In this document: in pieces, positions 1 to 64,000 of the stretch
Numbering within the stretch: position 1 is the stretch's first letter
Layout: each line of letters starts with the position of its first letter
Source: an uncultured Candidatus Saccharibacteria bacterium
GTDB lineage: Bacteria > Patescibacteriota > Minisyncoccia > Phycocordibacterales > UBA918
Length of the DNA: 64,000 nucleotides
Direction of reading: 5' to 3'
Assembly: GCA_964353135.1 (NCBI GenBank)
Contig: CAYGTV010000001.1
Span: 216,217 to 280,216, forward strand
The notes under the pieces: generated by a model
The model's input: only the letters and a program-made list of their open reading frames with translations
The model's database searches: none
Told to the model about the DNA's origin: nothing
Translations under genes and position numbers: made by a program

Positions 1-466
1 GGAAATCATGGATGAGGCGCTCGAGGTCAACGGTTTTACGATGGAGCAAGCGACTGATCAGTCAAAGCAATCAGAAGCAGAGCTGCTAGCGTCATTTCTA
101 GAGTGGTCGCAGGATTTGCCAGAACGAACGCTAACCGGGCAAAATGTGCCATTTGATCACAATATGCTCGAGGCTGCCGCGAGGCGAGCGAAGCTGAATT
201 GGAACTTCGCACACCGCACGATCGACATTCATTCATTGTGTTGGATGCATGTGATCAAATCTGGTGGGCAGCCGCCAGTAGACGAAAAACATAAGCGAAC
301 TGCGCTTAATTCTCACGCGGTGCAAAAATATTGTGGTGTACCAAAAGAACCTGACCCGCACAATGCTCTGTCTGGAGCACTTTGGCACGCTGAAGTCACA
401 TCGCGCCTGCTATACGACAAAAAACTTCTCCCCGAATTTGCCGAGTTCGACATACCGTGGCTATAG
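1..466 (+). CDS. 3'-5' exonuclease, DnaQ-like (DEDDh) family, C-terminal portion; 5' end cut by window edge
   Basis: Open frame runs to window start; FDHNML and C-terminal H-x4-D (HNALSGALWHAE) exonuclease-III-like motifs. Confidence 0.6.
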   Translation, partial: EIMDEALEVNGFTMEQATDQSKQSEAELLASFLEWSQDLPERTLTGQNVPFDHNMLEAAARRAKLNWNFAHRTIDIHSLCWMHVIKSGGQPPVDEKHKRTALNSHAVQKYCGVPKEPDPHNALSGALWHAEVTSRLLYDKKLLPEFAEFDIPWL

Positions 467-489
467 CAAAATGCTAAAATAGGTCTATT

Positions 490-1251
490 ATGGCACTTGA
501 TAAAAAACGGCGAACGCCGAGCAACAAAACTATTGGTAAGCGAAAACAGACTGAACAGCATCAGCGGATTGTAAGCGAACTCCTGGATCCTGAAAGCACT
601 CAAGGTGACGCAGTGCAGTCATGGCGAGTATTTCGTATCATGTCTGAATTTGTACAAGGGTTTGAATTGCTGCGGGACCACGGTAAGGCAGCCACGTTTT
701 GGGGAAGTGCCAGATTAACTCCTGACAACACCTACTACAAGCAAGCTGAAGAGCTGGCCGCAAAACTAGCAAAAGACGGTTTTTCTATCATTTCAGGCGG
801 TGGGCCGGGAATTATGGAAGCGTCTAACGTGGGTGCATTCAAAGTTGGTGGTCGATCGGTTGGACTCAATATCCAGCTGCCGTTTGAACAAAAACTTAAT
901 CCGTACACTAACGAGTCCCTCAACTTTGATTTTTTCTTCTCGCGCAAGGTGATGCTTACTTTTGCTTCAGAAGTATATGTCTATTTCCCGGGTGGATTTG
1001 GTACCCTCGATGAATTTTTCGAGATCGTGACCCTGATTCAGACTAAAAAAATCGAACCAATACCGGTTGTGCTCTACGGCAAAGAATTCTGGGAGCCATT
1101 CCTAAAAGTGTTTAAAGAAGACTTGCTAGAAAAACACGCAACGATCAGCCCTGAAGATATGGATATATTCCACTTAGTTGACAGTGTCGACGAGGCGATG
1201 AAGTACATCACTAAAGAAGTGAAAAAAATTGGTAACGTACAACAGGTCTAA
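490..1251 (+). CDS. LOG family protein (TIGR00730 Rossmann-fold nucleotide-binding; cytokinin riboside 5'-monophosphate phosphoribohydrolase-like)
   Basis: GGGPGIMEA and PGGFGTLDEFFE signature motifs of LOG family. Confidence 0.85.
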   Translation: MALDKKRRTPSNKTIGKRKQTEQHQRIVSELLDPESTQGDAVQSWRVFRIMSEFVQGFELLRDHGKAATFWGSARLTPDNTYYKQAEELAAKLAKDGFSIISGGGPGIMEASNVGAFKVGGRSVGLNIQLPFEQKLNPYTNESLNFDFFFSRKVMLTFASEVYVYFPGGFGTLDEFFEIVTLIQTKKIEPIPVVLYGKEFWEPFLKVFKEDLLEKHATISPEDMDIFHLVDSVDEAMKYITKEVKKIGNVQQV

Positions 1252-1254
1252 CCT

Positions 1255-2520
1255 ATGCTGTTTTCTTACTTTGACGTTGGGTTTGCTACTGCCAAAGGAT
1301 TTCAGTGGGGTATCGCTAAAAATGTAAAAGCACTTTCAGCCTATCGTACAAAGGTAGCCAAGGTTATTGCACAGCATGACAATAAACATCCAGAATATTC
1401 GCTGGTGCACGCCGCTGACGCTGCTGCCCATGATGTTATTGATGGTGTCCGTCAGGACTTCGCAGGAATCAAACATTTGATCCTGATTGGTATTGGCGGA
1501 TCTAACCTTGGGACTGAGGCGGTCCATGCGCTACTCGGTGAGAAGAAAGTCCAGTTACACAGCCTCGACACAATTGCTCCTTATCAAGTAGATGAGCTAC
1601 TTACAAAACTGAAGCGGGTAAAGAAGACTTCAGACATAGCAGTTTGTATCATCAGTAAATCTGGCGGCACCACTGAAACAATGGTTAATGCAGGGGTTGT
1701 TCTAGATGCACTCGAGGGTCAACTAGGAAAAGGTATTTATAAGCAAACGATTTGTATTAGCAATCCAGGTACTGCGTTTATGAAAGCCGCAAAACGGATG
1801 GGGGCTCGAGCGATTGCAATGCCAGAGATAGTGGGTGGCAGATACTCAGTTGGGACTGAAGTAGGACTAGTGCCACTGGCGCTGCTTGGTCATAGTGTTG
1901 ATGGGTTTATAGAGGGCTTGCTTGATGCCTCGAAAGAACAATTTGAATCAGTTACAGCGGAGAATGCCGCACGGTTGTACTTATATCTATCTAAAAAATA
2001 TACTCACTACAATTTCTTTGCTTTTGAGCCGCGCTTATACAAGCTTGCTGCTTGGTATCGACAGTTACAAGCGGAAAGTCTCGGCAAGACTCATACCAAG
2101 AAAAATAAAAAGAACACAAAAGGATTTGTTCCAACTCTCAGCACAGCGGTTGAGCTACACTCGACTGGTCAGTTGCATATGAGCGGTCTGCTTCCAACCT
2201 ATACTGATTTTGTCACGTTTGATGATGAAGAGGTAAATTACGATATTCCTAAAAAAGGTCTAGCCAAAAACCTTAGTAAGTTCAACCTGCAAGAAATCGC
2301 AACCGGAATCTATGGTGGGGTGATCGGTGCATATCAAGCAAAGAAACTGCCATATCGTTCAACAATCTTTGACGAAGATCTCCCATACTCAGTCGGACTA
2401 TTTATGGGGATGCGGATGATGGAAACGATGTATGTTGCAGAACTGCTTGGGATCAATGCCTTTGATCAGCCTAATGTGGAACTGTACAAAGATAAGACTC
2501 GTGAGATTTTAGATTTGTAA
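1255..2520 (+). CDS. pgi: glucose-6-phosphate isomerase (short form)
   Basis: PGI signatures IGIGGSNLG and SKSGGTTET; 421 aa. Confidence 0.8.
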   Translation: MLFSYFDVGFATAKGFQWGIAKNVKALSAYRTKVAKVIAQHDNKHPEYSLVHAADAAAHDVIDGVRQDFAGIKHLILIGIGGSNLGTEAVHALLGEKKVQLHSLDTIAPYQVDELLTKLKRVKKTSDIAVCIISKSGGTTETMVNAGVVLDALEGQLGKGIYKQTICISNPGTAFMKAAKRMGARAIAMPEIVGGRYSVGTEVGLVPLALLGHSVDGFIEGLLDASKEQFESVTAENAARLYLYLSKKYTHYNFFAFEPRLYKLAAWYRQLQAESLGKTHTKKNKKNTKGFVPTLSTAVELHSTGQLHMSGLLPTYTDFVTFDDEEVNYDIPKKGLAKNLSKFNLQEIATGIYGGVIGAYQAKKLPYRSTIFDEDLPYSVGLFMGMRMMETMYVAELLGINAFDQPNVELYKDKTREILDL

Positions 2521-2523
2521 TGT

Positions 2524-2733
2524 ATGCTTTACGTAATCGGAATAACTCTGGTGGCTGCTTACGTAATTGCGCGACTTTTTGAAAAGGTAGACCCAAAAGA
2601 GTGGGAGAAGCTAGCAAAGGAACGTGTGGAATTAAAAAAGCAACAAGAGGGAAAAGGATTTACAGGTAGCAGGTTGTTCCCTATGTTTGTGCTAACAATC
2701 ATTGCGTATCTGGTATTGTTATTACTGATATGA
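2524..2733 (+). CDS. small two-TM membrane protein, hypothetical
   Basis: 69 aa ORF tightly packed between pgi and glucokinase, two hydrophobic segments. Confidence 0.4.
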   Translation: MLYVIGITLVAAYVIARLFEKVDPKEWEKLAKERVELKKQQEGKGFTGSRLFPMFVLTIIAYLVLLLLI

Positions 2734-3569
2734 CATACGTAGTATTTGACATCGGCGGGACAAAGACTCGCATCGCCACCTCAACTGACTTAATCAAATT
2801 TGATGAAGTGAAATCGTACAAAACCCCATCGACCTTTAATGATGGGATGAAAAAATTTGTCGAGACTGTCAAAGAAATGACCGATGAAGTGACGGCCATT
2901 GCCGGCGGAATTCGTGGACGGCTGGCAGAAGATAAGAGCGGGATAGAAAATGACGGTGTACTTACCAAATGGGCAGGGGAATCTGTGGTCGGATACCTTG
3001 AAAAAACATACGGAGATATTCCAGTCTTTTTAGAAAACGACACAGCGATTGCTGGGGTAGGCGAGGCAACCTTTGGTGCGGGAGAAGGGCTCGAGATCGT
3101 CGCGTACCACACAGTCAGCACCGGTGTCGGTGGTGCAAAAATTGAAGACGGTGAAATTGACCATGCGGATGTTGGTTTTGAACCAGGTCATCAGATCCTC
3201 GACATTGATCGGACGATATTAGGGGAAGAAATCACTCCGACATTAGAAAACATGGTGTCTGGTACAGCCATCAAACAACGTTTTGGTGTAGAGCCATACG
3301 AGATTCCACAGACTGATGTTCTCTGGGATGACTTGGCTGGCTATTTGGCTCAAGGACTGCGCAACACCATTTTGTACTGGTCACCTGACGCAATTGTGCT
3401 GGGTGGATCAATGATCATTGGAGACCCAGCGATCAAAATTGACGCCATACGCAAGGCAACAGTAGAGGCACTTGACGGCTTTGAAGATACGCCGCTGATT
3501 GTAGAAGCAAAACTAGGGGACGAGGCCGGTCTATGGGGTGGAATGGCTATTTTGGCTAAACGACTATAA
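2730..3569 (+). CDS. ROK-family sugar kinase, probable glucokinase
   Basis: N-terminal FDIGGTKTR ATPase motif, ENDTAIAGVGE ROK-like motif; adjacent to pgi. Confidence 0.75.
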   Translation: MTYVVFDIGGTKTRIATSTDLIKFDEVKSYKTPSTFNDGMKKFVETVKEMTDEVTAIAGGIRGRLAEDKSGIENDGVLTKWAGESVVGYLEKTYGDIPVFLENDTAIAGVGEATFGAGEGLEIVAYHTVSTGVGGAKIEDGEIDHADVGFEPGHQILDIDRTILGEEITPTLENMVSGTAIKQRFGVEPYEIPQTDVLWDDLAGYLAQGLRNTILYWSPDAIVLGGSMIIGDPAIKIDAIRKATVEALDGFEDTPLIVEAKLGDEAGLWGGMAILAKRL

Positions 3570-3640
3570 GCCTAGTTTAAGGTAGCGCCCCGCCTCTGGA
3601 TTTTGTATACTGAAAAGACATTATTCTTTAAGCTATTTCT

Positions 3641-4405
3641 ATGGAAGGTCTCATTATTTTAATTGTAGTAATCGGAGGAATCCTCCTTTCGTTCTTACGT
3701 GAAGTGAAGCAGTACGAACGAGGGGTGGTGCTCACGATGGGGAAGTACAGTAGTTTACGTGGACCAGGATGGAGTATCATCATTCCAATTTTTCAGGCAA
3801 TGGAAAAGGTTGACCTGCGAGTCAAAGCGGTCGATGTACCAGACCAAAAGGTAATCACCCGTGACAACGTATCTGCTAGTATCAACGCCGTGATTTACTA
3901 CAAAGTATCTGATGCTGCCCGGGCGGTTCTTGAGGTAGAGGACTTCCGGTATGCTGTCTCACAGTTGGCACAGACAACTATGCGTAACATTGTCGGTGGT
4001 GCAGAGCTCGATGAAGTGCTGGCAAACCGCGAGGAATTATCTGACAAAATCAGAGCGATCATTGATGCTGAGACGGACAAATGGGGGATCAAGGTAGATA
4101 ACGTAGAACTCAAGGATTTCTTCCTACCAGAAGACATGGAGCGAACCATTGCCAAACAAGCCGAAGCCGAGCGTGAACGACGAGCGGTAATCATTAATGC
4201 TGAAGGGGAAGTGGTGGCTGCAGAAAACATCGCTAAAGCTGCCAAAATGCTTTCGGACTCGCCAGGAGCATTGCATTTGCGTACCCTGCAAACCCTCAAC
4301 GACCTATCGTCTGACCAATCAAATACCGTTATTTTTGCGGTTCCAATCGAAGTACTACGAGCAGTAGAAGGTGCAACAGCCATGATGACAAAGATAAAAG
4401 AGTAA
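3641..4405 (+). CDS. SPFH/band-7 domain membrane protein (stomatin/HflKC-like)
   Basis: N-terminal TM helix followed by SPFH-like core (YERGVVLTMGKY...), coiled-coil C-terminus. Confidence 0.8.
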   Translation: MEGLIILIVVIGGILLSFLREVKQYERGVVLTMGKYSSLRGPGWSIIIPIFQAMEKVDLRVKAVDVPDQKVITRDNVSASINAVIYYKVSDAARAVLEVEDFRYAVSQLAQTTMRNIVGGAELDEVLANREELSDKIRAIIDAETDKWGIKVDNVELKDFFLPEDMERTIAKQAEAERERRAVIINAEGEVVAAENIAKAAKMLSDSPGALHLRTLQTLNDLSSDQSNTVIFAVPIEVLRAVEGATAMMTKIKE

Positions 4406-4413
4406 CAAAAAGG

Positions 4414-4442
4414 TTGACTTTTATCTAAAAAAGTGTTATAGT
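4414..4442 (+). promoter_or_regulatory. sigma70-type promoter TTGACT-17nt-TATAGT
   Basis: Near-consensus -35/-10 hexamers with 17 nt spacer upstream of SLT-domain gene. Confidence 0.6.
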
Positions 4443-4733
4443 CTTATAAATCCGCAATCCATGGTAGGATTGTCCGGTTGTCAGGGAAGGGGCGCTCTAT
4501 GAGTCCTCCGACCTATACTCATGTTGAGTTGTGACATTTATCTATAAGACAATTGGCTTATTATATCCACTGTAATCCTAGCAATCCTTTCACTCTCTAC
4601 TGCATCTGCGGTTGAAGTACCAGAAAGCGCATACGGAAACATCGGACAAGAAGAAGTAGTTGTTGCGACGAGAGAGCTTACACGAGGGCGAACCGAAGAG
4701 CTAGTACGTGAGTACTTCTCAGATATTCCAGTT

Positions 4734-5003
4734 ATGGCAGAGGTTGCTCGATGTGAGTCAACGTTTCGTCATACACTCGAAGATGGTTCAGTTCTACGAG
4801 GAGTGGTTGATAGTCGTGATACTGGGGTGATGCAAATCAATACCTATTATCACGGTGAAGCTGCTGCTGCGATGGAACTTGACCTCGAAGACTTCTATCA
4901 CAACATGGCGTACGCTCGTGATCTATACGAGCGACAGGGAACACAACCCTGGAGCGCCAGCCGACCTTGTTGGGGTTCTTCCCAACTAGCAATGGCTAAC
5001 TAG
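4734..5003 (+). CDS. lytic transglycosylase (SLT/lysozyme-like) domain protein; ATG-defined ORF, true N-terminus probably further upstream (to ~4548) with non-canonical start
   Basis: ARCES(T)F catalytic Glu-Ser motif and GVMQIN motif typical of SLT domain; in-frame upstream segment ISTVILAILSLSTASA-VEVPES resembles a signal peptide but contains no ATG/GTG/TTG after the in-frame stop at 4545. Confidence 0.6.
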   Translation: MAEVARCESTFRHTLEDGSVLRGVVDSRDTGVMQINTYYHGEAAAAMELDLEDFYHNMAYARDLYERQGTQPWSASRPCWGSSQLAMAN

Positions 5004-5130
5004 TAGATCGTCCAAAAATAGAGTATCTGCACCAGCTTCACGATTTTGTTCCCTCACCGTATCACAAGGTACGGCTCAGTCACAAAATCACTCCAGCTGG
5101 CACACCTACAACTATTTTGTGAAAGATCTA

Positions 5131-5171
5131 ACAACAAACCCGCTTGAAAGAGCGGGTTTGTTGTTATTTTT
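5131..5171 (+). terminator. rho-independent terminator (AAACCCGCT-TGAAAG-AGCGGGTTT + T-run)
   Basis: Perfect 9-bp GC-rich stem followed by GTTGTTATTTTT downstream of SLT-domain gene. Confidence 0.75.
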
Positions 5172-5224
5172 GAGAAACGTTGTATTGTTTGAGTAGATTG
5201 TAACAGAAGAACCTGGAGGACAAA

Positions 5225-5554
5225 ATGATTCCAATAACGAAAATATGGTTGATGCAACAAGCAGAAGGGTTAGCCTGGTATCAGGCTCTCAATCAGCTTG
5301 AGATACCATATCTTAAATGGCATGGACATAGTGGAAAAATACCCGCGGCGGTTCGCGATGAAGTTGAGAATCGAACACACGGGTTTGCGTGTGGATATGA
5401 GTTGCTTGAAGAGCGAAACCTTATGAATCCGTGGCGAATCGCTCACGACGGCATCAGCTACATCGTAGCTGAGCTATATGGTTACTCTCCGAAAGCGCAT
5501 GAGGCAGAAGGTTTTTTAATTTTTCCTCTCGGAGTCATCGACATCGATGCGTAG
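5225..5554 (+). CDS. hypothetical protein
   Basis: 109 aa ORF with GGAGG Shine-Dalgarno 7 nt upstream of ATG; no recognisable motif. Confidence 0.5.
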   Translation: MIPITKIWLMQQAEGLAWYQALNQLEIPYLKWHGHSGKIPAAVRDEVENRTHGFACGYELLEERNLMNPWRIAHDGISYIVAELYGYSPKAHEAEGFLIFPLGVIDIDA

Positions 5555-5614
5555 ATATAAATCGACTTGTCAATTTGACAGGTCGTTTTCTCTTGCTTTT
5601 GTTATACTTACAAC

Positions 5615-6082
5615 ATGAAATACTGGCTAATGAAATCTGAACCGGATTGTTACTCGATTGATGATCTGAAAAAAGACAAAGTTGAACACTGGGATGGTAC
5701 CCGGAATTATCAGGTGCGCAATATGATGCGTGATGATATGACAGTGGGGGACTTAGCAATTTTTTATCATAGTAACGCTGGTAAGGAGACTGGCTGTGTG
5801 GGAGTGATGAAAGTACACAGTAAAGCCTACCCAGACCCAACTCAGTTTGACCCAAAATCAGATCACCCAGACCCAAAAAGTGATCCTGAAAACCCGCGCT
5901 GGTTATGTGTTGATATGAAGTATGTGTCGCACTTACCGCGCCTGGTGTCACTCCAGGAAATCAAGCTCGATCCTAAATTTACTGATATGCCTTTGGTGCA
6001 GCGAGGGAACCGACTGTCAGTTTTTCCCATCAAAAAAGTCCACTTTGATCGAATTGTTAAGTTGGCAAAAGAAGAGCAATAA
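5615..6082 (+). CDS. EVE (PUA-like) domain protein
   Basis: MKYWLMKSEP...Y...RNYQVRN...GD...FYHS pattern characteristic of EVE domain. Confidence 0.8.
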   Translation: MKYWLMKSEPDCYSIDDLKKDKVEHWDGTRNYQVRNMMRDDMTVGDLAIFYHSNAGKETGCVGVMKVHSKAYPDPTQFDPKSDHPDPKSDPENPRWLCVDMKYVSHLPRLVSLQEIKLDPKFTDMPLVQRGNRLSVFPIKKVHFDRIVKLAKEEQ

Positions 6083-6146
6083 GCAGTGCTAGTTTATGCC
6101 CGCCATTGTCAGTGTCGGCCATTGTACGTTGTTATACTGAACTTAT

Positions 6147-7352
6147 ATGGAATCTACGATCAACTCGCTGCGCGACACCAAGGGACGCTTTCAGAAAAAA
6201 GATACTGGCTTTATGCAGTTGTTTATCAGCAAACGGTTGATCCACGGAGCAGCCGCTGCACTGGCGGGGATTTTTGTCCCGATCTTTCTCTACGAAACCA
6301 CTGGTGAATCATTTTTTGTAGTTGGGGGGTACTATGCATTCCTCTCATTGATGTACGCACTATTGCTGGTACCAAGCATGTCGATTACTAATCACCTAGG
6401 GTTTAGTAAGACGCTTGTTTTGTCCGGGGTCTGTAGCATCATTACCTACATATTCCTGTTCTTGCTGACGCCAGAAAACATCCTAACGCTGATGTGGCCA
6501 CTGGCAGCTGCAATTATAGCTTTTAGATTATTTCACTGGGTACCTTTTCATACCGACTTTGCCTTGTTCACAACAGCCGGGAAGCGAGGCAAGCAGGTAA
6601 GTTTGTCATTTGCAGCCATCGCGTTTATGGGGGCAATCGGACCGATTGCTGCTGGTTTTATTGTCGCCAACGCGGGGTACACAGCGCTATTTGGAACTAT
6701 CATTGTTCTCTTGATCGCAGCCACTATTTCTTATGCCTACGTTCCTGAAACTCCAACGCATTTTGACTGGTCTTGGAAAGAAACCTGGCGGCAATTTAAA
6801 TACAAGAAAAATAGGGGATTAATGGTGGGGGAGTTTGCCAACGGAGCAGAGACAATTGTAAACATTATCGTTTGGCCAATTTTCCTGTACGAGATTCTCA
6901 ACGGCGATTTGTTTAGCATCGGGGCACTGTCTACAATTATTGTTGGGGTAACGATTATCCTGCAACTAATCCTTGGTCGCTATTTGGATAAGCAGGGCAA
7001 GGATAAAACTAAAACCTTGCGGGTGGGAAGCTTCCTCTATGCAATTGGCTGGATCCTTAAAATTTTTGTTTTGTCCGCTGCGCAAGTATTTTTCGTTGGT
7101 CTGTATCACAACATCGTACGGATTTTCTCGCACACTCCGTTTAGCGCGATTATTTACGACATGTCAGCTGACCAGGGGAGTCTGGTTGATGAATATACTG
7201 TGATCAGAGAAATGGCCAATCATCTCGGCCGAGCGTCTGCTTTGCTCGTCACAGCTATCCTGACGCTATTTATCCCAATAGGGTGGACATTCTTTATTGC
7301 CGTTGGTGCATCACTGGCCCTTAATATGGTCTATACGGCACAAAGGCGGTAG
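6147..7352 (+). CDS. polytopic membrane transporter, MFS-like
   Basis: 401 aa, about 12 predicted hydrophobic helices, two-halves organisation. Confidence 0.55.
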   Translation: MESTINSLRDTKGRFQKKDTGFMQLFISKRLIHGAAAALAGIFVPIFLYETTGESFFVVGGYYAFLSLMYALLLVPSMSITNHLGFSKTLVLSGVCSIITYIFLFLLTPENILTLMWPLAAAIIAFRLFHWVPFHTDFALFTTAGKRGKQVSLSFAAIAFMGAIGPIAAGFIVANAGYTALFGTIIVLLIAATISYAYVPETPTHFDWSWKETWRQFKYKKNRGLMVGEFANGAETIVNIIVWPIFLYEILNGDLFSIGALSTIIVGVTIILQLILGRYLDKQGKDKTKTLRVGSFLYAIGWILKIFVLSAAQVFFVGLYHNIVRIFSHTPFSAIIYDMSADQGSLVDEYTVIREMANHLGRASALLVTAILTLFIPIGWTFFIAVGASLALNMVYTAQRR

Positions 7353-7361
7353 GATGAATAG

Positions 7362-8096
7362 ATGAAAATTGGATTTTTTGATTCTGGGCAGGGTGGGCTG
7401 CTGATTGCAAAAGCTGTTCAGGCGCAGATGGTTGAGTATGATTACTTTTACTATGGCGATACCGCTAATGTTCCTTATGGTGATAAATCGCAATCAGAGA
7501 TATTTGAATTAACTAAGATGGGTGTTGAGTATTTGTTTTCTAAAGGATGTATTTTGGTTGTGGTGGCTTGTAACACAGCGTCGGTGCAGTCAATTCGAGA
7601 GCTACAAGAAGACTGGCTTCCAACTGAGTATCCTGATCGAAAGATACTGGGAGTGGTTATACCTACCGTGGAGGAATTGCATAAAGAAGGTGTGCAAGAA
7701 GCTTTGTTGCTTGCGACTAGTAGGACAGTGGATTCAAATAAATATGAGACCGAGCTGGCTAAAATTGGAACTAAAATAATTTTACATAAACAAGCTGCAC
7801 CTCTACTTGTACCGTTACTAGAGACAGGGGACTTTATTCAAGCAGTAGATTGCGCTTACAATCATATCTCTGATTGTGTGAATCAAAATCCAAATCTTGG
7901 GGCGGTGATTCTCGGCTGCACACACTACAGTTTGATCGTAGGGGACTTGCGGAAGCGGTTTCCAGAGATTCGCTTTTTTGCACAATCAGAGATTATTCCA
8001 AAGAAGCTCGAAGAGTACCTAGGGAAGCATAAAGAGATAAAAAGTACTTTAACCACAGGTGGTACATTTCAAACAAACTTAACTGGAGAGAAATAA
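7362..8096 (+). CDS. murI: glutamate racemase
   Basis: FDSGQGGL, GDTANVPYG, VVACNTAS and GCTHYS motifs. Confidence 0.9.
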   Translation: MKIGFFDSGQGGLLIAKAVQAQMVEYDYFYYGDTANVPYGDKSQSEIFELTKMGVEYLFSKGCILVVVACNTASVQSIRELQEDWLPTEYPDRKILGVVIPTVEELHKEGVQEALLLATSRTVDSNKYETELAKIGTKIILHKQAAPLLVPLLETGDFIQAVDCAYNHISDCVNQNPNLGAVILGCTHYSLIVGDLRKRFPEIRFFAQSEIIPKKLEEYLGKHKEIKSTLTTGGTFQTNLTGEK

Positions 8097-8226
8097 GCCG
8101 GGAGGGAGTAGTAGTTGTATGTATTCCTTTGTCTATTCCCTTATGTCGCACAATATATCTTTTGCGACATTCATACTATTACAATAAAGCCTGGTATAGG
8201 TATCCAGGCTTCTCCACTCAAGAGGC

Positions 8227-8958
8227 TTATTTTGGCCCTATAAGCTGATCTGTGTACACCGTAGTACCTCTATGTCGTTTGACCAGCTCAGCTGGTCGTT
8301 CATGGATTTCTTTTGTTTCATGTATAAGCGACTCCAGGACCATCTTTTTGGTTTCTCCGGTTACATACACAATCAACTCATCAGGCTTACTAAGTATCCA
8401 GTTAGGTGTAAACGAGGCTCTAGAATCGATTCTAAGGCCCTCTAGGTGTACTGGTACGATGTCTAGATCGTCTCGATCATAGATCGCAGTGAAGGTCTCT
8501 TTGGGTAGTGGAAAAATCCCGGCCGTGTGGCCATCTGGGCCGACTCCTAGTACCTGTAGAATTTTTGGATTTTTTAATGTAGAAATTTCTACTGAAAATA
8601 TTTGTGAAATCCGACTAGCAAAATTTTCTAAATTTTCTCTAGCTTCCGGAACGGTCAAAATTAAATTTTTAGCTACGTAGGAATCCGGGTACCTATTAAC
8701 CAGTTGTAGAGAATTGTTGATTTTTGCATCCCTACTCCCCCGCTCGTCTCCCATCATAAATATTGTGCGACATTCAAATTTATCTAGATCAGTTATGTGC
8801 TCGATGATGTCTAGGGCTGAGCCGCCTGAGAGCAGACACACTGCGTCCCCTTGGTGTCTCTCTATAGTTTCTCGTATATGCCTCCCTGCCAGCTTGGCTG
8901 GGGTGTCTGTGGTAACTATATGCATACTACTCTTTCTTGATAGTCTTGTGCCCACCAA
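8227..8958 (-). CDS. pgl: 6-phosphogluconolactonase
   Basis: LLSGGSA and GVGPDGHTAGIFP motifs of Pgl/NagB family; operon with zwf-gnd. Confidence 0.8.
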   Translation of the reverse strand: MVGTRLSRKSSMHIVTTDTPAKLAGRHIRETIERHQGDAVCLLSGGSALDIIEHITDLDKFECRTIFMMGDERGSRDAKINNSLQLVNRYPDSYVAKNLILTVPEARENLENFASRISQIFSVEISTLKNPKILQVLGVGPDGHTAGIFPLPKETFTAIYDRDDLDIVPVHLEGLRIDSRASFTPNWILSKPDELIVYVTGETKKMVLESLIHETKEIHERPAELVKRHRGTTVYTDQLIGPK

Positions 8959-9829
8959 ACTGATTACGCATCGCAGAGATAAATGTCCCAGTCCGTGACG
9001 GTTGGGTGCGTGTGGCCTTGCGCTGTTCTAAAGCAGCATTGAGGACAGGTGTCTTGCTCTGCTCCACAATATACTCCATTTCCATTTCTGTTTCCCCCTT
9101 GGGCACCTCACCAGCGATCTGTTCGAGGTAACCTTCAGTGGCAAAAGAATCAGCCAGCCAGCCCATCAGACTGCTACTGATAATGCTGCCATTCTCGTAT
9201 GGCTTGAGAGCTGTCTGAACGTCAATCTGTAGGTCTGGCTGCTCACTCTCAATAAAGTTTACTCCTTCAGCAATCGCTCCCATCATCCCGTACTCGATAC
9301 CGTTGTGCACCATTTTTACAAAGTGCCCAGCGCCAGATCTACCAACATGTCCATAGCCATCTGGTGCAGCTAGGGTTGTAAAGATGTGCTCGATTTCACT
9401 TACAACGACTGCGTCGCCTCCGACCATCAGTGATGCTCCGTGCCGTGCGCCGTCTACACCACCAGAGGTCCCGCAGTCTACGTAATGGATGCCTTTAGCT
9501 TTGGTTGCCTCAGCTCGAGCCAACGTTTCCTTAAAGAAAGTATTGCCACCATCAATAACAATGTCTCCTTTTGCTAACTGCGTAGTGACCTCGTTCAGGA
9601 CGTCGTCTACAAATTTGGCTGGTACCATCATCCAAACGACCTTGCGTCCTTCCATACTAGAAATAACGTCAGAAATTGAGTCATGCACGTCAACCCCAAA
9701 TTCAGTCGCCGCCGCTCGTGCTTCAGCCGAAACATCAAATCCGTGTACAACATAACCCTTCTCAATCAAGTGTTCTGTCATAGCTGCTCCCATCCTGCCA
9801 AGTCCAATGAAAATAAGTTCTTTTTGCAT
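8927..9829 (-). CDS. gnd: 6-phosphogluconate dehydrogenase (decarboxylating), short ~300 aa form
   Basis: N-terminal IGLGRMG NAD(P)-binding motif, DGGNTFFKET and GTSGGVDGA motifs. Confidence 0.85.
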   Translation of the reverse strand: MQKELIFIGLGRMGAAMTEHLIEKGYVVHGFDVSAEARAAATEFGVDVHDSISDVISSMEGRKVVWMMVPAKFVDDVLNEVTTQLAKGDIVIDGGNTFFKETLARAEATKAKGIHYVDCGTSGGVDGARHGASLMVGGDAVVVSEIEHIFTTLAAPDGYGHVGRSGAGHFVKMVHNGIEYGMMGAIAEGVNFIESEQPDLQIDVQTALKPYENGSIISSSLMGWLADSFATEGYLEQIAGEVPKGETEMEMEYIVEQSKTPVLNAALEQRKATRTQPSRTGTFISAMRNQFGGHKTIKKE

Positions 9830-9832
9830 ATA

Positions 9833-11251
9833 CTATTTGTTAGGGATAATGCTGCTGGTTGGCCCTGCGGTTCCTTTCTCATACGAGTGAAGTGGTAGGT
9901 CGTGCCAAGCTTCTAAAATTGGTGTGATGAATTCCCAGGCCGCGAGCACTTCATCAGTTCGGGTAAACAGCATCTGGTCCCCTGCAATTGCATCAAACAG
10001 TACTTTCTCGTAAGAATTTTTAATCTCGGCATTTCCTTGGTTGCAAGTAAATGCCAGTTCTCGAGTTTCTAGTTGGAACCCAAGGCCAGGTGCTTTGGCG
10101 TCGAGTGTGACACTCATGGTCTGTTCTGGAGAAATGGTTAGCTTGACCTCGTTCCCCGTAGTCACACATGATTTTGTTTCAAACATGCCAGTAGCTACAT
10201 CTTTGAACTTGATGGTTACTGACACTTCAGAGGTGTTTAGAGCCTTACCAGACGTAATATAAAATGGCACACCTTCCCACTCTGGCATGTCTAGCTCGGC
10301 TTCTAACTCAAAGTATGTCTCAGTCTGTGAGTCGTCAGGGATATTTTCATTGGTCCGGTAGTCAGTGTACTGGGCTCTCACTACTGATTTGCTTAGGTCG
10401 TCAGTATCAAGTGGCTTGAGTGCCTCGAGTGCACGACAGCGCTCGGTTCTGATGGCTTCTACGTCAAACGATGCTGGTTGCCGCATAGCTACCAGTGCGA
10501 GTAGTTGTAGGAGGTGGTTTTGACCAACATCGCGGAGCGCACCTATCCCTTCGTAAAACCCTGCTCGCTCGCCGACGTCGATCGCTTCTGTCATGTTGAT
10601 GTGGACTGACTGGATGGCTTCCTTGTTCCAGGCAGCTTGCATAAGGACGTTTGCAAACCGAAACGAAAGAATGTTTTGCACGGCTTCTTTGGCTAGGTAA
10701 TGGTCGATCCGAAAAATCTGATCTTCTCGGTATAGTTCTGACAGTTGCGCATCGAGTTCTTGGGCCGTTTCTAAATTGTGGCCAAAAGGCTTTTCTACCA
10801 AAATATGGGTCCAACTCCCCTCCCCTTCAGTCGCTATACCACTAGTTTTCAAATCAGAAAATATTTGCCCATAGTGGCTAGGTGGCACAGCAAGGTAAAA
10901 TAACCGGTTGCCGTGTATTTTGTTTGCTGTATCAAATGTAGTTACAGCTTGGTTGAGTCGGTCATAGGTTGTGATGTCGCTAAATGCTCCAGATACGTAC
11001 GTTACATGTTCACAGAACTGGGCAACGCTAGCCGGGTCATGATTGTGTTGCTTGTCGTGGGTAGTAATGGCTTGGCCTACAAACTCTCGATACTCATCAT
11101 CACTACGTTCTGAGCGTGCCAACCCGATAACACTAAAAGTATCAGGCAGCATACCTCGTGCAAACAAGTCATGAAGAGCTGGCAAAAGCTTCCTTTGACT
11201 CAGGTCGCCAGTTCCACCAAGGATGATAATTTGAGTTGGATTTTGCTTCAT
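9833..11251 (-). CDS. zwf: glucose-6-phosphate 1-dehydrogenase
   Basis: ILGGTGDLSQRKLLPAL N-terminal motif and RIDHYLAKE active-site motif. Confidence 0.9.
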   Translation of the reverse strand: MKQNPTQIIILGGTGDLSQRKLLPALHDLFARGMLPDTFSVIGLARSERSDDEYREFVGQAITTHDKQHNHDPASVAQFCEHVTYVSGAFSDITTYDRLNQAVTTFDTANKIHGNRLFYLAVPPSHYGQIFSDLKTSGIATEGEGSWTHILVEKPFGHNLETAQELDAQLSELYREDQIFRIDHYLAKEAVQNILSFRFANVLMQAAWNKEAIQSVHINMTEAIDVGERAGFYEGIGALRDVGQNHLLQLLALVAMRQPASFDVEAIRTERCRALEALKPLDTDDLSKSVVRAQYTDYRTNENIPDDSQTETYFELEAELDMPEWEGVPFYITSGKALNTSEVSVTIKFKDVATGMFETKSCVTTGNEVKLTISPEQTMSVTLDAKAPGLGFQLETRELAFTCNQGNAEIKNSYEKVLFDAIAGDQMLFTRTDEVLAAWEFITPILEAWHDLPLHSYEKGTAGPTSSIIPNK

Positions 11252-11290
11252 TAGTTTATTATACGTACAAATCCACTGTAACTTGCATTT

Positions 11291-12592
11291 CTATCGTGGA
11301 GGCAGATATAACATCGGGTCGATGTAGGCGCTGGTTGCAGCGGTTGGAGTAGTGGCCGGACCACAGCCGGTCACTGCCTTGATTTCGTTGAATCGTCGCA
11401 CAGATACACCTTCCTTGGCGTAGAGCGTAAAGTGGAGGTGAGGGCCAGTAGACAGACCCGTGTTGCCGATGTACCCGATGATTTCACCGGTTGCTACTTT
11501 TTGCCCTGGTGATACAGCGATCACATCCTGGTGGGCGTACATAGTTGAAAGTCCATTGGCATGGTCAACCAGGGTCCATTTACCCCATGAGTAACAACCT
11601 GGCACCGCGTCAGTATTCCCTACAGCGCGAACTGTCCCCGCTAGAGGTGCTTTGATTGGTGTACCTCGCGGTGCACCAAAGTCCACCCCGGGGTGATACG
11701 CACGTCCATAGATTCCTGGGTTACGGGCAGCAAATTCAGTCCCGCCAAATAGCTGGGTAATGATTACATTATCAACTGGCCAGTTAAACACTGGTGTTCC
11801 AGGTGCTGGGATAGTGTTTGGATCCAAGATGAATTGTAGTTTTGATTCAAATTCGCGCAGCTCCCGTCTTATTTCTTCTCGAGCGGCTTCTTGCTCGGCC
11901 AGTAGAGCCTGATATTGTGCCTCTTCATTTCTGGTGGCTGATAGTAATTCTGCTTGTTCAGTTCGGCTATTAACCAGTATTTCGTTTTGGTCAGTGTACT
12001 GATCTTTGAGGTCACCAAGCTCGTTTCGCTTTGATTCGTTTTGTGAGCGTCTCTCTTCGAGTACAGTTTGGAGTTGGTCTAATGTAGCCACTTTTGAAGC
12101 CATTTCATTTTTGATACTGTCAAAGGTATCGATTTCGGTCCAAAATTCAGAGAGGCGTTCATTTTTCAGTAGCATCTCTATCAAGGACTGTTGCTCAGCT
12201 TGGTACTGAGAGCGGATAATTTGCCCGATGGCTGATTCGGTGAATTCTATGTCGTCTTCGGTCCGAGTGATTTCTAGGATCAGTTTGTTGATCTCCAGAT
12301 CAGTTGAAGAAATGAGTGACTCCGTCTTACTGATCTCGGCATTCACTTTCTTCCGCTCTGTTTCTAGTCGGTTGATGGCCGATTGTAAGGTGGTTTTTTC
12401 AGCTCCCACTACTTGCAGCTCGGCTTCGTACTTGGCAATCTCTCGTTCAATGTCACCAAGTCGATCGTTTCTTTCAGCAATCTCGCCTTGGAGTTCTGCA
12501 ATCTCGCTCTGAGCAAATGCTTCGTGGGTATACGACAAAGAGACTGGAATAACCAGCCCGATCATAAAGGCTACGAGCACATGGCGTGTCAT
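11291..12592 (-). CDS. M23 family peptidoglycan metalloendopeptidase with N-terminal coiled-coil (EnvC-like)
   Basis: Signal/TM start, long Glu/Leu-rich coiled-coil, C-terminal HPGVDF...HLHF M23 motifs. Confidence 0.85.
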   Translation of the reverse strand: MTRHVLVAFMIGLVIPVSLSYTHEAFAQSEIAELQGEIAERNDRLGDIEREIAKYEAELQVVGAEKTTLQSAINRLETERKKVNAEISKTESLISSTDLEINKLILEITRTEDDIEFTESAIGQIIRSQYQAEQQSLIEMLLKNERLSEFWTEIDTFDSIKNEMASKVATLDQLQTVLEERRSQNESKRNELGDLKDQYTDQNEILVNSRTEQAELLSATRNEEAQYQALLAEQEAAREEIRRELREFESKLQFILDPNTIPAPGTPVFNWPVDNVIITQLFGGTEFAARNPGIYGRAYHPGVDFGAPRGTPIKAPLAGTVRAVGNTDAVPGCYSWGKWTLVDHANGLSTMYAHQDVIAVSPGQKVATGEIIGYIGNTGLSTGPHLHFTLYAKEGVSVRRFNEIKAVTGCGPATTPTAATSAYIDPMLYLPPR

Positions 12593-14031
12593 GCACTTAT
12601 TTTATCACAAGCTGTATTAATCCGCGCCAGAGTTGTCTCTTTACCCAGTACATACGCACAAGTAAATGGATCTGGTGAGCGTTCGCTGCCGGAAAGTGAT
12701 ACTCGTAGTGGCCAGAGGAGTTCACCCTTCCCTATTTCCTCGGCATAGTCCCACATGGCTGCTTTGATGGTCTCAGGTGAGCTGAAATCTGCTTCTGCGA
12801 GTAGTTCGGCGGCTTGTTGTAGTCTGGGCACTGCAGCGGCTGCCGTATCGTCATTCTTCCATTTGAGGATCGCTGGATCATAGTCGATATCTTCAAATGC
12901 CCAATTGTACTCTCCTGCTTCAGCTGTTTGCATGATTTCGGTTTTATTGTGCACTCGCTCCAGGATCGTCGGTACTAGTTTTGCGAGTGTAGTTTTGTCG
13001 TGTTGTGGTAGCGCGTCAAATACATAGGCTTCTTTATCTTTGTCTGACAGTTTTTCAAGGTATTCCTTGTTCATCCACTGCAGCTTCTCTTCGTTAAACG
13101 CTCCACCAGATTTGTGGATTTTCTCGATTGTAAATGCTTTCATCAAACTTTCTCCAGGGAATAGTTCTTGATCCCCGCCTGGGTTCCAGCCGATCAGGGC
13201 AAGGAAGTTACGCATGGCTTCTGGCAGGTAGCCATCTTTGTCGTAATCAAGCAGGTCTTTAGCGCCATCTCGTTTACTAAGTTTCTTTTTGCCGTCTGGT
13301 CCCATGATCGGTGGCAGCGTCACAAACACTGGATATGGTATTTCCATGGCATCATAGAGGCTGAGGAACTTGGGTGTGCTAGAGATAAATTCTTCCCCCC
13401 GCATAACGTGGGTTACACTCATTTCGAGGTCGTCAACGATGTGGGCAAAGTTATAGGTCGGATACCCGTCAGCTTTCATGATCACAAAATCATCCAGTGC
13501 TTCTTCTCCGGCGGTTAGTTCACCACGCACGGCGTCGTGCCACGTGTAGCGCTTGATTTCCGGTGTTTTAAACCTGAGTGACTGTGTGCCGTCCCATTCA
13601 CCAAAGGTTTCTGGTCGATGATCACGAAACAGAAATGGTCGGTTCTCTGCCTGTGCCGCTTCACGAAAAGCTGAGAGTTCTTCGGCCGTATAAGGATCAG
13701 GATATGCGAGACCCTTTTCAACTAGCTGCTGGGCGTATTTCTGGTATGTCTCTAGTCGGTCTGATTGCAGGCACGAACCAAATTCAGCTGAAGGCTTGTC
13801 TGGTCCAAACTCCCACTTAATTCCCAACCATTGTAGTGAGTCCTGGATTTGTTGAATTGATCCCTCAACCTCGCGAGCCTTGTCGGTATCCTCGATCCGA
13901 AGGATAAAAGATCCATTATTTTTCTTGGCCCACAGATAGGCAAACAGCGCTGTCCGGACTCCACCAATATGTAAAAAGCCAGTTGGCGACGGGGCAAACC
14001 GAGTGACTACCTTCTGATTATTTTCGTTCAT
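12589..14031 (-). CDS. gltX: glutamate--tRNA ligase
   Basis: PSPTGFLHIGGVRTALF (HIGH) and KLSKR (KMSKS) class I motifs. Confidence 0.9.
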   Translation of the reverse strand: MNENNQKVVTRFAPSPTGFLHIGGVRTALFAYLWAKKNNGSFILRIEDTDKAREVEGSIQQIQDSLQWLGIKWEFGPDKPSAEFGSCLQSDRLETYQKYAQQLVEKGLAYPDPYTAEELSAFREAAQAENRPFLFRDHRPETFGEWDGTQSLRFKTPEIKRYTWHDAVRGELTAGEEALDDFVIMKADGYPTYNFAHIVDDLEMSVTHVMRGEEFISSTPKFLSLYDAMEIPYPVFVTLPPIMGPDGKKKLSKRDGAKDLLDYDKDGYLPEAMRNFLALIGWNPGGDQELFPGESLMKAFTIEKIHKSGGAFNEEKLQWMNKEYLEKLSDKDKEAYVFDALPQHDKTTLAKLVPTILERVHNKTEIMQTAEAGEYNWAFEDIDYDPAILKWKNDDTAAAAVPRLQQAAELLAEADFSSPETIKAAMWDYAEEIGKGELLWPLRVSLSGSERSPDPFTCAYVLGKETTLARINTACDKISA

Positions 14032-15130
14032 GTTCTTTGCCGATGGAAATTAGGACCGCTGCTAGTTTGCTGGCGGCATCAGGAATAAAAGAGGCTTTGG
14101 CTGCAGCTGACATAGCTGCTAGCTTCTGCTGATCACCCATAATAGTGTTAATTTCGTTTGCGAGCAAGTGGTCGGTGAGATTGTGCTCCTCGATAACGTT
14201 TGCTCCCCCTCCCCGGGCATAAGTATAGGCGTTGGTTCGCTGATCGCGGCTGACATCCTCTGGGATAGGTATAATGATAGCTGGTGTTCCAAAGTACGCT
14301 AGCTCAAACAGCGTGGTACTCCCAGCGCGAGTGATAACTAGGCTAGCTGCCTGCATCAGAGCAGAAACCGTGTGAACTGGGACAGTTTCAGCCACGTAGT
14401 AGCTAGACGCGAGGTCAGTTCCCTCTAGTAATCCTTGAGCCGTCTGCTGCACATTAGCAACCTGTGGACCAGTTTGGTGGAAAATCCGGTAGTACGGGAG
14501 CAGCTCGTCCAGACTGTTCAGAATAACGTCGTTTAATCGTTCTGCTCCTTGCGAGCCTCCTGTCACATAGATCAGAGGTTTATCGTTTGGAATCCCGACG
14601 ATACTAAGTGGGTCATCTAGAATATGTTTTAGTTCAGTTCGCAATGGAATCCCAGTCAGAGCAGTTTTCTCAGGCGGGAAAAAAGCCGCTGCTTCGTCAT
14701 ATGAAATAGCGATATAGCGAGCAAATTTCTTGGCCAGATCGTTGGCTTTTCCAGGGGTAGTGTCTGATTCGTGGATGACTACTGGGATTTTCAGAATTCG
14801 GGCAGCTAGTAGAATTGGGACTGCGGTGTAGCTGCCTTTTGAGAAAATAACGTCTGGATAAATGACATATAGTTTCCAGACAGCCATAAAGAAACCAAAA
14901 AAGGTTCGGAATAGATCAAAGAAATTTTGAATCGAGAAATAGCGACGAAGCTTTCCAGCTGGGACAGGTATATACTTGATTCGGTAACTTTTTAATTGCT
15001 CAAGGTCATATGGTGCAGGACCAAAATAGTATAGTTTTGGCGCTTGTGGGGTGTGGTTCAGCTCATCAGCCACAGCCATTAGCGGGTAAAAATGCCCGCC
15101 TGATCCACCACCGACTAATCCAATTCGCAT
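14018..15130 (-). CDS. murG: UDP-N-acetylglucosamine--N-acetylmuramyl-(pentapeptide) pyrophosphoryl-undecaprenol N-acetylglucosamine transferase
   Basis: GGGSGGHFYPLMAVA N-terminal motif, GT-B fold length; position after ftsW. Confidence 0.85.
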   Translation of the reverse strand: MRIGLVGGGSGGHFYPLMAVADELNHTPQAPKLYYFGPAPYDLEQLKSYRIKYIPVPAGKLRRYFSIQNFFDLFRTFFGFFMAVWKLYVIYPDVIFSKGSYTAVPILLAARILKIPVVIHESDTTPGKANDLAKKFARYIAISYDEAAAFFPPEKTALTGIPLRTELKHILDDPLSIVGIPNDKPLIYVTGGSQGAERLNDVILNSLDELLPYYRIFHQTGPQVANVQQTAQGLLEGTDLASSYYVAETVPVHTVSALMQAASLVITRAGSTTLFELAYFGTPAIIIPIPEDVSRDQRTNAYTYARGGGANVIEEHNLTDHLLANEINTIMGDQQKLAAMSAAAKASFIPDAASKLAAVLISIGKEHERK

Positions 15131-15152
15131 AGAGTTAGTTTATCACGATCAG

Positions 15153-16268
15153 CTATCGCCGTAGGCGGTATTTCGACACATTCAGGACAATCCCAAGTGC
15201 TGCCAGGGTCGACAAGAGCGCTGTCCCACCGTGACTGATAAATGGCAGTGGTAACCCAGACAGTGGAGCCACCCCAAGCATAGCTCCCATGTTGAGGAAG
15301 GCTTGGCACATGATCACGGTGATAATTCCAGTCACTAGTAGCACCCCAAACATGTCTGAGGCATTTTGGGAGATTTTGTACCCACGCAATGCAAATGCCA
15401 CAAATAGACTCAGCAGCACGATCACCCCAAGAAAGCCAAATTCTTCACTATAGACAGCAAAAATAGAGTCGCCAATTGGCTCTGGTAAGTATTCAAATTT
15501 CTGGATGCTTTGACCAAATCCACGACCGGCTACACCACCTGAACCTACTGCAATCAAAGACTGGTTGATCTGCCAACCGCTACCAAGCGGGTCAGCGGTT
15601 GGGTCCATAAATGTCATCAGTCGATCCATCACATATGGTCGCAGGACTGCCACGGCAGCAATGAGTGCAACTCCACATAACGCTAGGATAAGTAGATCTC
15701 GAAAGCGTGCCCCAGCAACAACAAACATTGCTAATCCACCAGCTGCCATAACCAAAAACGTGTCAGTATCCGGTTGTAAAAGCATAACAATCCCCGTTGC
15801 TCCGCTGATGACTCCAAACGGCACTAGCCCAAACCGCCAATCGTCTACGTGGCGATGCATGCCAGACAACCAAGTGGCGAGGTAAATTATGTAAGCCACT
15901 TTGAGAAATTCAGACGGCTGGACGGTTGTGATACCTAGGTCAATCCACCTAGTTGCACCCGCATGAGTCATCCCGACGCCTGGAATAAACACCGCCAAGG
16001 TAGCAATCAAACCAAAGAGGAAAATCCAGAGTGCATGTTTGCGATAGTGGCGATAATGAACGTTACTAAGTACCAGTAAAGCGATTGATCCCCCAAGGAT
16101 TCCAAACACAAACTGACTAAATGCAACCGAAGTAAACGATGCTCCTCCGCGTGCCAGTAGTCCTAATGATGCGGAAGAGAAAATCAGAAAACCAACCGTT
16201 ACCAAAGTCGCAATAAGCGCGAGGAATACCGTGTCCACACCTTGGGGCTTTCGATTGTTAGCACTCAT
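15153..16268 (-). CDS. ftsW: SEDS family peptidoglycan glycosyltransferase / cell division protein FtsW
   Basis: Polytopic membrane protein with SEDS signature region (GSGWQINQSLIAVGSGG...YLPEPIGDSIFAV). Confidence 0.85.
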   Translation of the reverse strand: MSANNRKPQGVDTVFLALIATLVTVGFLIFSSASLGLLARGGASFTSVAFSQFVFGILGGSIALLVLSNVHYRHYRKHALWIFLFGLIATLAVFIPGVGMTHAGATRWIDLGITTVQPSEFLKVAYIIYLATWLSGMHRHVDDWRFGLVPFGVISGATGIVMLLQPDTDTFLVMAAGGLAMFVVAGARFRDLLILALCGVALIAAVAVLRPYVMDRLMTFMDPTADPLGSGWQINQSLIAVGSGGVAGRGFGQSIQKFEYLPEPIGDSIFAVYSEEFGFLGVIVLLSLFVAFALRGYKISQNASDMFGVLLVTGIITVIMCQAFLNMGAMLGVAPLSGLPLPFISHGGTALLSTLAALGIVLNVSKYRLRR

Positions 16269-17323
16269 GCAGTGGTAGCGATAATTACTCCAACAATGGC
16301 GCAGATAATGCTGATGATCCAGTAGCGCATGGTGACTTTTTCCGAGGACCAGCCGATAGCTTCAAAGTGGTGGTGTAGTGGTGCGATCCTAAATAATTTT
16401 TTCCCAGTTGTTTTGCGGTACACTAACTGCAAGACGTTTGATGCAACTGTCGCCAGTAGTGGTAGTGCCACGATAAACATAAGTGCCACTCCATTTCCGT
16501 CTCCCAGCGAGTCTGTCATAAATACAACTACTGCTAGCGCTAGAGTCAGTGCCATTGATCCAGTTTCCGTCATCCAGAACCTGGCTGGTGGAATGTTGAA
16601 CCACAAAAAAGCCAGTATTCCACCAACCAGGGTGGCACAAAATGTTGCCAGTCCCACCTGGTCTTGCACGATTGCAATTCCGGCATAGGCCGCAAATACA
16701 CTCGCAAAAACTCCACCCGAGAGGCCGTCGATACCATCGATTACGCCGCTAGCATATAGTATCAAGGTAAGGATGATAAAGAACGGAATGATGAAAATTC
16801 CTAGTTCAATTGAACCATCGTAAGGAATATTGACGCTCGTCACTCCTAGCTTGTCATAGAACCACCAACCAAGTGAGCCAGCCAAAACCGAGATAATAGC
16901 GAGTCTGGCGGTCAGTCTCATCCCCTTGCCTCCATGTGTGACGTCGTATACATCGTTGAGGAATCCAAGCGCTGCACCGATAAACAGCGCTCCAGCTGGG
17001 ATGAGGGTCTGGGAACGTGTTAAGTAGTCCAGTGAAGCAAAAATAGTCCCAGGAAATATAGCCGCCAGTACGTAGGTCCCAACCAATGTAATCAGCACAC
17101 TTCCCCAGATGACAATCCCGCCCATGCGTGGGGTCCTAGTTTCATTCCCGCCTTTGAGGCGGTTGAACTCAGTGGCTTCATGGCCACCGATCGCTTTTTT
17201 ACCACCCTCTTTCTTCCAGACTTTATGCTTGTATAAAAAATGGGTAATGACCGGTGTAATCAAAACTCCTATAAAAAAGGTGATCAAGGCGGGGGCAAGT
17301 ACGGATACAAGAGTGCTAGTCAT
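16265..17323 (-). CDS. mraY: phospho-N-acetylmuramoyl-pentapeptide-transferase
   Basis: TPRMGG and DGIDGLSGG MraY motifs, 10 TM-like segments. Confidence 0.85.
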   Translation of the reverse strand: MTSTLVSVLAPALITFFIGVLITPVITHFLYKHKVWKKEGGKKAIGGHEATEFNRLKGGNETRTPRMGGIVIWGSVLITLVGTYVLAAIFPGTIFASLDYLTRSQTLIPAGALFIGAALGFLNDVYDVTHGGKGMRLTARLAIISVLAGSLGWWFYDKLGVTSVNIPYDGSIELGIFIIPFFIILTLILYASGVIDGIDGLSGGVFASVFAAYAGIAIVQDQVGLATFCATLVGGILAFLWFNIPPARFWMTETGSMALTLALAVVVFMTDSLGDGNGVALMFIVALPLLATVASNVLQLVYRKTTGKKLFRIAPLHHHFEAIGWSSEKVTMRYWIISIICAIVGVIIATTA

Positions 17324-17328
17324 GATAG

Positions 17329-18318
17329 TTATTCAGTTACAACCGAAGCTTGGACCGCTTCGATCAGCGTAAGGACGTCAGTAAACCTAGCGTCTCTAGT
17401 TGATCCAAGGACGGTAACAATGATCGGCCGGTCCAGCCCCAGGTTAAACGCAACAGTGAGGTTCCCTCCCGCTAGGTCTGTGTAACCAGTTTTTGACGCT
17501 AGCAAGTTTGGGATACGATTTACAATTGCATTAGTATTTTCGGCGTCATGATACATGCCGACCGAGTTATAGACCCGGGTTACCGGTTGTTGGGTGATTT
17601 CAATTAGCTCAGGATACTCCTCGATGATGTACTCGAGCAAGAAACTGATGTCTTTTGCGCTCCCTACTCCACCGGGAGTCGATGAGTTTAAATCAAGGCC
17701 GGTAGTGTTGGCAAACGCCAGTGAGTCTAGCTGTAGTTCGCTAGCACGAATGTTCATAGCAGCAATAAATTGTTGTGCTGGGTCGCGATCACCAAGTAGT
17801 GCACCAGCTGTGTTTGCGAGTGCAAATGCTGCGTCGTTGGATGATGAAACTAGTGCCAAGTAGTTTAGTTCCTCGATCGTCAGTGTCTCCCCGGCCACCA
17901 AACCGCTAGCTCCTTCTTGTCTGATTGCAGTCAACGGTAACGCTACGTCGGTTTGCTCACTGATCAGCTCATGGGTCACCAAGGCTGTCATTAATTTAGT
18001 GATCGATGCCAGCGGGAGCGTTTCTTTTTCGTTTTTCTTGTACAGGGCTCGTTGTCCTCTTACGTCCCATACGTAGGCTGCTGTGGCTTTGAGTGAGATA
18101 TCCTCTAATTGTATTGATTCGTCTGTTGGTTCGACGTCGCTCAGGTTCACCGTCGGACGAGTGGTCTGGTCCTCTGCTACCTGGCCTCGAACTGGGCTAA
18201 ACCACCAGAGTGAGCCGAACGTGATTCCTAAAATCAACGTCAGCACCACCAATTGCCCCACGATTGGAAAGTGGTTTTTTACATCTGGTTGCATATCAGG
18301 AATTAGTGGCATGGTCAT
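17329..18318 (-). CDS. D-alanyl-D-alanine carboxypeptidase (peptidase S11, PBP5-like)
   Basis: SITK (SxxK), SSND (SxN) and KTGYT (KTG) active-site motifs. Confidence 0.85.
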   Translation of the reverse strand: MTMPLIPDMQPDVKNHFPIVGQLVVLTLILGITFGSLWWFSPVRGQVAEDQTTRPTVNLSDVEPTDESIQLEDISLKATAAYVWDVRGQRALYKKNEKETLPLASITKLMTALVTHELISEQTDVALPLTAIRQEGASGLVAGETLTIEELNYLALVSSSNDAAFALANTAGALLGDRDPAQQFIAAMNIRASELQLDSLAFANTTGLDLNSSTPGGVGSAKDISFLLEYIIEEYPELIEITQQPVTRVYNSVGMYHDAENTNAIVNRIPNLLASKTGYTDLAGGNLTVAFNLGLDRPIIVTVLGSTRDARFTDVLTLIEAVQASVVTE

Positions 18319-18842
18319 ACAGTATCAGGTTGCTCGGAAAATGCATCAATTGCATCCATAAATTCACCAAAGTGAGGCAGCTCTTGTTTACTGGTTACTC
18401 CTAGGTGTTGTAATAAGGCTGGAGTGGTACGGAACTGGTGTGAGTTTTTAAGTGCGGTTCGTTCGATCAGTCCCCTGGTCATTAGGTTGCGCAGAATAAA
18501 CGCTGAATTCACACCCCGGATACGGTCGATCTCACCCCGGCTGATCGGCTCTCGGTATAGGACTATCGCTAGGGTTTCTGCCCCAGCCTTACCAATGTCT
18601 TGTGCTAGCTCCCCTTTACGTAACGCTTCGATCACCCCACTCATCTCAGGTGCGGTCACAAGCTGTAGTTCCAGGTCAGTTTCCATGAGTCGGATACCAC
18701 CTACCTCGAGTCTAGTTTTGAGTTGTGAAATAGCTGTCGCCAGATCTACTTCTGACACATCAAACATGTCGATCAGTTTCGACTTTTTTTGTGGCGCACC
18801 GGTGTAAAACAACACACCTTCTATCAGTGAGGCTAACGGCAT
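18315..18842 (-). CDS. scpB: segregation and condensation protein B
   Basis: ScpB winged-helix pattern (LIEGVLFYTG...GIRLMETDLELQLVT...REPISRGEIDRIRGV). Confidence 0.85.
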   Translation of the reverse strand: MPLASLIEGVLFYTGAPQKKSKLIDMFDVSEVDLATAISQLKTRLEVGGIRLMETDLELQLVTAPEMSGVIEALRKGELAQDIGKAGAETLAIVLYREPISRGEIDRIRGVNSAFILRNLMTRGLIERTALKNSHQFRTTPALLQHLGVTSKQELPHFGEFMDAIDAFSEQPDTV

Positions 18843-18895
18843 AGGTAACTAAAATATAGCATGACAGGCAGGTTTTAAAGGCTGTTCTGTACCCA

Positions 18896-19645
18896 CTAGT
18901 AGTAGGTAGGTGTCCCAGCTTTTTCTGACTCTAGGTGGATGTCTTCGAATCGCCCACTTTGGATAATGAGTATGTCTCCTTGTTTAAATAGTTCCAGGAT
19001 TGCCAAGAAACCAACAATCACGTTTTTGTGTTCGGGTTCGTCACGTCGGATGTCAGAAAAGCGTGTTCGAAGCTGCTGGGTGATCCGTTTTTGCAAACGA
19101 CTCATCATGTCTTCGAGGCTGATGGTTGGTCTAACGGTTGCCTTGGCTTTTGGGATAGTCTCTCGCGGTAGGTTATGTAGTACTCGAGTCATCGCCTCGC
19201 TCATCTCATCGAGTGTGCAATATCCGTCAGTTACAAACAGCGGTTCTCGTGGTGGCGTATATTGTGCTTCATAGAGCATGTTGTGTCCAAACATAACGTT
19301 GATTGGTGCAGCCGCGTCACGGTAGATCTGGTATTGGCGTAGGCGTTCGGTCAGATCTTCGATACTCCCCTCCTCTTCTTCAGTCAGCTCCAGGACTGGT
19401 AGGAGTGATTTTGATTTGATCAGCAATAGGGTCGCTGCCAGGGTAACAAACTGCACAGTGTTGGGCAGCGACAGTTCTTGCATCAGACTTACCCGCTGCA
19501 TGTACTCGTCAGTCACTGCAGCGAGCGAGATGTCGTTAATCAGTAACTTTCGTTTCTCAACTAACTCAATCAACAACTCCAACGGCCCTTCAAAGACCTC
19601 GGTCTTCACCGCAAAGTGTTGAGGATTGATTGTGATGGTATCCAT
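18896..19645 (-). CDS. scpA: segregation and condensation protein A
   Basis: FEGPLELLIELVEKRKLLINDISLAAVTDEY N-terminal ScpA signature. Confidence 0.85.
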   Translation of the reverse strand: MDTITINPQHFAVKTEVFEGPLELLIELVEKRKLLINDISLAAVTDEYMQRVSLMQELSLPNTVQFVTLAATLLLIKSKSLLPVLELTEEEEGSIEDLTERLRQYQIYRDAAAPINVMFGHNMLYEAQYTPPREPLFVTDGYCTLDEMSEAMTRVLHNLPRETIPKAKATVRPTISLEDMMSRLQKRITQQLRTRFSDIRRDEPEHKNVIVGFLAILELFKQGDILIIQSGRFEDIHLESEKAGTPTYY

Positions 19646-19654
19646 CTGTAAATT

Positions 19655-20305
19655 TTAACACGGGGAATCCTTGTAACAGCCTGCTTTGAAAGTTATCTCA
19701 GTCAAGATGTCATCAAAGCGCCAAACTAGGTCAAATTCTTCAATGTATTGTCTCCTGTGCTCTTTGTATTCATCACGTAACCAGCCTGAATTCTCAGTAA
19801 CAAATTTTGAACGCTCGATACCAGAGGTTTTATAAAGAAAATACCAGTGGAAAATTGGTTCTAGTTTATCCAAGGCTTTGACAAATCTTGCTTCTTTTGA
19901 ATCCAGTTTTTCAAACCCTGAGAACACATCCTGTAAGTCTTCTCTCATATGGATAGGTGCAGCGTTAACTATCTCTTGTTCTGCTTGTAACTCCGCTTGT
20001 TTATGATCTTCGGTTTTAGTCTTGGTTGTCATATCATCAACAATTGCTTCTGCCATATCGTGCCAAGTGATATATCGTTTAACCTTTAATGCATCAAGAT
20101 CTAAATACAATGGCAAAAAGTAATCAGCCATAACATGCATTCCGTAGATGTGTTCAGCAACTGACTCCAGTATGTCTCGTTCAGAATTATTCTGTCCCCA
20201 GCGCAGTGTATGTTTTAGGTTGTAGTAAATCGCAAATTGCTCTAGTTCTTGATTAATAAATTCATCGTCACCTAGAATTTTTTGTTTAATTTGCTTAATA
20301 TCCAT
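19655..20305 (-). CDS. HD-domain phosphohydrolase, YfbR-like 5'-deoxynucleotidase
   Basis: RW...ESVAEH...H..AD HD-domain pattern resembling YfbR. Confidence 0.65.
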   Translation of the reverse strand: MDIKQIKQKILGDDEFINQELEQFAIYYNLKHTLRWGQNNSERDILESVAEHIYGMHVMADYFLPLYLDLDALKVKRYITWHDMAEAIVDDMTTKTKTEDHKQAELQAEQEIVNAAPIHMREDLQDVFSGFEKLDSKEARFVKALDKLEPIFHWYFLYKTSGIERSKFVTENSGWLRDEYKEHRRQYIEEFDLVWRFDDILTEITFKAGCYKDSPC

Positions 20306-20309
20306 AACT

Positions 20310-21539
20310 TTAAATTGTAAATTGCCCTTTTTCGTAGATTACTTTTTCGGTTCCGTCGTAGAGCGTGGCAGTAACTGTACGGTCGGTGGTGGTGACGATG
20401 TCGGTGTGTACTACTGAATCGTTGTAGCCTAGTTTGTCCCATTGCTTGTCACTGACTTTTGATGGGTCGCCGACATAGCAGTCGCGGTAGGCGCTCCCCA
20501 GGGCGATGTGACTATTCCCAAAAGTCCCGCCTACGTTTTCGTCGTAAAGTGTCTCAGCCATAAATTTGGTGATCCGCGATAGTCGCGCGTCTGTTAGTGA
20601 GTATTCTCCCACCTGATCACCGCCTTTGTTTTTGATCATTTCCTTGAGGATTTTTTCATTTTTTGTCGCTTTGCTTTTTACGACCTTTCCATTTTTGAAT
20701 TCCAGTTCGATTCCTTCGATCCGTGATCCGTACCGTAATAGTGGCTGGTTGAATTTGATCCAGCCGTTTACCTCACGGAAGTTAGGTGAAGTGAAGACTT
20801 CGTACGATGGGACGTTGTTTCCTCCACCGGCTCGCCAGGCTCGGTCCTTCCCAATCCCTACATGCAGATCAACATCTGCTCCCACCATATGAACTGATTT
20901 AATTTGCAAGTCAGTTAGTTTCTGAGCTGTCTTTTGAACAGTTTGGTTGATTTTTTTCCATTCGGCCACAGGGTTAGCAGAATCTAGATAACACGCCTTG
21001 ATGATTTGGTCCCAATACGCTTTTGTGCTCATCCCCGCTTCCTTGGCTGATGCATCTGTTCCATATAGTCCGAGTGTCCAGGTCATTTTTCCGGCGTCGA
21101 TCTTTTTGAAGCGTAAGTCCTTGACTGGTTTGAGTGATGCAGCTCGCGTCATGATTTTCTTGGGATCGACTCCAGCCAGCGCATTTGGGTCAGTCTCAGC
21201 GATAATGTGGATGCTCGCATCAACCTGGTTAGTCATTCCTTCGTAGTAATCCTTTGCGTAAAAAGCTAGCTGATCTTTGTCTGCATTGTCAAAAATGTTT
21301 TTTGCAAAGTTGTAGTCATCATCATTGTTTGGCAGAAAGATGCCTAGTGGATGGTATCCAGATTTCAAAATTGCTCTTTGCAGGTGAAAGTACATTGGTT
21401 TAGCAACCTCAGGGACCGTAAATTGGACCACAGAGCCTTTTTTAAGCTGTTTACCTGATCTAGACTGCAAACCAAATTTCACGAGTAATTCCGCGTATTT
21501 AGCGAGTATTTCTTCTGAGGGTTTATAGGCTTGTTTCAT
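20310..21539 (-). CDS. M29 family aminopeptidase (AmpS/aminopeptidase T-like)
   Basis: Conserved blocks VHMVGADVDLHVGI, NVPSYEVFTSP, LYDENVGG...SHIALGSAY, SVVHTD match M29 family. Confidence 0.75.
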   Translation of the reverse strand: MKQAYKPSEEILAKYAELLVKFGLQSRSGKQLKKGSVVQFTVPEVAKPMYFHLQRAILKSGYHPLGIFLPNNDDDYNFAKNIFDNADKDQLAFYAKDYYEGMTNQVDASIHIIAETDPNALAGVDPKKIMTRAASLKPVKDLRFKKIDAGKMTWTLGLYGTDASAKEAGMSTKAYWDQIIKACYLDSANPVAEWKKINQTVQKTAQKLTDLQIKSVHMVGADVDLHVGIGKDRAWRAGGGNNVPSYEVFTSPNFREVNGWIKFNQPLLRYGSRIEGIELEFKNGKVVKSKATKNEKILKEMIKNKGGDQVGEYSLTDARLSRITKFMAETLYDENVGGTFGNSHIALGSAYRDCYVGDPSKVSDKQWDKLGYNDSVVHTDIVTTTDRTVTATLYDGTEKVIYEKGQFTI

Positions 21540-21583
21540 ATGCCTGGATTATATCAGATTTATATAAATCTGGAGCTGCAACA

Positions 21584-21856
21584 TTGGCATGGCTCATCTA
21601 TGCCGGACCCACCCAAGAAAAGAAATTTGCGGTTGCGAAAGAAAATCTTGAGCTCCGGCTCACCACCATGATGGGTGGCGAAGCCGGCTGCGCAACAGAC
21701 ACAGAAATCAAGTCTGCCGTTGAAAAGATTGCTGCTGATCCAGCTGCATTTAAGCGACACAATCTGATCTCGTTCCAAAACTGCGCCGTGCCAGTTTTCG
21801 GCTCTGATTTGGATTCGCGGCTGTATCATCTCCGGGAAACTTTCCCGGGAGCATGA
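21584..21856 (+). CDS. hypothetical protein (90 aa)
   Basis: ORF ends 10 nt before a strong hairpin terminator; an overlapping antisense ORF (21560..21865) is the alternative. Confidence 0.4.
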   Translation: MAWLIYAGPTQEKKFAVAKENLELRLTTMMGGEAGCATDTEIKSAVEKIAADPAAFKRHNLISFQNCAVPVFGSDLDSRLYHLRETFPGA

Positions 21857-21865
21857 CCAAAACAC

Positions 21866-21905
21866 TAAGGGCCGATTCAGAAATGGATCGGCCCTTATTC
21901 GTTCT
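21866..21905. terminator. hairpin terminator (AAGGGCCGAT-loop-ATCGGCCCTT + T-rich tail)
   Basis: 10-bp perfect stem followed by ATTCGTTCTTATTTCTT; lies between convergent ORFs. Confidence 0.6.
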
Positions 21906-22087
21906 TATTTCTTAAACATTTTATAGATCGGGTACGCAGAAAATATCACTATGTATATCAGTAATGGTATGCCGTATGAATGTAACACTTCCATAATTTC
22001 CATACCTTTGATAAGGATAAGAAATACTATGATGCCAACAAAAATCGATATCTCAAACGCGTACAAGTGAAAGTCTGAACGGTCCAT
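21905..22087 (-). CDS. small membrane protein, hypothetical
   Basis: 60 aa, two hydrophobic helices, downstream of aspS. Confidence 0.4.
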   Translation of the reverse strand: MDRSDFHLYAFEISIFVGIIVFLILIKGMEIMEVLHSYGIPLLIYIVIFSAYPIYKMFKK

Positions 22088-22090
22088 GAC

Positions 22091-23497
22091 TTATTTTGCT
22101 TCTGCATTTCCAGGTTTTTGAACTGAAAGTCCAAGTTCAATCAATTGCTCAATCTCCAATGGCTTTGGTGCATTCATAACAGCTGTCTGCCCCTTTCGGG
22201 TCATTGGAAATGCCTGCACTTCTCGGAGCGATTCTTCACCGGTAAGATTCATAACGTTTCTCTCTACTCCTAGTGCAATTCCTCCATGAGGTGGAGTGCC
22301 GTATTTGAACGCTTCTAGCATGTGACCTACTTTGTCTTGGATTTCTTCGTCTGTGTTCCCCATGACTTTATAGACAGCTTCTATAATTTCTGGTTTATGT
22401 GAACGGATGCTTCCTCCTCCGGCTTCAAATCCGTTGCAAACTAGGTCGTATTGAGTAGTAAGAATGTTCTCAATATTTTCTCCCTTCATTAAATCTTCAA
22501 TGAACTCAGCTTTTGGCATTGAGAATGGATTGTGAGTAAAGGTCCAACCTCCTTCGTTTGTTTTCTCGAAGAACGGAAAATCAATCACCCATGCATATGC
22601 AAGTACACCATTTTCTTTGTCTTCTTCTGTTCTTAGGTCGAATTTATCTGCTCCATATTTTTCCATTGATTCAGCATAAGTAACCCGTGGAAATGGTTTC
22701 TGTTTAATTGTGTATCCCATATCTTCAACCGTCGTAGTAATCATTTCTTCAATGATATTCATTACGTCTGTCTGCTCAACAAAGGACATTTCGACGTCAA
22801 TTTGAGTATGTTCGTATCCTCGGTCAGCCCGCAAGTCTTCGTCTCTAATAGCTCGAGCGATTTGTACGTAACGTTCAAATCCGGCATTCATTAGCAATTG
22901 CTTGTATTGCTGTGGTGATTGCGGTAGAGCATAAAATTTCCCTGGGTTATGTCGACTTGGTACCACGAAGTCACGTGAACCCTCAGGTGTCGATTCAGTC
23001 AAAAGTGGTGTTTCAATTTCACAGAAGTCTCGATCCATGAGGAAGTCTCTACACTTCTTTACAAACTCACTTCGAACGCGCATGTTTCTTTGCATTCGCT
23101 CGGTACGTAAGTCGAGAGATCGATGTTTGAGTCTTACTTCCTCATCCTTTCCTAATGAGTCTTCTGTAAGATCAAATGGCGCTGTAGCAGCTTCGTTTAA
23201 GATTGTAATTCCAGTGATTTCTAGTTCAATGTCTCCGTTAATAACCCCTTCCTTGATAGCCTTTTCTGGCCGCGCATTTACCATACCTGTCATTGCTACT
23301 ACATACTCGGCTTTGAGTGTCTTTGCTACTTCAAGTACATCAGGTTTGCCAAAGACTACCCCCTGCACTTTTCCGCTTCGGTCTCGAATATCACAAAATA
23401 CCATCTTACTCTGGTCTCGCGTGACGTGAATCCACCCATTGATGGTGACTTCTTTTCCTTTGTGTGCACTTAGTTCTGCAATTAGTGTTCGTTCCAT
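22091..23497 (-). CDS. aspS: aspartate--tRNA ligase (short form lacking GAD insertion domain)
   Basis: Class II motif 2 region QIARAIRDEDLRADRGYEHTQIDVEMSF matches AspRS FRDEDLRADRQPEFTQID; N-terminal OB fold; 468 aa. Confidence 0.9.
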   Translation of the reverse strand: MERTLIAELSAHKGKEVTINGWIHVTRDQSKMVFCDIRDRSGKVQGVVFGKPDVLEVAKTLKAEYVVAMTGMVNARPEKAIKEGVINGDIELEITGITILNEAATAPFDLTEDSLGKDEEVRLKHRSLDLRTERMQRNMRVRSEFVKKCRDFLMDRDFCEIETPLLTESTPEGSRDFVVPSRHNPGKFYALPQSPQQYKQLLMNAGFERYVQIARAIRDEDLRADRGYEHTQIDVEMSFVEQTDVMNIIEEMITTTVEDMGYTIKQKPFPRVTYAESMEKYGADKFDLRTEEDKENGVLAYAWVIDFPFFEKTNEGGWTFTHNPFSMPKAEFIEDLMKGENIENILTTQYDLVCNGFEAGGGSIRSHKPEIIEAVYKVMGNTDEEIQDKVGHMLEAFKYGTPPHGGIALGVERNVMNLTGEESLREVQAFPMTRKGQTAVMNAPKPLEIEQLIELGLSVQKPGNAEAK

Positions 23498-23500
23498 GAT

Positions 23501-24490
23501 TTATAGGTTAATGCCGATAGCGGTTCGGACTTTCTTGATAGTTTGGTTTGAGGTTTCTTTTGCTCGGGCTGCACCATCTAGTAATACGTGCTGTACATGT
23601 TCATCGGTGATTGAGTCTCGGCGTTCTCGCATTGGCGCGATGAGCGCAATCAGGTCAGCTGCGAGGATTTTTTTGAGGTCACCGTACCGACCTTTGTGTG
23701 TTTCATAGATTGGTTCTAGTTCCTCGGCTGTTTTGAGTAGGCGGTGAATAGCATAGACATGTTCTGGTCGGTCTCCGTCACTGTCGGTCACAATTCCCAT
23801 GACGGCTTTTTCGATCTCGTCGTCAGTTCCAAACAGAGGAATGGTGTTGCCTTTGCTTTTACTCATCTTTTCACCATCAGTTCCGGGAACGACTCCTACC
23901 GTATCAAGAATCATTTCTTTTGGCTCCTTGAGTAGGTTATCGCCATAGGCCCGGTTAAATTTTCCCACTGCTTCCCGGGTGTATTCCAGATGTTGTCGTT
24001 GGTCTTCCCCGACCGGTACAACATCGATATCGTAGAGTGTGATATCGGCCGCTTGCAGCATTGGGTAGGTAAATAGTCCGGCGTTTGGTTCCAGCCCTTT
24101 GGCTACTTTGTCTTTGTAGGAGTGTGCCAACTGCAAAAACGGCACAGTCACCATGCAGTTAAAGACCCAGCCGAGTTCCATGTGGTCCTGGTTATCAGAT
24201 TGTCGGAACATGATGCATTTTTTGGGATCAACACCCACTGCCAGGTAGTCTTTGACAACATTGATAATGTTCTGATGCATTTCTTGTGGGTCACGTAGCG
24301 AAGTAAGGGCATGGTAGTCGGCTACCATCAGGTGGCTATCGTACTCCTCGTACATTTCTACAAATGGTTTAAGCGCACCAAAATAGTTCCCGATGTGCAG
24401 GGTTCCAGATGATTGTAGTCCAGTTAGTAAACGTTTTTTAGATTCTGACATATTTGCTTGCAATAGTACCAAAAAACGCCTGTAAAACAA
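23501..24490 (-). CDS. trpS: tryptophan--tRNA ligase
   Basis: LTGLQSSGTLHIGNYFGA (HIGH region) and KMSKS motifs. Confidence 0.9.
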   Translation of the reverse strand: MFYRRFLVLLQANMSESKKRLLTGLQSSGTLHIGNYFGALKPFVEMYEEYDSHLMVADYHALTSLRDPQEMHQNIINVVKDYLAVGVDPKKCIMFRQSDNQDHMELGWVFNCMVTVPFLQLAHSYKDKVAKGLEPNAGLFTYPMLQAADITLYDIDVVPVGEDQRQHLEYTREAVGKFNRAYGDNLLKEPKEMILDTVGVVPGTDGEKMSKSKGNTIPLFGTDDEIEKAVMGIVTDSDGDRPEHVYAIHRLLKTAEELEPIYETHKGRYGDLKKILAADLIALIAPMRERRDSITDEHVQHVLLDGAARAKETSNQTIKKVRTAIGINL

Positions 24491-24639
24491 ACGTTTCTTG
24501 TGACCTCATTGAGATTTATTTCTAAAGTTGATGCAGGTGAGCTGGATAGAACAATTATTTCAATTGAAACGCAAATTGATACGTTGATGGCGGAATAACT
24601 GTGAAGGCAGTTCAGATGCACCACTTTTGGGAGAAAGCT

Positions 24640-26322
24640 TTACATTGCAAGTGGTAAGGTAAGAGTAAACCGAGATCCTTTCCCTGGGCCTTCTGAGTGG
24701 GCAGTGATGCTTCCTCCCATCGCTTCGGCCATCTTTTGCGCCACAAATAGTCCCAGCCCCGATCCTGATTTGTTTATATCATTAGCACCATCAGCCCGAC
24801 TAAATTTCTGGAAAAGTATGTCAATCGTTTCTTTTGACATACCTATTCCGGTATCGATAATGTCAACCGAGATAGTCTTGCTTTTCAAGTCGTCTCGCAT
24901 AAATACAGTAACCGTTCCTTTTGGTGTGTATTTTATCGAATTATTGATTAGGTTGTGAGCAATTTGAATTGTTTTACCGACGTCTGCACTAACAATCGCC
25001 TTACTCTGTAAGTCGGTTCTAAATAGCAGCATCAGCCCTTGTTTGATTGCAGTTGGTCTGATGTCGTCAGTTACACCTTCGATCTCGTGTCTAAGATTGA
25101 AATCAGACACCTCGTACTTCATGTTTCCAGACTCAATTCGAGAAACGTTGAGGTAATCCTCGACTACTAGAGCCATATTTTTTGCCGAAGATTCTATTCG
25201 TTCGATTGGTTCTTTGGCTTTGTCTGGGATCGGACCAAAGCTCCCCTCAGATAACATAGAAGCGTATCCACGAATCGAGGTGAGTGGGCTCCGTAATTGA
25301 TGTGAAGCAATCGACACAAACTCCGACTTCTGTTTATCAAGCGCCTTGAGGCGGACGTTAGCTTTTTCTAAATCAGTTGCAAGTTTCTCGATTCTCTCTC
25401 TTTGTTTGATTTCATTTCTAACACTACGAATAAGTAATACTCCTAGTATTATTGTGATTATCAAGGTTGCCAAAGCTATGGCTTGAACATTTTCAAGTTT
25501 TCTAACAAACAAGAGAGATGCAATAAGAACACCTAGCCCGGTGACCAAGGCTTCTGTTGCCATGATTTTTGCTTTGAACATTTGATAACGAACCATCAAA
25601 TATGTGATAAAGGCTACAAATATCGGCATACCAAAGAGGCCGTACTGACCTAGTTCCCAGTTTGTTTCAAAACTTCCAAGAATATTTCCTACCGAAAATG
25701 AAAATAAAAACGCTAGCATACCAGCTGTTGCGAGTGAAAATTCAATCCGTCGGCTTTTATTTTTAATTTTTCTTATTTCCTTGACTGCAAAAGTCAAAAT
25801 ACCTAGTGCAATGATAATCTCCGCGTAATACACGTATGATTGCCAGAGTGGTCCTTCGAGTGCTTCTCTCCAGCAGTTGGTAAAATCAAAACCTAACAAA
25901 TTGAGTGATGTGTGGGTAAACAAGAACGCAGGAACAAAAATTAGAAAAATAGCTAGCTCGCTTCTCCATGAAGGCCATCTGTTAGTGATTAGTGTATGTA
26001 TGAAATAGTAGGAAGCAACATAGATCAATAGCTCGAAGTGAATCAAGATTGACCAAAAGAACATAATCAAATCAGATCGTTCCGACGCCCATAGTACAAG
26101 GTCAATGAGACTCCAGGCGGTGAATGCTAATGCTAAGAAAAGTAAAGCGATTGAGGTTTTTGCTCTAGGATTATGGAAAAAGACAAACAAAGCAATCAGT
26201 AGGATCGAAAGCGACGGAAACAGATGTGAGTAGTAAATAAAGTTACCCCAAATATTCTCTGAGAAAATCAGGTATGGTGCAGGTTCCCAGAGGCAAATTG
26301 TTGGATCAGCAATATTTCCCAT
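24640..26322 (-). CDS. sensor histidine kinase with N-terminal polytopic membrane sensor domain
   Basis: H-box SHQLRSPLTSI, N-box NLINNSIKYT, G1 DTGIGM, G2 GSGLGL; ~8 N-terminal TM segments; no cognate response regulator nearby. Confidence 0.85.
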   Translation of the reverse strand: MGNIADPTICLWEPAPYLIFSENIWGNFIYYSHLFPSLSILLIALFVFFHNPRAKTSIALLFLALAFTAWSLIDLVLWASERSDLIMFFWSILIHFELLIYVASYYFIHTLITNRWPSWRSELAIFLIFVPAFLFTHTSLNLLGFDFTNCWREALEGPLWQSYVYYAEIIIALGILTFAVKEIRKIKNKSRRIEFSLATAGMLAFLFSFSVGNILGSFETNWELGQYGLFGMPIFVAFITYLMVRYQMFKAKIMATEALVTGLGVLIASLLFVRKLENVQAIALATLIITIILGVLLIRSVRNEIKQRERIEKLATDLEKANVRLKALDKQKSEFVSIASHQLRSPLTSIRGYASMLSEGSFGPIPDKAKEPIERIESSAKNMALVVEDYLNVSRIESGNMKYEVSDFNLRHEIEGVTDDIRPTAIKQGLMLLFRTDLQSKAIVSADVGKTIQIAHNLINNSIKYTPKGTVTVFMRDDLKSKTISVDIIDTGIGMSKETIDILFQKFSRADGANDINKSGSGLGLFVAQKMAEAMGGSITAHSEGPGKGSRFTLTLPLAM

Positions 26323-26324
26323 GT

Positions 26325-26501
26325 TTATTCAGCAAAAAGTTCTTCGAAATAATCCTCAGTTTCAGGGCCGTCAGGGTTTGTAAAGATCACGTAGTCTTGC
26401 TGTACAACTTTGACATAATAAGTGACCGCAATCGAGAATGCGATCATCGATAGCGTGATGACTCTTATGAGTAGTGCAAAATTAAACGGTTTCTTTAACA
26501 T
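26325..26501 (-). CDS. small single-TM protein (about 58 aa), hypothetical; not in supplied ORF track
   Basis: ATG at 26501 preceded by TATACT; ORF MLKKPFNFALLIRVITLSMIAFSIAV... ends 2 nt before kinase start. Confidence 0.35.
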   Translation of the reverse strand: MLKKPFNFALLIRVITLSMIAFSIAVTYYVKVVQQDYVIFTNPDGPETEDYFEELFAE

Positions 26502-26567
26502 GAACTATCTCTAGTATAGCCGGTCATCTCTCTGCTGAGTCTTACTAATATCGTTTTTGTGTATAAC

Positions 26568-27053
26568 TTATGATAAACAGTCAATCTCGTACACTCTTTG
26601 GAAATTCTTGGGTATGTTTGCTCTGTTTTTATTAAATTCAACTTTGCTTAGGGTAAAAATTGGACCAATGGTCTTTCTGCAGTTACGCGCTCCACAATGA
26701 CACCGACCCGGTAAAACCCAGTCCTTATCAGCTTCGGTAAAAGAGTAGTCCATTAGGAGCTCTTCGTTTGGTTGTATGTCTCTGATAGCGATGACTTTTC
26801 GTTTCGTCACAATAGCCACATTTGGATTGCATGAGTGGTTGATGTATTTAAATTTTGATTTTTTAGTATCAATCCAAGTATATCTTCCTGCTCCAATCCA
26901 ATCTAAACTTTGTTTTGCTAAAACAGTCGAGAATTTTTTTACTACTTTTAGAGGGCCATGAACATAGTCGACGGTTTCGTTGGCTTGGATTAGTTCGGCT
27001 GTATGTAGACCGTCTCCGTTAATTTTGCTTTTACGCACGTATAGTTGTTTCAT
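26568..27053 (-). CDS. SET-domain protein (putative protein lysine methyltransferase) with post-SET Cys cluster
   Basis: NHSCNPN, ELLMDYSF and CHCGARNC motifs. Confidence 0.85.
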   Translation of the reverse strand: MKQLYVRKSKINGDGLHTAELIQANETVDYVHGPLKVVKKFSTVLAKQSLDWIGAGRYTWIDTKKSKFKYINHSCNPNVAIVTKRKVIAIRDIQPNEELLMDYSFTEADKDWVLPGRCHCGARNCRKTIGPIFTLSKVEFNKNRANIPKNFQRVYEIDCLS

Positions 27054-27708
27054 ATGTTGTCATTTTTCGTAGGGCCAGTATACCAACAAGTCCATGCATT
27101 AGTGCATTTGAGACTGGATAAAACATGAGCGGGTGCCAAAACGCGCCATGAGTAGCAAACGTTACACCAGCTAGAATCGCATAAGCAGCAGCCCATATAG
27201 TCCATGGGAACCAATGTTCTTTTTCAGGGTTTTTCCATGTTGAGTGTAGTAAAGGATAGAATGATGGAAACGTTGAGAGGTTTGATAAAAACAAGAACCC
27301 CAGCACTGCCCATTCCCGATATTCTGGTGTGAGAAAGGCTGCACCGGCAAGTATCCAGGCTCCTATGTAAGCAATGGTGATAGCTATGTCACCCAAGAAA
27401 GACACTTTGTCCCAAAAATCCTCTGGCCACCAATCCTCTGGCCACCATTTATGGGGATTAATCAGACGAGCTTTTTTCCAACAACGATAGGAAACGTACA
27501 CGGCTAGTGTTCCGCATACAGTCGGGAGTATTAGTTCTGCAAACGTAGCGTTAGCATCCCATTCAAGCACCGCTAGAATCAAGGTGCCATACGCAAACAT
27601 AAACCACGTAACTGGCTCTGGGTCGATGTCTTCGTTTCTTATGTAAAAGATGTAGCCGATGAGCTGAAGTACTCCAGCTATAATCCCGGCAAGTAGTATT
27701 AAAGACAT
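27031..27708 (-). CDS. polytopic membrane protein, hypothetical (contains WWPEDWWPEDFW repeat)
   Basis: 225 aa, about 6 hydrophobic helices. Confidence 0.5.
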   Translation of the reverse strand: MSLILLAGIIAGVLQLIGYIFYIRNEDIDPEPVTWFMFAYGTLILAVLEWDANATFAELILPTVCGTLAVYVSYRCWKKARLINPHKWWPEDWWPEDFWDKVSFLGDIAITIAYIGAWILAGAAFLTPEYREWAVLGFLFLSNLSTFPSFYPLLHSTWKNPEKEHWFPWTIWAAAYAILAGVTFATHGAFWHPLMFYPVSNALMHGLVGILALRKMTTYETTIRA

Positions 27709-27777
27709 ATCAGATCAAAAGTAGACTCATACTACCAGAAACTTGTTTAAAAATAACGTTTCTAGTGTTCCTACTGT

Positions 27778-28983
27778 TCACATCTCGAGCGGCAACACCA
27801 GAGTAAAACGTGATCCCTTTCCTATCCCCTCTGAGTGAGCACTGATGTTCCCTCCCATAGCTACAGCAAGTTTCTGAGCCAGACATAAACGCAGATTATC
27901 TCCACAGACTTTTGATCCAGCATCGAGAGTTGAGTCTTTTTTGAAGGTAGTCTTGATTTGGTCAGATGAGATCCCTTTTCCGGTGTCGATCACGTCTACA
28001 TATACTTTTTTTGTTTTGAGGTCATCACGCACAAAGGCAGTGATGGTACCACGTGGGGTATTTTCCTCTGCCTGGGTAATGAGGATGCGCAGGATTTGAT
28101 GCACTTTGGTTCTATCAGCGTTGATAATAGTTTGGCTTGTGAGGTTTGTTCTGAGCAATAGGATGAGACCTTTTTTTAAAATTGCCGGACGTAGTTCGTC
28201 ACAGATAGTTTCGACTGTATCCCGCAGGTTGAGGTCGGTCAGACTGAGGTCCATGTGACCAGCCTCGAGCTTGGTTAGGTCTAGATGAGTTTCGATTGTT
28301 CTGGCCATCGCTTTGGCAGAGTCATTGATTTTGAGCAAGGCGTTTCGACTTTGTTCAGCATTTGCATCAGTATTTGATTCAAGAAGTGATTCAATCTGTA
28401 CTCGGAGGTTTGTCAGTGGCGTTCGTAACTGTTTAATGGTTCCTGCCAGGTCAGAGCTATGTTTCTGATTTTTCTTGAGCAGTTTAGCAGACGTCTGAGC
28501 GGCATTGTTGACACTGTCGTTGGCACGATGTTGATGATATCGGACACCGTGTACCAATAGATGGATACAGCACAGTGCTGCAGCTGCAATGATTCCCATC
28601 ATGTACCACGAAAGATAGGTGAAGAAATTACTAGTGGCACACGCCCCGATCGCTCCATTGATACTCTGGCTGCTCGGTAACACGAGCAAAACTGGGACAC
28701 TTGCCAAGTAGACAAGCCACACCAGCACTCGTTTGTAGGCTTCAACCGGTTGCAGTTGGTGATACGTAGCTGACAACGCACCCAAGCTGGCGGCAATTGC
28801 CAGAATCCACAGTCCTATGGTCAACATCACATCCACACTGCTGGTATAGAGATAGCAAAAATTGTTGGTGCTAGTTGGGTCAGCAGTAACATTGAAAATC
28901 AATATAGCAACAGTTAAGATCGCTAAAACCGCAAAGCAAATGCTCCGCGTCTGTTCGAGTGGACTGGCCAAGTTACGCCCCAT
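27778..28983 (-). CDS. histidine-kinase-like membrane protein, catalytically degenerate (pseudo-kinase paralog of 24640..26322)
   Basis: C-terminus similar to upstream kinase (GGNISAHSEGIGKGSRFTLVLP) but H-box reads IKQLRTPL (His->Lys), N-box Asn lost (ILITQAEENT), G2 box NLRL. Confidence 0.75.
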   Translation of the reverse strand: MGRNLASPLEQTRSICFAVLAILTVAILIFNVTADPTSTNNFCYLYTSSVDVMLTIGLWILAIAASLGALSATYHQLQPVEAYKRVLVWLVYLASVPVLLVLPSSQSINGAIGACATSNFFTYLSWYMMGIIAAAALCCIHLLVHGVRYHQHRANDSVNNAAQTSAKLLKKNQKHSSDLAGTIKQLRTPLTNLRVQIESLLESNTDANAEQSRNALLKINDSAKAMARTIETHLDLTKLEAGHMDLSLTDLNLRDTVETICDELRPAILKKGLILLLRTNLTSQTIINADRTKVHQILRILITQAEENTPRGTITAFVRDDLKTKKVYVDVIDTGKGISSDQIKTTFKKDSTLDAGSKVCGDNLRLCLAQKLAVAMGGNISAHSEGIGKGSRFTLVLPLEM

Positions 28984-29043
28984 ATGTAGTACCAGTATAT
29001 CAAGCGGCCGGTTCTTTTTATGTAGTTATTACGCTAGCAATCC

Positions 29044-29547
29044 TTACAGGAGAAAGAGAATAACCAACGGAGCCATCAGCCACCAAAAGAAAGAACTTTC
29101 CGCTCCAAATGCTGTCTGTAGTGGGGTGCCTGGTGTAAGGAATTCTGTTACCGGCAATACGTGGAAAGAAAATGCCATGACAAGTACACTGGCTGAGCCA
29201 GCTAGTAAAAATTTCTTGAAAAAGCTTTCAAATTTTTTCTCCTTGAATTCATCAGGCATGATCCGGTAACACAGCCAGGTCATCAAAATGGTGAATGTTG
29301 CAAAGATAGTCAGCTTGCCAAATGATTGAGCTAGTCCACTACCAAGGTTTTCGGTCAAGTACGCTGTGTAAGGAAATTCGATCAAGATCAATAGTGCCAG
29401 GTATAGTCCGACGATTACGTTTATCATGGCTTGTCGTCCTTTAAAGGTTGCCCAAATCATGAATAACATAAAGACAGCCAAGAGATACGAGATCTCGAAC
29501 ATAAAGTCTAAAACAAAGCCCCAGTCCATAGCTTGATTATAATCCAA
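29044..29547 (-). CDS. membrane protein, hypothetical
   Basis: 167 aa, 5 hydrophobic segments. Confidence 0.5.
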   Translation of the reverse strand: MDYNQAMDWGFVLDFMFEISYLLAVFMLFMIWATFKGRQAMINVIVGLYLALLILIEFPYTAYLTENLGSGLAQSFGKLTIFATFTILMTWLCYRIMPDEFKEKKFESFFKKFLLAGSASVLVMAFSFHVLPVTEFLTPGTPLQTAFGAESSFFWWLMAPLVILFLL

Positions 29548-29598
29548 ATTTTTAATTCTGTTGGCTAAAAAACATCGACCTGTTCACAACAAATTTAT

Positions 29599-29627
29599 TT
29601 GACATTTTTAATAATGTATACATAATA
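29599..29627 (+). promoter_or_regulatory. sigma70-type promoter TTGACA-17-ATAATA
   Basis: Consensus -35, AT-rich -10 upstream of ORF 29656 with GGAG RBS. Confidence 0.5.
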
Positions 29628-29655
29628 TAAGATATCCTCAACAAGGAGCAAAGAA

Positions 29656-30120
29656 ATGAGTACATTAGTAAATAAGACAGAGGTACGCATCTTGCAAAGC
29701 GTCATGATGATGTCAGTTGTCGTATTCTGTATATTTGTGTGGTGGGCTTCCATGCAGCTGGTGGGTAGCTATTTTGGAGGGTTCTATATTCTAGATTCAT
29801 ACCAAGGCTGGTATGCCGCGGTGTGGCTCGCCGGATACGGATTTATAATTCCCCTGATGATTCTGAAAGAATACGGTTTCAGTTTCGAAAAAATGGAAAT
29901 AGATGATGACGGCGAGTTTGCGAACTCGCCGTCTTTTTATATCTGCTCGATTGCGTACTTGGTTGCATCCTGTATATGCTTGAATCGGTCGCCCATCAGT
30001 TTTACTCCACCAAACCAACGGGTGACGCAGATAATGCAGTCACTCACCTGCTCCTTTTGCATGACTCGGAGGATGACCATTCCAGCACCAGTCTCGCCGT
30101 CGTCGGCTTTGGTTTCATAA
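29656..30120 (+). CDS. small membrane protein, hypothetical; 3' third of called ORF doubtful
   Basis: Good RBS (AAGGAGCAAAGAA-ATG), N-terminal TM helices; ORF reads through a strong + strand terminator at 29908-29940 and overlaps convergent yigZ by ~180 nt. Confidence 0.3.
   Translation: MSTLVNKTEVRILQSVMMMSVVVFCIFVWWASMQLVGSYFGGFYILDSYQGWYAAVWLAGYGFIIPLMILKEYGFSFEKMEIDDDGEFANSPSFYICSIAYLVASCICLNRSPISFTPPNQRVTQIMQSLTCSFCMTRRMTIPAPVSPSSALVS
29908..29940 (+). terminator. rho-independent terminator (GACGGCGAG-loop-CTCGCCGTC + TTTTTAT)
   Basis: 9-bp perfect GC-rich stem plus T-run; also abuts yigZ stop codon. Confidence 0.7.
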
Positions 30121-30362
30121 ATAACCCCTTCGTTACTGATCCGAGCGGCCCATGAATTATGGTCGGCTTTAGCGTATTTTTTATTTTGCTTCAAACGTCG
30201 CAAAAACAGCTTGATATCTTCCCGCCCCTGCACCCGCCCCACCGACACACTGTATCGACTCCCCCGATCCTCAATGATGTGTTCATACAACACAAAATCC
30301 TTAGTTGGAGTCTTTGAGTCTTCAAAATTAAAGCGTGGTGGTTGCATGTTGACATTATACAT
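29937..30362 (-). CDS. yigZ: IMPACT/YigZ family (UPF0029) N-terminal domain protein
   Basis: YEHIIEDRGSRYS...GREDI...AKADHNSWAARIS...DDGETGAG...WFGGVKLMGDRFKHI family pattern. Confidence 0.85.
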   Translation of the reverse strand: MYNVNMQPPRFNFEDSKTPTKDFVLYEHIIEDRGSRYSVSVGRVQGREDIKLFLRRLKQNKKYAKADHNSWAARISNEGVIYETKADDGETGAGMVILRVMQKEQVSDCIICVTRWFGGVKLMGDRFKHIQDATKYAIEQI

Positions 30363-30376
30363 TATATATGTATAAT
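30349..30376 (+). promoter_or_regulatory. sigma70-type promoter TTGACA-16-TATAAT, overlapping the first codons of yigZ on the opposite strand
   Basis: Perfect consensus hexamers; sequence closely resembles promoter at 29599. Confidence 0.55.
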
Positions 30377-30407
30377 ATAAAAGATTAAATTTGTACAGGA
30401 GATCAGA

Positions 30408-30653
30408 ATGGATAACATCAAGAGCTTAGATAATTCTAGCGTGGCTTTGAATTTTTCTGAAGGGCTGTGGAACATTTTTGCAACGTCGATGACAGCTGTT
30501 ATCGCCACGCATTTTTTCGCAAATGCCACTGAAGTCAACTTGGAAGAAGTTTCAAGGTTTCAATTCATGTTCATGGTGGCTTTCTTCATCCCTCTGTTTG
30601 GACCAATGATCATTTGGTTTCAAAAGGCGTTGAAGAAATACATACACAGCTGA
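30408..30653 (+). CDS. hypothetical small protein (81 aa)
   Basis: ACAGGAGATCAGA-ATG RBS; two hydrophobic segments. Confidence 0.45.
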   Translation: MDNIKSLDNSSVALNFSEGLWNIFATSMTAVIATHFFANATEVNLEEVSRFQFMFMVAFFIPLFGPMIIWFQKALKKYIHS

Positions 30654-30834
30654 TACAAACGGCCGGTGTGGAAATCCTCCACCCCGGCCGTTAGTCTTTA
30701 TAGCGTCAAGTTTCTAATTCACTGCGTTCATAAGAACTTACTGCCCTGACTCGCGATTCGTCGCGCTAGGAATCGCGCTTCTCATAACGCTCCGTCTCAT
30801 TTAGGTTAAAAATCCTCACGGATTTTCTTAACAC

Positions 30835-31890
30835 CTAAATGCCCTCTCCTTGCAGTTCCTCAACCAACTTCCGTGCTTTCTTAGATAATTTCTTTGGTGT
30901 TTCGACTGAGACACGCACCATGAAGTCTCCGCGTCCTCGATCACTAGGGACGCCTTTTTCTTTGATGCGGATCATTTCGCCGTGACTGACTCCAGCGGGG
31001 ATTTTGATGTCTACGTTTCCGTCTAGAGTTTCAACTGTGTATGTGGCACCTAGTAGTGCGTCGGTTAGTTTGATTGGTAGGACACTCGATAGGGTCGATC
31101 CATCACGCTTGATGGTTTTGTGTGACTCCGCGTGGATTTTGATATAGAGGTCACCTGGCTGTCCGTTGGGGATCGCTTCCCCGCGGCCTGTCATCCGGAT
31201 CACTTCCCCATTTTGAATACCAGCTGGGATTTTGATGCCGATTTCTTCTTCTTTGCGCGCTACACCAGCTCCAGCACAGGCACCACAGCGTTCTTTAGGA
31301 ATCTTGCCTCGACCATTACAGGTATTACATTCACGGACAGTAGTAAAGCTACCCATGATGCTCTGACGTTGCTCACGCACGCGTCCTTGGCCATTACAGG
31401 TAGTGCAGGTGTCCATGCTGGTTCCTGGTTTTGCTCCGCTTCCACTACAGGTATCACACTCGCTGTTTTTGGTTAGGAGAACCTTACGAGTCACACCAAA
31501 TACAGCTTCCTCAAATTTGAGGTTAATGTCGATCGAGATGTCACGTCCACGCTGTTGTTGTTGACCACCGCCACCACCAAAGCCAAACTGAGAAAAGATA
31601 TCGTTGATATCAAATTCAAATCCACCAGCTTGACCACCAAAGGGGTTCCCTCCACCAAATGGATTGCCGCCACCTGCTCCATTGAAAGACTGTCCGTAGG
31701 TGTCGTACTCGGCCTTCTTTTTGTCGTCACCAAGCACTGCGTACGCTTCGGTTACTTCTTTGTACTTTTCTTCGTCACCAGTTTTCTTGTCCGGGTGATA
31801 CTGAGCGGCTTTTTTTCGAAACGCTTTTTTAACCTCGTCTTTCGACGCGCCTTTCTGTAGTCCTAGGATTTCATAGTAGTCTTTGCTCAT
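30835..31890 (-). CDS. dnaJ: molecular chaperone DnaJ
   Basis: J-domain with HPD motif (AAQYHPDKK), G/F-rich linker, four CxxCxGxG zinc-finger repeats. Confidence 0.9.
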   Translation of the reverse strand: MSKDYYEILGLQKGASKDEVKKAFRKKAAQYHPDKKTGDEEKYKEVTEAYAVLGDDKKKAEYDTYGQSFNGAGGGNPFGGGNPFGGQAGGFEFDINDIFSQFGFGGGGGQQQQRGRDISIDINLKFEEAVFGVTRKVLLTKNSECDTCSGSGAKPGTSMDTCTTCNGQGRVREQRQSIMGSFTTVRECNTCNGRGKIPKERCGACAGAGVARKEEEIGIKIPAGIQNGEVIRMTGRGEAIPNGQPGDLYIKIHAESHKTIKRDGSTLSSVLPIKLTDALLGATYTVETLDGNVDIKIPAGVSHGEMIRIKEKGVPSDRGRGDFMVRVSVETPKKLSKKARKLVEELQGEGI

Positions 31891-32080
31891 AGTTGTTTTT
31901 AAATTCGTTGTTAGCTTGAAGTATCTTGGGTCGATACTCAGTGAGTAGTGACTATGTGCGGGTGGGTTTGGCTGGGGCGCACAAGGAGCGTAGGAACTGA
32001 GGATTGATACAAGATGGTTTAAGCCGGTTAGTTACCAAGCTTTAGCGTAAGTAGAAATAATCCTACTTACTAAAAACTTA

Positions 32081-33985
32081 CTATTTCTTATCCTCCTCCT
32101 CTTTCACCTCTTCGGCTTCATGCACGGTTGGTTCGTCATCCTTTTTTTCAGCACCGTCTGCTGAACCAGTCTGTGCTGCTTCAGCTGCTTTTTGCATAAT
32201 TTCACCAATCTTTTGTAGTGATTCTGAGAGTGCTTCGACTGAACTGTCGATGGCGGCTTTATCGTCGCCACCTTTGGCTTCGTTTACAGCTTTAATTTTT
32301 GTTTCAATTTCCTCTTTGATATCAGCTGGTACTTCAGCCGCGTGATCTTTGAGTGATTTCTCGGCTGTGTACACTAGTTGTTCAGCTAGGTTGCGAGCTT
32401 CGATTAGTTCTTTTTTCTTGGCGTCTTCACCAGCGTGTTCTTCGGCCTCTTTTTTCATCTTTTCGATGTCTTCTTCTGATAAGCCTGAGTTAGCTTCGAT
32501 GCGGATTGATTGCTCTTTGCCAGTTGATTTGTCTTTGGCGGTTACATTTAATACACCGTTACTGTCAACATCAAATGTCACCTCTACCTGTGGCACTCCA
32601 CGCGGTGCTGGTGGGATGCCGTCTAGTACAAATTTCCCAAGTGATTTGTTGTCTGCTGCCATTGGTCGTTCTCCTTGAACGATATGGATTTCAGTTGAGG
32701 TTTGATTGTCAGCTGCTGTCGAGAACACCTGCGATTTCTTGGTCGGGATGTGGGTGTTTTTCTCGATCAGTTTAGTGGCAACACTTCCCATTGTTTCAAT
32801 TGAAAGCGAAAGCGGGATCACGTCTACGAGCGTAATGTCTTGGACGTCACCTTGGAAAATACCAGCTTGGATGGCTGCTCCAAGTGCCACCACCTCGTCT
32901 GGGTTGATTGATCGGTTTGGTTCTTTTCCAAATAGTTCCTTGACGGCATTTTGAATAGCAGGCATCCGCGTCTGTCCACCTACAAGAATCACTTCGTCTA
33001 TGTCTTCTTTTTTAACTCCAGCTGCTTCGAGGGCTCGTTTGGTGATCTCGATTGACTTGTCGACGTACTCGTGTGCCAACTCTTCTAGTTTGGCTCGCGT
33101 GAGGGTCATGTCAAAGTGGAGTGGGCCATCTGATCCTTGTGAGATAAATGGGATGTTGATGTTCGATTCAGTAGTGCTTGAGAGCTCTAATTTGGCCTTC
33201 TCAGCGGCTTCATCAAGTCGTTGTAGAGCTAGTTTGTCTTTACCTAAATCAACACCTTGTTCCTTCTTGAAGGAGTCAATCAGGTGGCGCACAATCGCTT
33301 GATCGATGTCTCGACCTCCCATGTGAGCGTTACCGTCAGTTGCTTGCACTTCTACCACGTCGTCCCCTACTTCGAGGATCGTCACGTCAAATGTTCCACC
33401 TCCAAAGTCGTATACCGCGATTTTTTCTTCCGCTTTTTTATTAAATCCGTATGCGAGGGCCGCTGCTGTCGGTTCGTTGATGATTCGCTTGACGTCTAGT
33501 CCAGCGATCTTCCCGGCGTCTTGTGTCGCTTTTCGTTGAGAGTCATTAAAGTATGCTGGTACGGTGATAACTGCTTCGGTGATTTTCTCACCTAGCTTTG
33601 CCTCTGCGTCGGCTTTTAGTTTCGACAGGATCATCGCTGATACTTCTTCTGGTCGGTAGTCTTTACCATCGAGTTCGACCATCACTCCGCCTGTTTCACT
33701 TTTCTTGATGGTGTACGGTACAACGTCGATGTCTTTCTGGACAACTTCGTCGGTAAAGTCGTGACCCATGAATCGCTTGATTCCGTAGATGGTGTTGGTT
33801 GGGTTAGTTACCGCTTGTCGCTTGGCGATTTGTCCAACGAGGCGTTCGTTGGTTTTAGAAATAGCCACAATCGATGGTGTGGTCCTTGTTCCCTCACTGT
33901 TTTCAATAATTTTTGGTTCACCAGCTTCGATCACAGCGATCGCAGAGTTGGTTGTTCCAAGGTCGATTCCTAGTATCTTTGCCAT
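32081..33985 (-). CDS. dnaK: molecular chaperone DnaK (Hsp70)
   Basis: [17 protein letters not shown], substrate-binding domain, acidic C-terminus. Confidence 0.95.
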
Positions 33986-34016
33986 ATTTCAAATAATTAT
34001 ATTTCCAATTTACTTT

Positions 34017-34610
34017 TTACTTTGCTACTCCAATAGTCACTCGGGCGGGGCGTAATGCTCGTTTCTCGTCGCCTTTTACTATCTGATACCCAAGCTGCAT
34101 AACTGAGAGGATTTTATCTACCAGGTCGTCGTCTACTGGTTCGGTATGTATTGCTTCGTGCAGGTTGGGGTCAAATGTTTCTCCTGTTGGATCAACTGAT
34201 TCCACTCCCCCATCGCGCAGTACCTGTAGTAGTTGGGCATAAATACCCTCAATCCCTTTACGCCAGTTTTCGTCAGCCTTCTCCCACACCTCTTTATTAC
34301 TCATCGCCATCGCAAAACTGTCAGCGAGCGGGAGTAGGTTTTCGAGATGTTGGTTGGTTTTACGTTCGATAGTTCTGATACTTTCTTCCTCCAGTCGTTT
34401 GCGGGCATTGAGAAAATCAGCTTTAACTGATGCAAGTTCTTCTAAGGCTGCTCGTTTATCTTCTTCTGCTCGTTTTAGTTTGTCTCGTAATTTTTTCAGT
34501 TTGTTTTCTTCAGCGTCTTCAATTTCAGTAATTTCCGGTTCCATCGTGTCTGTCTGTTCGTCGGTGATCTCTTCCAGTTCCTCGTTGTTTTCAATGTCTT
34601 TTTTCACCAT
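34017..34610 (-). CDS. grpE: nucleotide exchange factor GrpE
   Basis: Acidic N-terminus, coiled-coil, C-terminal GYQIVKGD...RPARVTIGV GrpE pattern; upstream of dnaK. Confidence 0.85.
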   Translation of the reverse strand: MVKKDIENNEELEEITDEQTDTMEPEITEIEDAEENKLKKLRDKLKRAEEDKRAALEELASVKADFLNARKRLEEESIRTIERKTNQHLENLLPLADSFAMAMSNKEVWEKADENWRKGIEGIYAQLLQVLRDGGVESVDPTGETFDPNLHEAIHTEPVDDDLVDKILSVMQLGYQIVKGDEKRALRPARVTIGVAK

Positions 34611-34618
34611 ACCTTTGC

Positions 34619-34647
34619 ATTATAAATCCAAATGGGGTCTGTGTAAA
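34619..34647 (-). promoter_or_regulatory. sigma70-type promoter TTTACA-17-TATAAT for grpE-dnaK-dnaJ
   Basis: Read on minus strand; consensus -10 TATAAT ending 8 nt before the grpE ATG (leaderless-like geometry, no 5' UTR for an SD); no CIRCE element seen. Confidence 0.6.
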
Positions 34648-34655
34648 GGGATATG

Positions 34656-34696
34656 AAAAAGGCGCCTCATCGGCGCCTTTTTGTTGTTGTTTTTTC
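34656..34696. terminator. bidirectional rho-independent terminator (AAAAA-GGCGCC-TCATC-GGCGCC-TTTTTGTTGTTGTTTTTT)
   Basis: Symmetric hairpin flanked by A-run and T-run; stop codon of ORF 34667..34888 lies in its loop. Confidence 0.7.
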
Positions 34697-34888
34697 GTAA
34701 ACCGATGTAGCATCTTCTACTGACTTAAACACAAACGTGAGTGTGGTTAATCCATCGTCAGTACATTGTGCGTAGTCAGGTTGTTGAGCATCTTGTTTAA
34801 GCGCAAGCGCTTTTAGTTGATACAGCAGCACATGATCTGTGATTGCAGTGGCTGTAATTTCAGCCCGGAATATTGATACCAGTAACAT
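34667..34888 (-). CDS. hypothetical small protein (73 aa, ends KRRR)
   Basis: GAGGAG RBS 7 nt before ATG; own promoter with operator-like repeats. Confidence 0.5.
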   Translation of the reverse strand: MLLVSIFRAEITATAITDHVLLYQLKALALKQDAQQPDYAQCTDDGLTTLTFVFKSVEDATSVYEKTTTKRRR

Positions 34889-34913
34889 CCTAAACTCCTC
34901 TGTTTCGCTGTCG

Positions 34914-34983
34914 ATAATACCAGAACCTCCTAATTAATCAAGATTACCAAGGTGACACCTTGGTAATGACACCTTGGTAATGA
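34914..34983 (-). promoter_or_regulatory. promoter (TTGATT-16-TATTAT) with three abutting copies of 13-mer ATTACCAAGGTGA (two direct, one inverted), candidate operator
   Basis: Plus-strand text ATTACCAAGGTGACACCTTGGTAATGACACCTTGGTAATGA immediately upstream of -35; central perfect 9-bp palindrome ACCAAGGTG-T-CACCTTGGT. Confidence 0.5.
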
Positions 34984-35012
34984 AAAGAAAACGCCCCGAA
35001 CCGTGGGGCGGT
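34982..35012 (-). terminator. rho-independent terminator for 35035..35238 ORF
   Basis: Minus-strand CGCCCC-ACGGTTC-GGGGCG followed by TTTTCTTTTC. Confidence 0.55.
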
Positions 35013-35034
35013 TTCGAAGGCGGTATAGTGCAGA

Positions 35035-35238
35035 TCAGACGCTGTTCGGTACATGCTGTGTTCTGAATGGCAAGATCTGTTCTGCCGTCTGACTGAACTT
35101 CAGACAGTTTCTTCCGTCAGAAAGAATTGTCCGCTTGACTTCTGATGAGCAGAACTTGGTTGCCACTTCAGCAACCTCACTCAGATCCCCAGAAGAAATA
35201 ATTGTTACACCAAAGTGAGATTCCGTTGGTTTCGTCAT
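35035..35238 (-). CDS. hypothetical small protein (67 aa)
   Basis: Strong RBS AAGGAGTGAACCT-ATG; followed by terminator. Confidence 0.5.
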   Translation of the reverse strand: MTKPTESHFGVTIISSGDLSEVAEVATKFCSSEVKRTILSDGRNCLKFSQTAEQILPFRTQHVPNSV

Positions 35239-35396
35239 AGGTTCACTCCTTTTCCTGATTTGAAAGTATCACAAGTAATGATTTACGCAACCCTGATATC
35301 TAAACTAGAAAAACGAGATGAGATGCGAGGAAGACAATGAAAAAGCGCCGACCGGGACAGGTGTCCAGCTGCGTATACAAATTTTGTTACATAACA

Positions 35397-35519
35397 ATAA
35401 AACCACCCGTACTTGGGTGGTTCCACTGGACGCCTGTCACTAGACTGACGTTCTTCCTCCTATCGTCCCGCCTAGACGGCATGGACGATTCCCAGCTCAC
35501 GCTGGGATCGGAGTAAACG
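35397..35519 (-). ncRNA. candidate structured small RNA, copy 2 of a tandem paralogous pair; ends in intrinsic terminator
   Basis: Shares with 35520..35635 the order: TCCGATC, GNRA-capped hairpin, 7-bp stem enclosing GCCGTCTAGGC loop, AGGAGG, GTCCA..GGAACC, terminator hairpin CCACCC-AAGTAC-GGGTGG+TTTT; stems covary between copies. Confidence 0.5.
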
Positions 35520-35635
35520 AAAACCACCTGTGATAGGTGGTTCCGTTGGACGTAATTACATGATGTAATGTTTGTTCCCTCCTATTCTCTTGCCTAGACG
35601 GCAGCGAGAATTCTGGACTCACTTCCAGATCGGAC
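35520..35635 (-). ncRNA. candidate structured small RNA, copy 1 of tandem pair; ends in intrinsic terminator CCACCT-ATCAC-AGGTGG+TTTT
   Basis: See copy 2; compensatory changes (CCACCC/GGGTGG vs CCACCT/AGGTGG; ATCGTCC/GGACGAT vs ATTCTC/GAGAAT) preserve base pairing. Confidence 0.5.
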
Positions 35636-35659
35636 AAAACGATAAACTGTTATCGTTTT
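35636..35659 (-). terminator. perfect palindromic terminator AAAACGATAA-CAGT-TTATCGTTTT overlapping rpsI stop codon
   Basis: 10-bp stem, last rpsI codons (K R stop) form the 5' arm. Confidence 0.65.
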
Positions 35660-36051
35660 GACCAAGCTGCTCGTTTTCGAGCTTTTCGTAGTCCCGGCTT
35701 CTTTCGTTCTACTGAACGTGGGTCTCGTTTGAGGAACCCTAGTACTTTGAGCACCCCTCGGCGTTCCACCTTCTCTTTTACAAGAGCTCGAGCGATACCG
35801 AGTCGGATTGCTTCAGCTTGAGCTGAGATACCTCCCCCGTTCACTTTTGCTGTGATCGTGTAGTTCTCGATTCCAGCGTCTTTGGTTTCAAGTACTGACA
35901 TGACGTCTTTTTGTAGAGCAAGTACTGGGAAGTAGTCTTCTAGTGGCTTGTCATTTACTACAACAGATGTTTTATCAGACTGTGTAAGTCGCACTCGAGC
36001 TGACGCTGTTTTACGTCGGCCGATGCCTTCAATGTATTTTGAATCAGCCAT
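35650..36051 (-). CDS. rpsI: 30S ribosomal protein S9
   Basis: C-terminal ...RKARKRAAWSKR typical of S9; follows rplM. Confidence 0.9.
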   Translation of the reverse strand: MADSKYIEGIGRRKTASARVRLTQSDKTSVVVNDKPLEDYFPVLALQKDVMSVLETKDAGIENYTITAKVNGGGISAQAEAIRLGIARALVKEKVERRGVLKVLGFLKRDPRSVERKKPGLRKARKRAAWSKR

Positions 36052-36052
36052 A

Positions 36053-36433
36053 TTACTCAGTGATAATTAGTTGTTTTAAAAGTCGTTTTTTGTGCTTGTT
36101 GTTTGGAAGCATACCTCCAACAGTTCGCTTCAAAACTTCGCCTATTCCCCGTCGTACTCGAAGGTGTTCCAAAGTTTCTGTGCTTCGCCCCCCTGGGTAA
36201 CCAGAAAAAGACTGATAGATTTCCTCCTTCTTTTTTTCTGGGATATCAAGTTTATCGGCATTTTCAATGGTGACAACAACGTCAGACATTTCGTGCTTTG
36301 CAAAATCAGCTTTGTTTTTACCCATAAGGATAGTTGCAGCTTCAGTCGCTACTCTACCCATTCGCTTGTCAGTGGCGTCGATAGTGTGGGTGTCCCCAGT
36401 AGTCTTTTTGAATGATTCGATTTTTTTAGTCAT
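36053..36433 (-). CDS. rplM: 50S ribosomal protein L13
   Basis: L13-like sequence (MGRVATEAATILMGKNK...VVVTIENADK). Confidence 0.9.
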   Translation of the reverse strand: MTKKIESFKKTTGDTHTIDATDKRMGRVATEAATILMGKNKADFAKHEMSDVVVTIENADKLDIPEKKKEEIYQSFSGYPGGRSTETLEHLRVRRGIGEVLKRTVGGMLPNNKHKKRLLKQLIITE

Positions 36434-36445
36434 AAGCAGATAGAT

Positions 36446-36799
36446 TTAAGCGACAAATTCGATTACCGCTTCCTGTCGACCAGCTGTTTGACCAAGTTTA
36501 ATCACACGTGTGTATCCGCCGTTTCGCTCTGCAAACTTTGGAGCAATTTCGGTGAATAGTTTTGTGATTGTTGTGTCGGTCGGCTCACCAAGCTTGCTCG
36601 CAACATGCCGGCGCGCAGCAACGCTATCAGTTTTAGCGTGTGTTACTAACCGCTCGATGGTCGGTTGGATTTCTTTAGCTTTTGCCAAAGTGGTAGTGAT
36701 TTGACCGTCTCGGATGAGAGACACAGACAAGCCACGCAGCAATGCTGTACGTTGTGAGCGTGATCGTCCTAGGGTTCGGTTCTTTTTAGCGTGTTGCAT
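36446..36799 (-). CDS. rplQ: 50S ribosomal protein L17
   Basis: MQHAKKNRTLGRSRSQRTALLRGL...TTLAKAKE L17 signature. Confidence 0.9.
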   Translation of the reverse strand: MQHAKKNRTLGRSRSQRTALLRGLSVSLIRDGQITTTLAKAKEIQPTIERLVTHAKTDSVAARRHVASKLGEPTDTTITKLFTEIAPKFAERNGGYTRVIKLGQTAGRQEAVIEFVA

Positions 36800-36804
36800 A
36801 ATAA

Positions 36805-37764
36805 TTAGGCTTCAAGAGTGAGGTTCATCTTCCCAAGGAGTTGTTCCACTTCTTCTACTCCTTTTGGTCCGATGCCGTCGAGCGCTAGAATATCATCTTT
36901 TTTCTTTCTGACAAGACCTCCGATGGTTCGAATACTCGCTTCTTCGAGTGCTTGTAGCGTTCGGGCTGATAAATCAAGAGTCTCAATTCGAGTCTTGAGT
37001 ACTTCTGGATCTGGTTCTTCTGTTTTTTCTTGCGTTTCTGCTGGCGTTTCCTGTTTTGGTTCTTCAGTGTGCTCTTGGAATCCGATCACAGCTTTTAGCT
37101 GGTGGATCATGACCTCGATAGATTTCTCAAGCGCTTCACGAGCACTGTATGTGCCGTCGGTTTCAATTACCATTCGGAGTCGGTTGTAATCAGTTCGGTC
37201 TCCAACACGCATGTTTTCTACTTCGTAGTTAGCGCGTCGGATAGGTGTAAAGACTGCATCAAGAGCAATAGTTCCGATTTCAACCTTGTCTTTTTGGTGT
37301 ACTTCTCGTGGTACGTAACCAAGGCCGTTTTCTACAGTGATCTCCATGTTGAGTTTTGCAGTCTTGTTGGTGATCTCAGCGATGTGTTGCTCAGGGTTGA
37401 GGATCTCGACCTGTGATGGCGCTACAAGGTCGCCTGCTGTGATTGAACCAGTACCAGAAGACTTGAGTGTTACTGTCATTGGTTCGTTACCATGGAGCTG
37501 CAAACGCACACGTCGTAGGTTTAGGAGAATAGTTAGTACATCTTCTTTAACTCCGGCTAGAGTTGAGAATTCATGTTCTACCCCGTCAATTTTGACTTGT
37601 GTGATAGCTGCACCTGGAAGTGACGATAGGATGATTCGGCGTAGAGAGTTACCAAGAGTGTGTCCGTACCCAGGGTACAGACCATCGATTTCAAAGACTC
37701 CTTTGAACCCTTCTTCGCTAACCACTCGTGGCTTTGATGGTAGTGTGACGTTTGTTTCCAACAT
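36805..37764 (-). CDS. rpoA: DNA-directed RNA polymerase subunit alpha
   Basis: N-terminal dimerisation domain and C-terminal CTD; position between rpsD and rplQ. Confidence 0.9.
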   Translation of the reverse strand: MLETNVTLPSKPRVVSEEGFKGVFEIDGLYPGYGHTLGNSLRRIILSSLPGAAITQVKIDGVEHEFSTLAGVKEDVLTILLNLRRVRLQLHGNEPMTVTLKSSGTGSITAGDLVAPSQVEILNPEQHIAEITNKTAKLNMEITVENGLGYVPREVHQKDKVEIGTIALDAVFTPIRRANYEVENMRVGDRTDYNRLRMVIETDGTYSAREALEKSIEVMIHQLKAVIGFQEHTEEPKQETPAETQEKTEEPDPEVLKTRIETLDLSARTLQALEEASIRTIGGLVRKKKDDILALDGIGPKGVEEVEQLLGKMNLTLEA

Positions 37765-37800
37765 AATGCAATTGATTATTTTTACTAATTACTACTATTC

Positions 37801-38415
37801 CTATCGACTGTAGTATTCCATCACCTGCTCTGGATCAAAGAGCGTCTCAGCCGGATTGTATACCGGGGCAGTTTTCATTTCTCCTTCCATCTTCTTTAGG
37901 TCAAACGTAACCCAAGCTGGCATTGCTGCCGCATCGTGAGTTTCGTTTAGACCTATAAATAGTACGCTTTGTCGACTTCCTTCTCGCACACTAATGATGT
38001 CACCCGGCTTCACCTTGTGTGAAGGGATTGTCATTTTCTTGCCGTTCACACAGAAATGACCGTGTGAAGACATTTGTCGCGACATTTGCCTCGATTTAGC
38101 TAGTCCCATTCGATACACAACGTTGTCGAGTCGTGACTCTAGACGGTCCATCAGTAAGGCAACGGGCTGGTTACTTTTTTCTACAGCTTCGTCGACATAT
38201 TTACGGAGCTGTTTTTCAGAGATTCCGTATGTAAATCGCATCTTTTGCTTTTCAGTAAGCTGACGTTTGTAGTCAGACATCTGTCCCGGTCGCCGACCGC
38301 GACGTTGGTTACCCATTGATCGCTGAAGAGACGCTTCAAACTTTGCAGTTTTTGTCTTTTCAAAGATTGGGGCTCCCAGTCGTTTCGCAATTTTGTATTT
38401 TGGTCCAATGATCAT
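37801..38415 (-). CDS. rpsD: 30S ribosomal protein S4
   Basis: S4 N-terminal basic region and S4 RNA-binding domain; gene order. Confidence 0.9.
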   Translation of the reverse strand: MIIGPKYKIAKRLGAPIFEKTKTAKFEASLQRSMGNQRRGRRPGQMSDYKRQLTEKQKMRFTYGISEKQLRKYVDEAVEKSNQPVALLMDRLESRLDNVVYRMGLAKSRQMSRQMSSHGHFCVNGKKMTIPSHKVKPGDIISVREGSRQSVLFIGLNETHDAAAMPAWVTFDLKKMEGEMKTAPVYNPAETLFDPEQVMEYYSR

Positions 38416-38426
38416 AAGACTATAAA

Positions 38427-38858
38427 TTAAACACGTCGCGGCTTAGGAGCTCGCGGGCCATTAAATGGTACTGGTGTTCGGTCGGTGATCTTTGTGATTC
38501 CGATTCCTTGACCTGAGAAGGCTCGGAGGGCTGACTCTCGTCCCGCTCCAACTCCTCGTACAACTACTTCTGCTTCCTTCATTCCCATCTGCCCTGCTTT
38601 TTCACCGATGATTTCACCGACTTTTGCAGCTGCAAATGGTGTACTCTTTCGAGCACCTTTAAATCCTAGTGCACCAGACGATGCTGACATAACGGCGTTT
38701 CCTTTTGCATCACACAGTGTAAGTAGTGTGTTGTTGAAAGTTGCCAGGATATTCAGTTTTCCAATTGGAAGCTTTCGCTTTGGAATACGGTTTAGCGCAC
38801 GAGATGTTCCCGCTACGTCAGATCCGCCTGATTTTTTGACTGTTCGTTTTTTTCCCAT
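38427..38858 (-). CDS. rpsK: 30S ribosomal protein S11
   Basis: S11 pattern (ATFNNTLLTL...SSGALGFKGARKSTPFAA). Confidence 0.9.
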   Translation of the reverse strand: MGKKRTVKKSGGSDVAGTSRALNRIPKRKLPIGKLNILATFNNTLLTLCDAKGNAVMSASSGALGFKGARKSTPFAAAKVGEIIGEKAGQMGMKEAEVVVRGVGAGRESALRAFSGQGIGITKITDRTPVPFNGPRAPKPRRV

Positions 38859-38893
38859 AGGTTAGTGACGAAAATTAATAAAGAGACGGACTG

Positions 38894-39271
38894 TTAAGTC
38901 TTCTCGAGCTTACGACGACCACTACCCATAGTTTTCTTCGCTCCTTTGAGTGTTCGGGCGTTTGTTTTGGTGTTTTGTCCACGCGCTGGGAGACCCTTTG
39001 CATGTCGTGAACCACGGTATGAGTTGATGTCTTTCAATCGTTTGATGTTTCCTGAAACTGTTCGTTTCAGTTCACCCTCGATTGTAAAGGCTTCAATTTT
39101 TTCGCGGATCGCGTTTTCTTGATCTGTGGTCAGATCGGTAGCCTTGGTGGTGTGCTCGACTCCGAGCTCATCCAAGATATTCTTTGAACGAGTAAGGCCA
39201 ATACCATACACAGCTGTAAGTGCGTACGATAGGTGCTTTTCGTCAGGAATGGTGATACCAGAAATTCGCAT
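38894..39271 (-). CDS. rpsM: 30S ribosomal protein S13
   Basis: MRISGITIPDEKHLSYALTAVYGIG S13 N-terminus. Confidence 0.9.
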   Translation of the reverse strand: MRISGITIPDEKHLSYALTAVYGIGLTRSKNILDELGVEHTTKATDLTTDQENAIREKIEAFTIEGELKRTVSGNIKRLKDINSYRGSRHAKGLPARGQNTKTNARTLKGAKKTMGSGRRKLEKT

Positions 39272-39283
39272 AATGATAATTAA

Positions 39284-39397
39284 TTAGCCTTGACGCTGTT
39301 TGTGTCGGGGATTTTTACAGGTAACTCGAACTACGCCAGAGCGCTTTACTACCTGACAATCCTTACACATTGGTTTTACTGATGATTGTACTTTCAT
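39284..39397 (-). CDS. rpmJ: 50S ribosomal protein L36 (37 aa; absent from ORF track)
   Basis: Minus-strand translation [37 protein letters not shown] matches L36 consensus (C-x2-C ... C-x-N-P-x-H zinc ribbon) between infA and rpsM. Confidence 0.85.
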
Positions 39398-39402
39398 AAT
39401 GA

Positions 39403-39630
39403 TTAGTTACGCTTAGTGATGCGTGCCTTTCCTCCATATGGATCGATAACTAGACCTACCTTGTCACCCACGAGAACGCGGATACGAAAGCGGCGCATGC
39501 GACCAGAGAGATACGCTAGCACTGGCTCAGGTTCCCCCTCTACGGTAACGCGAAAATGCGTGTTCGGTAACGCTTCTTCGACAATGCCGTATACGAGCTC
39601 CTCAGCTTCGGTGTTAGTATCTTGATCCAT
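39403..39630 (-). CDS. infA: translation initiation factor IF-1
   Basis: S1-like OB fold, conserved [20 protein letters not shown]...VGDKV...PYGGKARI pattern. Confidence 0.9.
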
Positions 39631-39689
39631 TTGAACGGGGTGAGTGTATCAGACACCCATAGGTGCGTCAATACACACTCTTGGTACAA

Positions 39690-41045
39690 CTATTCAGCCG
39701 CTTCAACAATTTCAATTACTGTGATCTCGTCGGGGTTTTCAGGGAAGGTTCGCTGCCAGAAAGGGGTGACTTGAACTCGGGCGCGTTCGATACCTGGGTA
39801 GGCTGTAATAGCGTTAGAAATAGCTGTTTTTGGCAGTCCAGCGAGGTCTTTTTTAAGTTTTTCTGCATCATATTCCCAAATTAGTCGTGGTTTTCCAGTT
39901 AGGTTGAAAGTCAAAGAGTCAGCGTTTGCGATCACGCTATTACTAGTTGTGGCTGACGCGTACCTAAACGTTAACTGCGAAGGGTCGTCGACGCGTACCG
40001 GTCCACCTTCATAGGTAGCAACAGCTTCTTTGGCGATAAAGGTTCCAAAATCATCAGCTTTAAATAAAGGGATCTGTAGGACGGCTTGTTCGCGAATTGT
40101 TACTAGGTCCTGACCGTACTCAATGGCTGGTAGCTGATTATATGTGATTGCCACTGCTCCTGGAAAGGCAATCATGCCAGCTGGCTTGTTTGAATCGATC
40201 TTTTCTAGTAGTGCGTTACGTAGTTCAATTTGGATTGCTTGACGGGCTGTGTTTAGTTCACCTTCGTCGATCTGGAACTGAGGACCATCAAATCCGCCAG
40301 TCAGTGGAGCCGGGTTAGTAGCGGAAATAGACCTAAAGAGATCCATGAATCCGCCTTCTTCGAATCCTGGTATATCAAATCTGGTACCGGCTTGGAGGTT
40401 GTACTCTTCCCCGATCTCATCAGCAAATACTTCTGCCTGTATGGTGCCAGGATTACCATCGATCGCACCTGGAACAACGACAGATTCTTGGATTCGGTAC
40501 ACCAACCCACCTGGTGAGCGGAAACGGGTGTTCTTAATTAGTCGCTCTGCCCCTGGAGTACTTTTACTGATTTCAATGACGCCGGTTGCTTGTTCTTCGA
40601 TATTGATTGAGCCGGATGCCTGAACCTGGCTCTCTTTGGTCTCTTCTAGTGTCATAATCTCGTAGCTGAGCACACCGTCTGCTGGGGTCGCTACAGCTGT
40701 AAATTCAGCGTTGATATTTGGATCTCTAAACTCAGGATAGATCGTGAGCTCTGTCTTGCCAAGTAGACTACTGAGCAACGCTGCCGCACCAACTACAACC
40801 ACAAAAAATACAATGGCCAGCACCATTCTATTGCGCTCTTTTTTGGTGCCATCTTGAATAACAATTTGAGGACTTTCGTCACGCGGACGCATTGCCGGCC
40901 TAGGACGAAGCGACACATCATCAGAGCTGATCTCAATGTCACTCTCGACATCAGGACTGATAACATTACTCTTTTGAATAGGACGGCGTTTAGGACGTGC
41001 TTGTCCAGCTGGGCGAATATCCTGTAGGTTCCATTTTTGCGACAT
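39690..41045 (-). CDS. bitopic membrane protein, hypothetical (basic/Pro-rich cytoplasmic N-terminus, single TM, large extracytoplasmic domain)
   Basis: 451 aa; TM segment LAIVFFVVVVGAAALLSSLL; no recognised motif. Confidence 0.55.
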   Translation of the reverse strand: MSQKWNLQDIRPAGQARPKRRPIQKSNVISPDVESDIEISSDDVSLRPRPAMRPRDESPQIVIQDGTKKERNRMVLAIVFFVVVVGAAALLSSLLGKTELTIYPEFRDPNINAEFTAVATPADGVLSYEIMTLEETKESQVQASGSINIEEQATGVIEISKSTPGAERLIKNTRFRSPGGLVYRIQESVVVPGAIDGNPGTIQAEVFADEIGEEYNLQAGTRFDIPGFEEGGFMDLFRSISATNPAPLTGGFDGPQFQIDEGELNTARQAIQIELRNALLEKIDSNKPAGMIAFPGAVAITYNQLPAIEYGQDLVTIREQAVLQIPLFKADDFGTFIAKEAVATYEGGPVRVDDPSQLTFRYASATTSNSVIANADSLTFNLTGKPRLIWEYDAEKLKKDLAGLPKTAISNAITAYPGIERARVQVTPFWQRTFPENPDEITVIEIVEAAE

Positions 41046-41063
41046 ATAGTTATAGTATAGCTT

Positions 41064-42236
41064 TTATAAGTACTCAAAAAAAGCTCGGTCTGCCTTTGTG
41101 TGGAAAAAGCGGCTAGCGATTGCGAGCGGTACATCATGATTTTTTGGGGTTTGTGGGTCAGGGTTTAGCAAATCTGGGGTTGTGACTGTTACCAAAACAT
41201 TTCCCTTGCTGGCTTCTTTTCCGGCTGCATCAATGATAGGTGCAAAAAAATCGGCTAGACCGGCGTCCGCTTCTAGGTAGACATGTTTTGGAATAGTGAG
41301 CCGGTCACCGGTTTCTTTGAATAGTTCAACTACGTGTGCTTGGTATGCTTCTAGAGTTGCCTTAATATCATCGTGTAATTCTTCTTGAGTGTGTAATGTG
41401 CGCATACTCGTAAATGCATCATGTAGTGGTAGTTTGGTTGCCTTTGCGATCTCTCGAGCTATAGATGCCCGACCAAAAGCGACATGTGTGCTGTACTGGA
41501 GTGCATTGTGTCTAACGATTCCTAGTTCTGTCGCCTCGTTTGTAATATCGACTAAACAGAAATCAACCCCTGTTGGCTGTAGCGCATCGGTCACATAATA
41601 ATTAGCCATCATAAAGGACGTAATTTCGAGATCAGCAGCAGGAACCAGCTTTTGTTGCATGTCGGTAAGACTTGCAACAATCTCTTCCCTAATCAGGGTG
41701 CTGACATGTGTGACACTGAGGTGTTGAGCGGTCTGTTTGTTAGGGGTTGCTACCCGGTATCCATTGGCGTGTGTATCGAGAATCGTTCGACTGGTTTCTT
41801 GCACACCCAGGTCCTTGAGTGGATGCTTCTCTTCAAATTCATCCATTGCTTGGTCTGCCGCAGTGGTGGCTAGTTGCTTGAGTAGCTCTTGGGTAATAAC
41901 AAACGGTTCATCCTTTTCGAATTTCACTGTCCTAGCAACTGTGTATGACCAGGGTGCACTGATGGTGGCCTGTACAGTGGTAATCTTGGCCCGTTTGTTG
42001 TGAGCTGCCAAAGCAGAACGTCCTTCCCCTTCAAAGGCCATCATGACGTTCATGATGGCTGTAACCACTGCTTTACTACTCTCTCCAACTGATTCGGTGA
42101 CCTTGAGTGGAGTGTGTTCTCGGTGTGTCCAAATCGGTCCGTCTCCTGGTGTAGGTGCAACAATAGCCAGACCGACACTGCCAGAACCAACGTCAATCAA
42201 AAGAGCATATCCACTACTGGATTTCCGAGAAAACAT
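41064..42236 (-). CDS. actin-like ATPase fold protein (FtsA/PilM/Ppx-GppA superfamily), hypothetical
   Basis: N-terminal LLIDVGSGSVGLAIV phosphate-1-like motif and later VDITNEATE...VAFGRASIAREIA resembling FtsA/PilM phosphate-2/adenosine motifs. Confidence 0.6.
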   Translation of the reverse strand: MFSRKSSSGYALLIDVGSGSVGLAIVAPTPGDGPIWTHREHTPLKVTESVGESSKAVVTAIMNVMMAFEGEGRSALAAHNKRAKITTVQATISAPWSYTVARTVKFEKDEPFVITQELLKQLATTAADQAMDEFEEKHPLKDLGVQETSRTILDTHANGYRVATPNKQTAQHLSVTHVSTLIREEIVASLTDMQQKLVPAADLEITSFMMANYYVTDALQPTGVDFCLVDITNEATELGIVRHNALQYSTHVAFGRASIAREIAKATKLPLHDAFTSMRTLHTQEELHDDIKATLEAYQAHVVELFKETGDRLTIPKHVYLEADAGLADFFAPIIDAAGKEASKGNVLVTVTTPDLLNPDPQTPKNHDVPLAIASRFFHTKADRAFFEYL

Positions 42237-42340
42237 ATAGCTCTAGTATAGCAACCGTAAACATAAGTTGCTGGCACTCATGTTGTTAAGTGGGGACGAG
42301 TTTGGTATGTTGAGAAAAGTTCTTTGAGGGGAGATGTAGT

Positions 42341-42610
42341 ATGCTTCTAGTAAACGTAGTGTTTGCAGTTGTTGTTGGTTTTATTATGTATGGCTTTATT
42401 TTGCTGTGCACTATTGCTGTAGGCTGGATTGGAATTCACATGCTTTGGCTACATTGGAAACTAAAATATCCAATATTACCGTACTGGATTGCTGTTAAGG
42501 TGATCTATGAAGCGTTTCTTGGATTTTATGTTGAGCGGATGCATGACGCACTTCTTGGAGCCGGTGTGGCAGTCACCATATTTACTTTCGTCATACTAAG
42601 TTTTACCTAA
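42341..42610 (+). CDS. small membrane protein, hypothetical
   Basis: 89 aa, three hydrophobic helices, AGGGGAG RBS. Confidence 0.4.
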   Translation: MLLVNVVFAVVVGFIMYGFILLCTIAVGWIGIHMLWLHWKLKYPILPYWIAVKVIYEAFLGFYVERMHDALLGAGVAVTIFTFVILSFT

Positions 42611-42652
42611 AGGGCGAGTCTCGTTGTCTCGCCCTTTACGCTATTTGATGAG

Positions 42653-44599
42653 TTAATTTCCAGTCAGTATAGCTTTAATTCGTCGCACTCCAGCAGAAGA
42701 TGATTCTTCTTTTTTGATTTTGAATGTCTTGCCGGCGAATTCTGAGAAGTCTTGGACATGTGGTCCACCACATAGTTCACGGCTATAGATGGTTCCATCT
42801 GGTGCAGTCATGCTGTACACCTTTACCTCGTCTGGGTACCGATCCCAGAAGCTCGCCTCGATGGTTTGGTCGGCCTGGGCGGCGTCTTTGGTCATCATGT
42901 CGATGGTCACTTGCCCACCTTTTTGCATTGCTGCATTGACCCACTCTTCAATCTGGTCGAGCATATCTCGTTCCACTTTTTCACCGTGGGTAAAGTCAAA
43001 TCGCATTCTTTCACCAGTGATATTACTCCCTGCTTGGTGTACATGATCGCCCAGGAAGTGGCGTAGCGCTGCTAGGAGTAAGTGAGTAGCAGTGTGGTAC
43101 TGAACAACAATCTCTGAACTATCGGCTAGCCCACCTTTGAATTTTTGTTCAGCTCCAGCTCGTGAGAGTGCACGGTGTTCTTCCATTAGTTTTTCGAATC
43201 CTTTAGTATCGACTACCAGACCTTTCTCTTCTGCAATTTCTTCAGTCAGTTCGATCGGGAAACCGTATGTCGTAAATAGGTCAAACGCATTTTGAGCACT
43301 GATTGATTTAACTCCAGTGGTTTTTAGTTTCTCTCCAGTAGCCTTAGCCTGTGCTAGTTCTTCTTTGGTGACATGAACCTGGAGTGAAATTTTGTTGAAC
43401 TGCTTGAGTCCGTTTTCTAGTGTCTTTCGAAACTGTGTTTCTTCCCCACTGATAGCAGCAATAATTTCTGCTTGTTGGGTACCAAGGTTGGTGTAGTGAT
43501 CTTTGTATGAGTTGATCACGCTCTTTGCAAGGTTGGCAAATTCTCCGGCTGGGACTTCTAGCATGTCAGCAAAACGCACTGCTCGACGCAGGAGTCGTCG
43601 CACAAAATACCCTTGTTCTGTATTTCCAGGTAGGACGCCATCTCCGATCATAAACACTGCTCCCCGGATGTGGTCGGTAATCACCCGGAACGCTTCGAGA
43701 TTGTCTTCGTATTTCTTACCTGATAGTTCCTGGATCTGCTCGATCACTGTCCATAGTAAGTCGACTCTGTACACGTCTGGTGAGTTGATTGCTGCTGCCG
43801 CAATTCGCTCTAGCCCCCCACCAAAGTCGATGTTTTTGGCTGGCAGTGGTTCAAAACCGGATTCAGTTTTGATGTATTCCATAAACACACTGTTGCCGAT
43901 TTCCATAAACCGACCACAGTCGCAGGCCGGGTGACAGTGTTCGCCGTACTTTGTGTCATGTTCGGTCCCAAAGTCATAAAACATTTCACTGTCTCCCCCG
44001 CCGATTTCACCAACCGGCATGTTTTCTGGTACTCCAGCCCGGCTCCACCAGTTTTCTTTGGCGTTGTAGTAGAAAATCCGCTCGCCGTCTTTCATTCCGC
44101 GAACAGCTGCATCTGAAGCTGAACCCATTTCTCCAACCCCGTTAGTAACCCCACGTTCAGCGAGGACTGATTGCCACAATTCTACTGCTTCGGTGTCTTT
44201 TGGTACTCCAGCCGTCTCATCACCAATAAACGCCGTAACGTAGAATTTTTGCGGGTCTAGACCTACTTCATCGAGGTAGAAGGAAGCAATCCAAGGAATC
44301 TGCTCGGCTTTGAAATAGTCACCCAGTGACCAGTTGCCAAGCATTTCAAAAAATGTGGTGTGACTCGTGTCGCCCACTTCGTCGATGTCCTCGGCCCGGA
44401 AACATTTTTGGCTGTCAGTGATGCGAGTGCCTTTTGGGTGAGTTTCTCCCATTAGATAGGGCACCAGTGGTTGCATTCCACTGCCGGTAAATAGTGTGGT
44501 TGGGTCGTTTTCTGGTACGAGCGCACTAGAAGGAACCACGGCGTGGCCGTTTTTCTCCATGAATGCTAAGTATTTCGCTCGGATTTCGTTTCCTGTCAT
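42653..44599 (-). CDS. alaS: alanine--tRNA ligase (648 aa; lacks C-terminal C-Ala domain)
   Basis: N-terminal AlaRS catalytic signature (NDPTTLFTGSGM), editing-domain HTATHLL...H motif, C-terminal CGGPHV zinc site. Confidence 0.9.
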   Translation of the reverse strand: MTGNEIRAKYLAFMEKNGHAVVPSSALVPENDPTTLFTGSGMQPLVPYLMGETHPKGTRITDSQKCFRAEDIDEVGDTSHTTFFEMLGNWSLGDYFKAEQIPWIASFYLDEVGLDPQKFYVTAFIGDETAGVPKDTEAVELWQSVLAERGVTNGVGEMGSASDAAVRGMKDGERIFYYNAKENWWSRAGVPENMPVGEIGGGDSEMFYDFGTEHDTKYGEHCHPACDCGRFMEIGNSVFMEYIKTESGFEPLPAKNIDFGGGLERIAAAAINSPDVYRVDLLWTVIEQIQELSGKKYEDNLEAFRVITDHIRGAVFMIGDGVLPGNTEQGYFVRRLLRRAVRFADMLEVPAGEFANLAKSVINSYKDHYTNLGTQQAEIIAAISGEETQFRKTLENGLKQFNKISLQVHVTKEELAQAKATGEKLKTTGVKSISAQNAFDLFTTYGFPIELTEEIAEEKGLVVDTKGFEKLMEEHRALSRAGAEQKFKGGLADSSEIVVQYHTATHLLLAALRHFLGDHVHQAGSNITGERMRFDFTHGEKVERDMLDQIEEWVNAAMQKGGQVTIDMMTKDAAQADQTIEASFWDRYPDEVKVYSMTAPDGTIYSRELCGGPHVQDFSEFAGKTFKIKKEESSSAGVRRIKAILTGN

Positions 44600-44740
44600 T
44601 AAATAAAAATGAGTGTAACGATTATTTTGAATTTACGTCCCAATTTCGGCCTTAGGTCAGGACGGAATTGCTAGACGTATCCAACGGTCATCGTTTATTA
44701 ATAAGTGTTTAATATAGCAAAAATGCCGAAAAAGCAAAGG

Positions 44741-45013
44741 CTAAATCGCTCCTCCAAGCATTGCAGCACACTCTGCTCCTTCACAAGTAATCAAGGCATC
44801 AAAACCACCTAACCCGTAGACTTCCAAGAAATACCCAATGACGATTAGAAGTAGTGCTATAACTGTGATCAAAGTTTCGCGATGAAACGCTCTCACCACT
44901 TCTTCATCAATACTTCGTTCAGTGGCCATGGTGATATGGACCCAGATTATAGCTAAGCCCAGCATTCCTTTCCCGATAACACTCATCGTCATTCCTAAAA
45001 ATAGTAAACTCAT
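44741..45013 (-). CDS. small membrane protein, hypothetical
   Basis: 90 aa, three hydrophobic helices. Confidence 0.4.
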   Translation of the reverse strand: MSLLFLGMTMSVIGKGMLGLAIIWVHITMATERSIDEEVVRAFHRETLITVIALLLIVIGYFLEVYGLGGFDALITCEGAECAAMLGGAI

Positions 45014-45057
45014 ATGGTCAAGATTATAACATCAAATAGTGTGGGGGCTATAAGTAA

Positions 45058-46347
45058 TTAGAGTTTTTTGCTCAATGCCACTAGTTCTTTTTCCACCAGT
45101 TTGGTTGGACCTGCTGCACTGATCGCCATACGCTTGGGGTCAAGGTATTTAACAATGGCAGCGTTGACTTCTTTTCTAGTCACGGTTTGTAAAGCTGATT
45201 CATATGAAGTCATCTCATCAAGTGAGAAACCAAGTTTATTGAATTCGTGTAAAACACGAATGCTAGATACCGGCGAATCGTTCTTCATGATGGATTGAGT
45301 TTCCATGATTGTTTTAAAGTATGAATGTTCGGCTTCAGTGATCCCCTTGGCGTGCATTTTTTTGATTTCTCTGAAAGTTGACTGTAGTCCCTGCGAAACT
45401 TGCTTAGGGCTAAAGAAGGTCTCAATTCTAAAGTAACCCGTCTGTGTTTGATTGTAGCCCTCTAGTTTTCCGTATATTCCATAGGTAAGCCCCTCTTGTT
45501 CCCGCACTATACTCATCAGTCGTCCAGCAAACCCACCCCACTTTGCTAGTACTGAAACCCCAAACACTAATGCTGGAAATTCCCTGTCTCCCGGTTTGAG
45601 CGCAACTGGATAGCCGATCTGCACATCAAGGTTTTGTCTACTTGGAACGTCGTGCAGTAAAAGTTTCTCCGCCTTTGGTATCAGGCTGGTTGTGAGTGTC
45701 TCTTGGTCTGATTTGTCGACGATTTTCTGGGCTAGTCTGGTGACTAGCTTGTCAAAACTCAAGCATGCTGCCTTGTCACCGGTAATAGAAGCGGTCCAGG
45801 ACTTTGCATACATTCGACCAAACATCTCTTTAGCATCTTTGTTTGTTAGGGTAGATAGTTTTAATTGCACAGTCTCTACCTGATCGCACGCCCTCCTGTC
45901 TGGCACTTTGTAGAAATTGTTTCTAAACGCATTAAAGGCGACTGCTTTTGAGTCCTCTTTTTCGTCGTGCAGGTTATTGAACGCCAGTTTTACAGCACGC
46001 TTTAGTTCTTTTGTCGGAAATACTGGTTCAGTTAATATATCGTGTACTAGAGACATTGTTTTGTTCCAGTTTCGCTTTGTTCCACTGATCTCAACCGTTA
46101 GCACTCCGTCGCTAACACGCACAGCTATAGAAGAACCCAGGCTATTGGTTTTATCTAATAATTCTTCTCTGGTCAGGTTTTTTGTTCCTGATAGCAGTAG
46201 GTCGCCAAAGCACTCAAACATTGCTTGATCTTGGATTGAATTTTGCTGGTGCAGATCAACACTGATAATACCCTTTGCTATAGGACAATCTGAAATCTCG
46301 ATACGAGCCAGTCTTACATTTGGTTTTGTTTCAATTGTTTTTATCAT
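45058..46347 (-). CDS. M16 family peptidase-like protein, non-catalytic partner subunit (no HxxEH)
   Basis: Size and position overlapping (4 nt) downstream of catalytic M16 gene; M16 C-terminal-half-like organisation. Confidence 0.65.
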   Translation of the reverse strand: MIKTIETKPNVRLARIEISDCPIAKGIISVDLHQQNSIQDQAMFECFGDLLLSGTKNLTREELLDKTNSLGSSIAVRVSDGVLTVEISGTKRNWNKTMSLVHDILTEPVFPTKELKRAVKLAFNNLHDEKEDSKAVAFNAFRNNFYKVPDRRACDQVETVQLKLSTLTNKDAKEMFGRMYAKSWTASITGDKAACLSFDKLVTRLAQKIVDKSDQETLTTSLIPKAEKLLLHDVPSRQNLDVQIGYPVALKPGDREFPALVFGVSVLAKWGGFAGRLMSIVREQEGLTYGIYGKLEGYNQTQTGYFRIETFFSPKQVSQGLQSTFREIKKMHAKGITEAEHSYFKTIMETQSIMKNDSPVSSIRVLHEFNKLGFSLDEMTSYESALQTVTRKEVNAAIVKYLDPKRMAISAAGPTKLVEKELVALSKKL

Positions 46348-47672
46348 ACGGATCGGTAGAAACCAGTAGTTAGGCTATTTGGGTCAAAAAGAGTCTGAAT
46401 CATTGTGTGCACCTGGTCAGCTGTAACTTTTTCAATATTCTTTTGCATGTTTGTGAATTGGTCGAGGGCATTGCATGCGACGTACTCTGTCAGTTCGGCT
46501 GCAACTCCAAGTGACGTAGAGCGACTAAAGGCTTTTTCGGTTACCAGCTTTACTTGTTCTTTTTTTAGAAGTTTTGCAATCTGTTTGACGTCGATGGTTT
46601 TCAGCTCTTGTTTGATTAGGTCGATCACTTTTTCATGAGTCACGCCTGCTGCCAGTCGTATAAAAAGCATACCCGCATTCCTGTGTGCAGTTGGAAACAA
46701 AATGCTATCAAGGCTGCTGACCAAACCATTGTCTACTAGCTTTGTGTGCAAAATACTTTCAGGTCCGTCTGCAATGACTTTGAGCGCTAGGTCAGCTGTG
46801 TACCAGTCTTGCTCGGGGAAAGCAGCACATACAAACCCAAACCCAAGAATGTTCGTTGTGCCTGGTCTCGTGATCGTTACGCTCCTAGGGCCCGTTATTG
46901 CCGGTTCTCGGGCGGTCTCGCGGTGTATGTTTGCTACTTTGTTTTTCTTTGCACCAAACATTTTATCGGCGTGCAATAGCGCTTCTTCTGCCGATAGGTC
47001 ACCTATAAGCATCAGGGTAGCGTTGTTTGGTTGGTAGTACATTTCGTAGAACCTTTGTAACTTGTCTGTAGTGTAATCCTCAATATCTTCACGAAAACCG
47101 ATCACCTCATGGTCGTAGGCATGAGACAAAAAGGTTGCGCTACGCATGGCTACCTCGAGTGCAAAATACGGGTCCCCGTTATACATATCAAATTCACTCA
47201 GAACGTTACCTCGTTCAGGTTGAAATTGTTTGTCATCTAGTACTACATCTTGCATTCGCTCTGCCTCTAGCTTTAGCACCTGTCTTAGATACTTTTTTGG
47301 ATAGGCTAAGTAGTATGTTGTTCGATCGTAGGCCGTATTGGCATTTAGTGTGGCGCCAGTTTCTCGTTCAAACTTCATGACAGAACCAGCTAGAATACCT
47401 TTGCGCAGGTCTTGTTTTGTTGGTTTAAAGAGCATGTGTTCCAGCATGTGGGCTAGACCACTCTCTCCACGCCTCTCGTCTACTGAACCAACTTTGTATG
47501 TAATATTTGATGTAATAACCCCGGTTCCTGCAATTGGGTAATGAACCAAAGTCAGATTATTTTTGTTGTGAGTATAGACAGTAAAAGCCGCATATTCAGT
47601 TTGCTTTGTAAAATTATGATTCGCCATCTTTGCTTGTTTTGACATCGAGAATGAATTGTTTATAGGCATCAA
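46344..47672 (-). CDS. M16 family zinc metallopeptidase (pitrilysin/insulinase-like); true start may be the Met at 47627 or 47645
   Basis: Inverted zinc-binding motif HMLEH (GLAHMLEHMLFKPT) and downstream E. Confidence 0.8.
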   Translation of the reverse strand: MMPINNSFSMSKQAKMANHNFTKQTEYAAFTVYTHNKNNLTLVHYPIAGTGVITSNITYKVGSVDERRGESGLAHMLEHMLFKPTKQDLRKGILAGSVMKFERETGATLNANTAYDRTTYYLAYPKKYLRQVLKLEAERMQDVVLDDKQFQPERGNVLSEFDMYNGDPYFALEVAMRSATFLSHAYDHEVIGFREDIEDYTTDKLQRFYEMYYQPNNATLMLIGDLSAEEALLHADKMFGAKKNKVANIHRETAREPAITGPRSVTITRPGTTNILGFGFVCAAFPEQDWYTADLALKVIADGPESILHTKLVDNGLVSSLDSILFPTAHRNAGMLFIRLAAGVTHEKVIDLIKQELKTIDVKQIAKLLKKEQVKLVTEKAFSRSTSLGVAAELTEYVACNALDQFTNMQKNIEKVTADQVHTMIQTLFDPNSLTTGFYRSV

Positions 47673-48210
47673 ACGTGTGGTTGAACTCGTGCACTATACC
47701 ATCTTTGAGACGGCTGTTGATTGAATTTGAGATAGCTTGGTACGCGTCCAACCGGTCTTCTAATCGTTTGCCAAAATCCTGCATAAACCGATTGTGGTCA
47801 GCGTGATATTCCTCTACTACACTGCGAAAATTATGAGCCTTGTCAGCGGCAGCAATCATGACAGCTTGTTGTGGTCCGTTTTTTATCTGTTTGGCGTATC
47901 GTAGTTTACTTTCGAGCCAATTGTCTGTCCCAGGTCCTGCATGTTTGGGTTCAGTGAGACAAACAACTATTTCAGTGACTGTTTCACCAAAATCAATTGT
48001 CATTTCTGCGGCTGCGTAATCTGTGTCTTCTAAGGTGTCATGTAAAAGTGCAGCGACAAGGGTGTCTTCGTCATTGGTGTAGTCTCTTAAAATGAGCGTC
48101 ACTGCCATTAGGTGCGTCACATAAGGAATCGGAACCGCTCCTTTGCGCATATGATCCTGGTGCAACACTGCGGCTGCTTGGATGGCCTGTTCAACTTTGA
48201 ACGTATACAT
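47614..48210 (-). CDS. HD-domain protein, RelA/SpoT-type (p)ppGpp hydrolase-like small alarmone hydrolase
   Basis: H...HL...ALLHDTLEDT HD motif typical of SpoT hydrolase domain. Confidence 0.65.
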   Translation of the reverse strand: MYTFKVEQAIQAAAVLHQDHMRKGAVPIPYVTHLMAVTLILRDYTNDEDTLVAALLHDTLEDTDYAAAEMTIDFGETVTEIVVCLTEPKHAGPGTDNWLESKLRYAKQIKNGPQQAVMIAAADKAHNFRSVVEEYHADHNRFMQDFGKRLEDRLDAYQAISNSINSRLKDGIVHEFNHTFDAYKQFILDVKTSKDGES

Positions 48211-48217
48211 AGTCCTT

Positions 48218-48553
48218 TTATAATACCACTCCTTCAGCTAATAGGAGCTTCTTTTTGGTACTTACGCCCCCACGGTTGTATCCACCTAGTCCCCCATCAG
48301 TACGTATTACTCGGTGACAAGGCACATCTGGATCATAGTTGGCGGCCATGATGTTCGCCACCGCCCGAGCAGCCTTTGGGTTTCCAGCCGCTATAGCTAC
48401 CTCCTTATAGGTCATGACTGAGCCTTTAGGGATACAAGCGACGACTTGTTTTACAATTGTGGTAAACCTTGTCATATAGCTGAGGTTATTTTGAATGGAG
48501 TCTAATAAAGTCCTCTCTGCTAATTGAGGCGCGAGCAATCGGTCTGTCCTCAC
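48218..48553 (-). CDS. methylated-DNA--protein-cysteine methyltransferase, minimal DNA-binding/catalytic domain only (true start probably Met at 48478)
   Basis: Active-site PCHRVI motif, downstream GGL..Y. Confidence 0.75.
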   Translation of the reverse strand: MRTDRLLAPQLAERTLLDSIQNNLSYMTRFTTIVKQVVACIPKGSVMTYKEVAIAAGNPKAARAVANIMAANYDPDVPCHRVIRTDGGLGGYNRGGVSTKKKLLLAEGVVL

Positions 48554-49157
48554 CCGAGAAAAGAGATCGGCGTTCAGCTTCGTCTATCTCACCCTCAATC
48601 GTAAACCCGAGCTTCTCTAGCAAGGCAGGATTTTTAGCTACTATCCAGGATGTAGCATATACCATCCCAACTTCATCGACAGCTTTCAGTTGCTCAGCAG
48701 CTAATCTAAGACCCTCACGCAATAGGCGCAACTGCTCTGGGCGGTCTGTTAGCATGTTTGGAAATACGTGTAGATGCATATTCTTATCTTCGTCTAGATG
48801 ATAGTGCAAAAGATCATTCAAGCGCTCATTTTTATCAGATAACGCTTCATCCTGTTGTTCTCGTTGAAATCCAGCTGGATCAGCCTCTATGCGGCTAATT
48901 ACCGGTGCATAGGCTTCTAATACGGTCTCTGTAAAGGTGTCTAAATCATCTATCTGCTCTACACCTTCCAGCACCTTTCCGGCTTGGATTAGGTCCATGT
49001 CAGTTAACCAACTGTAGTTGCTAAGCCGCATAAGAATATTTTCACGCCGTTTGCTTGGCTCTACTGTTTCAAACAATGAGGCAATGTTCTTTTTAGCTAC
49101 GGTAACAACTTTACTATCTGGCTGTTTTTCTTCTCTAAACACATGTTCATTTTCCAT
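48486..49157 (-). CDS. hypothetical protein (223 aa)
   Basis: ORF with no recognised motif; C-terminal region weakly acetyltransferase-fold-like. Confidence 0.45.
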   Translation of the reverse strand: MENEHVFREEKQPDSKVVTVAKKNIASLFETVEPSKRRENILMRLSNYSWLTDMDLIQAGKVLEGVEQIDDLDTFTETVLEAYAPVISRIEADPAGFQREQQDEALSDKNERLNDLLHYHLDEDKNMHLHVFPNMLTDRPEQLRLLREGLRLAAEQLKAVDEVGMVYATSWIVAKNPALLEKLGFTIEGEIDEAERRSLFSGEDRPIARASISREDFIRLHSK

Positions 49158-49159
49158 AG

Positions 49160-50101
49160 TTATTTCTTATTCTCGTTATGAATCTTGAGTAGCTTTTTCC
49201 CACACGCTTCGCGATACGGACAGAATTCACAAGCTTCACCAATCTCTGGTATTGTTTTTTGATCTAGACAAGCTTTGATTTCAAGCAGGGTTGGTTCAAT
49301 CCAGTCGGTGACTGCCGGCACTTCTACTAATGTCGTTTCAAACTGTAGAGTGTCGCCAAACTCAGGGAGTGATTTGTCAGCGTTGGCATACACGAGGTAT
49401 CCGGTGTCTTCAACCGTAAATCCATTTTGCTCCAGCAGCCATTTGTAGACTCCGAGCTGGCGAGTGTATTGCTGTTCCCACGGACTATCACCTAGTTTAT
49501 CGATACGTGCATCTTTGCTGGTTGATTTGTAGTCTACGATGATGAGGTTTCCGGCTGGATTAACCCAGATGTCGTCTACTCCACCACTGATAACCATGCC
49601 GGTTGGTTGGTGTTTGTGCATGATGGCTACAAATGGATCACGCCAGGTTTCTAGGTCTGCGTGCTGGAACGGCACAGCATTGATGCCATATTGTTCCATT
49701 ATCGGGTGTGATTCTTTGTTTTCACGGTAGATGTCGAACTCTTTTTTAAATAGTTCATCAACCGCGATGTTGAGGTTAAACGACGGAAAACCTGGCCGTT
49801 TAGTTCCTAGAACGTTATCTAACCAAAAACACCGGGGACACTCAAAGAAAAAGTCAATCTTACTACGCGATAACTTCCATTTTGGTCCACCATAGTTCCA
49901 TTCTGCGCTGCGGTTCGGGTTGTATTTGTAGGTGTATCCTGCCATATATGTGTAGTATAGCAGAAACTGGTAGTTGATTGCGGTATCAGCTGCTAGAATG
50001 ATTCTCATGAAAAGCTCACAACAAGCCTGGGAGGCAGAGTACTCCAGTAAACGACTCATGACAGGCCAAAAGCCGGCTAAATCATTTCTGAACTGGATCA
50101 A
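49160..50101 (-). CDS. PD-(D/E)xK nuclease with Cas4/AddB-like Cys cluster (likely real start Met at 49945)
   Basis: GGVDDIW...IVDYKST (D...D/ExK) core; CPRC near N-terminus and CEFCPYREAC at C-terminus typical of Fe-S Cas4-like nucleases. Confidence 0.65.
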   Translation of the reverse strand: MIQFRNDLAGFWPVMSRLLEYSASQACCELFMRIILAADTAINYQFLLYYTYMAGYTYKYNPNRSAEWNYGGPKWKLSRSKIDFFFECPRCFWLDNVLGTKRPGFPSFNLNIAVDELFKKEFDIYRENKESHPIMEQYGINAVPFQHADLETWRDPFVAIMHKHQPTGMVISGGVDDIWVNPAGNLIIVDYKSTSKDARIDKLGDSPWEQQYTRQLGVYKWLLEQNGFTVEDTGYLVYANADKSLPEFGDTLQFETTLVEVPAVTDWIEPTLLEIKACLDQKTIPEIGEACEFCPYREACGKKLLKIHNENKK

Positions 50102-50711
50102 ACACGTAGTACTAACTAAGGGTTTGCGTGGTCAGACAGAAAAATTGTCTGGGATGTCTGTACTGGACTTGGGTAGTGGTGAAGGTAAAAATGCTCTTTT
50201 CCTTGCTGATATGGGTGCCTCGGTCAGCTGCATTGAGCTGGCTACAAATGCAGTTACTACGACCATACAGCGCGCAAAACAGGAACAGCTCGACAATCGA
50301 ATTTCGGTGACTCATGGATCGATCGGGGTGCCCTACTGGTTTCCAGATGAAGCGTTTGATCTGATACTAGATGTTACTTCCTCTAATTCACTAAGTGAGT
50401 CTGAGCGACAAATCTACCTGTCTGAATCAGCACGAGTGCTGAAACCTGACGGAATGATGTTTGTTCGGGCACTGTGCCGAGATGGAGACAGTAATGCAAA
50501 AATGCTGTTACAGCTACACCCTGGGGTTGAGCATGATACGTACATGCAGCCGGACTGGGGTTTGGTAGAACGAGTCTTTACCGAGTCAGATATACGAGCG
50601 TTATACGAGCAGTATTTTACAATTGAAAAGCTCGTTAAAGAAACACACTATACAACGTTTGGAGACAGAAAGTACAAACGTAATTTTTGGATACTATATT
50701 TAGTTAAATAA
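49974..50711 (+). CDS. class I SAM-dependent methyltransferase (start possibly further downstream)
   Basis: Motif I VLDLGSGEGKNALFLA; no DNA-MTase DPPY/PCQ motifs. Confidence 0.7.
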   Translation: MIAVSAARMILMKSSQQAWEAEYSSKRLMTGQKPAKSFLNWIKHVVLTKGLRGQTEKLSGMSVLDLGSGEGKNALFLADMGASVSCIELATNAVTTTIQRAKQEQLDNRISVTHGSIGVPYWFPDEAFDLILDVTSSNSLSESERQIYLSESARVLKPDGMMFVRALCRDGDSNAKMLLQLHPGVEHDTYMQPDWGLVERVFTESDIRALYEQYFTIEKLVKETHYTTFGDRKYKRNFWILYLVK

Positions 50712-50773
50712 TCACCTACCAAGGAAAAACACTATGAGTCATGACTCATAGTGTTTTTCGGTTAAGCGTTTGG

Positions 50774-51322
50774 TTATTGTGCTGTGAAGGTAGCAAAGAT
50801 CTGGTCGATCTGTACATCACCCGCTGGGTTGAACGCATTGTCACCGTTGTCGCTAAATACAACGACTGCATATTGTTGTCCAACTCGGGTTGAATCCTGG
50901 AGGATGATGTTTTCTGGTACGACTCCGGCAGCAGCACTAAATCGTACTACTCCTTTAATAAACCCTAGTTGACCATTGTTGTAGTCACGAACACCAATCC
51001 ATCCTTCCTCGATTGGGTAGGTTGCTCGTTCAAGAGAAACTGATCGTCCGGCAGCTTGGTCGTTAACTACTACTGATCCGTCACCAACTGGAAGTGTTGG
51101 CGCTACTGTTGGTTCACTTGTGGCCGTATCTTGACCTTCTGCCATTTCTTCCATTTCGCCCTCTTCCATCTCACCTGCTTCAGTATCGTCTTGGGCTCGG
51201 TCGGAAACGTTTGCTTGGTCAGCTGGACCAGAAAATGCCCATACCAACATACCACCGATAAGGAGACCGACTACGAAAGATACGAGTGTCTTTGATCCGT
51301 CTTGTTGTTCTTCTGCTGCCAT
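50774..51322 (-). CDS. hypothetical membrane-anchored/secreted protein with acidic EMEEGEMEE stretch
   Basis: N-terminal signal-anchor LVSFVVGLLIGGMLVWAF. Confidence 0.45.
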   Translation of the reverse strand: MAAEEQQDGSKTLVSFVVGLLIGGMLVWAFSGPADQANVSDRAQDDTEAGEMEEGEMEEMAEGQDTATSEPTVAPTLPVGDGSVVVNDQAAGRSVSLERATYPIEEGWIGVRDYNNGQLGFIKGVVRFSAAAGVVPENIILQDSTRVGQQYAVVVFSDNGDNAFNPAGDVQIDQIFATFTAQ

Positions 51323-51407
51323 ACGAAAAATTTATGAATTGCTGTAATAAGTAATACAACGAGTATAACACAAGGTGTTTTACGTCAAAGTATTGACAGT
51401 CAGGCAT

Positions 51408-52250
51408 TTATTCAGTCATTTTGCTCTTGCATAGTTCCCTAGCTTCGTTGAGAACTGATTCATAACGTCGTTTTGGTAGGTGTAGCACTTTTAGAATATG
51501 AGGTTTTGATACTAGATCGCTACACAAAATGATGTCTCTCTCTATGAGAATCCTAGCTTGCTTGGCAGAGAGCTCTTGTAGTACGGTTATCGGATACACC
51601 CCGGCTCGTTGAATACGGTCGTGCAGATTGTCTTTTTTGGGATAATCCCATGATAAAAGTTTTAGTCCAACACAGTTCCCGTAGTCTCTAGCAGCTGATG
51701 TGAATTTTGTATTTGTGATCAACCAAAACTCCTTGATGCCACAAATGTCATCAAAACAAATTTTCTGGTCTTGGAGATCTATCAGTCGCGCATACGAATA
51801 CATTGCAACCTGAAGGTCTGATTTGATTCCAGGACGGGCATGGAATTTTGCTTCGCCAACAAAACTATGGTCAGTTTTATATGCAGAAATATCTATTTCG
51901 TGTTGAGCGCACTTTCCCTGAATGATGCTTCCAGTAGTGGTTGTGTACCCATCAAGAGCAAATAGTCGACAAAGGAATTTTTCAAATGGAAATCCGGTTG
52001 GACCTAGATTAAATAATGCGCGCCGGAGTGAGTAGCGTGCCGCCACAGGAGAGCCACTATGGTGTAGTAACCGAAAAGCATTTCGATAGATTTCCTGCGT
52101 CGATATCCCGTCATGAAGAGATGGTGTCAGTTCTGCTATGACAGTATTAACTTCATCAGGTTGCGCACCAGAACGCCGCAAGGAACGGCGGAGTTTTTCC
52201 AGCTTAAAATATTCTACCGTTCCATCGGCTTTAGTAATCTGAATTGGCAC
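51408..52250 (-). CDS. ATP-cone domain fused to Mrr-like (PD-(D/E)xK) restriction endonuclease domain
   Basis: N-terminal ITKADGTVEYFKLEKLRRSL ATP-cone pattern; C-terminal FEKFL..LDGY...GKCAQHEIDISAYK...VGEAKFH...WLITNTKFTSAARDYG resembles Mrr catalytic domain. Confidence 0.6.
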   Translation of the reverse strand: MPIQITKADGTVEYFKLEKLRRSLRRSGAQPDEVNTVIAELTPSLHDGISTQEIYRNAFRLLHHSGSPVAARYSLRRALFNLGPTGFPFEKFLCRLFALDGYTTTTGSIIQGKCAQHEIDISAYKTDHSFVGEAKFHARPGIKSDLQVAMYSYARLIDLQDQKICFDDICGIKEFWLITNTKFTSAARDYGNCVGLKLLSWDYPKKDNLHDRIQRAGVYPITVLQELSAKQARILIERDIILCSDLVSKPHILKVLHLPKRRYESVLNEARELCKSKMTE

Positions 52251-53315
52251 TTACACGAGTATACCACCACCGATACACAGCGACCCTGCGTATAGTACAC
52301 AGGACTGACCACTGGCTGGTTTTTCGGTACTCTCAGTTGGTTTGAGTCTTATCACCTCTGCGTCTATGGCAGTGACAGTTGCTTTGAGGGGTTGCTGGCG
52401 ATACCTGATTTGAAATTCGACTTCTTCCCCGGCAGTAATTGGTGTCCGTAGTACTACGTTTGTTAGTGTTAGAGCGTCAGTGTCAGCCACCTGTTCTAAC
52501 TCGGGAGCAACTGTTAGGGTGTTATTTTTGATATCACGTGCAATGATAAAAAGTGGTTTTCGGTTTGCATCCTGGTTTGTGATGGTCAGTCCGTGACGCT
52601 GACCAATTGTGTACACTAGTGCACCTTTATGAGTACCAACTACGTTTCCGTCACGATCAAGTACCTCACCAGGAACCAGATCAATGTAGTGAGAGAGAAA
52701 CTCTGGAATATCAACATGTCCAAGGAAGCAGATGCCTTGGCTGTCTCTTTTAGTAGCTACTGGGATTCTAGATACTTCTGCTTCTTCCCGGATTTGTGTT
52801 TTTGGTGTATTTCCAACTGGAAACAAAGTCCGGTCAAGCTGCTCTTGTGACAGAGTCCACAAGAAATAGGTTTGATCCTTGCCAGTGTCTACACCGCGAT
52901 GCATTCCAGCCCCACTGTTACCTTCTAGTCGCTGTGCATAGTGACCGGTTGCAATATAATCCGCACCCTTTTCTAGTGCAAAATCCATAAATCGGCCAAA
53001 TTTGACATGTTGATTACACATAACGTCTGGGTTAGGAGTTCGTCCCGCTCGGTACTCTTGTATGAAAAAATCCGCAACGTCATCACGGTATGCATCCTCT
53101 GCATCACAGGTTAGAAATGGAATTCCCAGGTGAGCAGCAACTCTCATAGCATCAAGCCGCTCCTGCTCCCAGTTGCAGACCATAAAGTCTGGATGCCACA
53201 CCTTTATGAACACTCCAACTACATTGTATCCATCATCAATAAGCCGCTTGGCAGCGACTGAGCTATCGACCCCTCCCGAGAGTCCGACAAAGACTGTGAT
53301 ATCAGCATTATTCAT
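52251..53315 (-). CDS. mnmA: tRNA 2-thiouridine(34) synthase MnmA
   Basis: PP-loop VGLSGGVDSSVAA, catalytic Cys region, 354 aa. Confidence 0.9.
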   Translation of the reverse strand: MNNADITVFVGLSGGVDSSVAAKRLIDDGYNVVGVFIKVWHPDFMVCNWEQERLDAMRVAAHLGIPFLTCDAEDAYRDDVADFFIQEYRAGRTPNPDVMCNQHVKFGRFMDFALEKGADYIATGHYAQRLEGNSGAGMHRGVDTGKDQTYFLWTLSQEQLDRTLFPVGNTPKTQIREEAEVSRIPVATKRDSQGICFLGHVDIPEFLSHYIDLVPGEVLDRDGNVVGTHKGALVYTIGQRHGLTITNQDANRKPLFIIARDIKNNTLTVAPELEQVADTDALTLTNVVLRTPITAGEEVEFQIRYRQQPLKATVTAIDAEVIRLKPTESTEKPASGQSCVLYAGSLCIGGGILV

Positions 53316-53330
53316 GTCGCCAGGCTACCA

Positions 53331-54389
53331 TTACCGCAAGTGTCTTTCAATATTAATCAGGTGCTGATCGTAGGTTTCTGCGTAGTAGAACTCTCCATCG
53401 TTGCCAGTGATGTAGTAGAAGTAGTCTGATGGGATTGGGTTGATAATTGCTGCAATCGCGGTTTCACCTGGGTTTCCAATTGGGGTTGGCGGTAGGCCAG
53501 GATTTAGGTAGGTGTTGTAGGGACTGTCTAGCTCCCTCAGTTCAGCAGCTAGTTGCCCTGGTGGCAGGCCACCTAGTGGAGTTTCAAGTGCGTACTCGAT
53601 TGAAGCGTCGGCTTGTAGCGGCATACCAATCGCGAGGCGGTTAAGAAAGATACCAGCTACCGTTCGCATGGATTCAGGAGAGTTAGCCTCTCGTTCTAAA
53701 ATTGATGCCAGGATGAGTACTTCTTCTCTGGTAAGGCTGCTATCAGCAATTGCTTGTCCGTATTTCTCCACTACTTTTTGGTGCGTTGTCTGTAACAGCT
53801 CAACTAATTCTTCAGTCGTATAATCTGGCGGTACTCGATAGGTGTCTGGAAATAACTGCCCTTCCAAATTTGAAGTCAGCGATTCAAACAAACTTTGATC
53901 AAAGCTGTTTAGGGTTGCTGTGGCACGAGCCCCAAAAGCCGCCACGCTTTCACCTTCAATAAAAGTGATAGAAATGAGGTCATTATTAAACTCCCCAGCT
54001 ATTATTTTTTCTGCTACTGCAAATACATCCAATGGCTCGGTAAAGCTATATGTGCTGGCTTTGATTTGGGTCGGGTCCTGCCAATATCGTAACACTGCAA
54101 ACAGTAAGTGTTCGGATTGCACAACGTTGGCTTCAGCTAGTTTTGAGGCTATTTGCATGACACTCTCACCTGGTTCGATCACCACTGTTTGTGGTGTGAA
54201 GTCACTCGGGGCTGTATGCCAAAAATAGAATAGAGCACCCATCAGTAGTAGGGGTGTAAATAACAGGATGTCGAACAATACGAACCAAACCCAAAACCGT
54301 GTATTGGATACCGGTATAGGTAACGAGCTGTTTGGTTGAGCTTGATTTGGGTCAAAGGGTTCTAGCTGTGCTGGCTGGTCGGGTTCCAT
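53331..54389 (-). CDS. mltG: endolytic murein transglycosylase MltG (YceG-like)
   Basis: N-terminal TM, C-terminal SPYNTYLNPGLPPTPIGNPG signature. Confidence 0.8.
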   Translation of the reverse strand: MEPDQPAQLEPFDPNQAQPNSSLPIPVSNTRFWVWFVLFDILLFTPLLLMGALFYFWHTAPSDFTPQTVVIEPGESVMQIASKLAEANVVQSEHLLFAVLRYWQDPTQIKASTYSFTEPLDVFAVAEKIIAGEFNNDLISITFIEGESVAAFGARATATLNSFDQSLFESLTSNLEGQLFPDTYRVPPDYTTEELVELLQTTHQKVVEKYGQAIADSSLTREEVLILASILEREANSPESMRTVAGIFLNRLAIGMPLQADASIEYALETPLGGLPPGQLAAELRELDSPYNTYLNPGLPPTPIGNPGETAIAAIINPIPSDYFYYITGNDGEFYYAETYDQHLINIERHLR

Positions 54390-54392
54390 AGA

Positions 54393-55778
54393 CTAGAAAG
54401 GTAACTCACCCACCGGCAAATTGCCAGGTGCGTTTTGTCGCTTGGATGCGATTCGGGACAGTCCGGGGGTCAGTACTGAGCTGCCTGGGATATGGTAAAT
54501 AGTTGCTAGTTCCTCAACTGACATGGTTTTTGGTTGGTGGATGTCGTTTACTCGTCCTGTACCAGCCCAATACTTTCGTAGCTTGAAGTGTTCCACCTCC
54601 TCTTTTTTACGGGCGATTTTTTTTGCACCTGTCACGTCCTCGTACCAACTGTTGTCAAAGTCAGTTTTCCAGCGTGGCGCCAAAGAGTTGCGGCCAATGA
54701 CACTATACTGAGTAAACACACCAAAGGTTGGAGCAATCATAAGTGGATTGAACTGCGTTTTGTCGAGAGTTACATACATTGTGCGGATTGCAACGTCATA
54801 TGCAGGTTTGCTGATATTCCTTTCGATGGCAGCAATGGTGTCGCGCTCCCCTCCCGTAAGCATCGGACGGCTCTCTGTTTCTTCAGCTGTGCTCTGACCC
54901 TTATCGTCACGCCCCATCATTTCATTGATAGCTTTCTTTGCATCTTTTTCCCAGGTACCTTGCTCGCGCAGGTATCCATTGGCCAGATTTTCTTTGGCGT
55001 GAGGGGTACACAAAATTTGAATATATACTCGTTCGTGGGGTTTAGCTTTAGATAAAAACTCGATCGTAGCTGACATTGGTTCAAACTTCTCTTCTTCTTT
55101 GATTGGACGATCGTGTCCAAATTCTATGTAGGTTTTGATCGGATAAATGCTGTCCTCTTTTTTGATTACATGGAAGCCCATCATGTCCATCTTTTCAGGG
55201 TCCCATTGTAATTCTGATGCGTAATCTAACAACTCTTCTTCGATTTCTATTCCTGGGTAATTAGCATACAGCTGTGATTCCATGACGTCCTTTAGTTTGC
55301 TTGGTACATTGATGTAAAAACGTACCTCGCCACCAATTGAGGCTAGCTCTAGGCTGATAGGTTGCTTACCTTTGCCGTCTAGATATGCCTGAGATAGGTT
55401 ATCTGGGTTCATGGGAGCAAACACGTAGGTAAAGACACTTTCCATCGCCTCTGGGGATTTCAGGACCTCTGGTGGTAGTTTAATTCGCAAGGTCGTTCGT
55501 CCCATTTTGTAATAGAACATAGTGCGGACAAAATCCATCCAGCGGTCATAGGTCAAATAAAACAGCACCACAGGTAGAAAGAGTGGCAGTAAAAACAGTG
55601 CCAGTGAAATCGCAGGCAAAAACGCAATGTCAGACCCTCGGACAAAAAACCAGTACACTAATGCAATTACTCCAAAACAAAGTGGAATAGCAATTGCAGC
55701 AAAAGCTCCGGTAAAGACATCCTTCATGTGTGTATATTGTAGCATCAGACAAACAAAAACGGCGTGAACTATGTCCAC
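54393..55778 (-). CDS. hypothetical membrane protein (461 aa; N-terminal TM helices, large soluble domain)
   Basis: No recognised motif. Confidence 0.5.
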   Translation of the reverse strand: MDIVHAVFVCLMLQYTHMKDVFTGAFAAIAIPLCFGVIALVYWFFVRGSDIAFLPAISLALFLLPLFLPVVLFYLTYDRWMDFVRTMFYYKMGRTTLRIKLPPEVLKSPEAMESVFTYVFAPMNPDNLSQAYLDGKGKQPISLELASIGGEVRFYINVPSKLKDVMESQLYANYPGIEIEEELLDYASELQWDPEKMDMMGFHVIKKEDSIYPIKTYIEFGHDRPIKEEEKFEPMSATIEFLSKAKPHERVYIQILCTPHAKENLANGYLREQGTWEKDAKKAINEMMGRDDKGQSTAEETESRPMLTGGERDTIAAIERNISKPAYDVAIRTMYVTLDKTQFNPLMIAPTFGVFTQYSVIGRNSLAPRWKTDFDNSWYEDVTGAKKIARKKEEVEHFKLRKYWAGTGRVNDIHQPKTMSVEELATIYHIPGSSVLTPGLSRIASKRQNAPGNLPVGELPF

Positions 55779-55804
55779 GTCGTTTTTGATTTCAGTTCCC
55801 TTGT

Positions 55805-56830
55805 TTACTCAGCGATGGTGTATGTTCCGTTTGCTAATTTCTTGAACAGATTTCCGTCCTGAAGGTTTACGAGAATAGTGTTGTCTTTCACGTATCGTTC
55901 TTTTCGTACTTTGTCGATGATTTCTTCTCTAGAAAGTGGGCCTTCAGCTTCTAGGATTTCTTTGAGCACTTCTTTGACTACTCCGGCTGTGTATCCCCAT
56001 TCTGAAAGTGCGTACAATCCCCGTCCAACTAGTACAAATCGCGCGTCTTTGATTAGTTCGTTATGAGTGGTCGCGATGTGTGCCTTGTGGTCGAACAGTT
56101 CGTTGATTGTTTGTGCTACTTCTTTGAAGTGCATCGGTGATCCGTGTCGCTTTACCGCTAGGTATGCGTAGTCCCGGATTCCTTTGACTCGGATATTTGG
56201 ACTGTCAGATGGTCCCCAGTCTCCTAGGGGGTTTTGTCCGATTTGCTTTGAAATCTTGAGCCATCGCATCAATACTTCTTCGTTATGCTGCTCAGCAATT
56301 TCTGCTAATTCGGCCTTAAATCGACTAACGATTTCTGATTCACTGACTAGTTCGTCTCGCTTAAGAGATTTTCGAACTGCCCGCAGGGCCTTCTCAACCT
56401 CTTCAACTTTCTTGTGCTCGGTGAACCATCGGTGGGCGTAGTGCGGGTTTTCCTTGCTTCGATAGAAAGGATCACCAACTACTAGTAAGAAATAGAGATG
56501 ATTTCGTACCAGCGGATCAGACGATAGTTCGTCTAGCAGAACATGTTCTGCAATCAAACCGCCTCCTAGCTCATCGATCAGTTTATGCATCTCGATTAGT
56601 AGGTCGTACTGCTTTTTGTATACATCTGACTTTTGGATTGATTGAATCCCGTAGTTTTCAATCTGTCGTACACGCTCGCGGGTAATCCCGTAGCTTTGTC
56701 CGATCGCTTCGAGCGTAAAAGTCTCACCGTCTTTGTTAAGACCGTAGCGTTTTTGTAATACATCACGAGCACGCTCAGGGAGGGCTTCAAGCAATGCGGT
56801 AGTTACTTGTTCTGGTTTAAATGAAATCAT
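55805..56830 (-). CDS. sigma-70 region-4-like HTH domain protein, hypothetical
   Basis: N-terminal LPERARDVLQKRYGL...TLEAIGQSYGITRERVRQIE resembles sigma70 region 4; remainder unassigned. Confidence 0.5.
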   Translation of the reverse strand: MISFKPEQVTTALLEALPERARDVLQKRYGLNKDGETFTLEAIGQSYGITRERVRQIENYGIQSIQKSDVYKKQYDLLIEMHKLIDELGGGLIAEHVLLDELSSDPLVRNHLYFLLVVGDPFYRSKENPHYAHRWFTEHKKVEEVEKALRAVRKSLKRDELVSESEIVSRFKAELAEIAEQHNEEVLMRWLKISKQIGQNPLGDWGPSDSPNIRVKGIRDYAYLAVKRHGSPMHFKEVAQTINELFDHKAHIATTHNELIKDARFVLVGRGLYALSEWGYTAGVVKEVLKEILEAEGPLSREEIIDKVRKERYVKDNTILVNLQDGNLFKKLANGTYTIAE

Positions 56831-56930
56831 ATCTCTAATTTTTAAGGGGTCCGTTGGTGGACTGACCTCAATGCGTAGCTACATTTATAACATGTGTGTG
56901 TAAAAAGGTCAACACCTGTGTGCGTGGGTA

Positions 56931-59825
56931 TTACTTCATGATAAAGTTAAGGATTCGTCCCGGCACGTAAATGGTTTTTACGATCTCTCCTTCAGCCAAT
57001 CTAGCCAGTAATTGTTGGTTATTCTGAGCCTCGGCAACAGCGGTCGCCTCGGTAGCATCTGGTGCAATGGTGATGTCTCCGCGTACCTTTCCATTAATCT
57101 GTACGCCGATTGTTACGGCTGAATCCTTAGCCAATTCAGCATCAAAGGTTGGAAAAGCACTTGTGTGGATACTCTCACTTTTTCCATGATCTCGCCAAAG
57201 CTCTTCAGTAAGATGTGGTGCAAACGGGGATAATAGCTGCAAGAATGTTGCGTATGAGTCGTCAGACAACCCCTCTTTTTCAGCAGTGTTAATGAAGATC
57301 ATCATGGCAGACACAGCGGTGTTGAACTTAAAGGCTTCGATATCCTCGCTGACTTTCTTGATGGTTTTGTGGAGTTGGCGGATGGTCTCCGTTGATTCTT
57401 CTACATCTCCATCTAATACGTGCTCATTGAGTCCGTTTACCCGTTCTAAGAAGCGTCTGGCACCCACCAACCCATCTTGCGACCAGGCAATGGTGTTTTC
57501 AAAAGGTCCCATAAACATTTCGTATACCCGGAGTGTGTCAGCACCCACCAACTCAACTATGTCATCTGGATTGATCACATTCCCCCACCGTTTCGACATC
57601 TTGCGCCCATCCTCTGCCAAGATAAACCCTAGGAATTCCAGTCGTTGAAATGGTTCAAGGGTACTGACAACCCCCTCATCGTAGAGGAACTTGTGCCAAA
57701 ATCGCGCGTAGATGAGGTGACGCACAGCGTGGTCGCCTCCCACGTACACATCAACCGGCTGCCAAGCTTTTTCAAGCTCAGGGTCAACTAGGGCCTGGTC
57801 ATTCTTTGGGTCTATGTAACGCAAGTAGTACCACGACGAACCGGCCCATTGTGGCATGGTGTTGGTTTCGCGTTTGGCTTCGATTAGGACCTGACCGTCA
57901 GGTGCGCTATCTGCTACAACGAAGTCTCCAGATTCATTTACATATCCAGTCACGTTTACCCAGTTATCAATTTTAGCTAGTGGCGATTGTCCGTCGCCCG
58001 CTGGCTCGTAGTGGTCTACTTCAGGCAAAGTAACTGGCAGTTGTTCCAAGGCAATCGGGTACACAGTTCCGTCAGCTGTATGCACAACCGGGATTGGTTC
58101 ACCCCAGTATCGTTGTCGTGAAAATACCCAATCTTTTATCTTGTAGGTTTTAGTCATTCGACCGCCAACTTTTTTTACGATAGCTGCTTTTGCTTCTTCT
58201 GAGTCCATGCCGTCGAATTCTGCTGAATCAACAAGAACCCCAACGCCACAATGAATCTCATTATTTTGGTATGCATTCCAAGCTCGAGTGTGCCACTTCC
58301 ACGTAATTAACTCATCGACATTTTCTTTTGGAACCCACTCAACAGTATGCTTCCCTTCATCTATTTCTGACTCAATCTGTTCCAGGTCATTTAGTTTAAC
58401 GTGGTAAAAACCAGAGATCCCCTGCTGGTTAATTCCTTTACTGTGTCGATAGCCAACTGACTGGGTTCTAAAAATACACTTTTCCGTTACAAACTGGAAT
58501 TTAGAATATCCTGTTTCTTCCAGTAGTTCTCTAGCTACGGCTAACTTATCTTCCTCTCCGTCAGTTCCTCCACCAACAAAGTGAACCAGATCGCGATCAC
58601 CGTCCTTTTCTCTCTGCAGTAAGAAAGTCCCATCTGTTGGATGTTCAATAATTATATCTATACACGCTCTAGAAGGATTAGTTTCAACATTAGTTTTAGG
58701 CGCATCGGGCCCTTCACCATAAAAGATTGGTGCTATTACTTGCTTAATCTCAATCCCAAATTTCTTCGCAAAAGCAAAATCCCGTTCATCGTGTGCGGGT
58801 ACAGCCATGATGGCACCAGTTCCGTAGCCAGCAAGGACGTAGTCGGCGATATAAACCGGGATCTCTTCCCCACTCGCTGGATTAGTGGCAGTAATTCCTT
58901 CTAATTTCACCCCGGTCTTTTCTTTGGTGTCGTCGAGACGATCCATTTCCTTTTTGTTCGCAGCTTCTTGTATATAAGCCTCGACTTCTGTCCAGTTGCT
59001 GATTGATTCCTTATGTTTGATCACTAGCTCGTGTTCAGGAGCTAACACCATGTACGTCGCACCATAGAGCGTATCAGGGCGGGTTGTAAATACAGACACA
59101 GTCTCGTCCACTGACAATTTGAAGTCAATTTCTGCCCCTTCGCTACGTCCGATCCAGTTTCGCTGGGCTTCTTTGATGTGCTCTGGCCATTCTAGCTTGT
59201 CGAGGTCCTCTAGCATTCGATCAGCGTACGCACGGATGTTGAGCACCCACTGTCGCATTGGGCGCTTTTCAACGAGGCTGTCGCAACGTTCACACGTACC
59301 ATCGCTTTCGAGGTCTTCGTTAGCCAAACCTGTTTGACAACCCGGACACCAGTTGATTGGCTCGTGACTTTGGAACGCTAGGTCTTTTTTCAAAAGCTGG
59401 ATAAAGATCCATTGCGTCCACTTATAAAACTCTGGGTCGGTGGTGTTGATCTCGCGCCCCCAGTCATAGTCAAAGCCAAGCTTTGCTAGTTGTGACTTAA
59501 AATTAGCGACGTTTTTTTCTACCGCTGCTCTAGGGTGGACCTTATTTTTGATCGCATAGTTTTCTGCTGGTAAACCAAACGCGTCCCAGCCCATTGGGTG
59601 CAACACTTCATGCCCGGTCATTCGCTTGAACCGACTATAGATGTCAGTGGCGATATAGCCCTTGGGGTGACCAACGTGCAGCCCTTCACCAGATGGATAC
59701 GGGAACATATCGAGCACAAAGCACTTTGGTTTGTCCGAGTCAGACTCGGTAGTATAGATACCACTATCAGCCCAGTCTTGCTGCCATTTTCCCCCGATTG
59801 CTTTGTGGTCAAACTTTCTATGCAT
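56931..59825 (-). CDS. leuS: leucine--tRNA ligase carrying an inserted Nudix hydrolase domain
   Basis: HVGH (HIGH) and KMSKR motifs, editing-domain TTRPDT and AVPAHDERD; ~165 aa insert between IKQVI and DSAEFDGMD containing Nudix box GGGTDGEEDKLAVARELLEETGY. Confidence 0.9.
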   Translation of the reverse strand: MHRKFDHKAIGGKWQQDWADSGIYTTESDSDKPKCFVLDMFPYPSGEGLHVGHPKGYIATDIYSRFKRMTGHEVLHPMGWDAFGLPAENYAIKNKVHPRAAVEKNVANFKSQLAKLGFDYDWGREINTTDPEFYKWTQWIFIQLLKKDLAFQSHEPINWCPGCQTGLANEDLESDGTCERCDSLVEKRPMRQWVLNIRAYADRMLEDLDKLEWPEHIKEAQRNWIGRSEGAEIDFKLSVDETVSVFTTRPDTLYGATYMVLAPEHELVIKHKESISNWTEVEAYIQEAANKKEMDRLDDTKEKTGVKLEGITATNPASGEEIPVYIADYVLAGYGTGAIMAVPAHDERDFAFAKKFGIEIKQVIAPIFYGEGPDAPKTNVETNPSRACIDIIIEHPTDGTFLLQREKDGDRDLVHFVGGGTDGEEDKLAVARELLEETGYSKFQFVTEKCIFRTQSVGYRHSKGINQQGISGFYHVKLNDLEQIESEIDEGKHTVEWVPKENVDELITWKWHTRAWNAYQNNEIHCGVGVLVDSAEFDGMDSEEAKAAIVKKVGGRMTKTYKIKDWVFSRQRYWGEPIPVVHTADGTVYPIALEQLPVTLPEVDHYEPAGDGQSPLAKIDNWVNVTGYVNESGDFVVADSAPDGQVLIEAKRETNTMPQWAGSSWYYLRYIDPKNDQALVDPELEKAWQPVDVYVGGDHAVRHLIYARFWHKFLYDEGVVSTLEPFQRLEFLGFILAEDGRKMSKRWGNVINPDDIVELVGADTLRVYEMFMGPFENTIAWSQDGLVGARRFLERVNGLNEHVLDGDVEESTETIRQLHKTIKKVSEDIEAFKFNTAVSAMMIFINTAEKEGLSDDSYATFLQLLSPFAPHLTEELWRDHGKSESIHTSAFPTFDAELAKDSAVTIGVQINGKVRGDITIAPDATEATAVAEAQNNQQLLARLAEGEIVKTIYVPGRILNFIMK

Positions 59826-59885
59826 ATACCCAATGATTACCCGTTAAAGAACAATCATTGTGCCATTGAGAGAGGGGTTTGTAAA

Positions 59886-60149
59886 TTATTTTGTAAAGAC
59901 AAAAGCTGTTGATCCTACTGTGATTAATGTAGTAACAATAGTCGATGCAATCAAAATCAGCCAAAATTTAATCGATTGAAGTGTTCGTTTATCTATCTGA
60001 GCGTCAGCGTACTTTTGAACCTTTTCCATGAATGGTACAGAGTCTACCCTTTCGTCTATAATGTTGCAGACTCTAACTCGCCAATCATCGTGAGAAATAA
60101 GCTGAGTTGCCTTTTCGTCAATAAACTGTTTAATCTCAGCTTCGTTCAT
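59886..60149 (-). CDS. small membrane protein, hypothetical
   Basis: 87 aa, C-terminal TM. Confidence 0.4.
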   Translation of the reverse strand: MNEAEIKQFIDEKATQLISHDDWRVRVCNIIDERVDSVPFMEKVQKYADAQIDKRTLQSIKFWLILIASTIVTTLITVGSTAFVFTK

Positions 60150-60151
60150 GA

Positions 60152-60400
60152 TTATTGTTTTGTTGTCTTAGCTTTTTCTTTATTAGAATTATCCATCATA
60201 ACTTGATAGACCATTTTAATTGCAACTCGAACAGCCACACTGTATCTTGTAGCTTTCGGCATTTTTGCAAGTGTGTCTTGATCTTCATCTTTTTCAAAGT
60301 GTTGAACTAGAAAACTAATTTGTTCTAGTTCCTCACCAGAAAAGACCAATTCTAAACTGTCTTGACCATCAACCTCTTCAAATTTACTTTTTACAGCCAT
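60152..60400 (-). CDS. hypothetical small protein
   Basis: 82 aa ORF directly upstream of 59886 ORF. Confidence 0.4.
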   Translation of the reverse strand: MAVKSKFEEVDGQDSLELVFSGEELEQISFLVQHFEKDEDQDTLAKMPKATRYSVAVRVAIKMVYQVMMDNSNKEKAKTTKQ

Positions 60401-60423
60401 TTCACTTATTTTACCCCATTTTT

Positions 60424-61347
60424 TTAACTACTCAAGTTCTTCATATCCTCATCAATCACCCGGTCAAAGCACCAGTCGCCGGCTTTGTAGTTCCAGTTGT
60501 AGTTGTTGCGCATGATGCTGCTGTCAGCGACTGGCATCGGTCGATATTGTTGTTGTAGCTCGTTTACGTCGTAGTTAAACGTGGTGCACAGCTGATACTC
60601 TGTCTCGCTGGTTGGAGTGTAGCTGTACTCAGCCAGTTCGGCAGTTACCGGGGGCAGGTCGAATTCACCATATACCTCCTCAAGGGTTGCTGGGAGAGCT
60701 TCATTGGCTCGGTAGTAGTCTTCTACACGCCACTGGATGTCTTGAAGGATACCGACCATTTCATTGTCAGCTTTCATTTCACGGACTGTGCTGGGGTTAG
60801 GGATCTGGGTCAGGGACATAATCATGGTGGCGGCAACAAGTACGGTTACTACTGCTGCATATATGTACGACTGTCGTTCGTGCTCCAGCCAGTACCCTTG
60901 GGCGTCTTTGATGTAGTAGAAGAAGGCTGCGCCGGTTACCACTGCTACAGCTAGTGCTTTGAGGATAAACCGCATAGTCAGTTCACCTTCGAGTAGCCCC
61001 ATCACTACAACCGCCAGATCAACCAGTAGTGTAATACCGGCTACCAGTAGTGACAGATAAATCAACCATTTGGTCAGACCGAGGTAGTGACTGTCGTCAC
61101 TAGTGCGGCGGTTTTTGTTAACCATGCGGGTGAGCACTAGATAAGTTGGGAAAAACACCAGTACCATGGCAAAGCCCAGTCGGACGCTGCTGGCGGCGCT
61201 TTCGATTGCCCATACGCCGTCTAGCGCGTCTGGGAAGCGTAGATTAATGAGTCCAAAAGAAAGGACTAAGAAAAATGCGATTGATAAGTACAGTGCAACC
61301 AGCGAACCCAATTGCAGGACAAAATGTTTTGCGGTGTGATTGTTCAT
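60424..61347 (-). CDS. polytopic membrane protein, hypothetical
   Basis: 307 aa, about 6 TM helices then soluble C-terminal domain. Confidence 0.5.
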   Translation of the reverse strand: MNNHTAKHFVLQLGSLVALYLSIAFFLVLSFGLINLRFPDALDGVWAIESAASSVRLGFAMVLVFFPTYLVLTRMVNKNRRTSDDSHYLGLTKWLIYLSLLVAGITLLVDLAVVVMGLLEGELTMRFILKALAVAVVTGAAFFYYIKDAQGYWLEHERQSYIYAAVVTVLVAATMIMSLTQIPNPSTVREMKADNEMVGILQDIQWRVEDYYRANEALPATLEEVYGEFDLPPVTAELAEYSYTPTSETEYQLCTTFNYDVNELQQQYRPMPVADSSIMRNNYNWNYKAGDWCFDRVIDEDMKNLSS

Positions 61348-61408
61348 ATACTTTTATATTACTCCTGTGTAAGGTAAAAAGAAACAGCCTGCTGGTGTGG
61401 CAGGACTG

Positions 61409-61627
61409 TCATTCTTTTGTTATTCGCTTACCCAATGGCGGTAAAGCGGGTAATAAGCGCTCTACACGAGCGTCTTGGAACTTTTTCCTCGCTCGAGAGA
61501 CCCTTGCCACTTTGTTTGGCGGTTTGGGTTCCTTAGCTGATGTAGCAATGGTGCTACGAACAAGGTCCCGGACAGTGTCATCTTTTGCTTTCATCCAAAG
61601 TACTCCTTTCAATAACCAGACTAGCAA
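61409..61627 (-). CDS. small basic protein, hypothetical
   Basis: 72 aa, Lys/Arg-rich; start uncertain. Confidence 0.35.
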   Translation of the reverse strand: MLVWLLKGVLWMKAKDDTVRDLVRSTIATSAKEPKPPNKVARVSRARKKFQDARVERLLPALPPLGKRITKE

Positions 61628-61648
61628 AATTTGCTATACTAGCCAAAT

Positions 61649-61918
61649 ATGAAAAAAGAAGATCTTAAAAAAGCGCCAAAAGTTTTTTGTGAAAGTATTA
61701 ACGTGGCATTTACCCCTGAATACTTTGTACTCGCTCCTGCATCAGGAAACCAAGCCACCATCTATACCCTCACACCACAGCACGCCAAGCGACTCCAGCA
61801 GTACCTTACCCATCAAATCAATGAATTTGAATCAAAAAATGGCGTCATAGACGCCAAATGGGACCCCAACATTGTGAGTCCAGTTCAAAGGGTGAATCCT
61901 CCAAGAGAGCTTAGTTAG
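61649..61918 (+). CDS. hypothetical protein (89 aa)
   Basis: TATACT -10 element 8 nt upstream of ATG. Confidence 0.4.
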   Translation: MKKEDLKKAPKVFCESINVAFTPEYFVLAPASGNQATIYTLTPQHAKRLQQYLTHQINEFESKNGVIDAKWDPNIVSPVQRVNPPRELS

Positions 61919-62216
61919 TTTCTTCGTCCACCTGCAGCTCTGCGTCCAATTCATCGTCAGTAGACGTACCGGTGCTGGACGCTTGTAGTGCAGCTTCGGC
62001 TGCTAGCCGGGCCGCTTCCTCTGAGGCAGCCTTTTCCTCTGGAGTCATAATGCTAAATGTGTTTGGAATTGGTTGTACAGCCGGCCTGGAAATACTGTTT
62101 TGGTTTAGATCAGGAGCAATTGCAGCTTCTGGTTTAAATAAGTAGTTAACCGCTGTAATTACTACAACGCCAAGAACGATAACTCCAACAATTCCAAAGA
62201 TGACAGTTTTATTCAT
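61911..62216 (-). CDS. small membrane protein with acidic C-terminus, hypothetical
   Basis: N-terminal TM helix. Confidence 0.4.
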   Translation of the reverse strand: MNKTVIFGIVGVIVLGVVVITAVNYLFKPEAAIAPDLNQNSISRPAVQPIPNTFSIMTPEEKAASEEAARLAAEAALQASSTGTSTDDELDAELQVDEETN

Positions 62217-62289
62217 TGCTCAAAGTATATCAGAGAAAATGCAAAACGAGCACCAGAGTACTCGTTTTGTTTAAGTCACCAGGTTATTG

Positions 62290-63390
62290 CTACGAGTGCA
62301 TAAATTCGATTACATCGCCGTCCTGTACGATGTACTCCTTCCCTTCAGTTCGTAGTTTGCCGGCTTCTTTGGCGGCGGCTTTACTTCCGGCAGCCACTAG
62401 ATCCTCAAACGCAACTACTTGCGCCCGAATGTATTTTGTTTGGAAATCGCTGTGGATGGCCGCTCCGGCCTGAGGCCCGGTGCTACCGATCGGTACCGTC
62501 CAGGCTCTGGTTTCTTCTGGCCCAGTGGTAAAGTAGCTCATCAGTCCTAGTCCGTCATAACATGCCCGAATCAGCCCTTCTACACCACTACCCTGCGCAC
62601 CGTACTCTCGGCGGAAGTCATTTTTTTCTTCCTCATTCATGTCTTTTAGCTCGTGCTCCATCCCGGCGTCTACCGTTACATACTCTGAACCAGTTGATTC
62701 AAAGAATTCTACTAGCTCTCGCCAACGGTCGTCGTTTTGTTCGTCTAAGTTAAAAGCGTCTTGTTTTTTATTGCAAACGTACAGAAACTTTTTGAGTGTA
62801 AGCAGGTTGAGACTTTTGATAATTTTCTTTTCCTCTGTAGTCATCTCGAGGCTGTTGGCTAGGTGTCCAGCATCTAGGTGTACCAGTAGTCGCTCTAGCA
62901 GCGCTTTTTCAGCAATAGCGTCTTTGTCGCCCTGCTTGGTGCCTTTTTCTAGCCCACCTATTCGCTTACTGATACTTTCGGCATCAGCCATGATCAGCTC
63001 CAAGTTGATCACCTCGATATCACCCATTGGGTCTACCTCACCTGTAACGTGATGGATGTCAGAATCCTCAAAAATTCGCACCACCTCGGCGATCATGTCA
63101 GTTTCGCGGATGTTTGCCAAGAACTTATTCCCTAGTCCTTCACCAGCTGACGCACCCTTTACCAGTCCAGCAATATCCATAAATTCCACGATGGCAGGCA
63201 AGATTTCCTTTGAACCACTGATGCTCGCGAGCGTTGCTAGTCTGCCGTCTGGTACAGGAATAACCCCAACCGATGGGTCGATAGTGGCAAACGGGTAGTT
63301 TGCCATCAGGACTTCATTTTTGGTAAGGGCGTTAAATAGGGTTGATTTTCCAACGTTTGGTAAACCAACGATTCCGACAGATAAACTCAT
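62290..63390 (-). CDS. ychF: ribosome-binding ATPase YchF (Obg-family)
   Basis: G1 GLPNVGKST, TGS-domain C-terminus GKEYIVQDGDVIEF. Confidence 0.9.
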   Translation of the reverse strand: MSLSVGIVGLPNVGKSTLFNALTKNEVLMANYPFATIDPSVGVIPVPDGRLATLASISGSKEILPAIVEFMDIAGLVKGASAGEGLGNKFLANIRETDMIAEVVRIFEDSDIHHVTGEVDPMGDIEVINLELIMADAESISKRIGGLEKGTKQGDKDAIAEKALLERLLVHLDAGHLANSLEMTTEEKKIIKSLNLLTLKKFLYVCNKKQDAFNLDEQNDDRWRELVEFFESTGSEYVTVDAGMEHELKDMNEEEKNDFRREYGAQGSGVEGLIRACYDGLGLMSYFTTGPEETRAWTVPIGSTGPQAGAAIHSDFQTKYIRAQVVAFEDLVAAGSKAAAKEAGKLRTEGKEYIVQDGDVIEFMHS

Positions 63391-63741
63391 AGTTGGCGTA
63401 GTGTAGCAGAACGTATAAAAATAAAAAGGCCCGGCGCGCAGTGTTGCAAACCGAAGCCTTGGGTGTCAGGCAGATAACGGAACGAGGGAAAGCGAGCCGC
63501 TTGGGGAATGTCCGTTTTCCACCTGACAATGTTCAGTATATCAGATGACCATACAAATAAAAAACTCTCCGCAATAGCGTGAGAGCAAGCGGGAGGTTTG
63601 GGCATTTCGGCGTAGCGAATTCCAACAAACATTGAGCAGACGGTTAGCGTTGATTTTGACGCTCAGAGAAACACAAAGGGTGTCTGACCTTTGCTTGGAG
63701 AATAAATTCTCAACCTCCCACTTACAATGTACCACTCGATT

Positions 63742-64000
63742 TTAAAACGGCAAGAAGTTTCGCTCGTATTCACAAAATTTAAGATCAGCTAGACTCATGT
63801 CTGTGAATCCAGCCATAGCAGCCTGGGCTTGCTTTCGGCCACCAATAGCGTCGATGAGGTCTACGTCTAGTGCGCGGCGCCCGGGCATGCTGGCACCAGT
63901 TGCAAGTTCGACTACTTCCCCGCGTGGTAATTCACGATACTCTACAATTATATCTATAAACTCGTTGTGAATGATGTCGAGATCAGCTTGTAGCAGTTCA
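63742..64000 (-). CDS. C-terminal part of an unidentified protein (5' end beyond window)
   Basis: Open minus-strand frame to window end, stop at 63742. Confidence 0.35.
   Translation of the reverse strand, partial: ELLQADLDIIHNEFIDIIVEYRELPRGEVVELATGASMPGRRALDVDLIDAIGGRKQAQAAMAGFTDMSLADLKFCEYERNFLPF

Follow-up and report, generated by a model that had tools for sequence, protein, structure and literature searches.

A conserved core of a SET-domain protein, a small membrane protein and an orphan sensor kinase in Patescibacteria

What a SET-domain methyltransferase gene does among sensor kinase genes is the question raised by a cluster of six minus-strand genes in an uncultured Candidatus Saccharibacteria bacterium. 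The cluster lies within a 64-kb stretch of DNA, analysed as a whole and called the window here. An initial annotation had listed the six genes and suggested an unconventional signalling module. All six open reading frames exist at the coordinates it gave, and the cluster is a real module conserved across related loci (Table 1). One start was revised: the gene of the first membrane protein, placed at 29044..29547, is sound, but translation most likely begins at the ATG at 29529 and not at the TTG at 29547, since the Logan call for the contig gives 161 aa and most orthologs have 159-165 aa. This protein, mem161, has no Pfam or NCBIfam family in profile searches. Its gene consistently opens the slot, whichever kinase type follows, and nearly all loci have an ortholog upstream of the module or of an HK2-type kinase. 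The overlap of 23 nt claimed between the WWPED gene (mem225) and the SET gene is real (27031-27053), and comparable mem225/SET overlaps of 4-19 nt (tblastn gaps of -4 to -19) occur in orthologous loci; overlaps and short gaps are typical of the module genes. Scanning the intergenic gaps of the cluster for promoters and terminators gave no enrichment and no convincing intrinsic terminator. Co-transcription of the cluster is plausible.

Table 1. Coordinates of the cluster features in the window
Feature	Position	Strand	Basis
mem161, membrane protein of about 4 TM	29044..29529	-	ORF list and Logan gene call
HK2, membrane pseudo-histidine-kinase	27778..28983	-	Pfam HisKA and HATPase_c
mem225, 7-TM PQ-loop/SWEET-fold 'WWPED' protein	27031..27708	-	
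SET-domain methyltransferase, 161 aa, cytoplasmic	26568..27053	-	PF00856
58-aa single-TM peptide	26325..26501	-	conserved in about 28 loci
HK1 sensor domain, residues 1-300	25423..26322	-	
HK1 DHp and catalytic half (HisKA and HATPase_c)	24640..25422	-	
Variable cassette of SET, peptide and HK1 sensor, about 1.63 kb	25422..27053	-	identity profile and Mantel tests

The two kinases

HK1 (24640-26322) had been described as a bona fide sensor kinase, and it proved to be an intact HisKA kinase, matching Pfam HisKA (9e-17) and HATPase_c (1e-24) with boxes H, N, G1, F and G2 all intact. Its sensor is predicted to be 7TM-receptor-like, with about nine TM helices and the N-terminus outside; confidence in the structure model of this part is moderate only. 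Acidic and aromatic residues mark its external loops, and two external cysteines, C10 and C150, are invariant. In line with the initial annotation, which had reported no response regulator nearby, a six-frame hmmsearch with filters off found zero REC domains in the whole window. None was found in about 50 related loci either (covering 10 loci and a further 317 kb of related loci), while the REC profile gave 17 matches in control loci. As far as these data reach, they support the view that both kinases are orphans.

HK2 is a paralog of HK1, as had been proposed (40% identity over 265 aa, E 1e-58). It retains matches to Pfam HisKA (3.8e-7, partial) and HATPase_c (6e-13). However, Lys184 stands where the phospho-acceptor His should be, the N, F and G2 boxes have gone, and the DHp/CA region behind the 4-TM N-terminus is degenerate. 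All 16 orthologs (45-100% identity) are without the His, having Lys in 14 cases, Arg in one and Leu in one, and are otherwise conserved under purifying selection. This motif loss across the 16 orthologs agrees with the earlier idea of a sensor pseudokinase and makes HK2 catalytically degenerate, not merely kinase-like. Phosphorylation on His is thereby impossible, and ATP binding is probably lost; HK2 would then most likely act as a scaffold or modulator of a real kinase or of mem161, like RetS, DivL, RocA and FasC.

The HK family of HK2 is separate, has its own 4-TM N-terminus, and has sister proteins with intact motifs (P0165 and P0167). The position of HK2 varies between loci, and given that it stands outside the conserved core and is missing from most module loci, the SET gene is not characteristically placed between two sensor kinases as had been stated. 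HK2 is a lineage-restricted accessory. In two loci (L127 and L129) it occurs alone with mem161, neither HK1 nor SET being nearby, and its role need not involve HK1.

The conserved SET-peptide-kinase core

The earlier SET-domain call was reproduced by a PF00856 match (3e-11; 44 bits against a cutoff of 22.4), and the post-SET Cys cluster is present. The protein can be aligned over its full length with SET plus post-SET domains of the MLL type. Because the catalytic motifs (GxG, NHSCxPN, DYS and CxCx4C) are invariant in 33 SET orthologs, the enzyme is likely active. It carries a family-specific conserved C-terminal tail of about 30 aa and represents a distinct CPR subfamily.

The 58-aa reading frame downstream is a genuine conserved gene, as annotated. 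It has the motif YYxKVxxKDYxIFTNPDGPDTSDYF, with a predicted acidic extracytoplasmic tail after the single TM helix, and it ends 2 nt from HK1. In two lineages (L008 and L009) the peptide and the kinase N-terminus are joined in one reading frame, which argues that the peptide is part of the sensor, possibly as a first helix of HK1 that has split off, or as its co-sensor. Across the peptide alignment, no Lys position is invariant.

The SET gene is conserved beside a kinase in relatives: an HK1-type kinase follows SET in all 32 informative CPR loci outside the window. Loci found from the SET side gave this arrangement in 10/10 CPR cases, and those found from the PQ-loop side contained SET in 27/28 and the kinase in 20/20. 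By contrast, a kinase was nearby in 0 of about 75 generic SET loci outside the module. Transporter families, SET subfamilies and flanking genes all vary around the pairing, and the invariant core in Patescibacteria/CPR is SET followed by a small TM protein and an HK1-type orphan sensor kinase.

This conservation bears on the possibility that SET has no functional link to the kinase and is a housekeeping protein methyltransferase, acting for example on a nucleoid or ribosomal protein. The slot, running from DnaK-DnaJ to TrpRS-AspRS in these streamlined genomes, is syntenic across many relatives; in one locus (L112) SET is lost while the kinase and the rest of the module persist, and known bacterial and archaeal SET enzymes methylate chromatin-like proteins (PMC3980110). 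However, the adjacency survives complete loss of flanking synteny in two loci with entirely different flanks (L010 and L012), and it survives in two others (L128 and L132) where the SET belongs to another subfamily and the transporter is EamA. The missing kinases at the other SET loci also speak against a mere coincidence of position.

Co-variation with the sensor and possible roles of SET

Nucleotide identity to a related locus (L087) is 73-89% over most of mem225 (its bins taken together span 59-89%), falls to 30-59% from ~27040 to ~25510, and returns to 66-78% from ~25420. The mosaic boundaries are sharp, one at the mem225/SET junction (~27050) and the other at HK1 residue ~300 (~25420), where the protein profile also jumps. 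The divergent cassette is flanked by conserved mem225 upstream and by the conserved HK1 kinase core downstream. Mantel tests gave strong correlations within it (SET and sensor, ρ 0.81; peptide and sensor, ρ 0.86; peptide and SET, ρ 0.77; p = 0.0005 each). Correlations were not significant between SET and kinase core (0.17), SET and mem225 (0.09), or sensor and core (0.22), with core and mem225 correlating at 0.63. SET, peptide and sensor domain therefore form a co-diversifying, exchangeable cassette, while the core and flanks follow the genome phylogeny. The initial annotation had offered a methylation-based output as an example; the co-variation ties SET to the input half of HK1 and not to its output half.

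Because the three parts are contiguous, such correlated divergence could stem from hitch-hiking in a recombination tract without functional coupling, as the housekeeping explanation would have it, SET travelling with a fast-evolving sensor. Against this, the upstream boundary falls exactly at the mem225/SET junction and not between SET and peptide, and together with the persistence of the pairing this makes an unlinked SET improbable.

We tentatively favour, at a probability of about 0.4, a Patescibacteria-specific membrane signalling module in which the cytoplasmic SET enzyme tunes the sensing unit of HK1 and HK2 is an accessory. SET would act on the variable sensing unit or jointly with it; a Lys in the peptide or in the K-rich loops on the cytoplasmic side of the sensor would be the most likely site of methylation. 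The enzyme might be docked at the WWPEDWWPED loop of mem225, which lies between TM3 and TM4 and is predicted to be cytoplasmic. In this way SET could set or tune what HK1 perceives, and HK1 would autophosphorylate and signal to a response regulator encoded elsewhere. Polyamine genes recur in the module in relatives, which suggests that the module responds to, or acts on, cationic amines or envelope charge.

The same co-variation is compatible with pherotype-type communication, in which SET methylates a Lys of the peptide, the peptide, whole or processed, is exposed or released via the adjacent PQ-loop or EamA transporter, the sensor domain of the cognate HK1 recognises it, and the cassette types are specificity groups. 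The order of enzyme, ~55-aa peptide and polytopic kinase is that of comQXP (PMC4008528), the variable parts co-vary beside a conserved kinase core, a transporter adjoins the enzyme, and distinct types of peptide tail exist (FTNPDGPDTSDYF and KNFKxFT..EPxPxDxYLH). We consider it rather unlikely, however, since the strongly hydrophobic TM helix and the kinase fusions point to a sensor subunit more than to a diffusible signal. In addition, the L128/L132 subtype has a 101-123-aa Cys-rich protein in place of the peptide, with a TM helix evident only in L128. No adjacent response regulator comparable to comA or agrA, processing protease or leader motif was found, and the variation is seen between metagenomic lineages.

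A methylated small molecule is another candidate substrate: SET could N-methylate a polyamine, lysine or a lysyl-lipid amine, with the transporter moving the product and HK1 sensing it, so that transporter, enzyme and sensor would together serve the homeostasis of cationic amines or of envelope charge. The gene directly upstream of SET encodes a transporter, and translation of the two is often coupled. The transporter family is exchanged from lineage to lineage, with the PQ-loop/SWEET fold here and EamA in others; mem225 itself has no Pfam PQ-loop or MtN3 match. Polyamine genes lie in or adjoin the module in 11 of about 50 module loci and represent three non-homologous routes (AdoMetDC with SpeE; BGAN synthase with agmatinase; and a homospermidine-synthase-sized Sacchrp_dh, which in L112 occupies the SET slot). 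The LPG_synthase_C-domain gene in L132 and the acidic, aromatic external sensor loops fit as well. Among the PDB matches of the SET protein is BurB (9l4t), a SET-fold enzyme with a small molecule as its substrate. Nevertheless, characterised SET enzymes are nearly all protein-lysine methyltransferases, the SET protein here is closest to the MLL type, and the window contains no polyamine genes; several Sacchrp_dh cases may moreover share a single ancestral event. We regard this substrate class as rather unlikely.

CPR bacteria are often episymbionts. SET could accordingly be imagined as a secreted effector that methylates host proteins like pathogen nucleomodulins, with the kinase merely regulating it, and SET effectors are known in Legionella, Chlamydia, Bacillus and Burkholderia (PMC3980110). 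The absence of any visible signal peptide or secretion motif in the SET protein, the mostly prokaryotic, histone-free hosts of CPR, and the co-variation with the sensor, which an effector would leave unexplained, make this highly improbable.

Comparison with known systems

Like the prokaryotic SET proteins Chlamydia cpnSET, Methanosarcina Gö1-SET, Legionella RomA/LegAS4 and Burkholderia BurB, the CPR protein is a minimal SET plus post-SET with all catalytic motifs; unlike them, it has an obligate link to a sensor kinase and a transporter. The main SET review mentions no kinase or operon link (PMC3980110).

The pseudo-histidine-kinases of RetS-GacS, DivL, RocA-CovS, FasB-FasC and ChrS resemble HK2 in keeping the DHp/CA fold without phospho-acceptor His, N box and G2 box and in being encoded beside a real paralogous kinase, and the best PDB sequence matches of HK2 include DivL and RetS. 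HK2 differs in that orthologs also occur without a neighbouring kinase, in its Lys where DivL has Tyr, and in that its partner may be mem161 rather than HK1.

mem225 differs from PQ-loop/SWEET (TOG) 7-TM transporters such as cystinosin, PQLC2/Ypq1 and SWEETs by its unique WWPEDWWPED loop, and it is bacterial yet full length with 7 TM, while bacterial members are mostly 3-TM SemiSWEETs. Sensor kinases whose genes lie with those of a transporter and of small membrane accessory proteins are familiar from co-sensing systems, and in the P. aeruginosa PA4773-4775-pmrAB operon polyamine synthesis genes neighbour a sensor kinase. Those systems include a response regulator and no methyltransferase, whereas the link here comes from gene neighbourhoods only.

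Bacillus ComQXPA and Staphylococcus AgrBDCA share with the module a co-oriented modifying enzyme, a ~50-aa peptide and a polytopic membrane histidine kinase, as well as common gene overlaps. There, too, variation is concentrated in the enzyme, the peptide and the N-terminal sensor, which are polymorphic and change in concert next to a conserved cytoplasmic kinase domain (PMC4008528, PMC4408185), ComP having a variable N-terminal and a conserved cytoplasmic domain (PMC4008528). By contrast, the enzyme here is a SET-domain methyltransferase instead of an isoprenyl transferase or peptidase, the kinase is of the HisKA and not the HisKA_3 or HPK10 type, the peptide contains a genuine TM helix and in some lineages forms one protein with the kinase, a transporter gene stands ahead of the enzyme, and there is no adjacent response regulator. 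What it has in common with pherotype loci is that SET, peptide and the sensor half of the kinase are swapped or diverge together.

Gene content of the cluster

All six minus-strand open reading frames of the initial annotation were recovered exactly as described there, with intergenic gaps of 60, 69, −23 (an overlap), 66 and 2 nt in order along the cluster; a 380-kb NCBI contig and a Logan contig carry these genes too. Pfam recognises three of them, namely the kinases HK1 and HK2 and the SET methyltransferase. The membrane proteins mem161 and mem225 and the 58-aa peptide, as well as the HK1 sensor domain, matched no Pfam or NCBIfam family in scans that included divergent orthologs. mem225 has the seven-TM 3+1+3 fold of PQ-loop/SWEET (TOG) transporters, and seven members of its family gave no match to Pfam PQ-loop or MtN3_slv even at E ≤ 1. 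No convincing intrinsic terminator was found in any gap of the cluster, and the promoter and terminator consensus scan showed no enrichment over shuffled sequences, so that these signals provide no proof of an operon. The likely start of mem161 agrees with the Logan gene call and with most orthologs, and its mRNA may be leaderless because a TATAAT box is only 6 nt upstream of this ATG. Neither tRNA genes nor Rfam families at gathering threshold were found anywhere in positions 1-64000, where GC content is uniform (41-48%) with a slight dip over the cluster (41-42%). Beside the cluster, the first half of a 154-aa plus-strand ORF looks membrane-spanning.

Coordinates of features in the window and, with L-numbers, in comparison loci (mostly CPR relatives)
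Feature	Location	Remark
mem161, likely start	29529	ATG, 161 aa; not 29547
HK2	27778-28983	conserved pseudokinase
mem225	27031..27708	WWPED loop
SET	26568-27053	
58-aa peptide	26325..26501	
HK1	24640-26322	sensor kinase
HK1 sensor domain	25423..26322	residues 1-300
HK1 loop	residues 181-192	KEIRKIKNKSRR
HK1 core	24640..25422	DHp and catalytic half
SET, peptide and sensor domain (putative cassette)	25422-27053	~1.63 kb; conserved anchors on both sides
TrpRS, probable start	24451	ATG, 316 aa; versus 24490
AspRS	22091-23497	
154-aa ORF	29656-30120	plus strand; overlaps 3' end of minus-strand Impact/YigZ gene by 184 nt
Sigma-70-like promoter match	29599-29626	11/12; ahead of the 154-aa ORF
Strong GC-rich hairpin	29908-29933	11 bp; inside the 154-aa ORF, directly after the Impact stop codon
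Tandem PQ-loop/SWEET-fold paralogs	L009:727-2145	also in L098, L099, L101, L105, L113, L120
Stand-alone LPG_synthase_C (MprF C-domain-like) gene and EamA	L132:5143-6981, L128:2228-3220	upstream of SET, second subtype
DUF2617 beside spermidine synthase	L098:7509-8021, L101:6939-7529	two differently arranged loci
CN_hydrolase, SET, GNAT, AdoMet decarboxylase	L014:3478-6403	Methanosarcinales MAG
Orn/Arg decarboxylase-DHS-agmatinase operon	L015:5860-10966	Gammaproteobacteria MAG; divergent from a 355-aa double-SET protein

HK1 was initially annotated as a bona fide sensor kinase, and it carries HisKA (9e-17) and HATPase_c (1e-24) domains with the H, N, G1, F and G2 boxes all present. Its H+1 residue is Q, as in 29 of the 138 nearest histidine kinases; inactivity of HK1 due to this H-Q pair was considered and rejected, the pair being a clade-wide trait. 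About 28 loci conserve the 58-aa peptide, with a single TM helix and, after it, the motif YYxKVxxKDYxIFTNPDGPDTSDYF. The peptide is joined in frame to the kinase N-terminus in L008 and L009 and is thus a part of the HK1 sensor that has split off, as its first helix or extracellular tail. The statement that no response regulator lies near the kinases was extended to the whole window: in an unfiltered search of its six-frame translation, a REC profile found no REC domain in the 64 kb, and in control loci unrelated to the module it recovered 17 REC genes. REC was likewise not found near the module in 10 module loci or in 317 kb of further related loci, and over this entire range HK1 has no adjacent cognate response regulator of the classical two-component type.

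Conservation of the SET-kinase arrangement

The SET protein scored 44 bits against PF00856 (gathering cutoff 22.4) with profile positions 1-105 fully covered, and it aligned end to end with MLL-type (MLL3/4) SET plus post-SET. Its family comprises about 33 orthologs of ~160 aa each, and in a search started from SET the close ones came from CPR (Patescibacteria) MAGs only. None of the 33 orthologs deviates in GxG, in NHSCxPN, in the ELxxDY/DYS tyrosine or in the post-SET cluster CxCx4C, and a C-terminal tail of ~30 aa is also conserved. Judged from these motifs, SET is predicted to be catalytically competent.

Viewed from the SET side, all 10 independent CPR loci have an HK1-type kinase after SET, among them L010 and L012 despite completely different flanking genes. 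Viewed from the PQ-loop side, SET lies directly downstream of the PQ-loop gene in 27 of 28 informative metagenome loci, where the tblastn gap ranges from −19 to +193 nt in 25 and, owing to inserted genes, is ~1.0 kb in L113 and ~1.5 kb in L101; the HK1-type kinase is present in 20 of 20. The sole exception is L112, in which a 477-aa Sacchrp_dh gene occupies the SET slot. A divergent subtype (L128, L132) has another SET subfamily and an EamA transporter in place of the PQ-loop protein, and it keeps the triad of SET, a small Cys-rich protein (with an evident TM helix in the L128 copy) and an HK1-type kinase 47-52% identical to that of the window. The relatives' records are labelled Patescibacteria/CPR. 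Given that the adjacency holds across CPR loci, including L010, L012, L128 and L132, the concern that SET might not be conserved next to kinases in relatives can be set aside. In the second subtype, the stand-alone LPG_synthase_C-domain gene is an addition in L132, and the EamA gene of L128 is on the opposite strand. Extra PQ-loop paralogs of 260-295 aa are common, standing in tandem just upstream of the SET-linked copy.

A general tie between SET genes and two-component genes was rejected, since a kinase was near SET in none of ~75 generic bacterial and archaeal SET loci. REC occurred within 1.5 kb in 6 of these ~75 loci, about twice the background density and judged not significant; generic SET genes of ~130 aa lie 140-570 nt from a REC response-regulator gene in L016, L023 and L064 (Acidobacteriota) and in L047 and L057 (Bacteroidota). 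To our knowledge, discussion of SET proteins from bacteria has centred almost entirely on histone mimic enzymes directed at the host. For the SET protein of this module we regard such an effector role as highly improbable. The principal review on SET proteins in bacteria (PMC3980110) is silent on kinases, two-component systems and operons, and no paper in the literature searched connects histidine kinases or Patescibacteria with SET domains.

Two AspRS types appear to stand in for each other at a single position of the neighbourhood: the window AspRS is 35-38% identical to the same-position enzyme of most relatives (L002-L132) and 53-57% identical to that of L006, L010, L012 and L112.

A covarying SET, peptide and sensor unit

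Judged by identity to the proteins of the window, divergence of SET goes hand in hand with that of the HK1 sensor domain and does not follow the flanks. Mantel permutation on all-against-all distance matrices of 22 loci gave ρ of 0.81 for SET and sensor, 0.86 for peptide and sensor and 0.77 for peptide and SET (p 0.0005 each). By contrast, correlations were not significant between SET and the HK1 core (ρ 0.17), SET and mem225 (0.09), sensor and core (0.22) or peptide and mem225 (0.05), while core and mem225 were correlated with each other (ρ 0.63, p 0.0005). Identity profiles placed the boundary within the kinase gene. Compared with L087, L092 and L093, residues 1-300 of HK1 are only 20-50% identical, with a jump to 70-93% from residue 301 and mostly >60% over the remaining core, while identity with L005 is 70-97% throughout. 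At the nucleotide level, the window and L087 are 73-89% identical over most of mem225, 30-59% from about 27040 to about 25510, and 66-78% from about 25420. Taken together, the covariation and the identity profiles argue that SET, peptide and sensor domain evolve, or are exchanged, as one putative cassette between conserved anchors. Because the three elements are contiguous, part of the covariation could stem from linkage between the nearest conserved recombination anchors. Hitch-hiking of these genes with no functional link between them would draw on the same linkage, and we consider it distinctly unlikely for an arrangement retained from L010 and L012 to the divergent subtype.

The paralogy of HK1 and HK2 is confined to their cytoplasmic halves (40% identity over 265 aa, E 1e-58). 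HK2 matches Pfam more weakly than HK1 (partial HisKA, 3.8e-7; HATPase_c, 6e-13), has a lysine at the phospho-acceptor histidine position and has lost its N, F and G2 boxes, with SHQLRSPL changed to IKQLRTPL, HNLINNSIKYT to RILITQAEENT and GSGLGL to GDNLRL. Exhaustive and word-indexed searches gathered 16 orthologs of 45-100% identity that share this degeneracy and are strongly conserved outside the lost motifs (mean column identity 67% in alignment A6): the histidine position holds K in 14, R in one and L in one, and the N and G2 boxes are absent in all. Two sister proteins (P0165, P0167) have an HK2-like 4-TM N-terminus and intact motifs. Given these degenerate yet conserved orthologs and intact sisters, HK2 is a pseudokinase that has been maintained and that stems from a kinase family of its own; its histidine-kinase fold is kept under purifying selection, its catalytic residues are lost, and it is expected not to bind ATP. 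The pseudokinase suggestion of the initial annotation is thus strengthened. The best PDB sequence matches of HK2 include DivL and RetS, and pseudokinase modulators are already known (PMC8498467, PMC12675982, PMC9491836). Descent of HK2 from a recent, decaying HK1 duplication was rejected in view of the 16 conserved orthologs, the intact sister kinases and the N-terminal domain of its own. Methylation of the HK2 lysine by SET was also rejected as the primary idea, since two orthologs have R or L there, SET modules mostly lack HK2, and HK2 is found without SET.

HK2 is missing from most module loci. It lies between mem161 and the PQ-loop gene in the window and L130 and after HK1 in L128, adjoining HK1-type kinases in all three. 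In L127 and L129, the slot consists of mem161, HK2 and TrpRS only, with no SET, PQ-loop gene or HK1, and L131 has an intact HK2-type kinase in the same slot. Between mem161 and TrpRS the slot is therefore filled by the SET/HK1 module, by an HK2-type (pseudo)kinase or by the two together, and HK2 is an accessory of the module.

Proposed mechanism and relation to communication loci

We judge the module to be, by class, a sensor-kinase module or specificity cassette. In the reading that we favour, at a probability of roughly 40%, SET would act on or with the variable sensing unit, most likely by methylating lysines in the peptide or in cytoplasmic loops of the sensor, perhaps while docked at the transporter. 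SET would thereby tune the input of HK1, which would pass the signal to a distal regulator, with HK2 serving as scaffold or modulator.

Genes inserted in or abutting the module in relatives are repeatedly polyamine enzymes. L008 has AdoMet decarboxylase, agmatinase and a DHS-family enzyme scoring as 1,9-bis(guanidino)-5-aza-nonane synthase (566 bits, NCBIfam cutoff 500), and L098 and L101 have AdoMet decarboxylase and/or spermidine synthase with DUF2617. Sacchrp_dh proteins occur in eight loci, and the complete genes (L002, L006, L112) encode 471-477 aa. No polyamine genes were found in the window. This neighbourhood offers a lead, though no proof, towards cationic amines or envelope charge as the subject of the signal or response. 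Methylation of a small-molecule amine by SET, linked to the transporter and to polyamines, is a rather doubtful alternative to tuning of the kinase input. The position of DUF2617 beside spermidine synthase suggests a polyamine-related role for this family, and SET genes beside polyamine genes outside CPR (L014, L015) hint at a wider SET-polyamine link.

We know of almost nothing on signal perception in CPR bacteria. All components of the module belong to known superfamilies; what appears to be undescribed is a SET enzyme that accompanies a kinase sensor domain obligatorily and diversifies with it. In more than 30 genomes, SET is genetically tied to a bacterial sensor kinase, namely to its input half, so that prokaryotic SET domains gain an endogenous role that is both concrete and testable. 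Two protein families are delineated as well, one of conserved pseudokinases with His→Lys and one of bacterial 7-TM proteins with the PQ-loop/SWEET fold.

Joint swapping of an enzyme, a peptide and a sensor domain is what marks communication-specificity loci, and agrB-agrD-agrC follows the same pattern as comQ-comX-comP. In comQ-comX-comP, a variable N-terminal domain is joined to a conserved cytoplasmic domain (PMC4008528, PMC4408185). The module could likewise belong to a hitherto unrecognised class of CPR specificity-group ('pherotype'-like) cassettes exchanged between lineages, in which SET, as the signal-modifying enzyme, would methylate the peptide or another amine ligand handled by the neighbouring PQ-loop or EamA transporter and a matching orphan kinase sensor, putatively of the 7TM type, would read the mark; we hold this to be speculative and rather doubtful. 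A true pherotype-like methylated peptide signal is, in our view, unlikely. If the pherotype-like reading is true, cassette exchange would change recognition specificity for kin, host or cationic amines, and if the cassette pattern holds, the communication-locus principle would reach a new phylum-level group and lysine or amine methylation. Unlike ComQXPA and Agr, the SET/HK1 module has no adjacent cognate response regulator, its enzyme is a SET domain rather than the ComQ isoprenyl transferase or AgrB, and its peptide is a TM protein, fused to the kinase in L008 and L009, whereas theirs is processed and secreted. Like them, it has a modifying enzyme, a small peptide and a polytopic histidine kinase in the same co-oriented order, and its enzyme, peptide and sensor domain covary (ρ 0.77-0.86 versus 0.05-0.22) while the kinase core is conserved.

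Follow-up and report, generated by a model that had tools for sequence, protein, structure and literature searches.

The 401-aa protein encoded at 27778..28983 (minus strand; 401 codons and a stop) of the window, the 64-kb stretch of DNA analysed here, is well supported as a functional histidine pseudokinase. Its host organisms are Candidatus Paceibacterota (CPR), and its gene occupies a fixed slot between dnaJ and trpS. We consider it probable that this is a selectively maintained Paceibacterota pseudokinase, derived from a once-active ancestor with four TM helices (4-TM), that signals by protein contact, likely in the pathway of the canonical paralogue HK560.

Domain architecture and predicted fold

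The gene was predicted as an ORF with HisKA and HATPase_c matches, and 15 further full-length orthologue clusters were found. The N-terminal 4-TM sensor domain (residues 1–146; 28546..28983, minus strand) contains AF2-predicted helices at residues 8–34, 49–77, 82–101 and from 118 onward, and the majority-residue frequency of TM2–TM4 in the family is 0.81–0.84. Each predicted outside loop carries one invariant cysteine, C43 (codon 28855..28857, minus strand) and C115 (codon 28639..28641, minus strand), the in/out topology being assigned by the positive-inside rule. A variable linker helix (residues 147–175; 28459..28545, minus strand) leads from TM4 to the DHp and shows the lowest conservation of all segments (0.47). 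In the AF2 model, a single unbroken helix (residues 118–203) spans TM4, the linker and the start of DHp alpha1. The HisKA-like DHp hairpin (residues 176–241; 28261..28458, minus strand), in which alpha1 runs to residue 203 and alpha2 covers residues 207–241, is remodelled yet strongly conserved. It is followed by a degenerate CA domain of the GHKL ATPase fold (residues 242–401; 27781..28260, minus strand).

HK560 (24640..26322, minus strand; 560 aa) is a multi-TM sensor kinase with intact H, N, G1, F and G2 boxes. An earlier note on this DNA had described the C-terminal half of the 401-aa protein as homologous to this kinase, and BLASTP agrees, with 40% amino acid identity over 265 aa (E = 6e-64) and two small gaps, of 3 residues in the linker and 2 in the ATP lid. 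In the profile comparison proposed in the same note, Pfam HisKA (PF00512) matches the 401-aa protein with 30.5 bits (cut-off 26.9; profile positions 12–66 only) and HATPase_c (PF02518) with 49.7 bits, compared to 61.3 and 87.5 bits for HK560. The AF2 model has a mean pLDDT of 78.6, with most of the CA domain above 90 except lid residues 350–357. Foldseek searches with this model gave E = 1e-14 to HK853, GacS, RetS and DivL, and a probability of 1.00 to HK853, GacS and WalK. As shown by the profile matches and the predicted model, the class I HK fold, that is a DHp hairpin plus a GHKL ATPase fold, is kept.

Loss and retention of catalytic motifs

The H-box reads IKQLRTPL, compared to SHQLRSPL in HK560. 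The phospho-acceptor position is occupied by Lys184 (codon AAA, 28432..28434, minus strand), which is aligned with the acceptor His of the H-box (HE[IL]RTPL) in GacS (7z8n) and kinase 4u7n. This position is Lys in 14 of the 16 orthologue clusters and Arg and Leu in one each, whereas it is His in all 22 HK560-clade kinases. The change is real, but its codon lies outside 28390..28420, the approximate interval that the earlier note had given for it. The eroded N-box (ILRILITQAEENTP; 28054..28095, minus strand) has ILITQAEENT in place of NLINNSIKYT of HK560, with Gln304 (codon 28072..28074) replacing the Mg-binding Asn and Asn308 replacing the N-box Tyr. Across the clusters the Mg-binding Asn position is Gln (eight), His (six), Glu (one) or Arg (one). 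The eroded G2 box (CGDNLRL versus GTGLGL in alignments; 27886..27906, minus strand) reads GDNLRL where HK560 has GSGLGL, and its glycines are gone in 16/16 clusters. The second Phe of the F-box is also lost, the window copy reading FKKD. The ATP lid is 2–5 residues shorter across all orthologues, and its conservation is relaxed to 0.52, making it the least constrained part of the CA domain, compared to 0.79 for DHp alpha1. The G1 box DTGKG (27973..27987, minus strand) is retained, with Asp in 15 clusters and Asn in one, and with both glycines in all 16, and the G3 box GKGSRFTL is kept too. All changes listed in the earlier note are therefore present in the sequence.

Among the features that define a class I HK enzyme, the DHp, the G1 box and the GHKL fold are present, and the acceptor His, the N-box Asn and the F and G2 motifs are absent. 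Judged from these motifs, the protein would be unable to bind Mg-ATP productively or to autophosphorylate. Since the G1 Asp is still conserved, some nucleotide binding may be possible.

The only candidate for an alternative phospho-acceptor is His233 in DHp alpha2 (28285..28287, minus strand), a clade-specific conserved residue that is Tyr in HK560 as a fixed difference. If phosphotransfer had been retained, it could proceed in a heterodimer, with the CA domain of HK560 phosphorylating His233 in trans. The presence of this residue in 15 of the 16 clusters, inside the invariant motif E231-T232-x-L234, would fit such a role, as would the equal DHp hairpins, with 56 residues from the H position to the Glu of SRIE/TKLE. 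This reading is nevertheless quite improbable, because the residue is Gln in P0016, the ATP site of the pseudokinase itself is destroyed, and the residue lies some two turns above the canonical site, where alpha2 is mostly hydrophobic, at a position that we take, by alignment to HK853, to be that of Leu309. We know of no precedent. The retained DHp fold and the Thr at H+4 in the window copy would likewise be consistent with a HisKA protein that has no kinase activity and acts solely as the phosphatase of a response regulator. However, the E/DxxT/N motif is absent, with Gln at H+1, and H+4 varies among orthologues (Thr in 11, Ala in two, and Ser, Gly and Lys in one each). PsmA was judged a non-phosphatase by the same criterion (PMC12963549). 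Phosphatase action by the pseudokinase is therefore unlikely, and a phosphatase-only role, which we regard as very improbable, was rejected on the H+1 Gln and the non-conserved H+4. An anti-sigma-type Ser kinase (SpoIIAB/RsbW-like GHKL) was also rejected, since it needs the N and G2 boxes, both of which are missing here.

Orthologues and purifying selection

The orthologue set comprises 16 clusters, the window copy and 15 further ones, retrieved from JGI, ENA, NCBI and Logan. The 15 further clusters come from independent metagenomes, show 47–76% identity, are intact, and all lack the acceptor His, the N-box Asn and the G2 box, so the substitution that the earlier note suggested looking for in related genomes is shared by the whole family. 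An identical 401-aa protein was recovered from two independent sources. All orthologue copies, even those with only 47% identity, are intact and about 400 aa long. The dN/dS ratio of the pseudokinase in unsaturated pairs is 0.14–0.23, compared to 0.12–0.14 for TrpRS, with finite values obtained from the L002/L011/L014/L016 group only; the other pairs are saturated and unusable. In most pairs the synonymous sites are saturated (pS about 0.8), with pN of 0.17–0.25. In same-genome comparisons with the window, the 4-TM domain is 59–72% identical, and the HK560 sensor 33–36%. The pseudokinase is kept under purifying selection and is not a decaying pseudogene.

An error in sequencing or assembly, or a dead duplicate under neutral drift, would explain the eroded catalytic motifs and why, within the CA domain, constraint is lowest in the lid. 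The probability of this explanation is negligible. The AAA codon differs from the His codons CAT and CAC at two positions, so no single-base error can account for Lys184. The same changes recur in the 15 further clusters and in independent assemblies, and the low dN/dS and uniform length speak against decay. The sequencing error that the earlier note had named as a possible refutation thus fails. Its description of a pseudo-histidine kinase that cannot autophosphorylate agrees with the absence of the motifs from full-length, constrained proteins in all 16 clusters, as far as sequence can tell.

Genomic locus and origin of the pseudokinase

The upstream edge of the variable slot is marked by a conserved 161-aa membrane protein (29044..29529, minus strand), which was found in most related loci with enough upstream sequence, whether the pseudokinase is present or not. 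Between the pseudokinase and HK560 lie genes for a SET-domain protein (26568..27053, minus strand; Pfam) and a 225-aa membrane protein (27031..27708, minus strand), and both are also located upstream of HK560 in L026. Directly upstream of HK560 is a 58-aa single-TM ORF (26325..26501, minus strand). In relatives, HK560 is coupled to a TM plus Cys-rich protein, of which this ORF is the truncated counterpart. A promoter scan of 24000..30500 returned 14 promoter-like sites compared to 13.3 expected, and a terminator scan of the same region gave no convincing candidate in the spaces separating the genes. The 64-kb window had no match in Rfam or tRNA scans.

In the DHp-CA tree, the pseudokinase clade has a long stem and is monophyletic in 100/100 bootstraps, showing at the sequence level that the loss of motifs happened once. 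P0122 (L012) and P0124 (L029), which have the same 4-TM domain with intact catalytic motifs and the same position upstream of trpS, are deeper-branching positional counterparts of the pseudokinase. As part of the reading that we favour, the ancestor was probably a catalytically active short 4-TM kinase just upstream of trpS. P0122 was also considered as a recent recombinant of a pseudokinase N-terminus and an HK560 C-terminus. This is not supported, as its 4-TM domain shares only 27–37% identity with the pseudokinases and falls outside their diversity. Old gene conversion at P0122 may have occurred, because the basal placement of its DHp-CA core in the tree is poorly supported (bootstrap 18–36% only). 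A 4-TM profile search of 5.8 billion proteins retrieved a single 155-aa fragment (P0385) and missed the members of the family already known, hydrophobic words having presumably filled up the list of candidates.

Relation to HK560 and possible role

The DHp-CA cores of the pseudokinase and HK560 families form sister clades, and HK560 is present in the same slot in 8 of the 11 lineages, usually directly upstream. It is plausible, judging from this kinship and position, that the pseudokinase acts as a regulatory partner or sensor of HK560. The N-terminal sensors of the two proteins are unrelated (hhalign probability of 2.3% for the 4-TM domain versus the HK560 sensor), indicating that the pseudokinase is not a simple recent duplicate of HK560. 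The 4-TM domain as a shortened HK560 sensor was rejected, since only an 11-residue membrane-exit motif, LL(V/I)xxVR, matches. A total of 19 clade-fixed differences separate the pseudokinases from HK560, 12 of them in the DHp, including H+11 and H+12 (G-Y to V-Q). These two positions set HK-RR specificity. The partner-specificity positions of HisKA kinases are thus fixed to different residues in the two clades, suggesting that the pseudokinase and HK560 may not share a partner.

This difference also favours a stand-alone pseudokinase of the DivL/PsmA type that is independent of HK560, with the DHp face or the 4-TM domain binding another partner. Such a partner could be the phosphorylated form of a response regulator whose gene lies elsewhere, or a membrane or cytoskeletal protein outside the TCS, and HK560 would be a neighbour only because the two share an ancestor and the slot is prone to recombination. 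In three lineages (L003; L004/L005/L018; L014/L015), the slot contains the pseudokinase but not HK560. The L014 locus shares about 90% nucleotide identity with the tandem locus of L002 and cleanly lacks a 5.6-kb HK560 cassette, and the L014 pseudokinase has a dN/dS of 0.14–0.16, indicating that selection is not relaxed without HK560 in the slot. The gene order in the window is rearranged relative to related loci, and HK560 is a mosaic when lineages are compared, in its sensor and core domains; both fit a slot of this kind. However, HK560 could be located elsewhere in these genomes, as 3.5–19 kb of sequence is visible around each pseudokinase-alone locus. The two genes also lie within a few kb of each other in 8 of the 11 lineages, and no alternative partner was identified at the examined loci. 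We regard independence from HK560 as a possible but less likely explanation. The suggestion of the earlier note that the protein is a partner of the active paralogue stands in part: the sister cores and the shared slot support it, but the three lineages without HK560 and the different specificity residues do not.

Receiver domains were searched using phmmer with CheY, Spo0F and PhoB, and then using an HMM extended by 13 hybrid-kinase receiver domains. No receiver domain better than E = 0.5 was found among all ORFs of the 64-kb window and L001–L008, about 400 kb in total including about 340 kb of related loci. Pfam scans of another 30 ORFs of the window were negative as well, and so were the gene tables of those loci that had been retrieved by exact-protein look-up. 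The nearby receiver-domain protein of a two-component operon was thus not found at the examined loci.

Without catalysis or likely phosphatase action, the pseudokinase is inferred to signal by protein–protein contact. In the favoured reading, in which it works in the HK560 pathway, one ancestor lost the acceptor His together with the N-box Asn, the G2 box and part of the F-box, and its DHp surface was remodelled and became fixed. A signal in or at the membrane would be picked up, perhaps by the pair of invariant cysteines in the outer loops, and carried down the continuous TM4-DHp helix. As a result, the partner would be engaged differently, either by the conserved face of DHp alpha1 or by the CA domain. 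The most likely partner would be a component of the HK560 pathway, either HK560 itself or its putative response regulator, and the arrangement could be likened to RetS acting on GacS, or to DivL coupling DivK~P to CckA. More speculatively, and with doubt, the protein may be in some Paceibacterota a stand-alone 4-TM receptor without phosphotransfer, the only HK-like protein left and with no response regulator. One possibility for such a receptor is that a redox- or ligand-sensitive outer Cys pair drives a change of conformation in a repurposed DHp/CA docking module, and the pocket of the still-conserved G1 Asp might sense nucleotide without catalysis. If true, two-component signalling would have left a minimal, phosphate-free descendant in an ultra-small genome.

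Comparison with known systems

Plant subfamily-2 ethylene receptors and phytochromes, which are membrane or photosensory receptors with degenerate HK domains, have an HK-like fold without the His and several ATP boxes, and signal through protein–protein interactions. They are eukaryotic, with other sensors and partners, and provide an analogy only. RetS of Pseudomonas aeruginosa controls GacS by direct DHp-DHp contact and not by its own phosphotransfer, and it retains its His and receiver domains. The RetS gene is not adjacent to gacS, whereas the pseudokinase shares its slot with HK560 in most lineages. RetS (6dk7, 6dk8 and 7n0e) gives the best superposition with the pseudokinase model (TM-score of 0.82–0.85 on the target, rmsd of 2.6–2.9 A), which may reflect only the DHp-CA conformational state of the model. 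Intramembrane-sensing HKs of the LiaS/BceS type resemble the pseudokinase in having a sensor made only of TM helices with short outer loops (14–16 residues) and a last TM helix continuous with the DHp, with no PAS or HAMP domain, and BceS (PDB 8g3a) is among the fold matches of the model. However, these kinases have 2 TM helices, are active and work with a cognate RR and an ABC-transporter partner. The pseudokinase has 4 TM helices, has lost the acceptor His, N and G2 motifs, and has no RR or ABC-transporter neighbours.

DivL of Caulobacter crescentus (PDB 4q20; PMC4211667) shares with the pseudokinase the class I HK fold, a non-phosphorylatable H position across orthologues and a highly conserved patch around this position, on the RR-docking face. 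DivL is both a structural match of the model and a profile match (E = 4e-12). It has neither kinase nor phosphatase activity and works by binding partners, as the pseudokinase presumably does. The two are not orthologous. DivL has Tyr at the H position with N, G1, F and G2 intact, whereas the pseudokinase has Lys and its N box, part of its F box and its G2 box are destroyed. DivL is alphaproteobacterial and has multiple cytoplasmic PAS domains, while the pseudokinase is a 4-TM CPR protein with no PAS domain. The DivL partners DivK~P and CckA are known, whereas no RR was found at the examined pseudokinase loci. PsmA of Streptomyces venezuelae (PMC12963549) similarly lacks the H-box His and the D/ExxT/N motif, has an ATP-lid region incompatible with ATP binding and shows a fixed genomic context within one lineage. 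However, PsmA has a hybrid HK-like architecture that combines PAS domains and a REC domain with a long disordered region, and its binding partner at hyphal tips is DivIVA, whereas the pseudokinase is a short membrane protein without REC from an unrelated lineage.

Significance

Bacterial histidine pseudokinases are already a known class, represented by DivL and PsmA, and the present family is a further member. The class is small and growing, with few well-characterised examples, and for CPR bacteria there appears to be no description of such a family so far. In CPR genomes, HKs number about 0.29 per 100 genes, and they are absent from 19% of CPR MAGs (PMC10805038). With so few signalling genes, a constraint almost at the level of a tRNA synthetase implies a real non-catalytic role. 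A natural series is found in one syntenic slot: an active kinase, either short or long, may stand alone, the active long kinase may be accompanied by the pseudokinase, or only the pseudokinase may be present. This series could be used to study how kinases become pseudokinases. Public sources label these proteins as "signal transduction histidine kinase", so that pseudokinases would be miscounted as active sensors.

Catalytic motifs and predicted structure of the pseudokinase

The pseudokinase, a 401-aa ORF at 27778..28983(-), is alignable over residues 142-401 with residues 296-560 of HK560, the canonical 560-aa histidine kinase encoded at 24640..26322(-), with 40% identity (BLASTP, E = 6e-64). 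Pfam detects HisKA and HATPase_c in both proteins, much more weakly in the pseudokinase (30.5/49.7 bits) than in HK560 (61.3/87.5 bits), and the HisKA match of the pseudokinase starts only at profile position 12, past the H-box. In profile alignments to GacS (7z8n) and the histidine kinase of entry 4u7n, Lys184 is matched with the acceptor His, Gln304 with the Mg-binding Asn, and CGDNLRL with the G2 motif GxGLGL. The Lys184 codon AAA (28432..28434, -) is two substitutions from CAT/CAC. Every motif change listed in the earlier note was confirmed. The pseudokinase keeps the fold, has lost the His, N-box Asn and G2 box together with part of the F-box, and is probably incapable of autophosphorylation, as that note had proposed.

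A structural model was predicted by AlphaFold2 from a 94-sequence alignment (mean pLDDT 78.6). Four transmembrane (TM) helices are placed at residues 8-34, 49-77, 82-101 and from 118 onward, with TM4 continuous with alpha1 of the DHp helical hairpin as one helix (118-203), followed by DHp alpha2 (207-241) and the alpha/beta CA domain (pLDDT >90 except the lid, 350-357, <50). No PAS or HAMP domain was found in the pseudokinase. The two short predicted outer loops each carry one invariant Cys (C43 and C115) within the conserved motifs NPT..N..C and LPSS.S...G.CA..FF. Foldseek matches of the model in the PDB include HK853, GacS, WalK, DivL and RetS, the last with a TM-score of 0.82-0.85 and an rmsd of 2.6-2.9 A.

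Conservation and selection in the pseudokinase family

A search of 5.8 billion proteins retrieved an identical protein and 15 more full-length clusters (395-404 aa, 47-76% identity) drawn from JGI, ENA, NCBI and Logan assemblies. Judged from these sequences, the pseudokinase is a conserved family and no accident. Across the 16 clusters, the H position is K14/R1/L1, the N-box Asn position is Q8/H6/E1/R1, the N-box Tyr is lost, the second F-box Phe is variable, and G2 reads (C/S)xDNLKL, the lid being shortened by 2-5 residues. The G1 motif DxGxG (D15/N1) and the G3 motif GKGSRFTL are kept. The position four residues after the acceptor His (H+4), required for HisKA phosphatase activity, is T11/A2/S1/G1/K1. 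HK560-clade kinases (n = 22) are canonical at each of these positions. Because the pseudokinase has no E/DxxT/N motif, a phosphatase role is unlikely.

Most orthologue pairs have reached synonymous saturation (pS about 0.8), with pN of 0.17-0.25. A single group of close relatives gives dN/dS of 0.14-0.23, versus 0.12-0.14 for TrpRS, encoded by the adjacent gene. Identity between genomes is 59-72% in the 4-TM domain, compared with only 33-36% for the HK560 sensor domain in the same genome pairs, the latter figure coming from comparisons with the window. These values indicate that purifying selection acts on the family. Motif loss in all 16 clusters, retention of full length and this selection bear out a functional pseudokinase, which we consider very probable.

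Conservation, measured as majority-residue frequency within the family, is 0.81-0.84 in TM2-TM4, 0.80-0.84 in the CA core, 0.79 in DHp alpha1, 0.52 in the ATP lid and 0.47 in the TM4-DHp linker, indicating strong constraint on the DHp face and TM core. Nineteen positions are fixed to different residues in the HK560 and pseudokinase clades, 12 of them in the DHp (V179L, A182T, S183I, H184K, I193L, G195V, Y196Q, A197I, S198E, D232T, Y233H and N235D). H+11 and H+12, which are among the changed positions, reportedly belong to the residues setting kinase-regulator specificity in HisKA kinases (work of Skerker and Laub). The docking face has therefore been rebuilt and then frozen, with the ATP lid relaxed.

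Genomic context

The window has the gene content of typical CPR housekeeping DNA. A species-level genome collection gave a single match, in a MAG labelled "Candidatus Paceibacterota bacterium" (L002, JBDNIW010000013.1). In most related loci that extend far enough on both sides, the pseudokinase lies in the variable part of a slot ordered GrpE-DnaK-DnaJ-(Impact_N)-161-aa membrane protein-[variable]-TrpRS-AspRS. After identical or near-identical loci were merged, four contents were tallied: HK560 then pseudokinase (L002=L019, L016, L017, L009=L010, L011~L013 and L026); pseudokinase, 225-aa protein, SET, small ORF and HK560 (the window, and L027/L028 to their ends); pseudokinase without HK560 (L003, L004=L005~L018 and L014=L015); and HK560 without pseudokinase (L006, L007 and L008).

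The AspRS downstream of TrpRS in the window (22091..23497, -) shares 88% identity with the AspRS of L016/L017 (L017 3816..5213) and just 35-48% with its positional counterparts in most other related loci (e.g., L002 12551..13909 and L003 9931..11292), with TrpRS at 64-85%. An in situ exchange between two different AspRS types seems to have taken place.

Origin of the pseudokinase

Searching 1.84 billion representatives with a profile identified two proteins, P0122 (404 aa) and P0124, with the same 4-TM domain and fully intact catalytic motifs. Their genes (in L012 and L029, respectively) lie directly upstream of trpS, and in L012 the active short kinase is the sole kinase in the slot. Neighbour-joining analysis of the DHp-CA core (100 bootstrap replicates) recovers the pseudokinases as monophyletic on a long stem (100/100), the HK560 clade in 95/100, and the two clades together in 100/100. 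The active short kinases fall among poorly supported branches at the base; their 4-TM domains fall outside pseudokinase diversity (27-40% identity). The 4-TM domain and the HK560 sensor are unrelated. The simplest history would have three steps: an active short 4-TM kinase adjoining trpS; a single loss of the catalytic apparatus, in an ancestor with HK560 in the same slot; and later rearrangement to the window gene order, with loss of the HK560 cassette in some lineages.

HK560 itself is mosaic between L002 (8223..9902) and L011 (6098..7792): the DHp-CA halves are 88% identical, the sensor halves only 36%, and TrpRS 70%. This points to inter-lineage recombination that swaps sensor domains or the kinase-pseudokinase block.

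Relationship to HK560 and to known histidine pseudokinases

The earlier note had also suggested a partner or sensor of the active paralogue. Linkage agrees with this part: both genes lie within a few kb in 8 of 11 lineages, usually on the same strand with 53-83 nt between them, which is consistent with a shared pathway. L014 speaks against dependence. It is ~90% nucleotide-identical to L002 on either flank but lacks a 5.6-kb block (L002 4518..10133 versus L014 5887..6085) containing a 168-aa ORF, EamA, a 292-aa ORF, SET, a Cys-rich protein and HK560, and its pseudokinase is intact, with dN/dS of 0.14-0.16 relative to tandem lineages. Either HK560 is encoded elsewhere in L014-type genomes, or the function of the pseudokinase does not require HK560. 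Divergence between L002 and L014 is higher over the initial ~150 nt of the pseudokinase gene.

The protein would presumably work through protein-protein contact, and we lean towards a sensor or modulator acting in this way on the HK560 pathway. The main rival, a stand-alone role of the DivL/PsmA type, is suggested by L014 and is rather unlikely given the linkage and a possible HK560 elsewhere in such genomes. Trans-phosphorylation of His233 is highly improbable. Neither the window nor the related loci that were scanned or gene-tabled yielded a receiver domain; therefore, the pseudokinase and HK560 are both orphans here.

Histidine pseudokinases are already known as a class. DivL carries Tyr in place of the acceptor His, retains the full set of ATP boxes and binds DivK~P via a conserved DHp face (PMC4211667). 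PsmA lacks the His and the phosphatase motif, has a lid incompatible with ATP and binds DivIVA (PMC12963549). The present family resembles PsmA in degree of erosion, DivL in its conserved DHp patch, and RetS-GacS in that one protein with an HK fold would act on another. It is an orthologue of none of these, and its sensor type (4 TM) and lineage (CPR) set it apart. Its interest lies in a natural active/dead/alone series within one syntenic slot, and in its occurrence in CPR bacteria, which have few HKs (PMC10805038).

Neighbouring genes and other features of the window

A small ORF upstream of HK560 (26325..26501, -; 58 aa) keeps the TM helix and QDY(L/V)I motif of its relatives without their Cys-rich domain. 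In relatives, the ORF has a 4-nt overlap with the start codon of HK560 (L009 7163..7534; L002 7855..8226; L006 9699..10004) and encodes 97-136 aa with a single TM and an acidic domain with roughly 9-12 Cys; the product may be an accessory co-sensor of HK560. A SET-domain gene (26568..27053, -; Pfam E = 3e-11) adjoins HK560 in the window, L006, L009/L010, L011 and L026, a linkage of a lysine-methyltransferase-like gene to a sensor kinase in CPR genomes.

Five sizeable ORFs (451, 390, 223, 182 and 461 aa; within 39690..42236, 48486..49157, 50774..51322 and 54393..55778, all -) have no Pfam match at E <= 0.001. In LeuRS (56931..59825, -; 964 aa), a NUDIX domain (residues 389-506, E = 5.5e-9) follows the editing domain as an insertion. 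A 341-aa protein (55805..56830, -) combines an N-terminal sigma-70 region 4 with a HARE-HTH domain, an unusual architecture, and is the only regulator-like protein seen within the window.

Follow-up and report, generated by a model that had tools for sequence, protein, structure and literature searches.

A putative family of modular structured RNAs behind rpsI in some Paceibacteria, joined to the coding sequence by a stop-codon hairpin

The window, a 64-kb stretch of DNA analysed as a whole, contains directly 3' of rpsI an array of two paralogous modules of ~120 nt, both read on the minus strand (35395-35663, including the stop-codon hairpin H0). Judged from sequence comparison, these units constitute an undescribed and narrowly distributed family of modular structured RNAs, here termed type A, conserved in structure. 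The units were shown to be accessory and recombining, with 0-4 copies among close relatives and with module types shuffled, and the first unit was shown to be welded to rpsI, in that H0 pairs the end of the coding sequence with the start of the array. This codon-coupled H0, tying the units to the end of rpsI, is the distinctive and newly found feature of the family, and a rare case of synonymous and stop codons of a protein gene co-evolving with an arm of a non-coding RNA. In Candidate Phyla Radiation (CPR) bacteria, structured non-coding RNAs have hardly been explored, the tiny CPR genomes have little space for non-functional DNA, and the covariation in this family is unusually clean. Nothing describing the motif was found in the literature on structured RNAs of CPR bacteria or Patescibacteria.

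The minus-strand gene order in the 64-kb window is rpoA, rplQ, rplM, rpsI, a gap of ~1 kb, grpE and dnaK, with rpsI (ribosomal protein S9) at 35650-36051 and grpE at 34017-34610 in the list of open reading frames (ORFs). S9 homologues bear the names Candidatus Paceibacteria or Patescibacteria, which makes the source a CPR bacterium, and the exact S9 sequence of the window was found in one further public contig only. A near-consensus promoter precedes grpE at 34619-34647. No sigma-70-like promoter was detected ahead of any unit, either by a promoter scan or by reading of the window and the relatives' loci, and a promoter of the units within the end of rpsI was considered and dropped, there being no acceptable -10 element. 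No tRNA or tmRNA was found in the 64-kb window. The original prediction had implied a link between the units and the small ORF downstream (67 aa in the window). This link is unsupported: the ORF is a different gene in each relative, and the downstream ORFs are mutually unrelated and belong to no Pfam family. Depending on the lineage, the arrays are followed by differing small ORFs with their own promoter, by genes for giant surface proteins, or by grpE with its own strong promoter.

Each unit was found to comprise, in minus-strand order, TCCGATC, a GTGA-capped hairpin, (G)AAT, a stem enclosing GCCGTCTAGGC, AGGAGG, a variable segment, GTCCA(A/G)(C/T)GGAACC, and a GC-rich hairpin followed by TTTT. 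Every element of the shared architecture listed in the original prediction is therefore present; the boundaries given there, 35520..35635 and 35397..35519, are corrected to about 35520-35641 for unit 1 and about 35395-35519 for unit 2. The two copies are 80% identical, and the three compensatory stem differences that had been quoted between them are all real. The core of unit 1 (35568..35641, minus strand, as are all features below), CGUUUUG-UCC-GA-[P2]-[P3]-A-GGAGGGAA, is matched by the covariance model R1 at 89.2 bits (E about 1e-25). Its two hairpins, delineated by folding, RNAalifold and pair counts, are P2, UCUGGA-AGUGAG-UCCAGA (35612..35629), and P3, AUUCUC..GCC-GUCUA-GGC..GAGAAU (35584..35611). 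These are followed by an alignment-defined invariant purine strand, AUAGGAGGGAA (35575..35585), with a perfect Shine-Dalgarno-like AGGAGG, by the variable hairpin P4, AUUACA-UCA-UGUAAU (35555..35569, from folding), by the conserved CGUCCAAC (35545..35552, from motif search and alignment), and by a terminator-like hairpin, GGAACCACCU-AUCAC-AGGUGGUUUU (35520..35544; -12.3 kcal/mol). In the folding models, GGA of the purine strand is a possible partner for the UCC of CGUCCAAC, and the 5' CGUU or the CGUU after the terminator for the AACG of that motif.

Unit 2 has the same layout. Its core (35448..35519), with P2 at 35490-35507, P3 at 35462-35489 and AUAGGAGGAAG at 35453-35463, scores 85.7 bits with R1 and has a folding z of -7.0. 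Its P4 hairpin, ACGUC-A-GUC-UAGU-GAC-A-GGCGU (35430..35451, from folding), is of a type that recurs in units of the loci L010, L013, L025, L026, L029, L042 and L043. The terminal hairpin of unit 2 is a perfect stem of 14 bp, CAGUGGAACCACCC-AAGUAC-GGGUGGUUUUAUUG (35395..35428; -20.3 kcal/mol, z = -5.2), with the U-tract sitting within the stem and with outer 4 bp that covary (CAAU/AUUG in L007, CAAC/GUUG in L009 and CAGU/AUUG in the window). The terminator hairpins of the original prediction are present and compensatory but longer than was stated, each being a stem of 10-14 bp in which the U-tract is paired with upstream A/G.

Selection on RNA secondary structure, which had been proposed from the two copies, was borne out by RNAalifold and explicit pair counts on 22 distinct homologous units. 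For P2 and P3 together, 97.7% of the cells were found to be paired, compared with 85.5% in column shuffles and 31-46% with slid partners. Changes on both sides were observed at seven pairs (62 cells, against 23 in shuffles), four of them in P2 and three in P3, and the P2 and P3 positions carry up to four pair types. Among the homologues, P2 is 7 bp long and capped by GUGA or GAGA, the GNRA-type GUGA being the loop in most of them. One P3 pair is U-G in 10 of the 22 sequences, and the frequency of G-U pairs indicates that the rpsI strand is the folded RNA strand. The apex of P3 is variable: the loop may be GUCUA, CUAA or GCAA, and there are also a short form and a form with 40 nt inserted. Compared with shuffled controls, the folds were more stable, with z = -4.1 for unit 1, -7.0 for unit 2 and -9.8 for the whole region; none of 200 shuffles was as stable as either unit.

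The strand AUAGGAGGRA does not vary in any of the 24 aligned units, an invariance that is partly ascertained because ATAGGAGG belonged to the search pattern. It also holds in the loci fetched via the S9 protein, and AGAAGG replaces AGGAGG in one unit found solely by the covariance model. Since the metagenome pattern fixed CCGR, GWGAG, GAAT and ATAGGAGG, the invariance of these four motifs in L025-L043 is likewise ascertained; the S9-fetched loci carry the same motifs, and matches found by the model alone show a few departures (CCAAUC, CCACUC, AGAAGG). A hairpin (P4) is always present between AGGAGG and CGUCCA, its sequence belonging to one of at least four unrelated types that combine freely with P2 and P3 types across units, and this free mixing points to recombination among units. 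The terminator-like hairpin follows AGGAGG by 41-44 nt and has 9 contiguous bp in all 22 distinct units, with several pair types per position; up to four further pairs also covary. In the minimum-energy folds of the 24 units, a three-way junction almost without unpaired nucleotides is predicted, closed by (C)UCC with GGA(G), and GGG(A) is often predicted to pair with the UCC of CGUCCA. The helices P1 (UCC with GGA), P5 and P0 are predicted from folding, and the bases involved in them are invariant.

What joins the array to rpsI is H0 (35632..35663), a hairpin of 14 bp with a folding energy of -13.6 kcal/mol (z = -6.8). The final 14 nt of rpsI make up its 5' arm (35650-35663; UGG UCA AAA CGA UAA, i.e., UGG-Ser-Lys-Arg-stop, with the stop codon at 35650-35652). 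The fold places the loop at 35646-35649 and the 3' arm, UUAUCGUUUUGUCC, at 35632-35645; this arm is the start of unit 1 and corresponds to the conserved 5' end of first units, UUAUCGUUU(AC/UG)UCC. The palindrome that had been taken for an independent rpsI terminator is really the inner part of H0 and has no U-tract. Because GAUC, and not a U-tract, directly follows it, H0 does not qualify as a canonical intrinsic terminator. It forms when the whole region is folded to minimum energy, and P2 and P3 are retained next to it.

Across 15 distinct loci, 96.2% of the H0 cells were paired, with double-sided changes at 10 of the 14 pairs. The covariation follows synonymous Ser, Arg, Lys and stop codons: the Ser codon AGU pairs with ACU, and UCA or UCU with UGA or AGA; each of the Arg codons CGA, CGC, CGG and CGU faces its matching complement; Lys is AAA or AAG; and the stop codon UAA pairs with UUA, and UAG with CUA. 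At the murF loci the same 14-bp hairpin design is built on other codons. The minimum-energy fold lengthens H0 by pairing CCGA of the unit with UUGG of Ala-Trp codons, and YUUGGA, located 12-16 nt before the stop codon, is common to the rpsI and murF contexts at this position. No stop-codon hairpin was found in relatives without units. In the first unit, H0 occupies the junction-closing strand, so that H0 and P1 are mutually exclusive there; in internal units this strand is free.

Related Paceibacteria contigs yielded about 30 distinct homologous units, with 0-4 units per array; all are directly behind rpsI except in one lineage, in which they follow murF. In syntenic loci fetched through near-identical S9 proteins, the gap between rpsI and grpE contains no unit in L004/5, L008 and L017-24, one unit in L007, L009 and L013-16, and three units in L010/11. 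Also without units are L044-L051, whose S9 is 77-81% identical to that of the window; they show the ancestral arrangement, in which the rpsI stop codon is followed, after ~45 nt, by a single long terminator-like hairpin. The long hairpin of unit-less relatives is also present in the window, at ~35340-35372. Because they are absent from many close relatives, the units are dispensable.

An exact-pattern scan of JGI metagenomes returned 19 loci, against roughly two expected by chance by our own estimate. Sixteen of the 19 lie ~55 nt past the end of an S9 gene (S9 68-97% identical to that of the window), one lies at a contig edge, and two (L031 and L032) each show a pair of units in tandem just past a murF-like Mur-ligase gene. 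The pattern scan gave no matches in viral contigs. Among GTDB representative genomes, scanned with the exact pattern TGCCGTCTAGGC-N5-9-ATAGGAGG, there were just two chance matches (Arenicellales and Vicinamibacterales); the family may be present in GTDB genomes under a different P3 apex. The model R1, built from 24 units, found further copies and extended the arrays to up to four units, of two unit types, A and B: the arrays of L025 and L033 are A-B-A-A, and those of L027 and L030 are A-A.

The units were examined against a range of known elements. That they could not be matched to known riboswitch or small RNA families in the original prediction was upheld by a search of Rfam 15 with the window and 14 related loci, which gave nothing at the gathering threshold and, at E<10, chance-level, terminator-driven matches only (miRNA, rimP, RNAI, Phe-leader). 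A dispersed repeat, MITE or REP was rejected: with the unfiltered model only the two adjacent copies were found in the 64-kb window, GCCGTCTAGGC and GTCCARYGGAACCACC each occur in only these two places in it, and in 218 kb of relatives there were no model matches outside the rpsI and murF arrays. Comparison of filled with empty sites (L042 or L012 with L017) revealed neither terminal inverted repeats nor a target-site duplication. A hammerhead ribozyme would require a three-way junction with a CUGANGA ... GAAA ... UH core; the junction strands CCGRUC, GAAU and AUAGG misfit the G8/A9-equivalent positions, and no Rfam hammerhead match was found. Repeats of type III toxin-antitoxin systems are about 35-45 nt long and precede a ToxN-like gene, whereas the units are ~120 nt long, each with a terminator. 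For an integron attC site, GTCCAAC fits R'' in some units, and a matching GTTRRRY occurs only in unit 2 of L026, where it is ancestral flanking sequence; no integrase gene is present near the window locus. A resemblance of the type-B unit to 5S rRNA or SRP RNA was not accompanied by an Rfam match. A template or variable repeat of a diversity-generating retroelement (DGR) was dismissed, the differences being compensatory and not adenine-specific and the window locus lacking a reverse transcriptase. A small ORF started from AGGAGG was also dropped, since neither a start codon nor a frame is conserved.

How might such units act? The reading we prefer, to which we assign a probability of about 40%, is that they are accessory, promoterless RNA modules in the rplM-rpsI 3' untranslated region (UTR), ended by terminators and acting through the Shine-Dalgarno-like strand. 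Homologous promoterless tandem units behind an ORF, as expected of small RNAs that come in tandem from a 3' UTR, were indeed found. Since H0 lacks a U-tract, we infer that unit 1 would be transcribed past H0 as the 3' UTR of the rplM-rpsI mRNA. Transcription would stop at the unit's own terminator, with later units reached by read-through only, and the long inter-unit hairpins (13-16 bp) are possible processing sites that would release RNAs of ~120 nt. The modules would then act as RNA, not as metabolite-controlled terminators, through their conserved junction and through the invariant purine strand, which would be recognised by its sequence, the partner of the purine strand being perhaps a protein or the anti-Shine-Dalgarno sequence of 16S rRNA. 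Modular arrays of 0-4 units of two types suggest an accessory RNA function of variable dosage. Should the Shine-Dalgarno-like strand prove to be a binding site for ribosomes or a regulator, the units would be a new post-transcriptional device on a ribosomal-protein operon; otherwise they would still offer Rfam, and the mining of metatranscriptomes, a new RNA family that is well defined. Against this reading, base-pairing small RNAs do not usually have a purine-rich 'seed', and the dispensability of the units was counted against it as well. Distal units lie behind several terminators and are expected to be poorly expressed, yet their structure is kept, and this too was counted against it; recent duplication could explain the structure of distal units as well as function does.

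The preferred reading also covers the first unit, in which either H0 or the junction closure (CUCC with GGAG) would form, but not both. This exclusivity implies that ribosomes finishing rpsI would toggle the sequestration of AGGAGG. In a bolder extension, the first unit would be a translation-sensing switch: a terminating ribosome would melt H0 and the freed CUCC would capture AGGAGG, and when rpsI is untranslated, H0 would re-form and expose the Shine-Dalgarno sequence. The exposed sequence, in an abundant 3' UTR RNA, might bind 30S subunits or another pyrimidine-rich partner, with downstream copies and type-B units adding to the dose. If true, ribosome activity and the supply of free ribosomes would be linked by feedback in a CPR bacterium with a reduced genome; we regard such a switch as a long shot.

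Among the alternatives, a purely protective or insulating role was given the most weight, although we consider it rather unlikely. According to this explanation, the units serve as stacked, stable hairpins and redundant terminators that shield the rplM-rpsI mRNA from 3' exonucleases and keep transcription from running on into the heat-shock operon; they play no part as separate RNAs, and tandem copies arise by slippage or recombination. Their position immediately behind the stop codon, the inclusion of the coding end in the selection on H0, the strong hairpin with U-tract that closes every unit, the single long terminator at the same place in unit-less relatives and the variable copy number all agree with it. 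What it leaves unexplained is the invariance of AUAGGAGGRA, CGUCCA and the GNRA cap, and the covariation-kept geometry of P2 and P3, since an ordinary terminator suffices in relatives. Moreover, stabilisers of the REP/BIME type are simple palindromes. Another proposal is that the units are selfish or neutral repeats, such as small non-autonomous mobile elements or recombination-site cassettes at YUUGGA gene ends, whose structure serves mobility and not the host. Presence among close relatives is patchy, modules are shuffled among units, the second context, after murF, repeats both the YUUGGA 12-16 nt ahead of the stop codon and the 14-bp hairpin design, and the units border a hypervariable islet that elsewhere carries DGR genes and giant surface-protein genes. 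Nevertheless, only two genomic contexts appeared in the 19 metagenome matches, and no more copies were found in the 64 kb and 218 kb, nor any in viral contigs. Target-site duplications and terminal inverted repeats are lacking, as are transposase, integrase and reverse-transcriptase genes near the window locus; attC-type core sites (RYYYAAC, GTTRRRY) are not consistently present; and the G-U pairs indicate RNA rather than double-stranded DNA. A selfish or neutral origin appears unlikely.

The compact conserved junction, with a terminator hairpin at a set distance of 41-44 nt behind it, would instead suit a cis-acting attenuator, either tandem riboswitches or a protein-dependent device, in which the ligand-bound three-way junction sets read-through to the small ORF or to grpE-dnaK. 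Complete riboswitches in tandem are known, and the arrays of L025, L033 and L013 lie directly upstream of grpE. However, in transcripts of 24 units truncated before the 3' arm of the terminator, its 5' arm was mostly unpaired (mean P = 0.33) and had no shared partner, and in the absence of such an antiterminator alternative a terminator-controlling riboswitch is unlikely. Nor do the units have a 5'-leader position: they are always 3' of rpsI or murF, and the downstream genes differ. The lack of conserved pairing that competes with the terminator, the variable P4 hairpin between core and terminator, downstream content that differs in every lineage, a copy number of 0-4 among near-identical genomes, a junction nearly without unpaired nucleotides, and the locking of the junction's 5' strand by H0 in first units all oppose the attenuator, so that a terminator riboswitch in particular, for an element that is dispensable and followed by unrelated genes, was not convincing; attenuation in general is quite improbable. 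That the units encode small proteins is scarcely credible. Two 46-aa minus-strand ORFs (35497-35637 and 35387-35527) are open in the window, but gene callers did not predict them, the copies differ by compensatory changes in stems and not by synonymous ones, and TAG closes the frame in CCUAGC-type units; a 625-aa concatenate of six-frame unit translations, meant to reveal contigs with units wrongly annotated as genes, found nothing in a collection of 5.8 billion proteins.

To which known systems do the units compare? With tandem riboswitches they share a conserved folded domain and a terminator hairpin, repeated on one transcript; unlike those, they have no antiterminator or conserved downstream gene, lie 3' of a gene, and are dispensable and variable in copy number. 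REP/BIME elements similarly form arrays of stable hairpins just past stop codons, in numbers that vary between strains, but REPs are short simple palindromes in hundreds of dispersed copies, whereas the units are ~120-nt multi-hairpin structures with invariant single-stranded motifs at essentially one locus. The CsrB/RsmZ sponges have repeated GGA purine motifs between hairpins and a Rho-independent terminator, and may occur as tandem paralogues. The units have one or two GGA motifs each, which overlap, and match no such family; neither CsrA, sought by tblastn, nor Hfq was found in the sequence examined, a small fraction of the genomes. In leader-peptide attenuators, the position of the ribosome selects among alternative RNA pairings; similarly, a ribosome at the rpsI stop codon would have to melt H0, freeing in the modelled folds a strand to pair elsewhere (CUCC with GGAG). 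Here, however, an essential gene of full length takes the place of the 'leader', and the switch governs no choice between terminator and antiterminator.

The nearest functional analogue, by arrangement, is the CcsR1-4 array of Rhodobacter sphaeroides ('cuckoo' RNAs), in which RNase E excises small RNAs that lie in tandem in the ccaF1 3' UTR (PMC8034643). Both are homologous structured RNAs of ~100 nt arranged head to tail behind a protein gene, with no promoter of their own and with a copy number that varies between species (PMC8034643). Membership in the cuckoo family itself was rejected: the units have no sequence or Rfam relation to it, and their loops are GNRA, GUCUA and similar, not CCUCCUCCC. 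The CcsR loops carry this anti-Shine-Dalgarno sequence, whereas the invariant motif of the units is the opposite, the Shine-Dalgarno-like AGGAGGGAA. The units also fold differently, have a terminator each and include the stop-codon hairpin, and the upstream gene is rpsI here and a DUF1127 gene there.

The gap between rpsI and grpE is a hypervariable islet (window 34660-35372, minus strand), with equivalents at L004-L024, homologous loci from related Paceibacteria contigs. Within it, a long hairpin resembling a terminator (window about 35340-35372, minus strand), a pyrimidine-rich stretch of ~70 nt and a promoter region are conserved, and downstream of these lies a small ORF that is different in each lineage. 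No Pfam family was found in any of the islet small ORFs, including ORF67 (35035-35238) and ORF73 (34667-34888), both on the minus strand of the window. A CGCCCC..GGGGCG terminator follows the small ORF (window 34992-35010, minus strand), and between this ORF67 terminator and ORF73 lie two tandem copies of CATTACCAAGGTGT and, after them, the inverted complement of this sequence, CACCTTGGTAATC (window 34942-34987, minus strand). In relatives, a conserved element of ~100 nt (..CAGCGGGUGUUUGGGAGAUACACUCAGG..GAGUGU..GACCGUCAC..) was observed upstream of the grpE promoter (L007:3484-3600, L008:3478-3594, L009:3484-3600, L010:3345-3462, L012:3612-3732 and L013:3128-3245). This element, not present in the window, was predicted by RNAalifold to form a long imperfect hairpin, for which there is little covariation.

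In two relatives, L042 and L043, the islet encodes surface-type proteins of very large size (1971 aa and 1025 aa) directly downstream of the units, and in L043 it additionally contains a gene for bAvd, the accessory protein of diversity-generating retroelements. These genes lie at L042:735-6650 and at L043:467-3544 and 3522-3944.

The arrays of relatives also contain a second kind of unit, termed type B, of ~115 nt (L010:2626-2747, L012:2904-3022, L025:302-417, L033:7222-7337 and L034:170-287, both on the minus strand, L037:263-382, L042:472-592 and L043:184-300). Type B shares with type A the 5' CGUUUACUCCGGUCC and the AGGUGGGAAC strand, but differs in its middle part and carries a terminator of its own. 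It is located after type A in most arrays and is the sole unit in L012; none was found in the window. No Rfam match was obtained for type B, and its units, being 84% identical, are too conserved for a covariation test.

Type-A units with an enlarged P3 hairpin were observed at L025:418-525 and L033:6997-7103 (minus strand), each carrying at the P3 apex an insertion of ~40 nt that includes a GAAA-capped hairpin. In the L033 copy, AGGAGG is replaced by AGAAGG. The only context without rpsI is that of L032, where two 108-nt units lie in tandem (L032:5290-5545), downstream of a murF-like gene and upstream of a Usg-like family gene. The L032 repeat carries a copy of the 3' arm of the stop-codon hairpin (CCCUAAUGGGCUUUUCCUU), and the Shine-Dalgarno-like strand GGAGGGAG of these units is able to pair with CCCUCUCC downstream.
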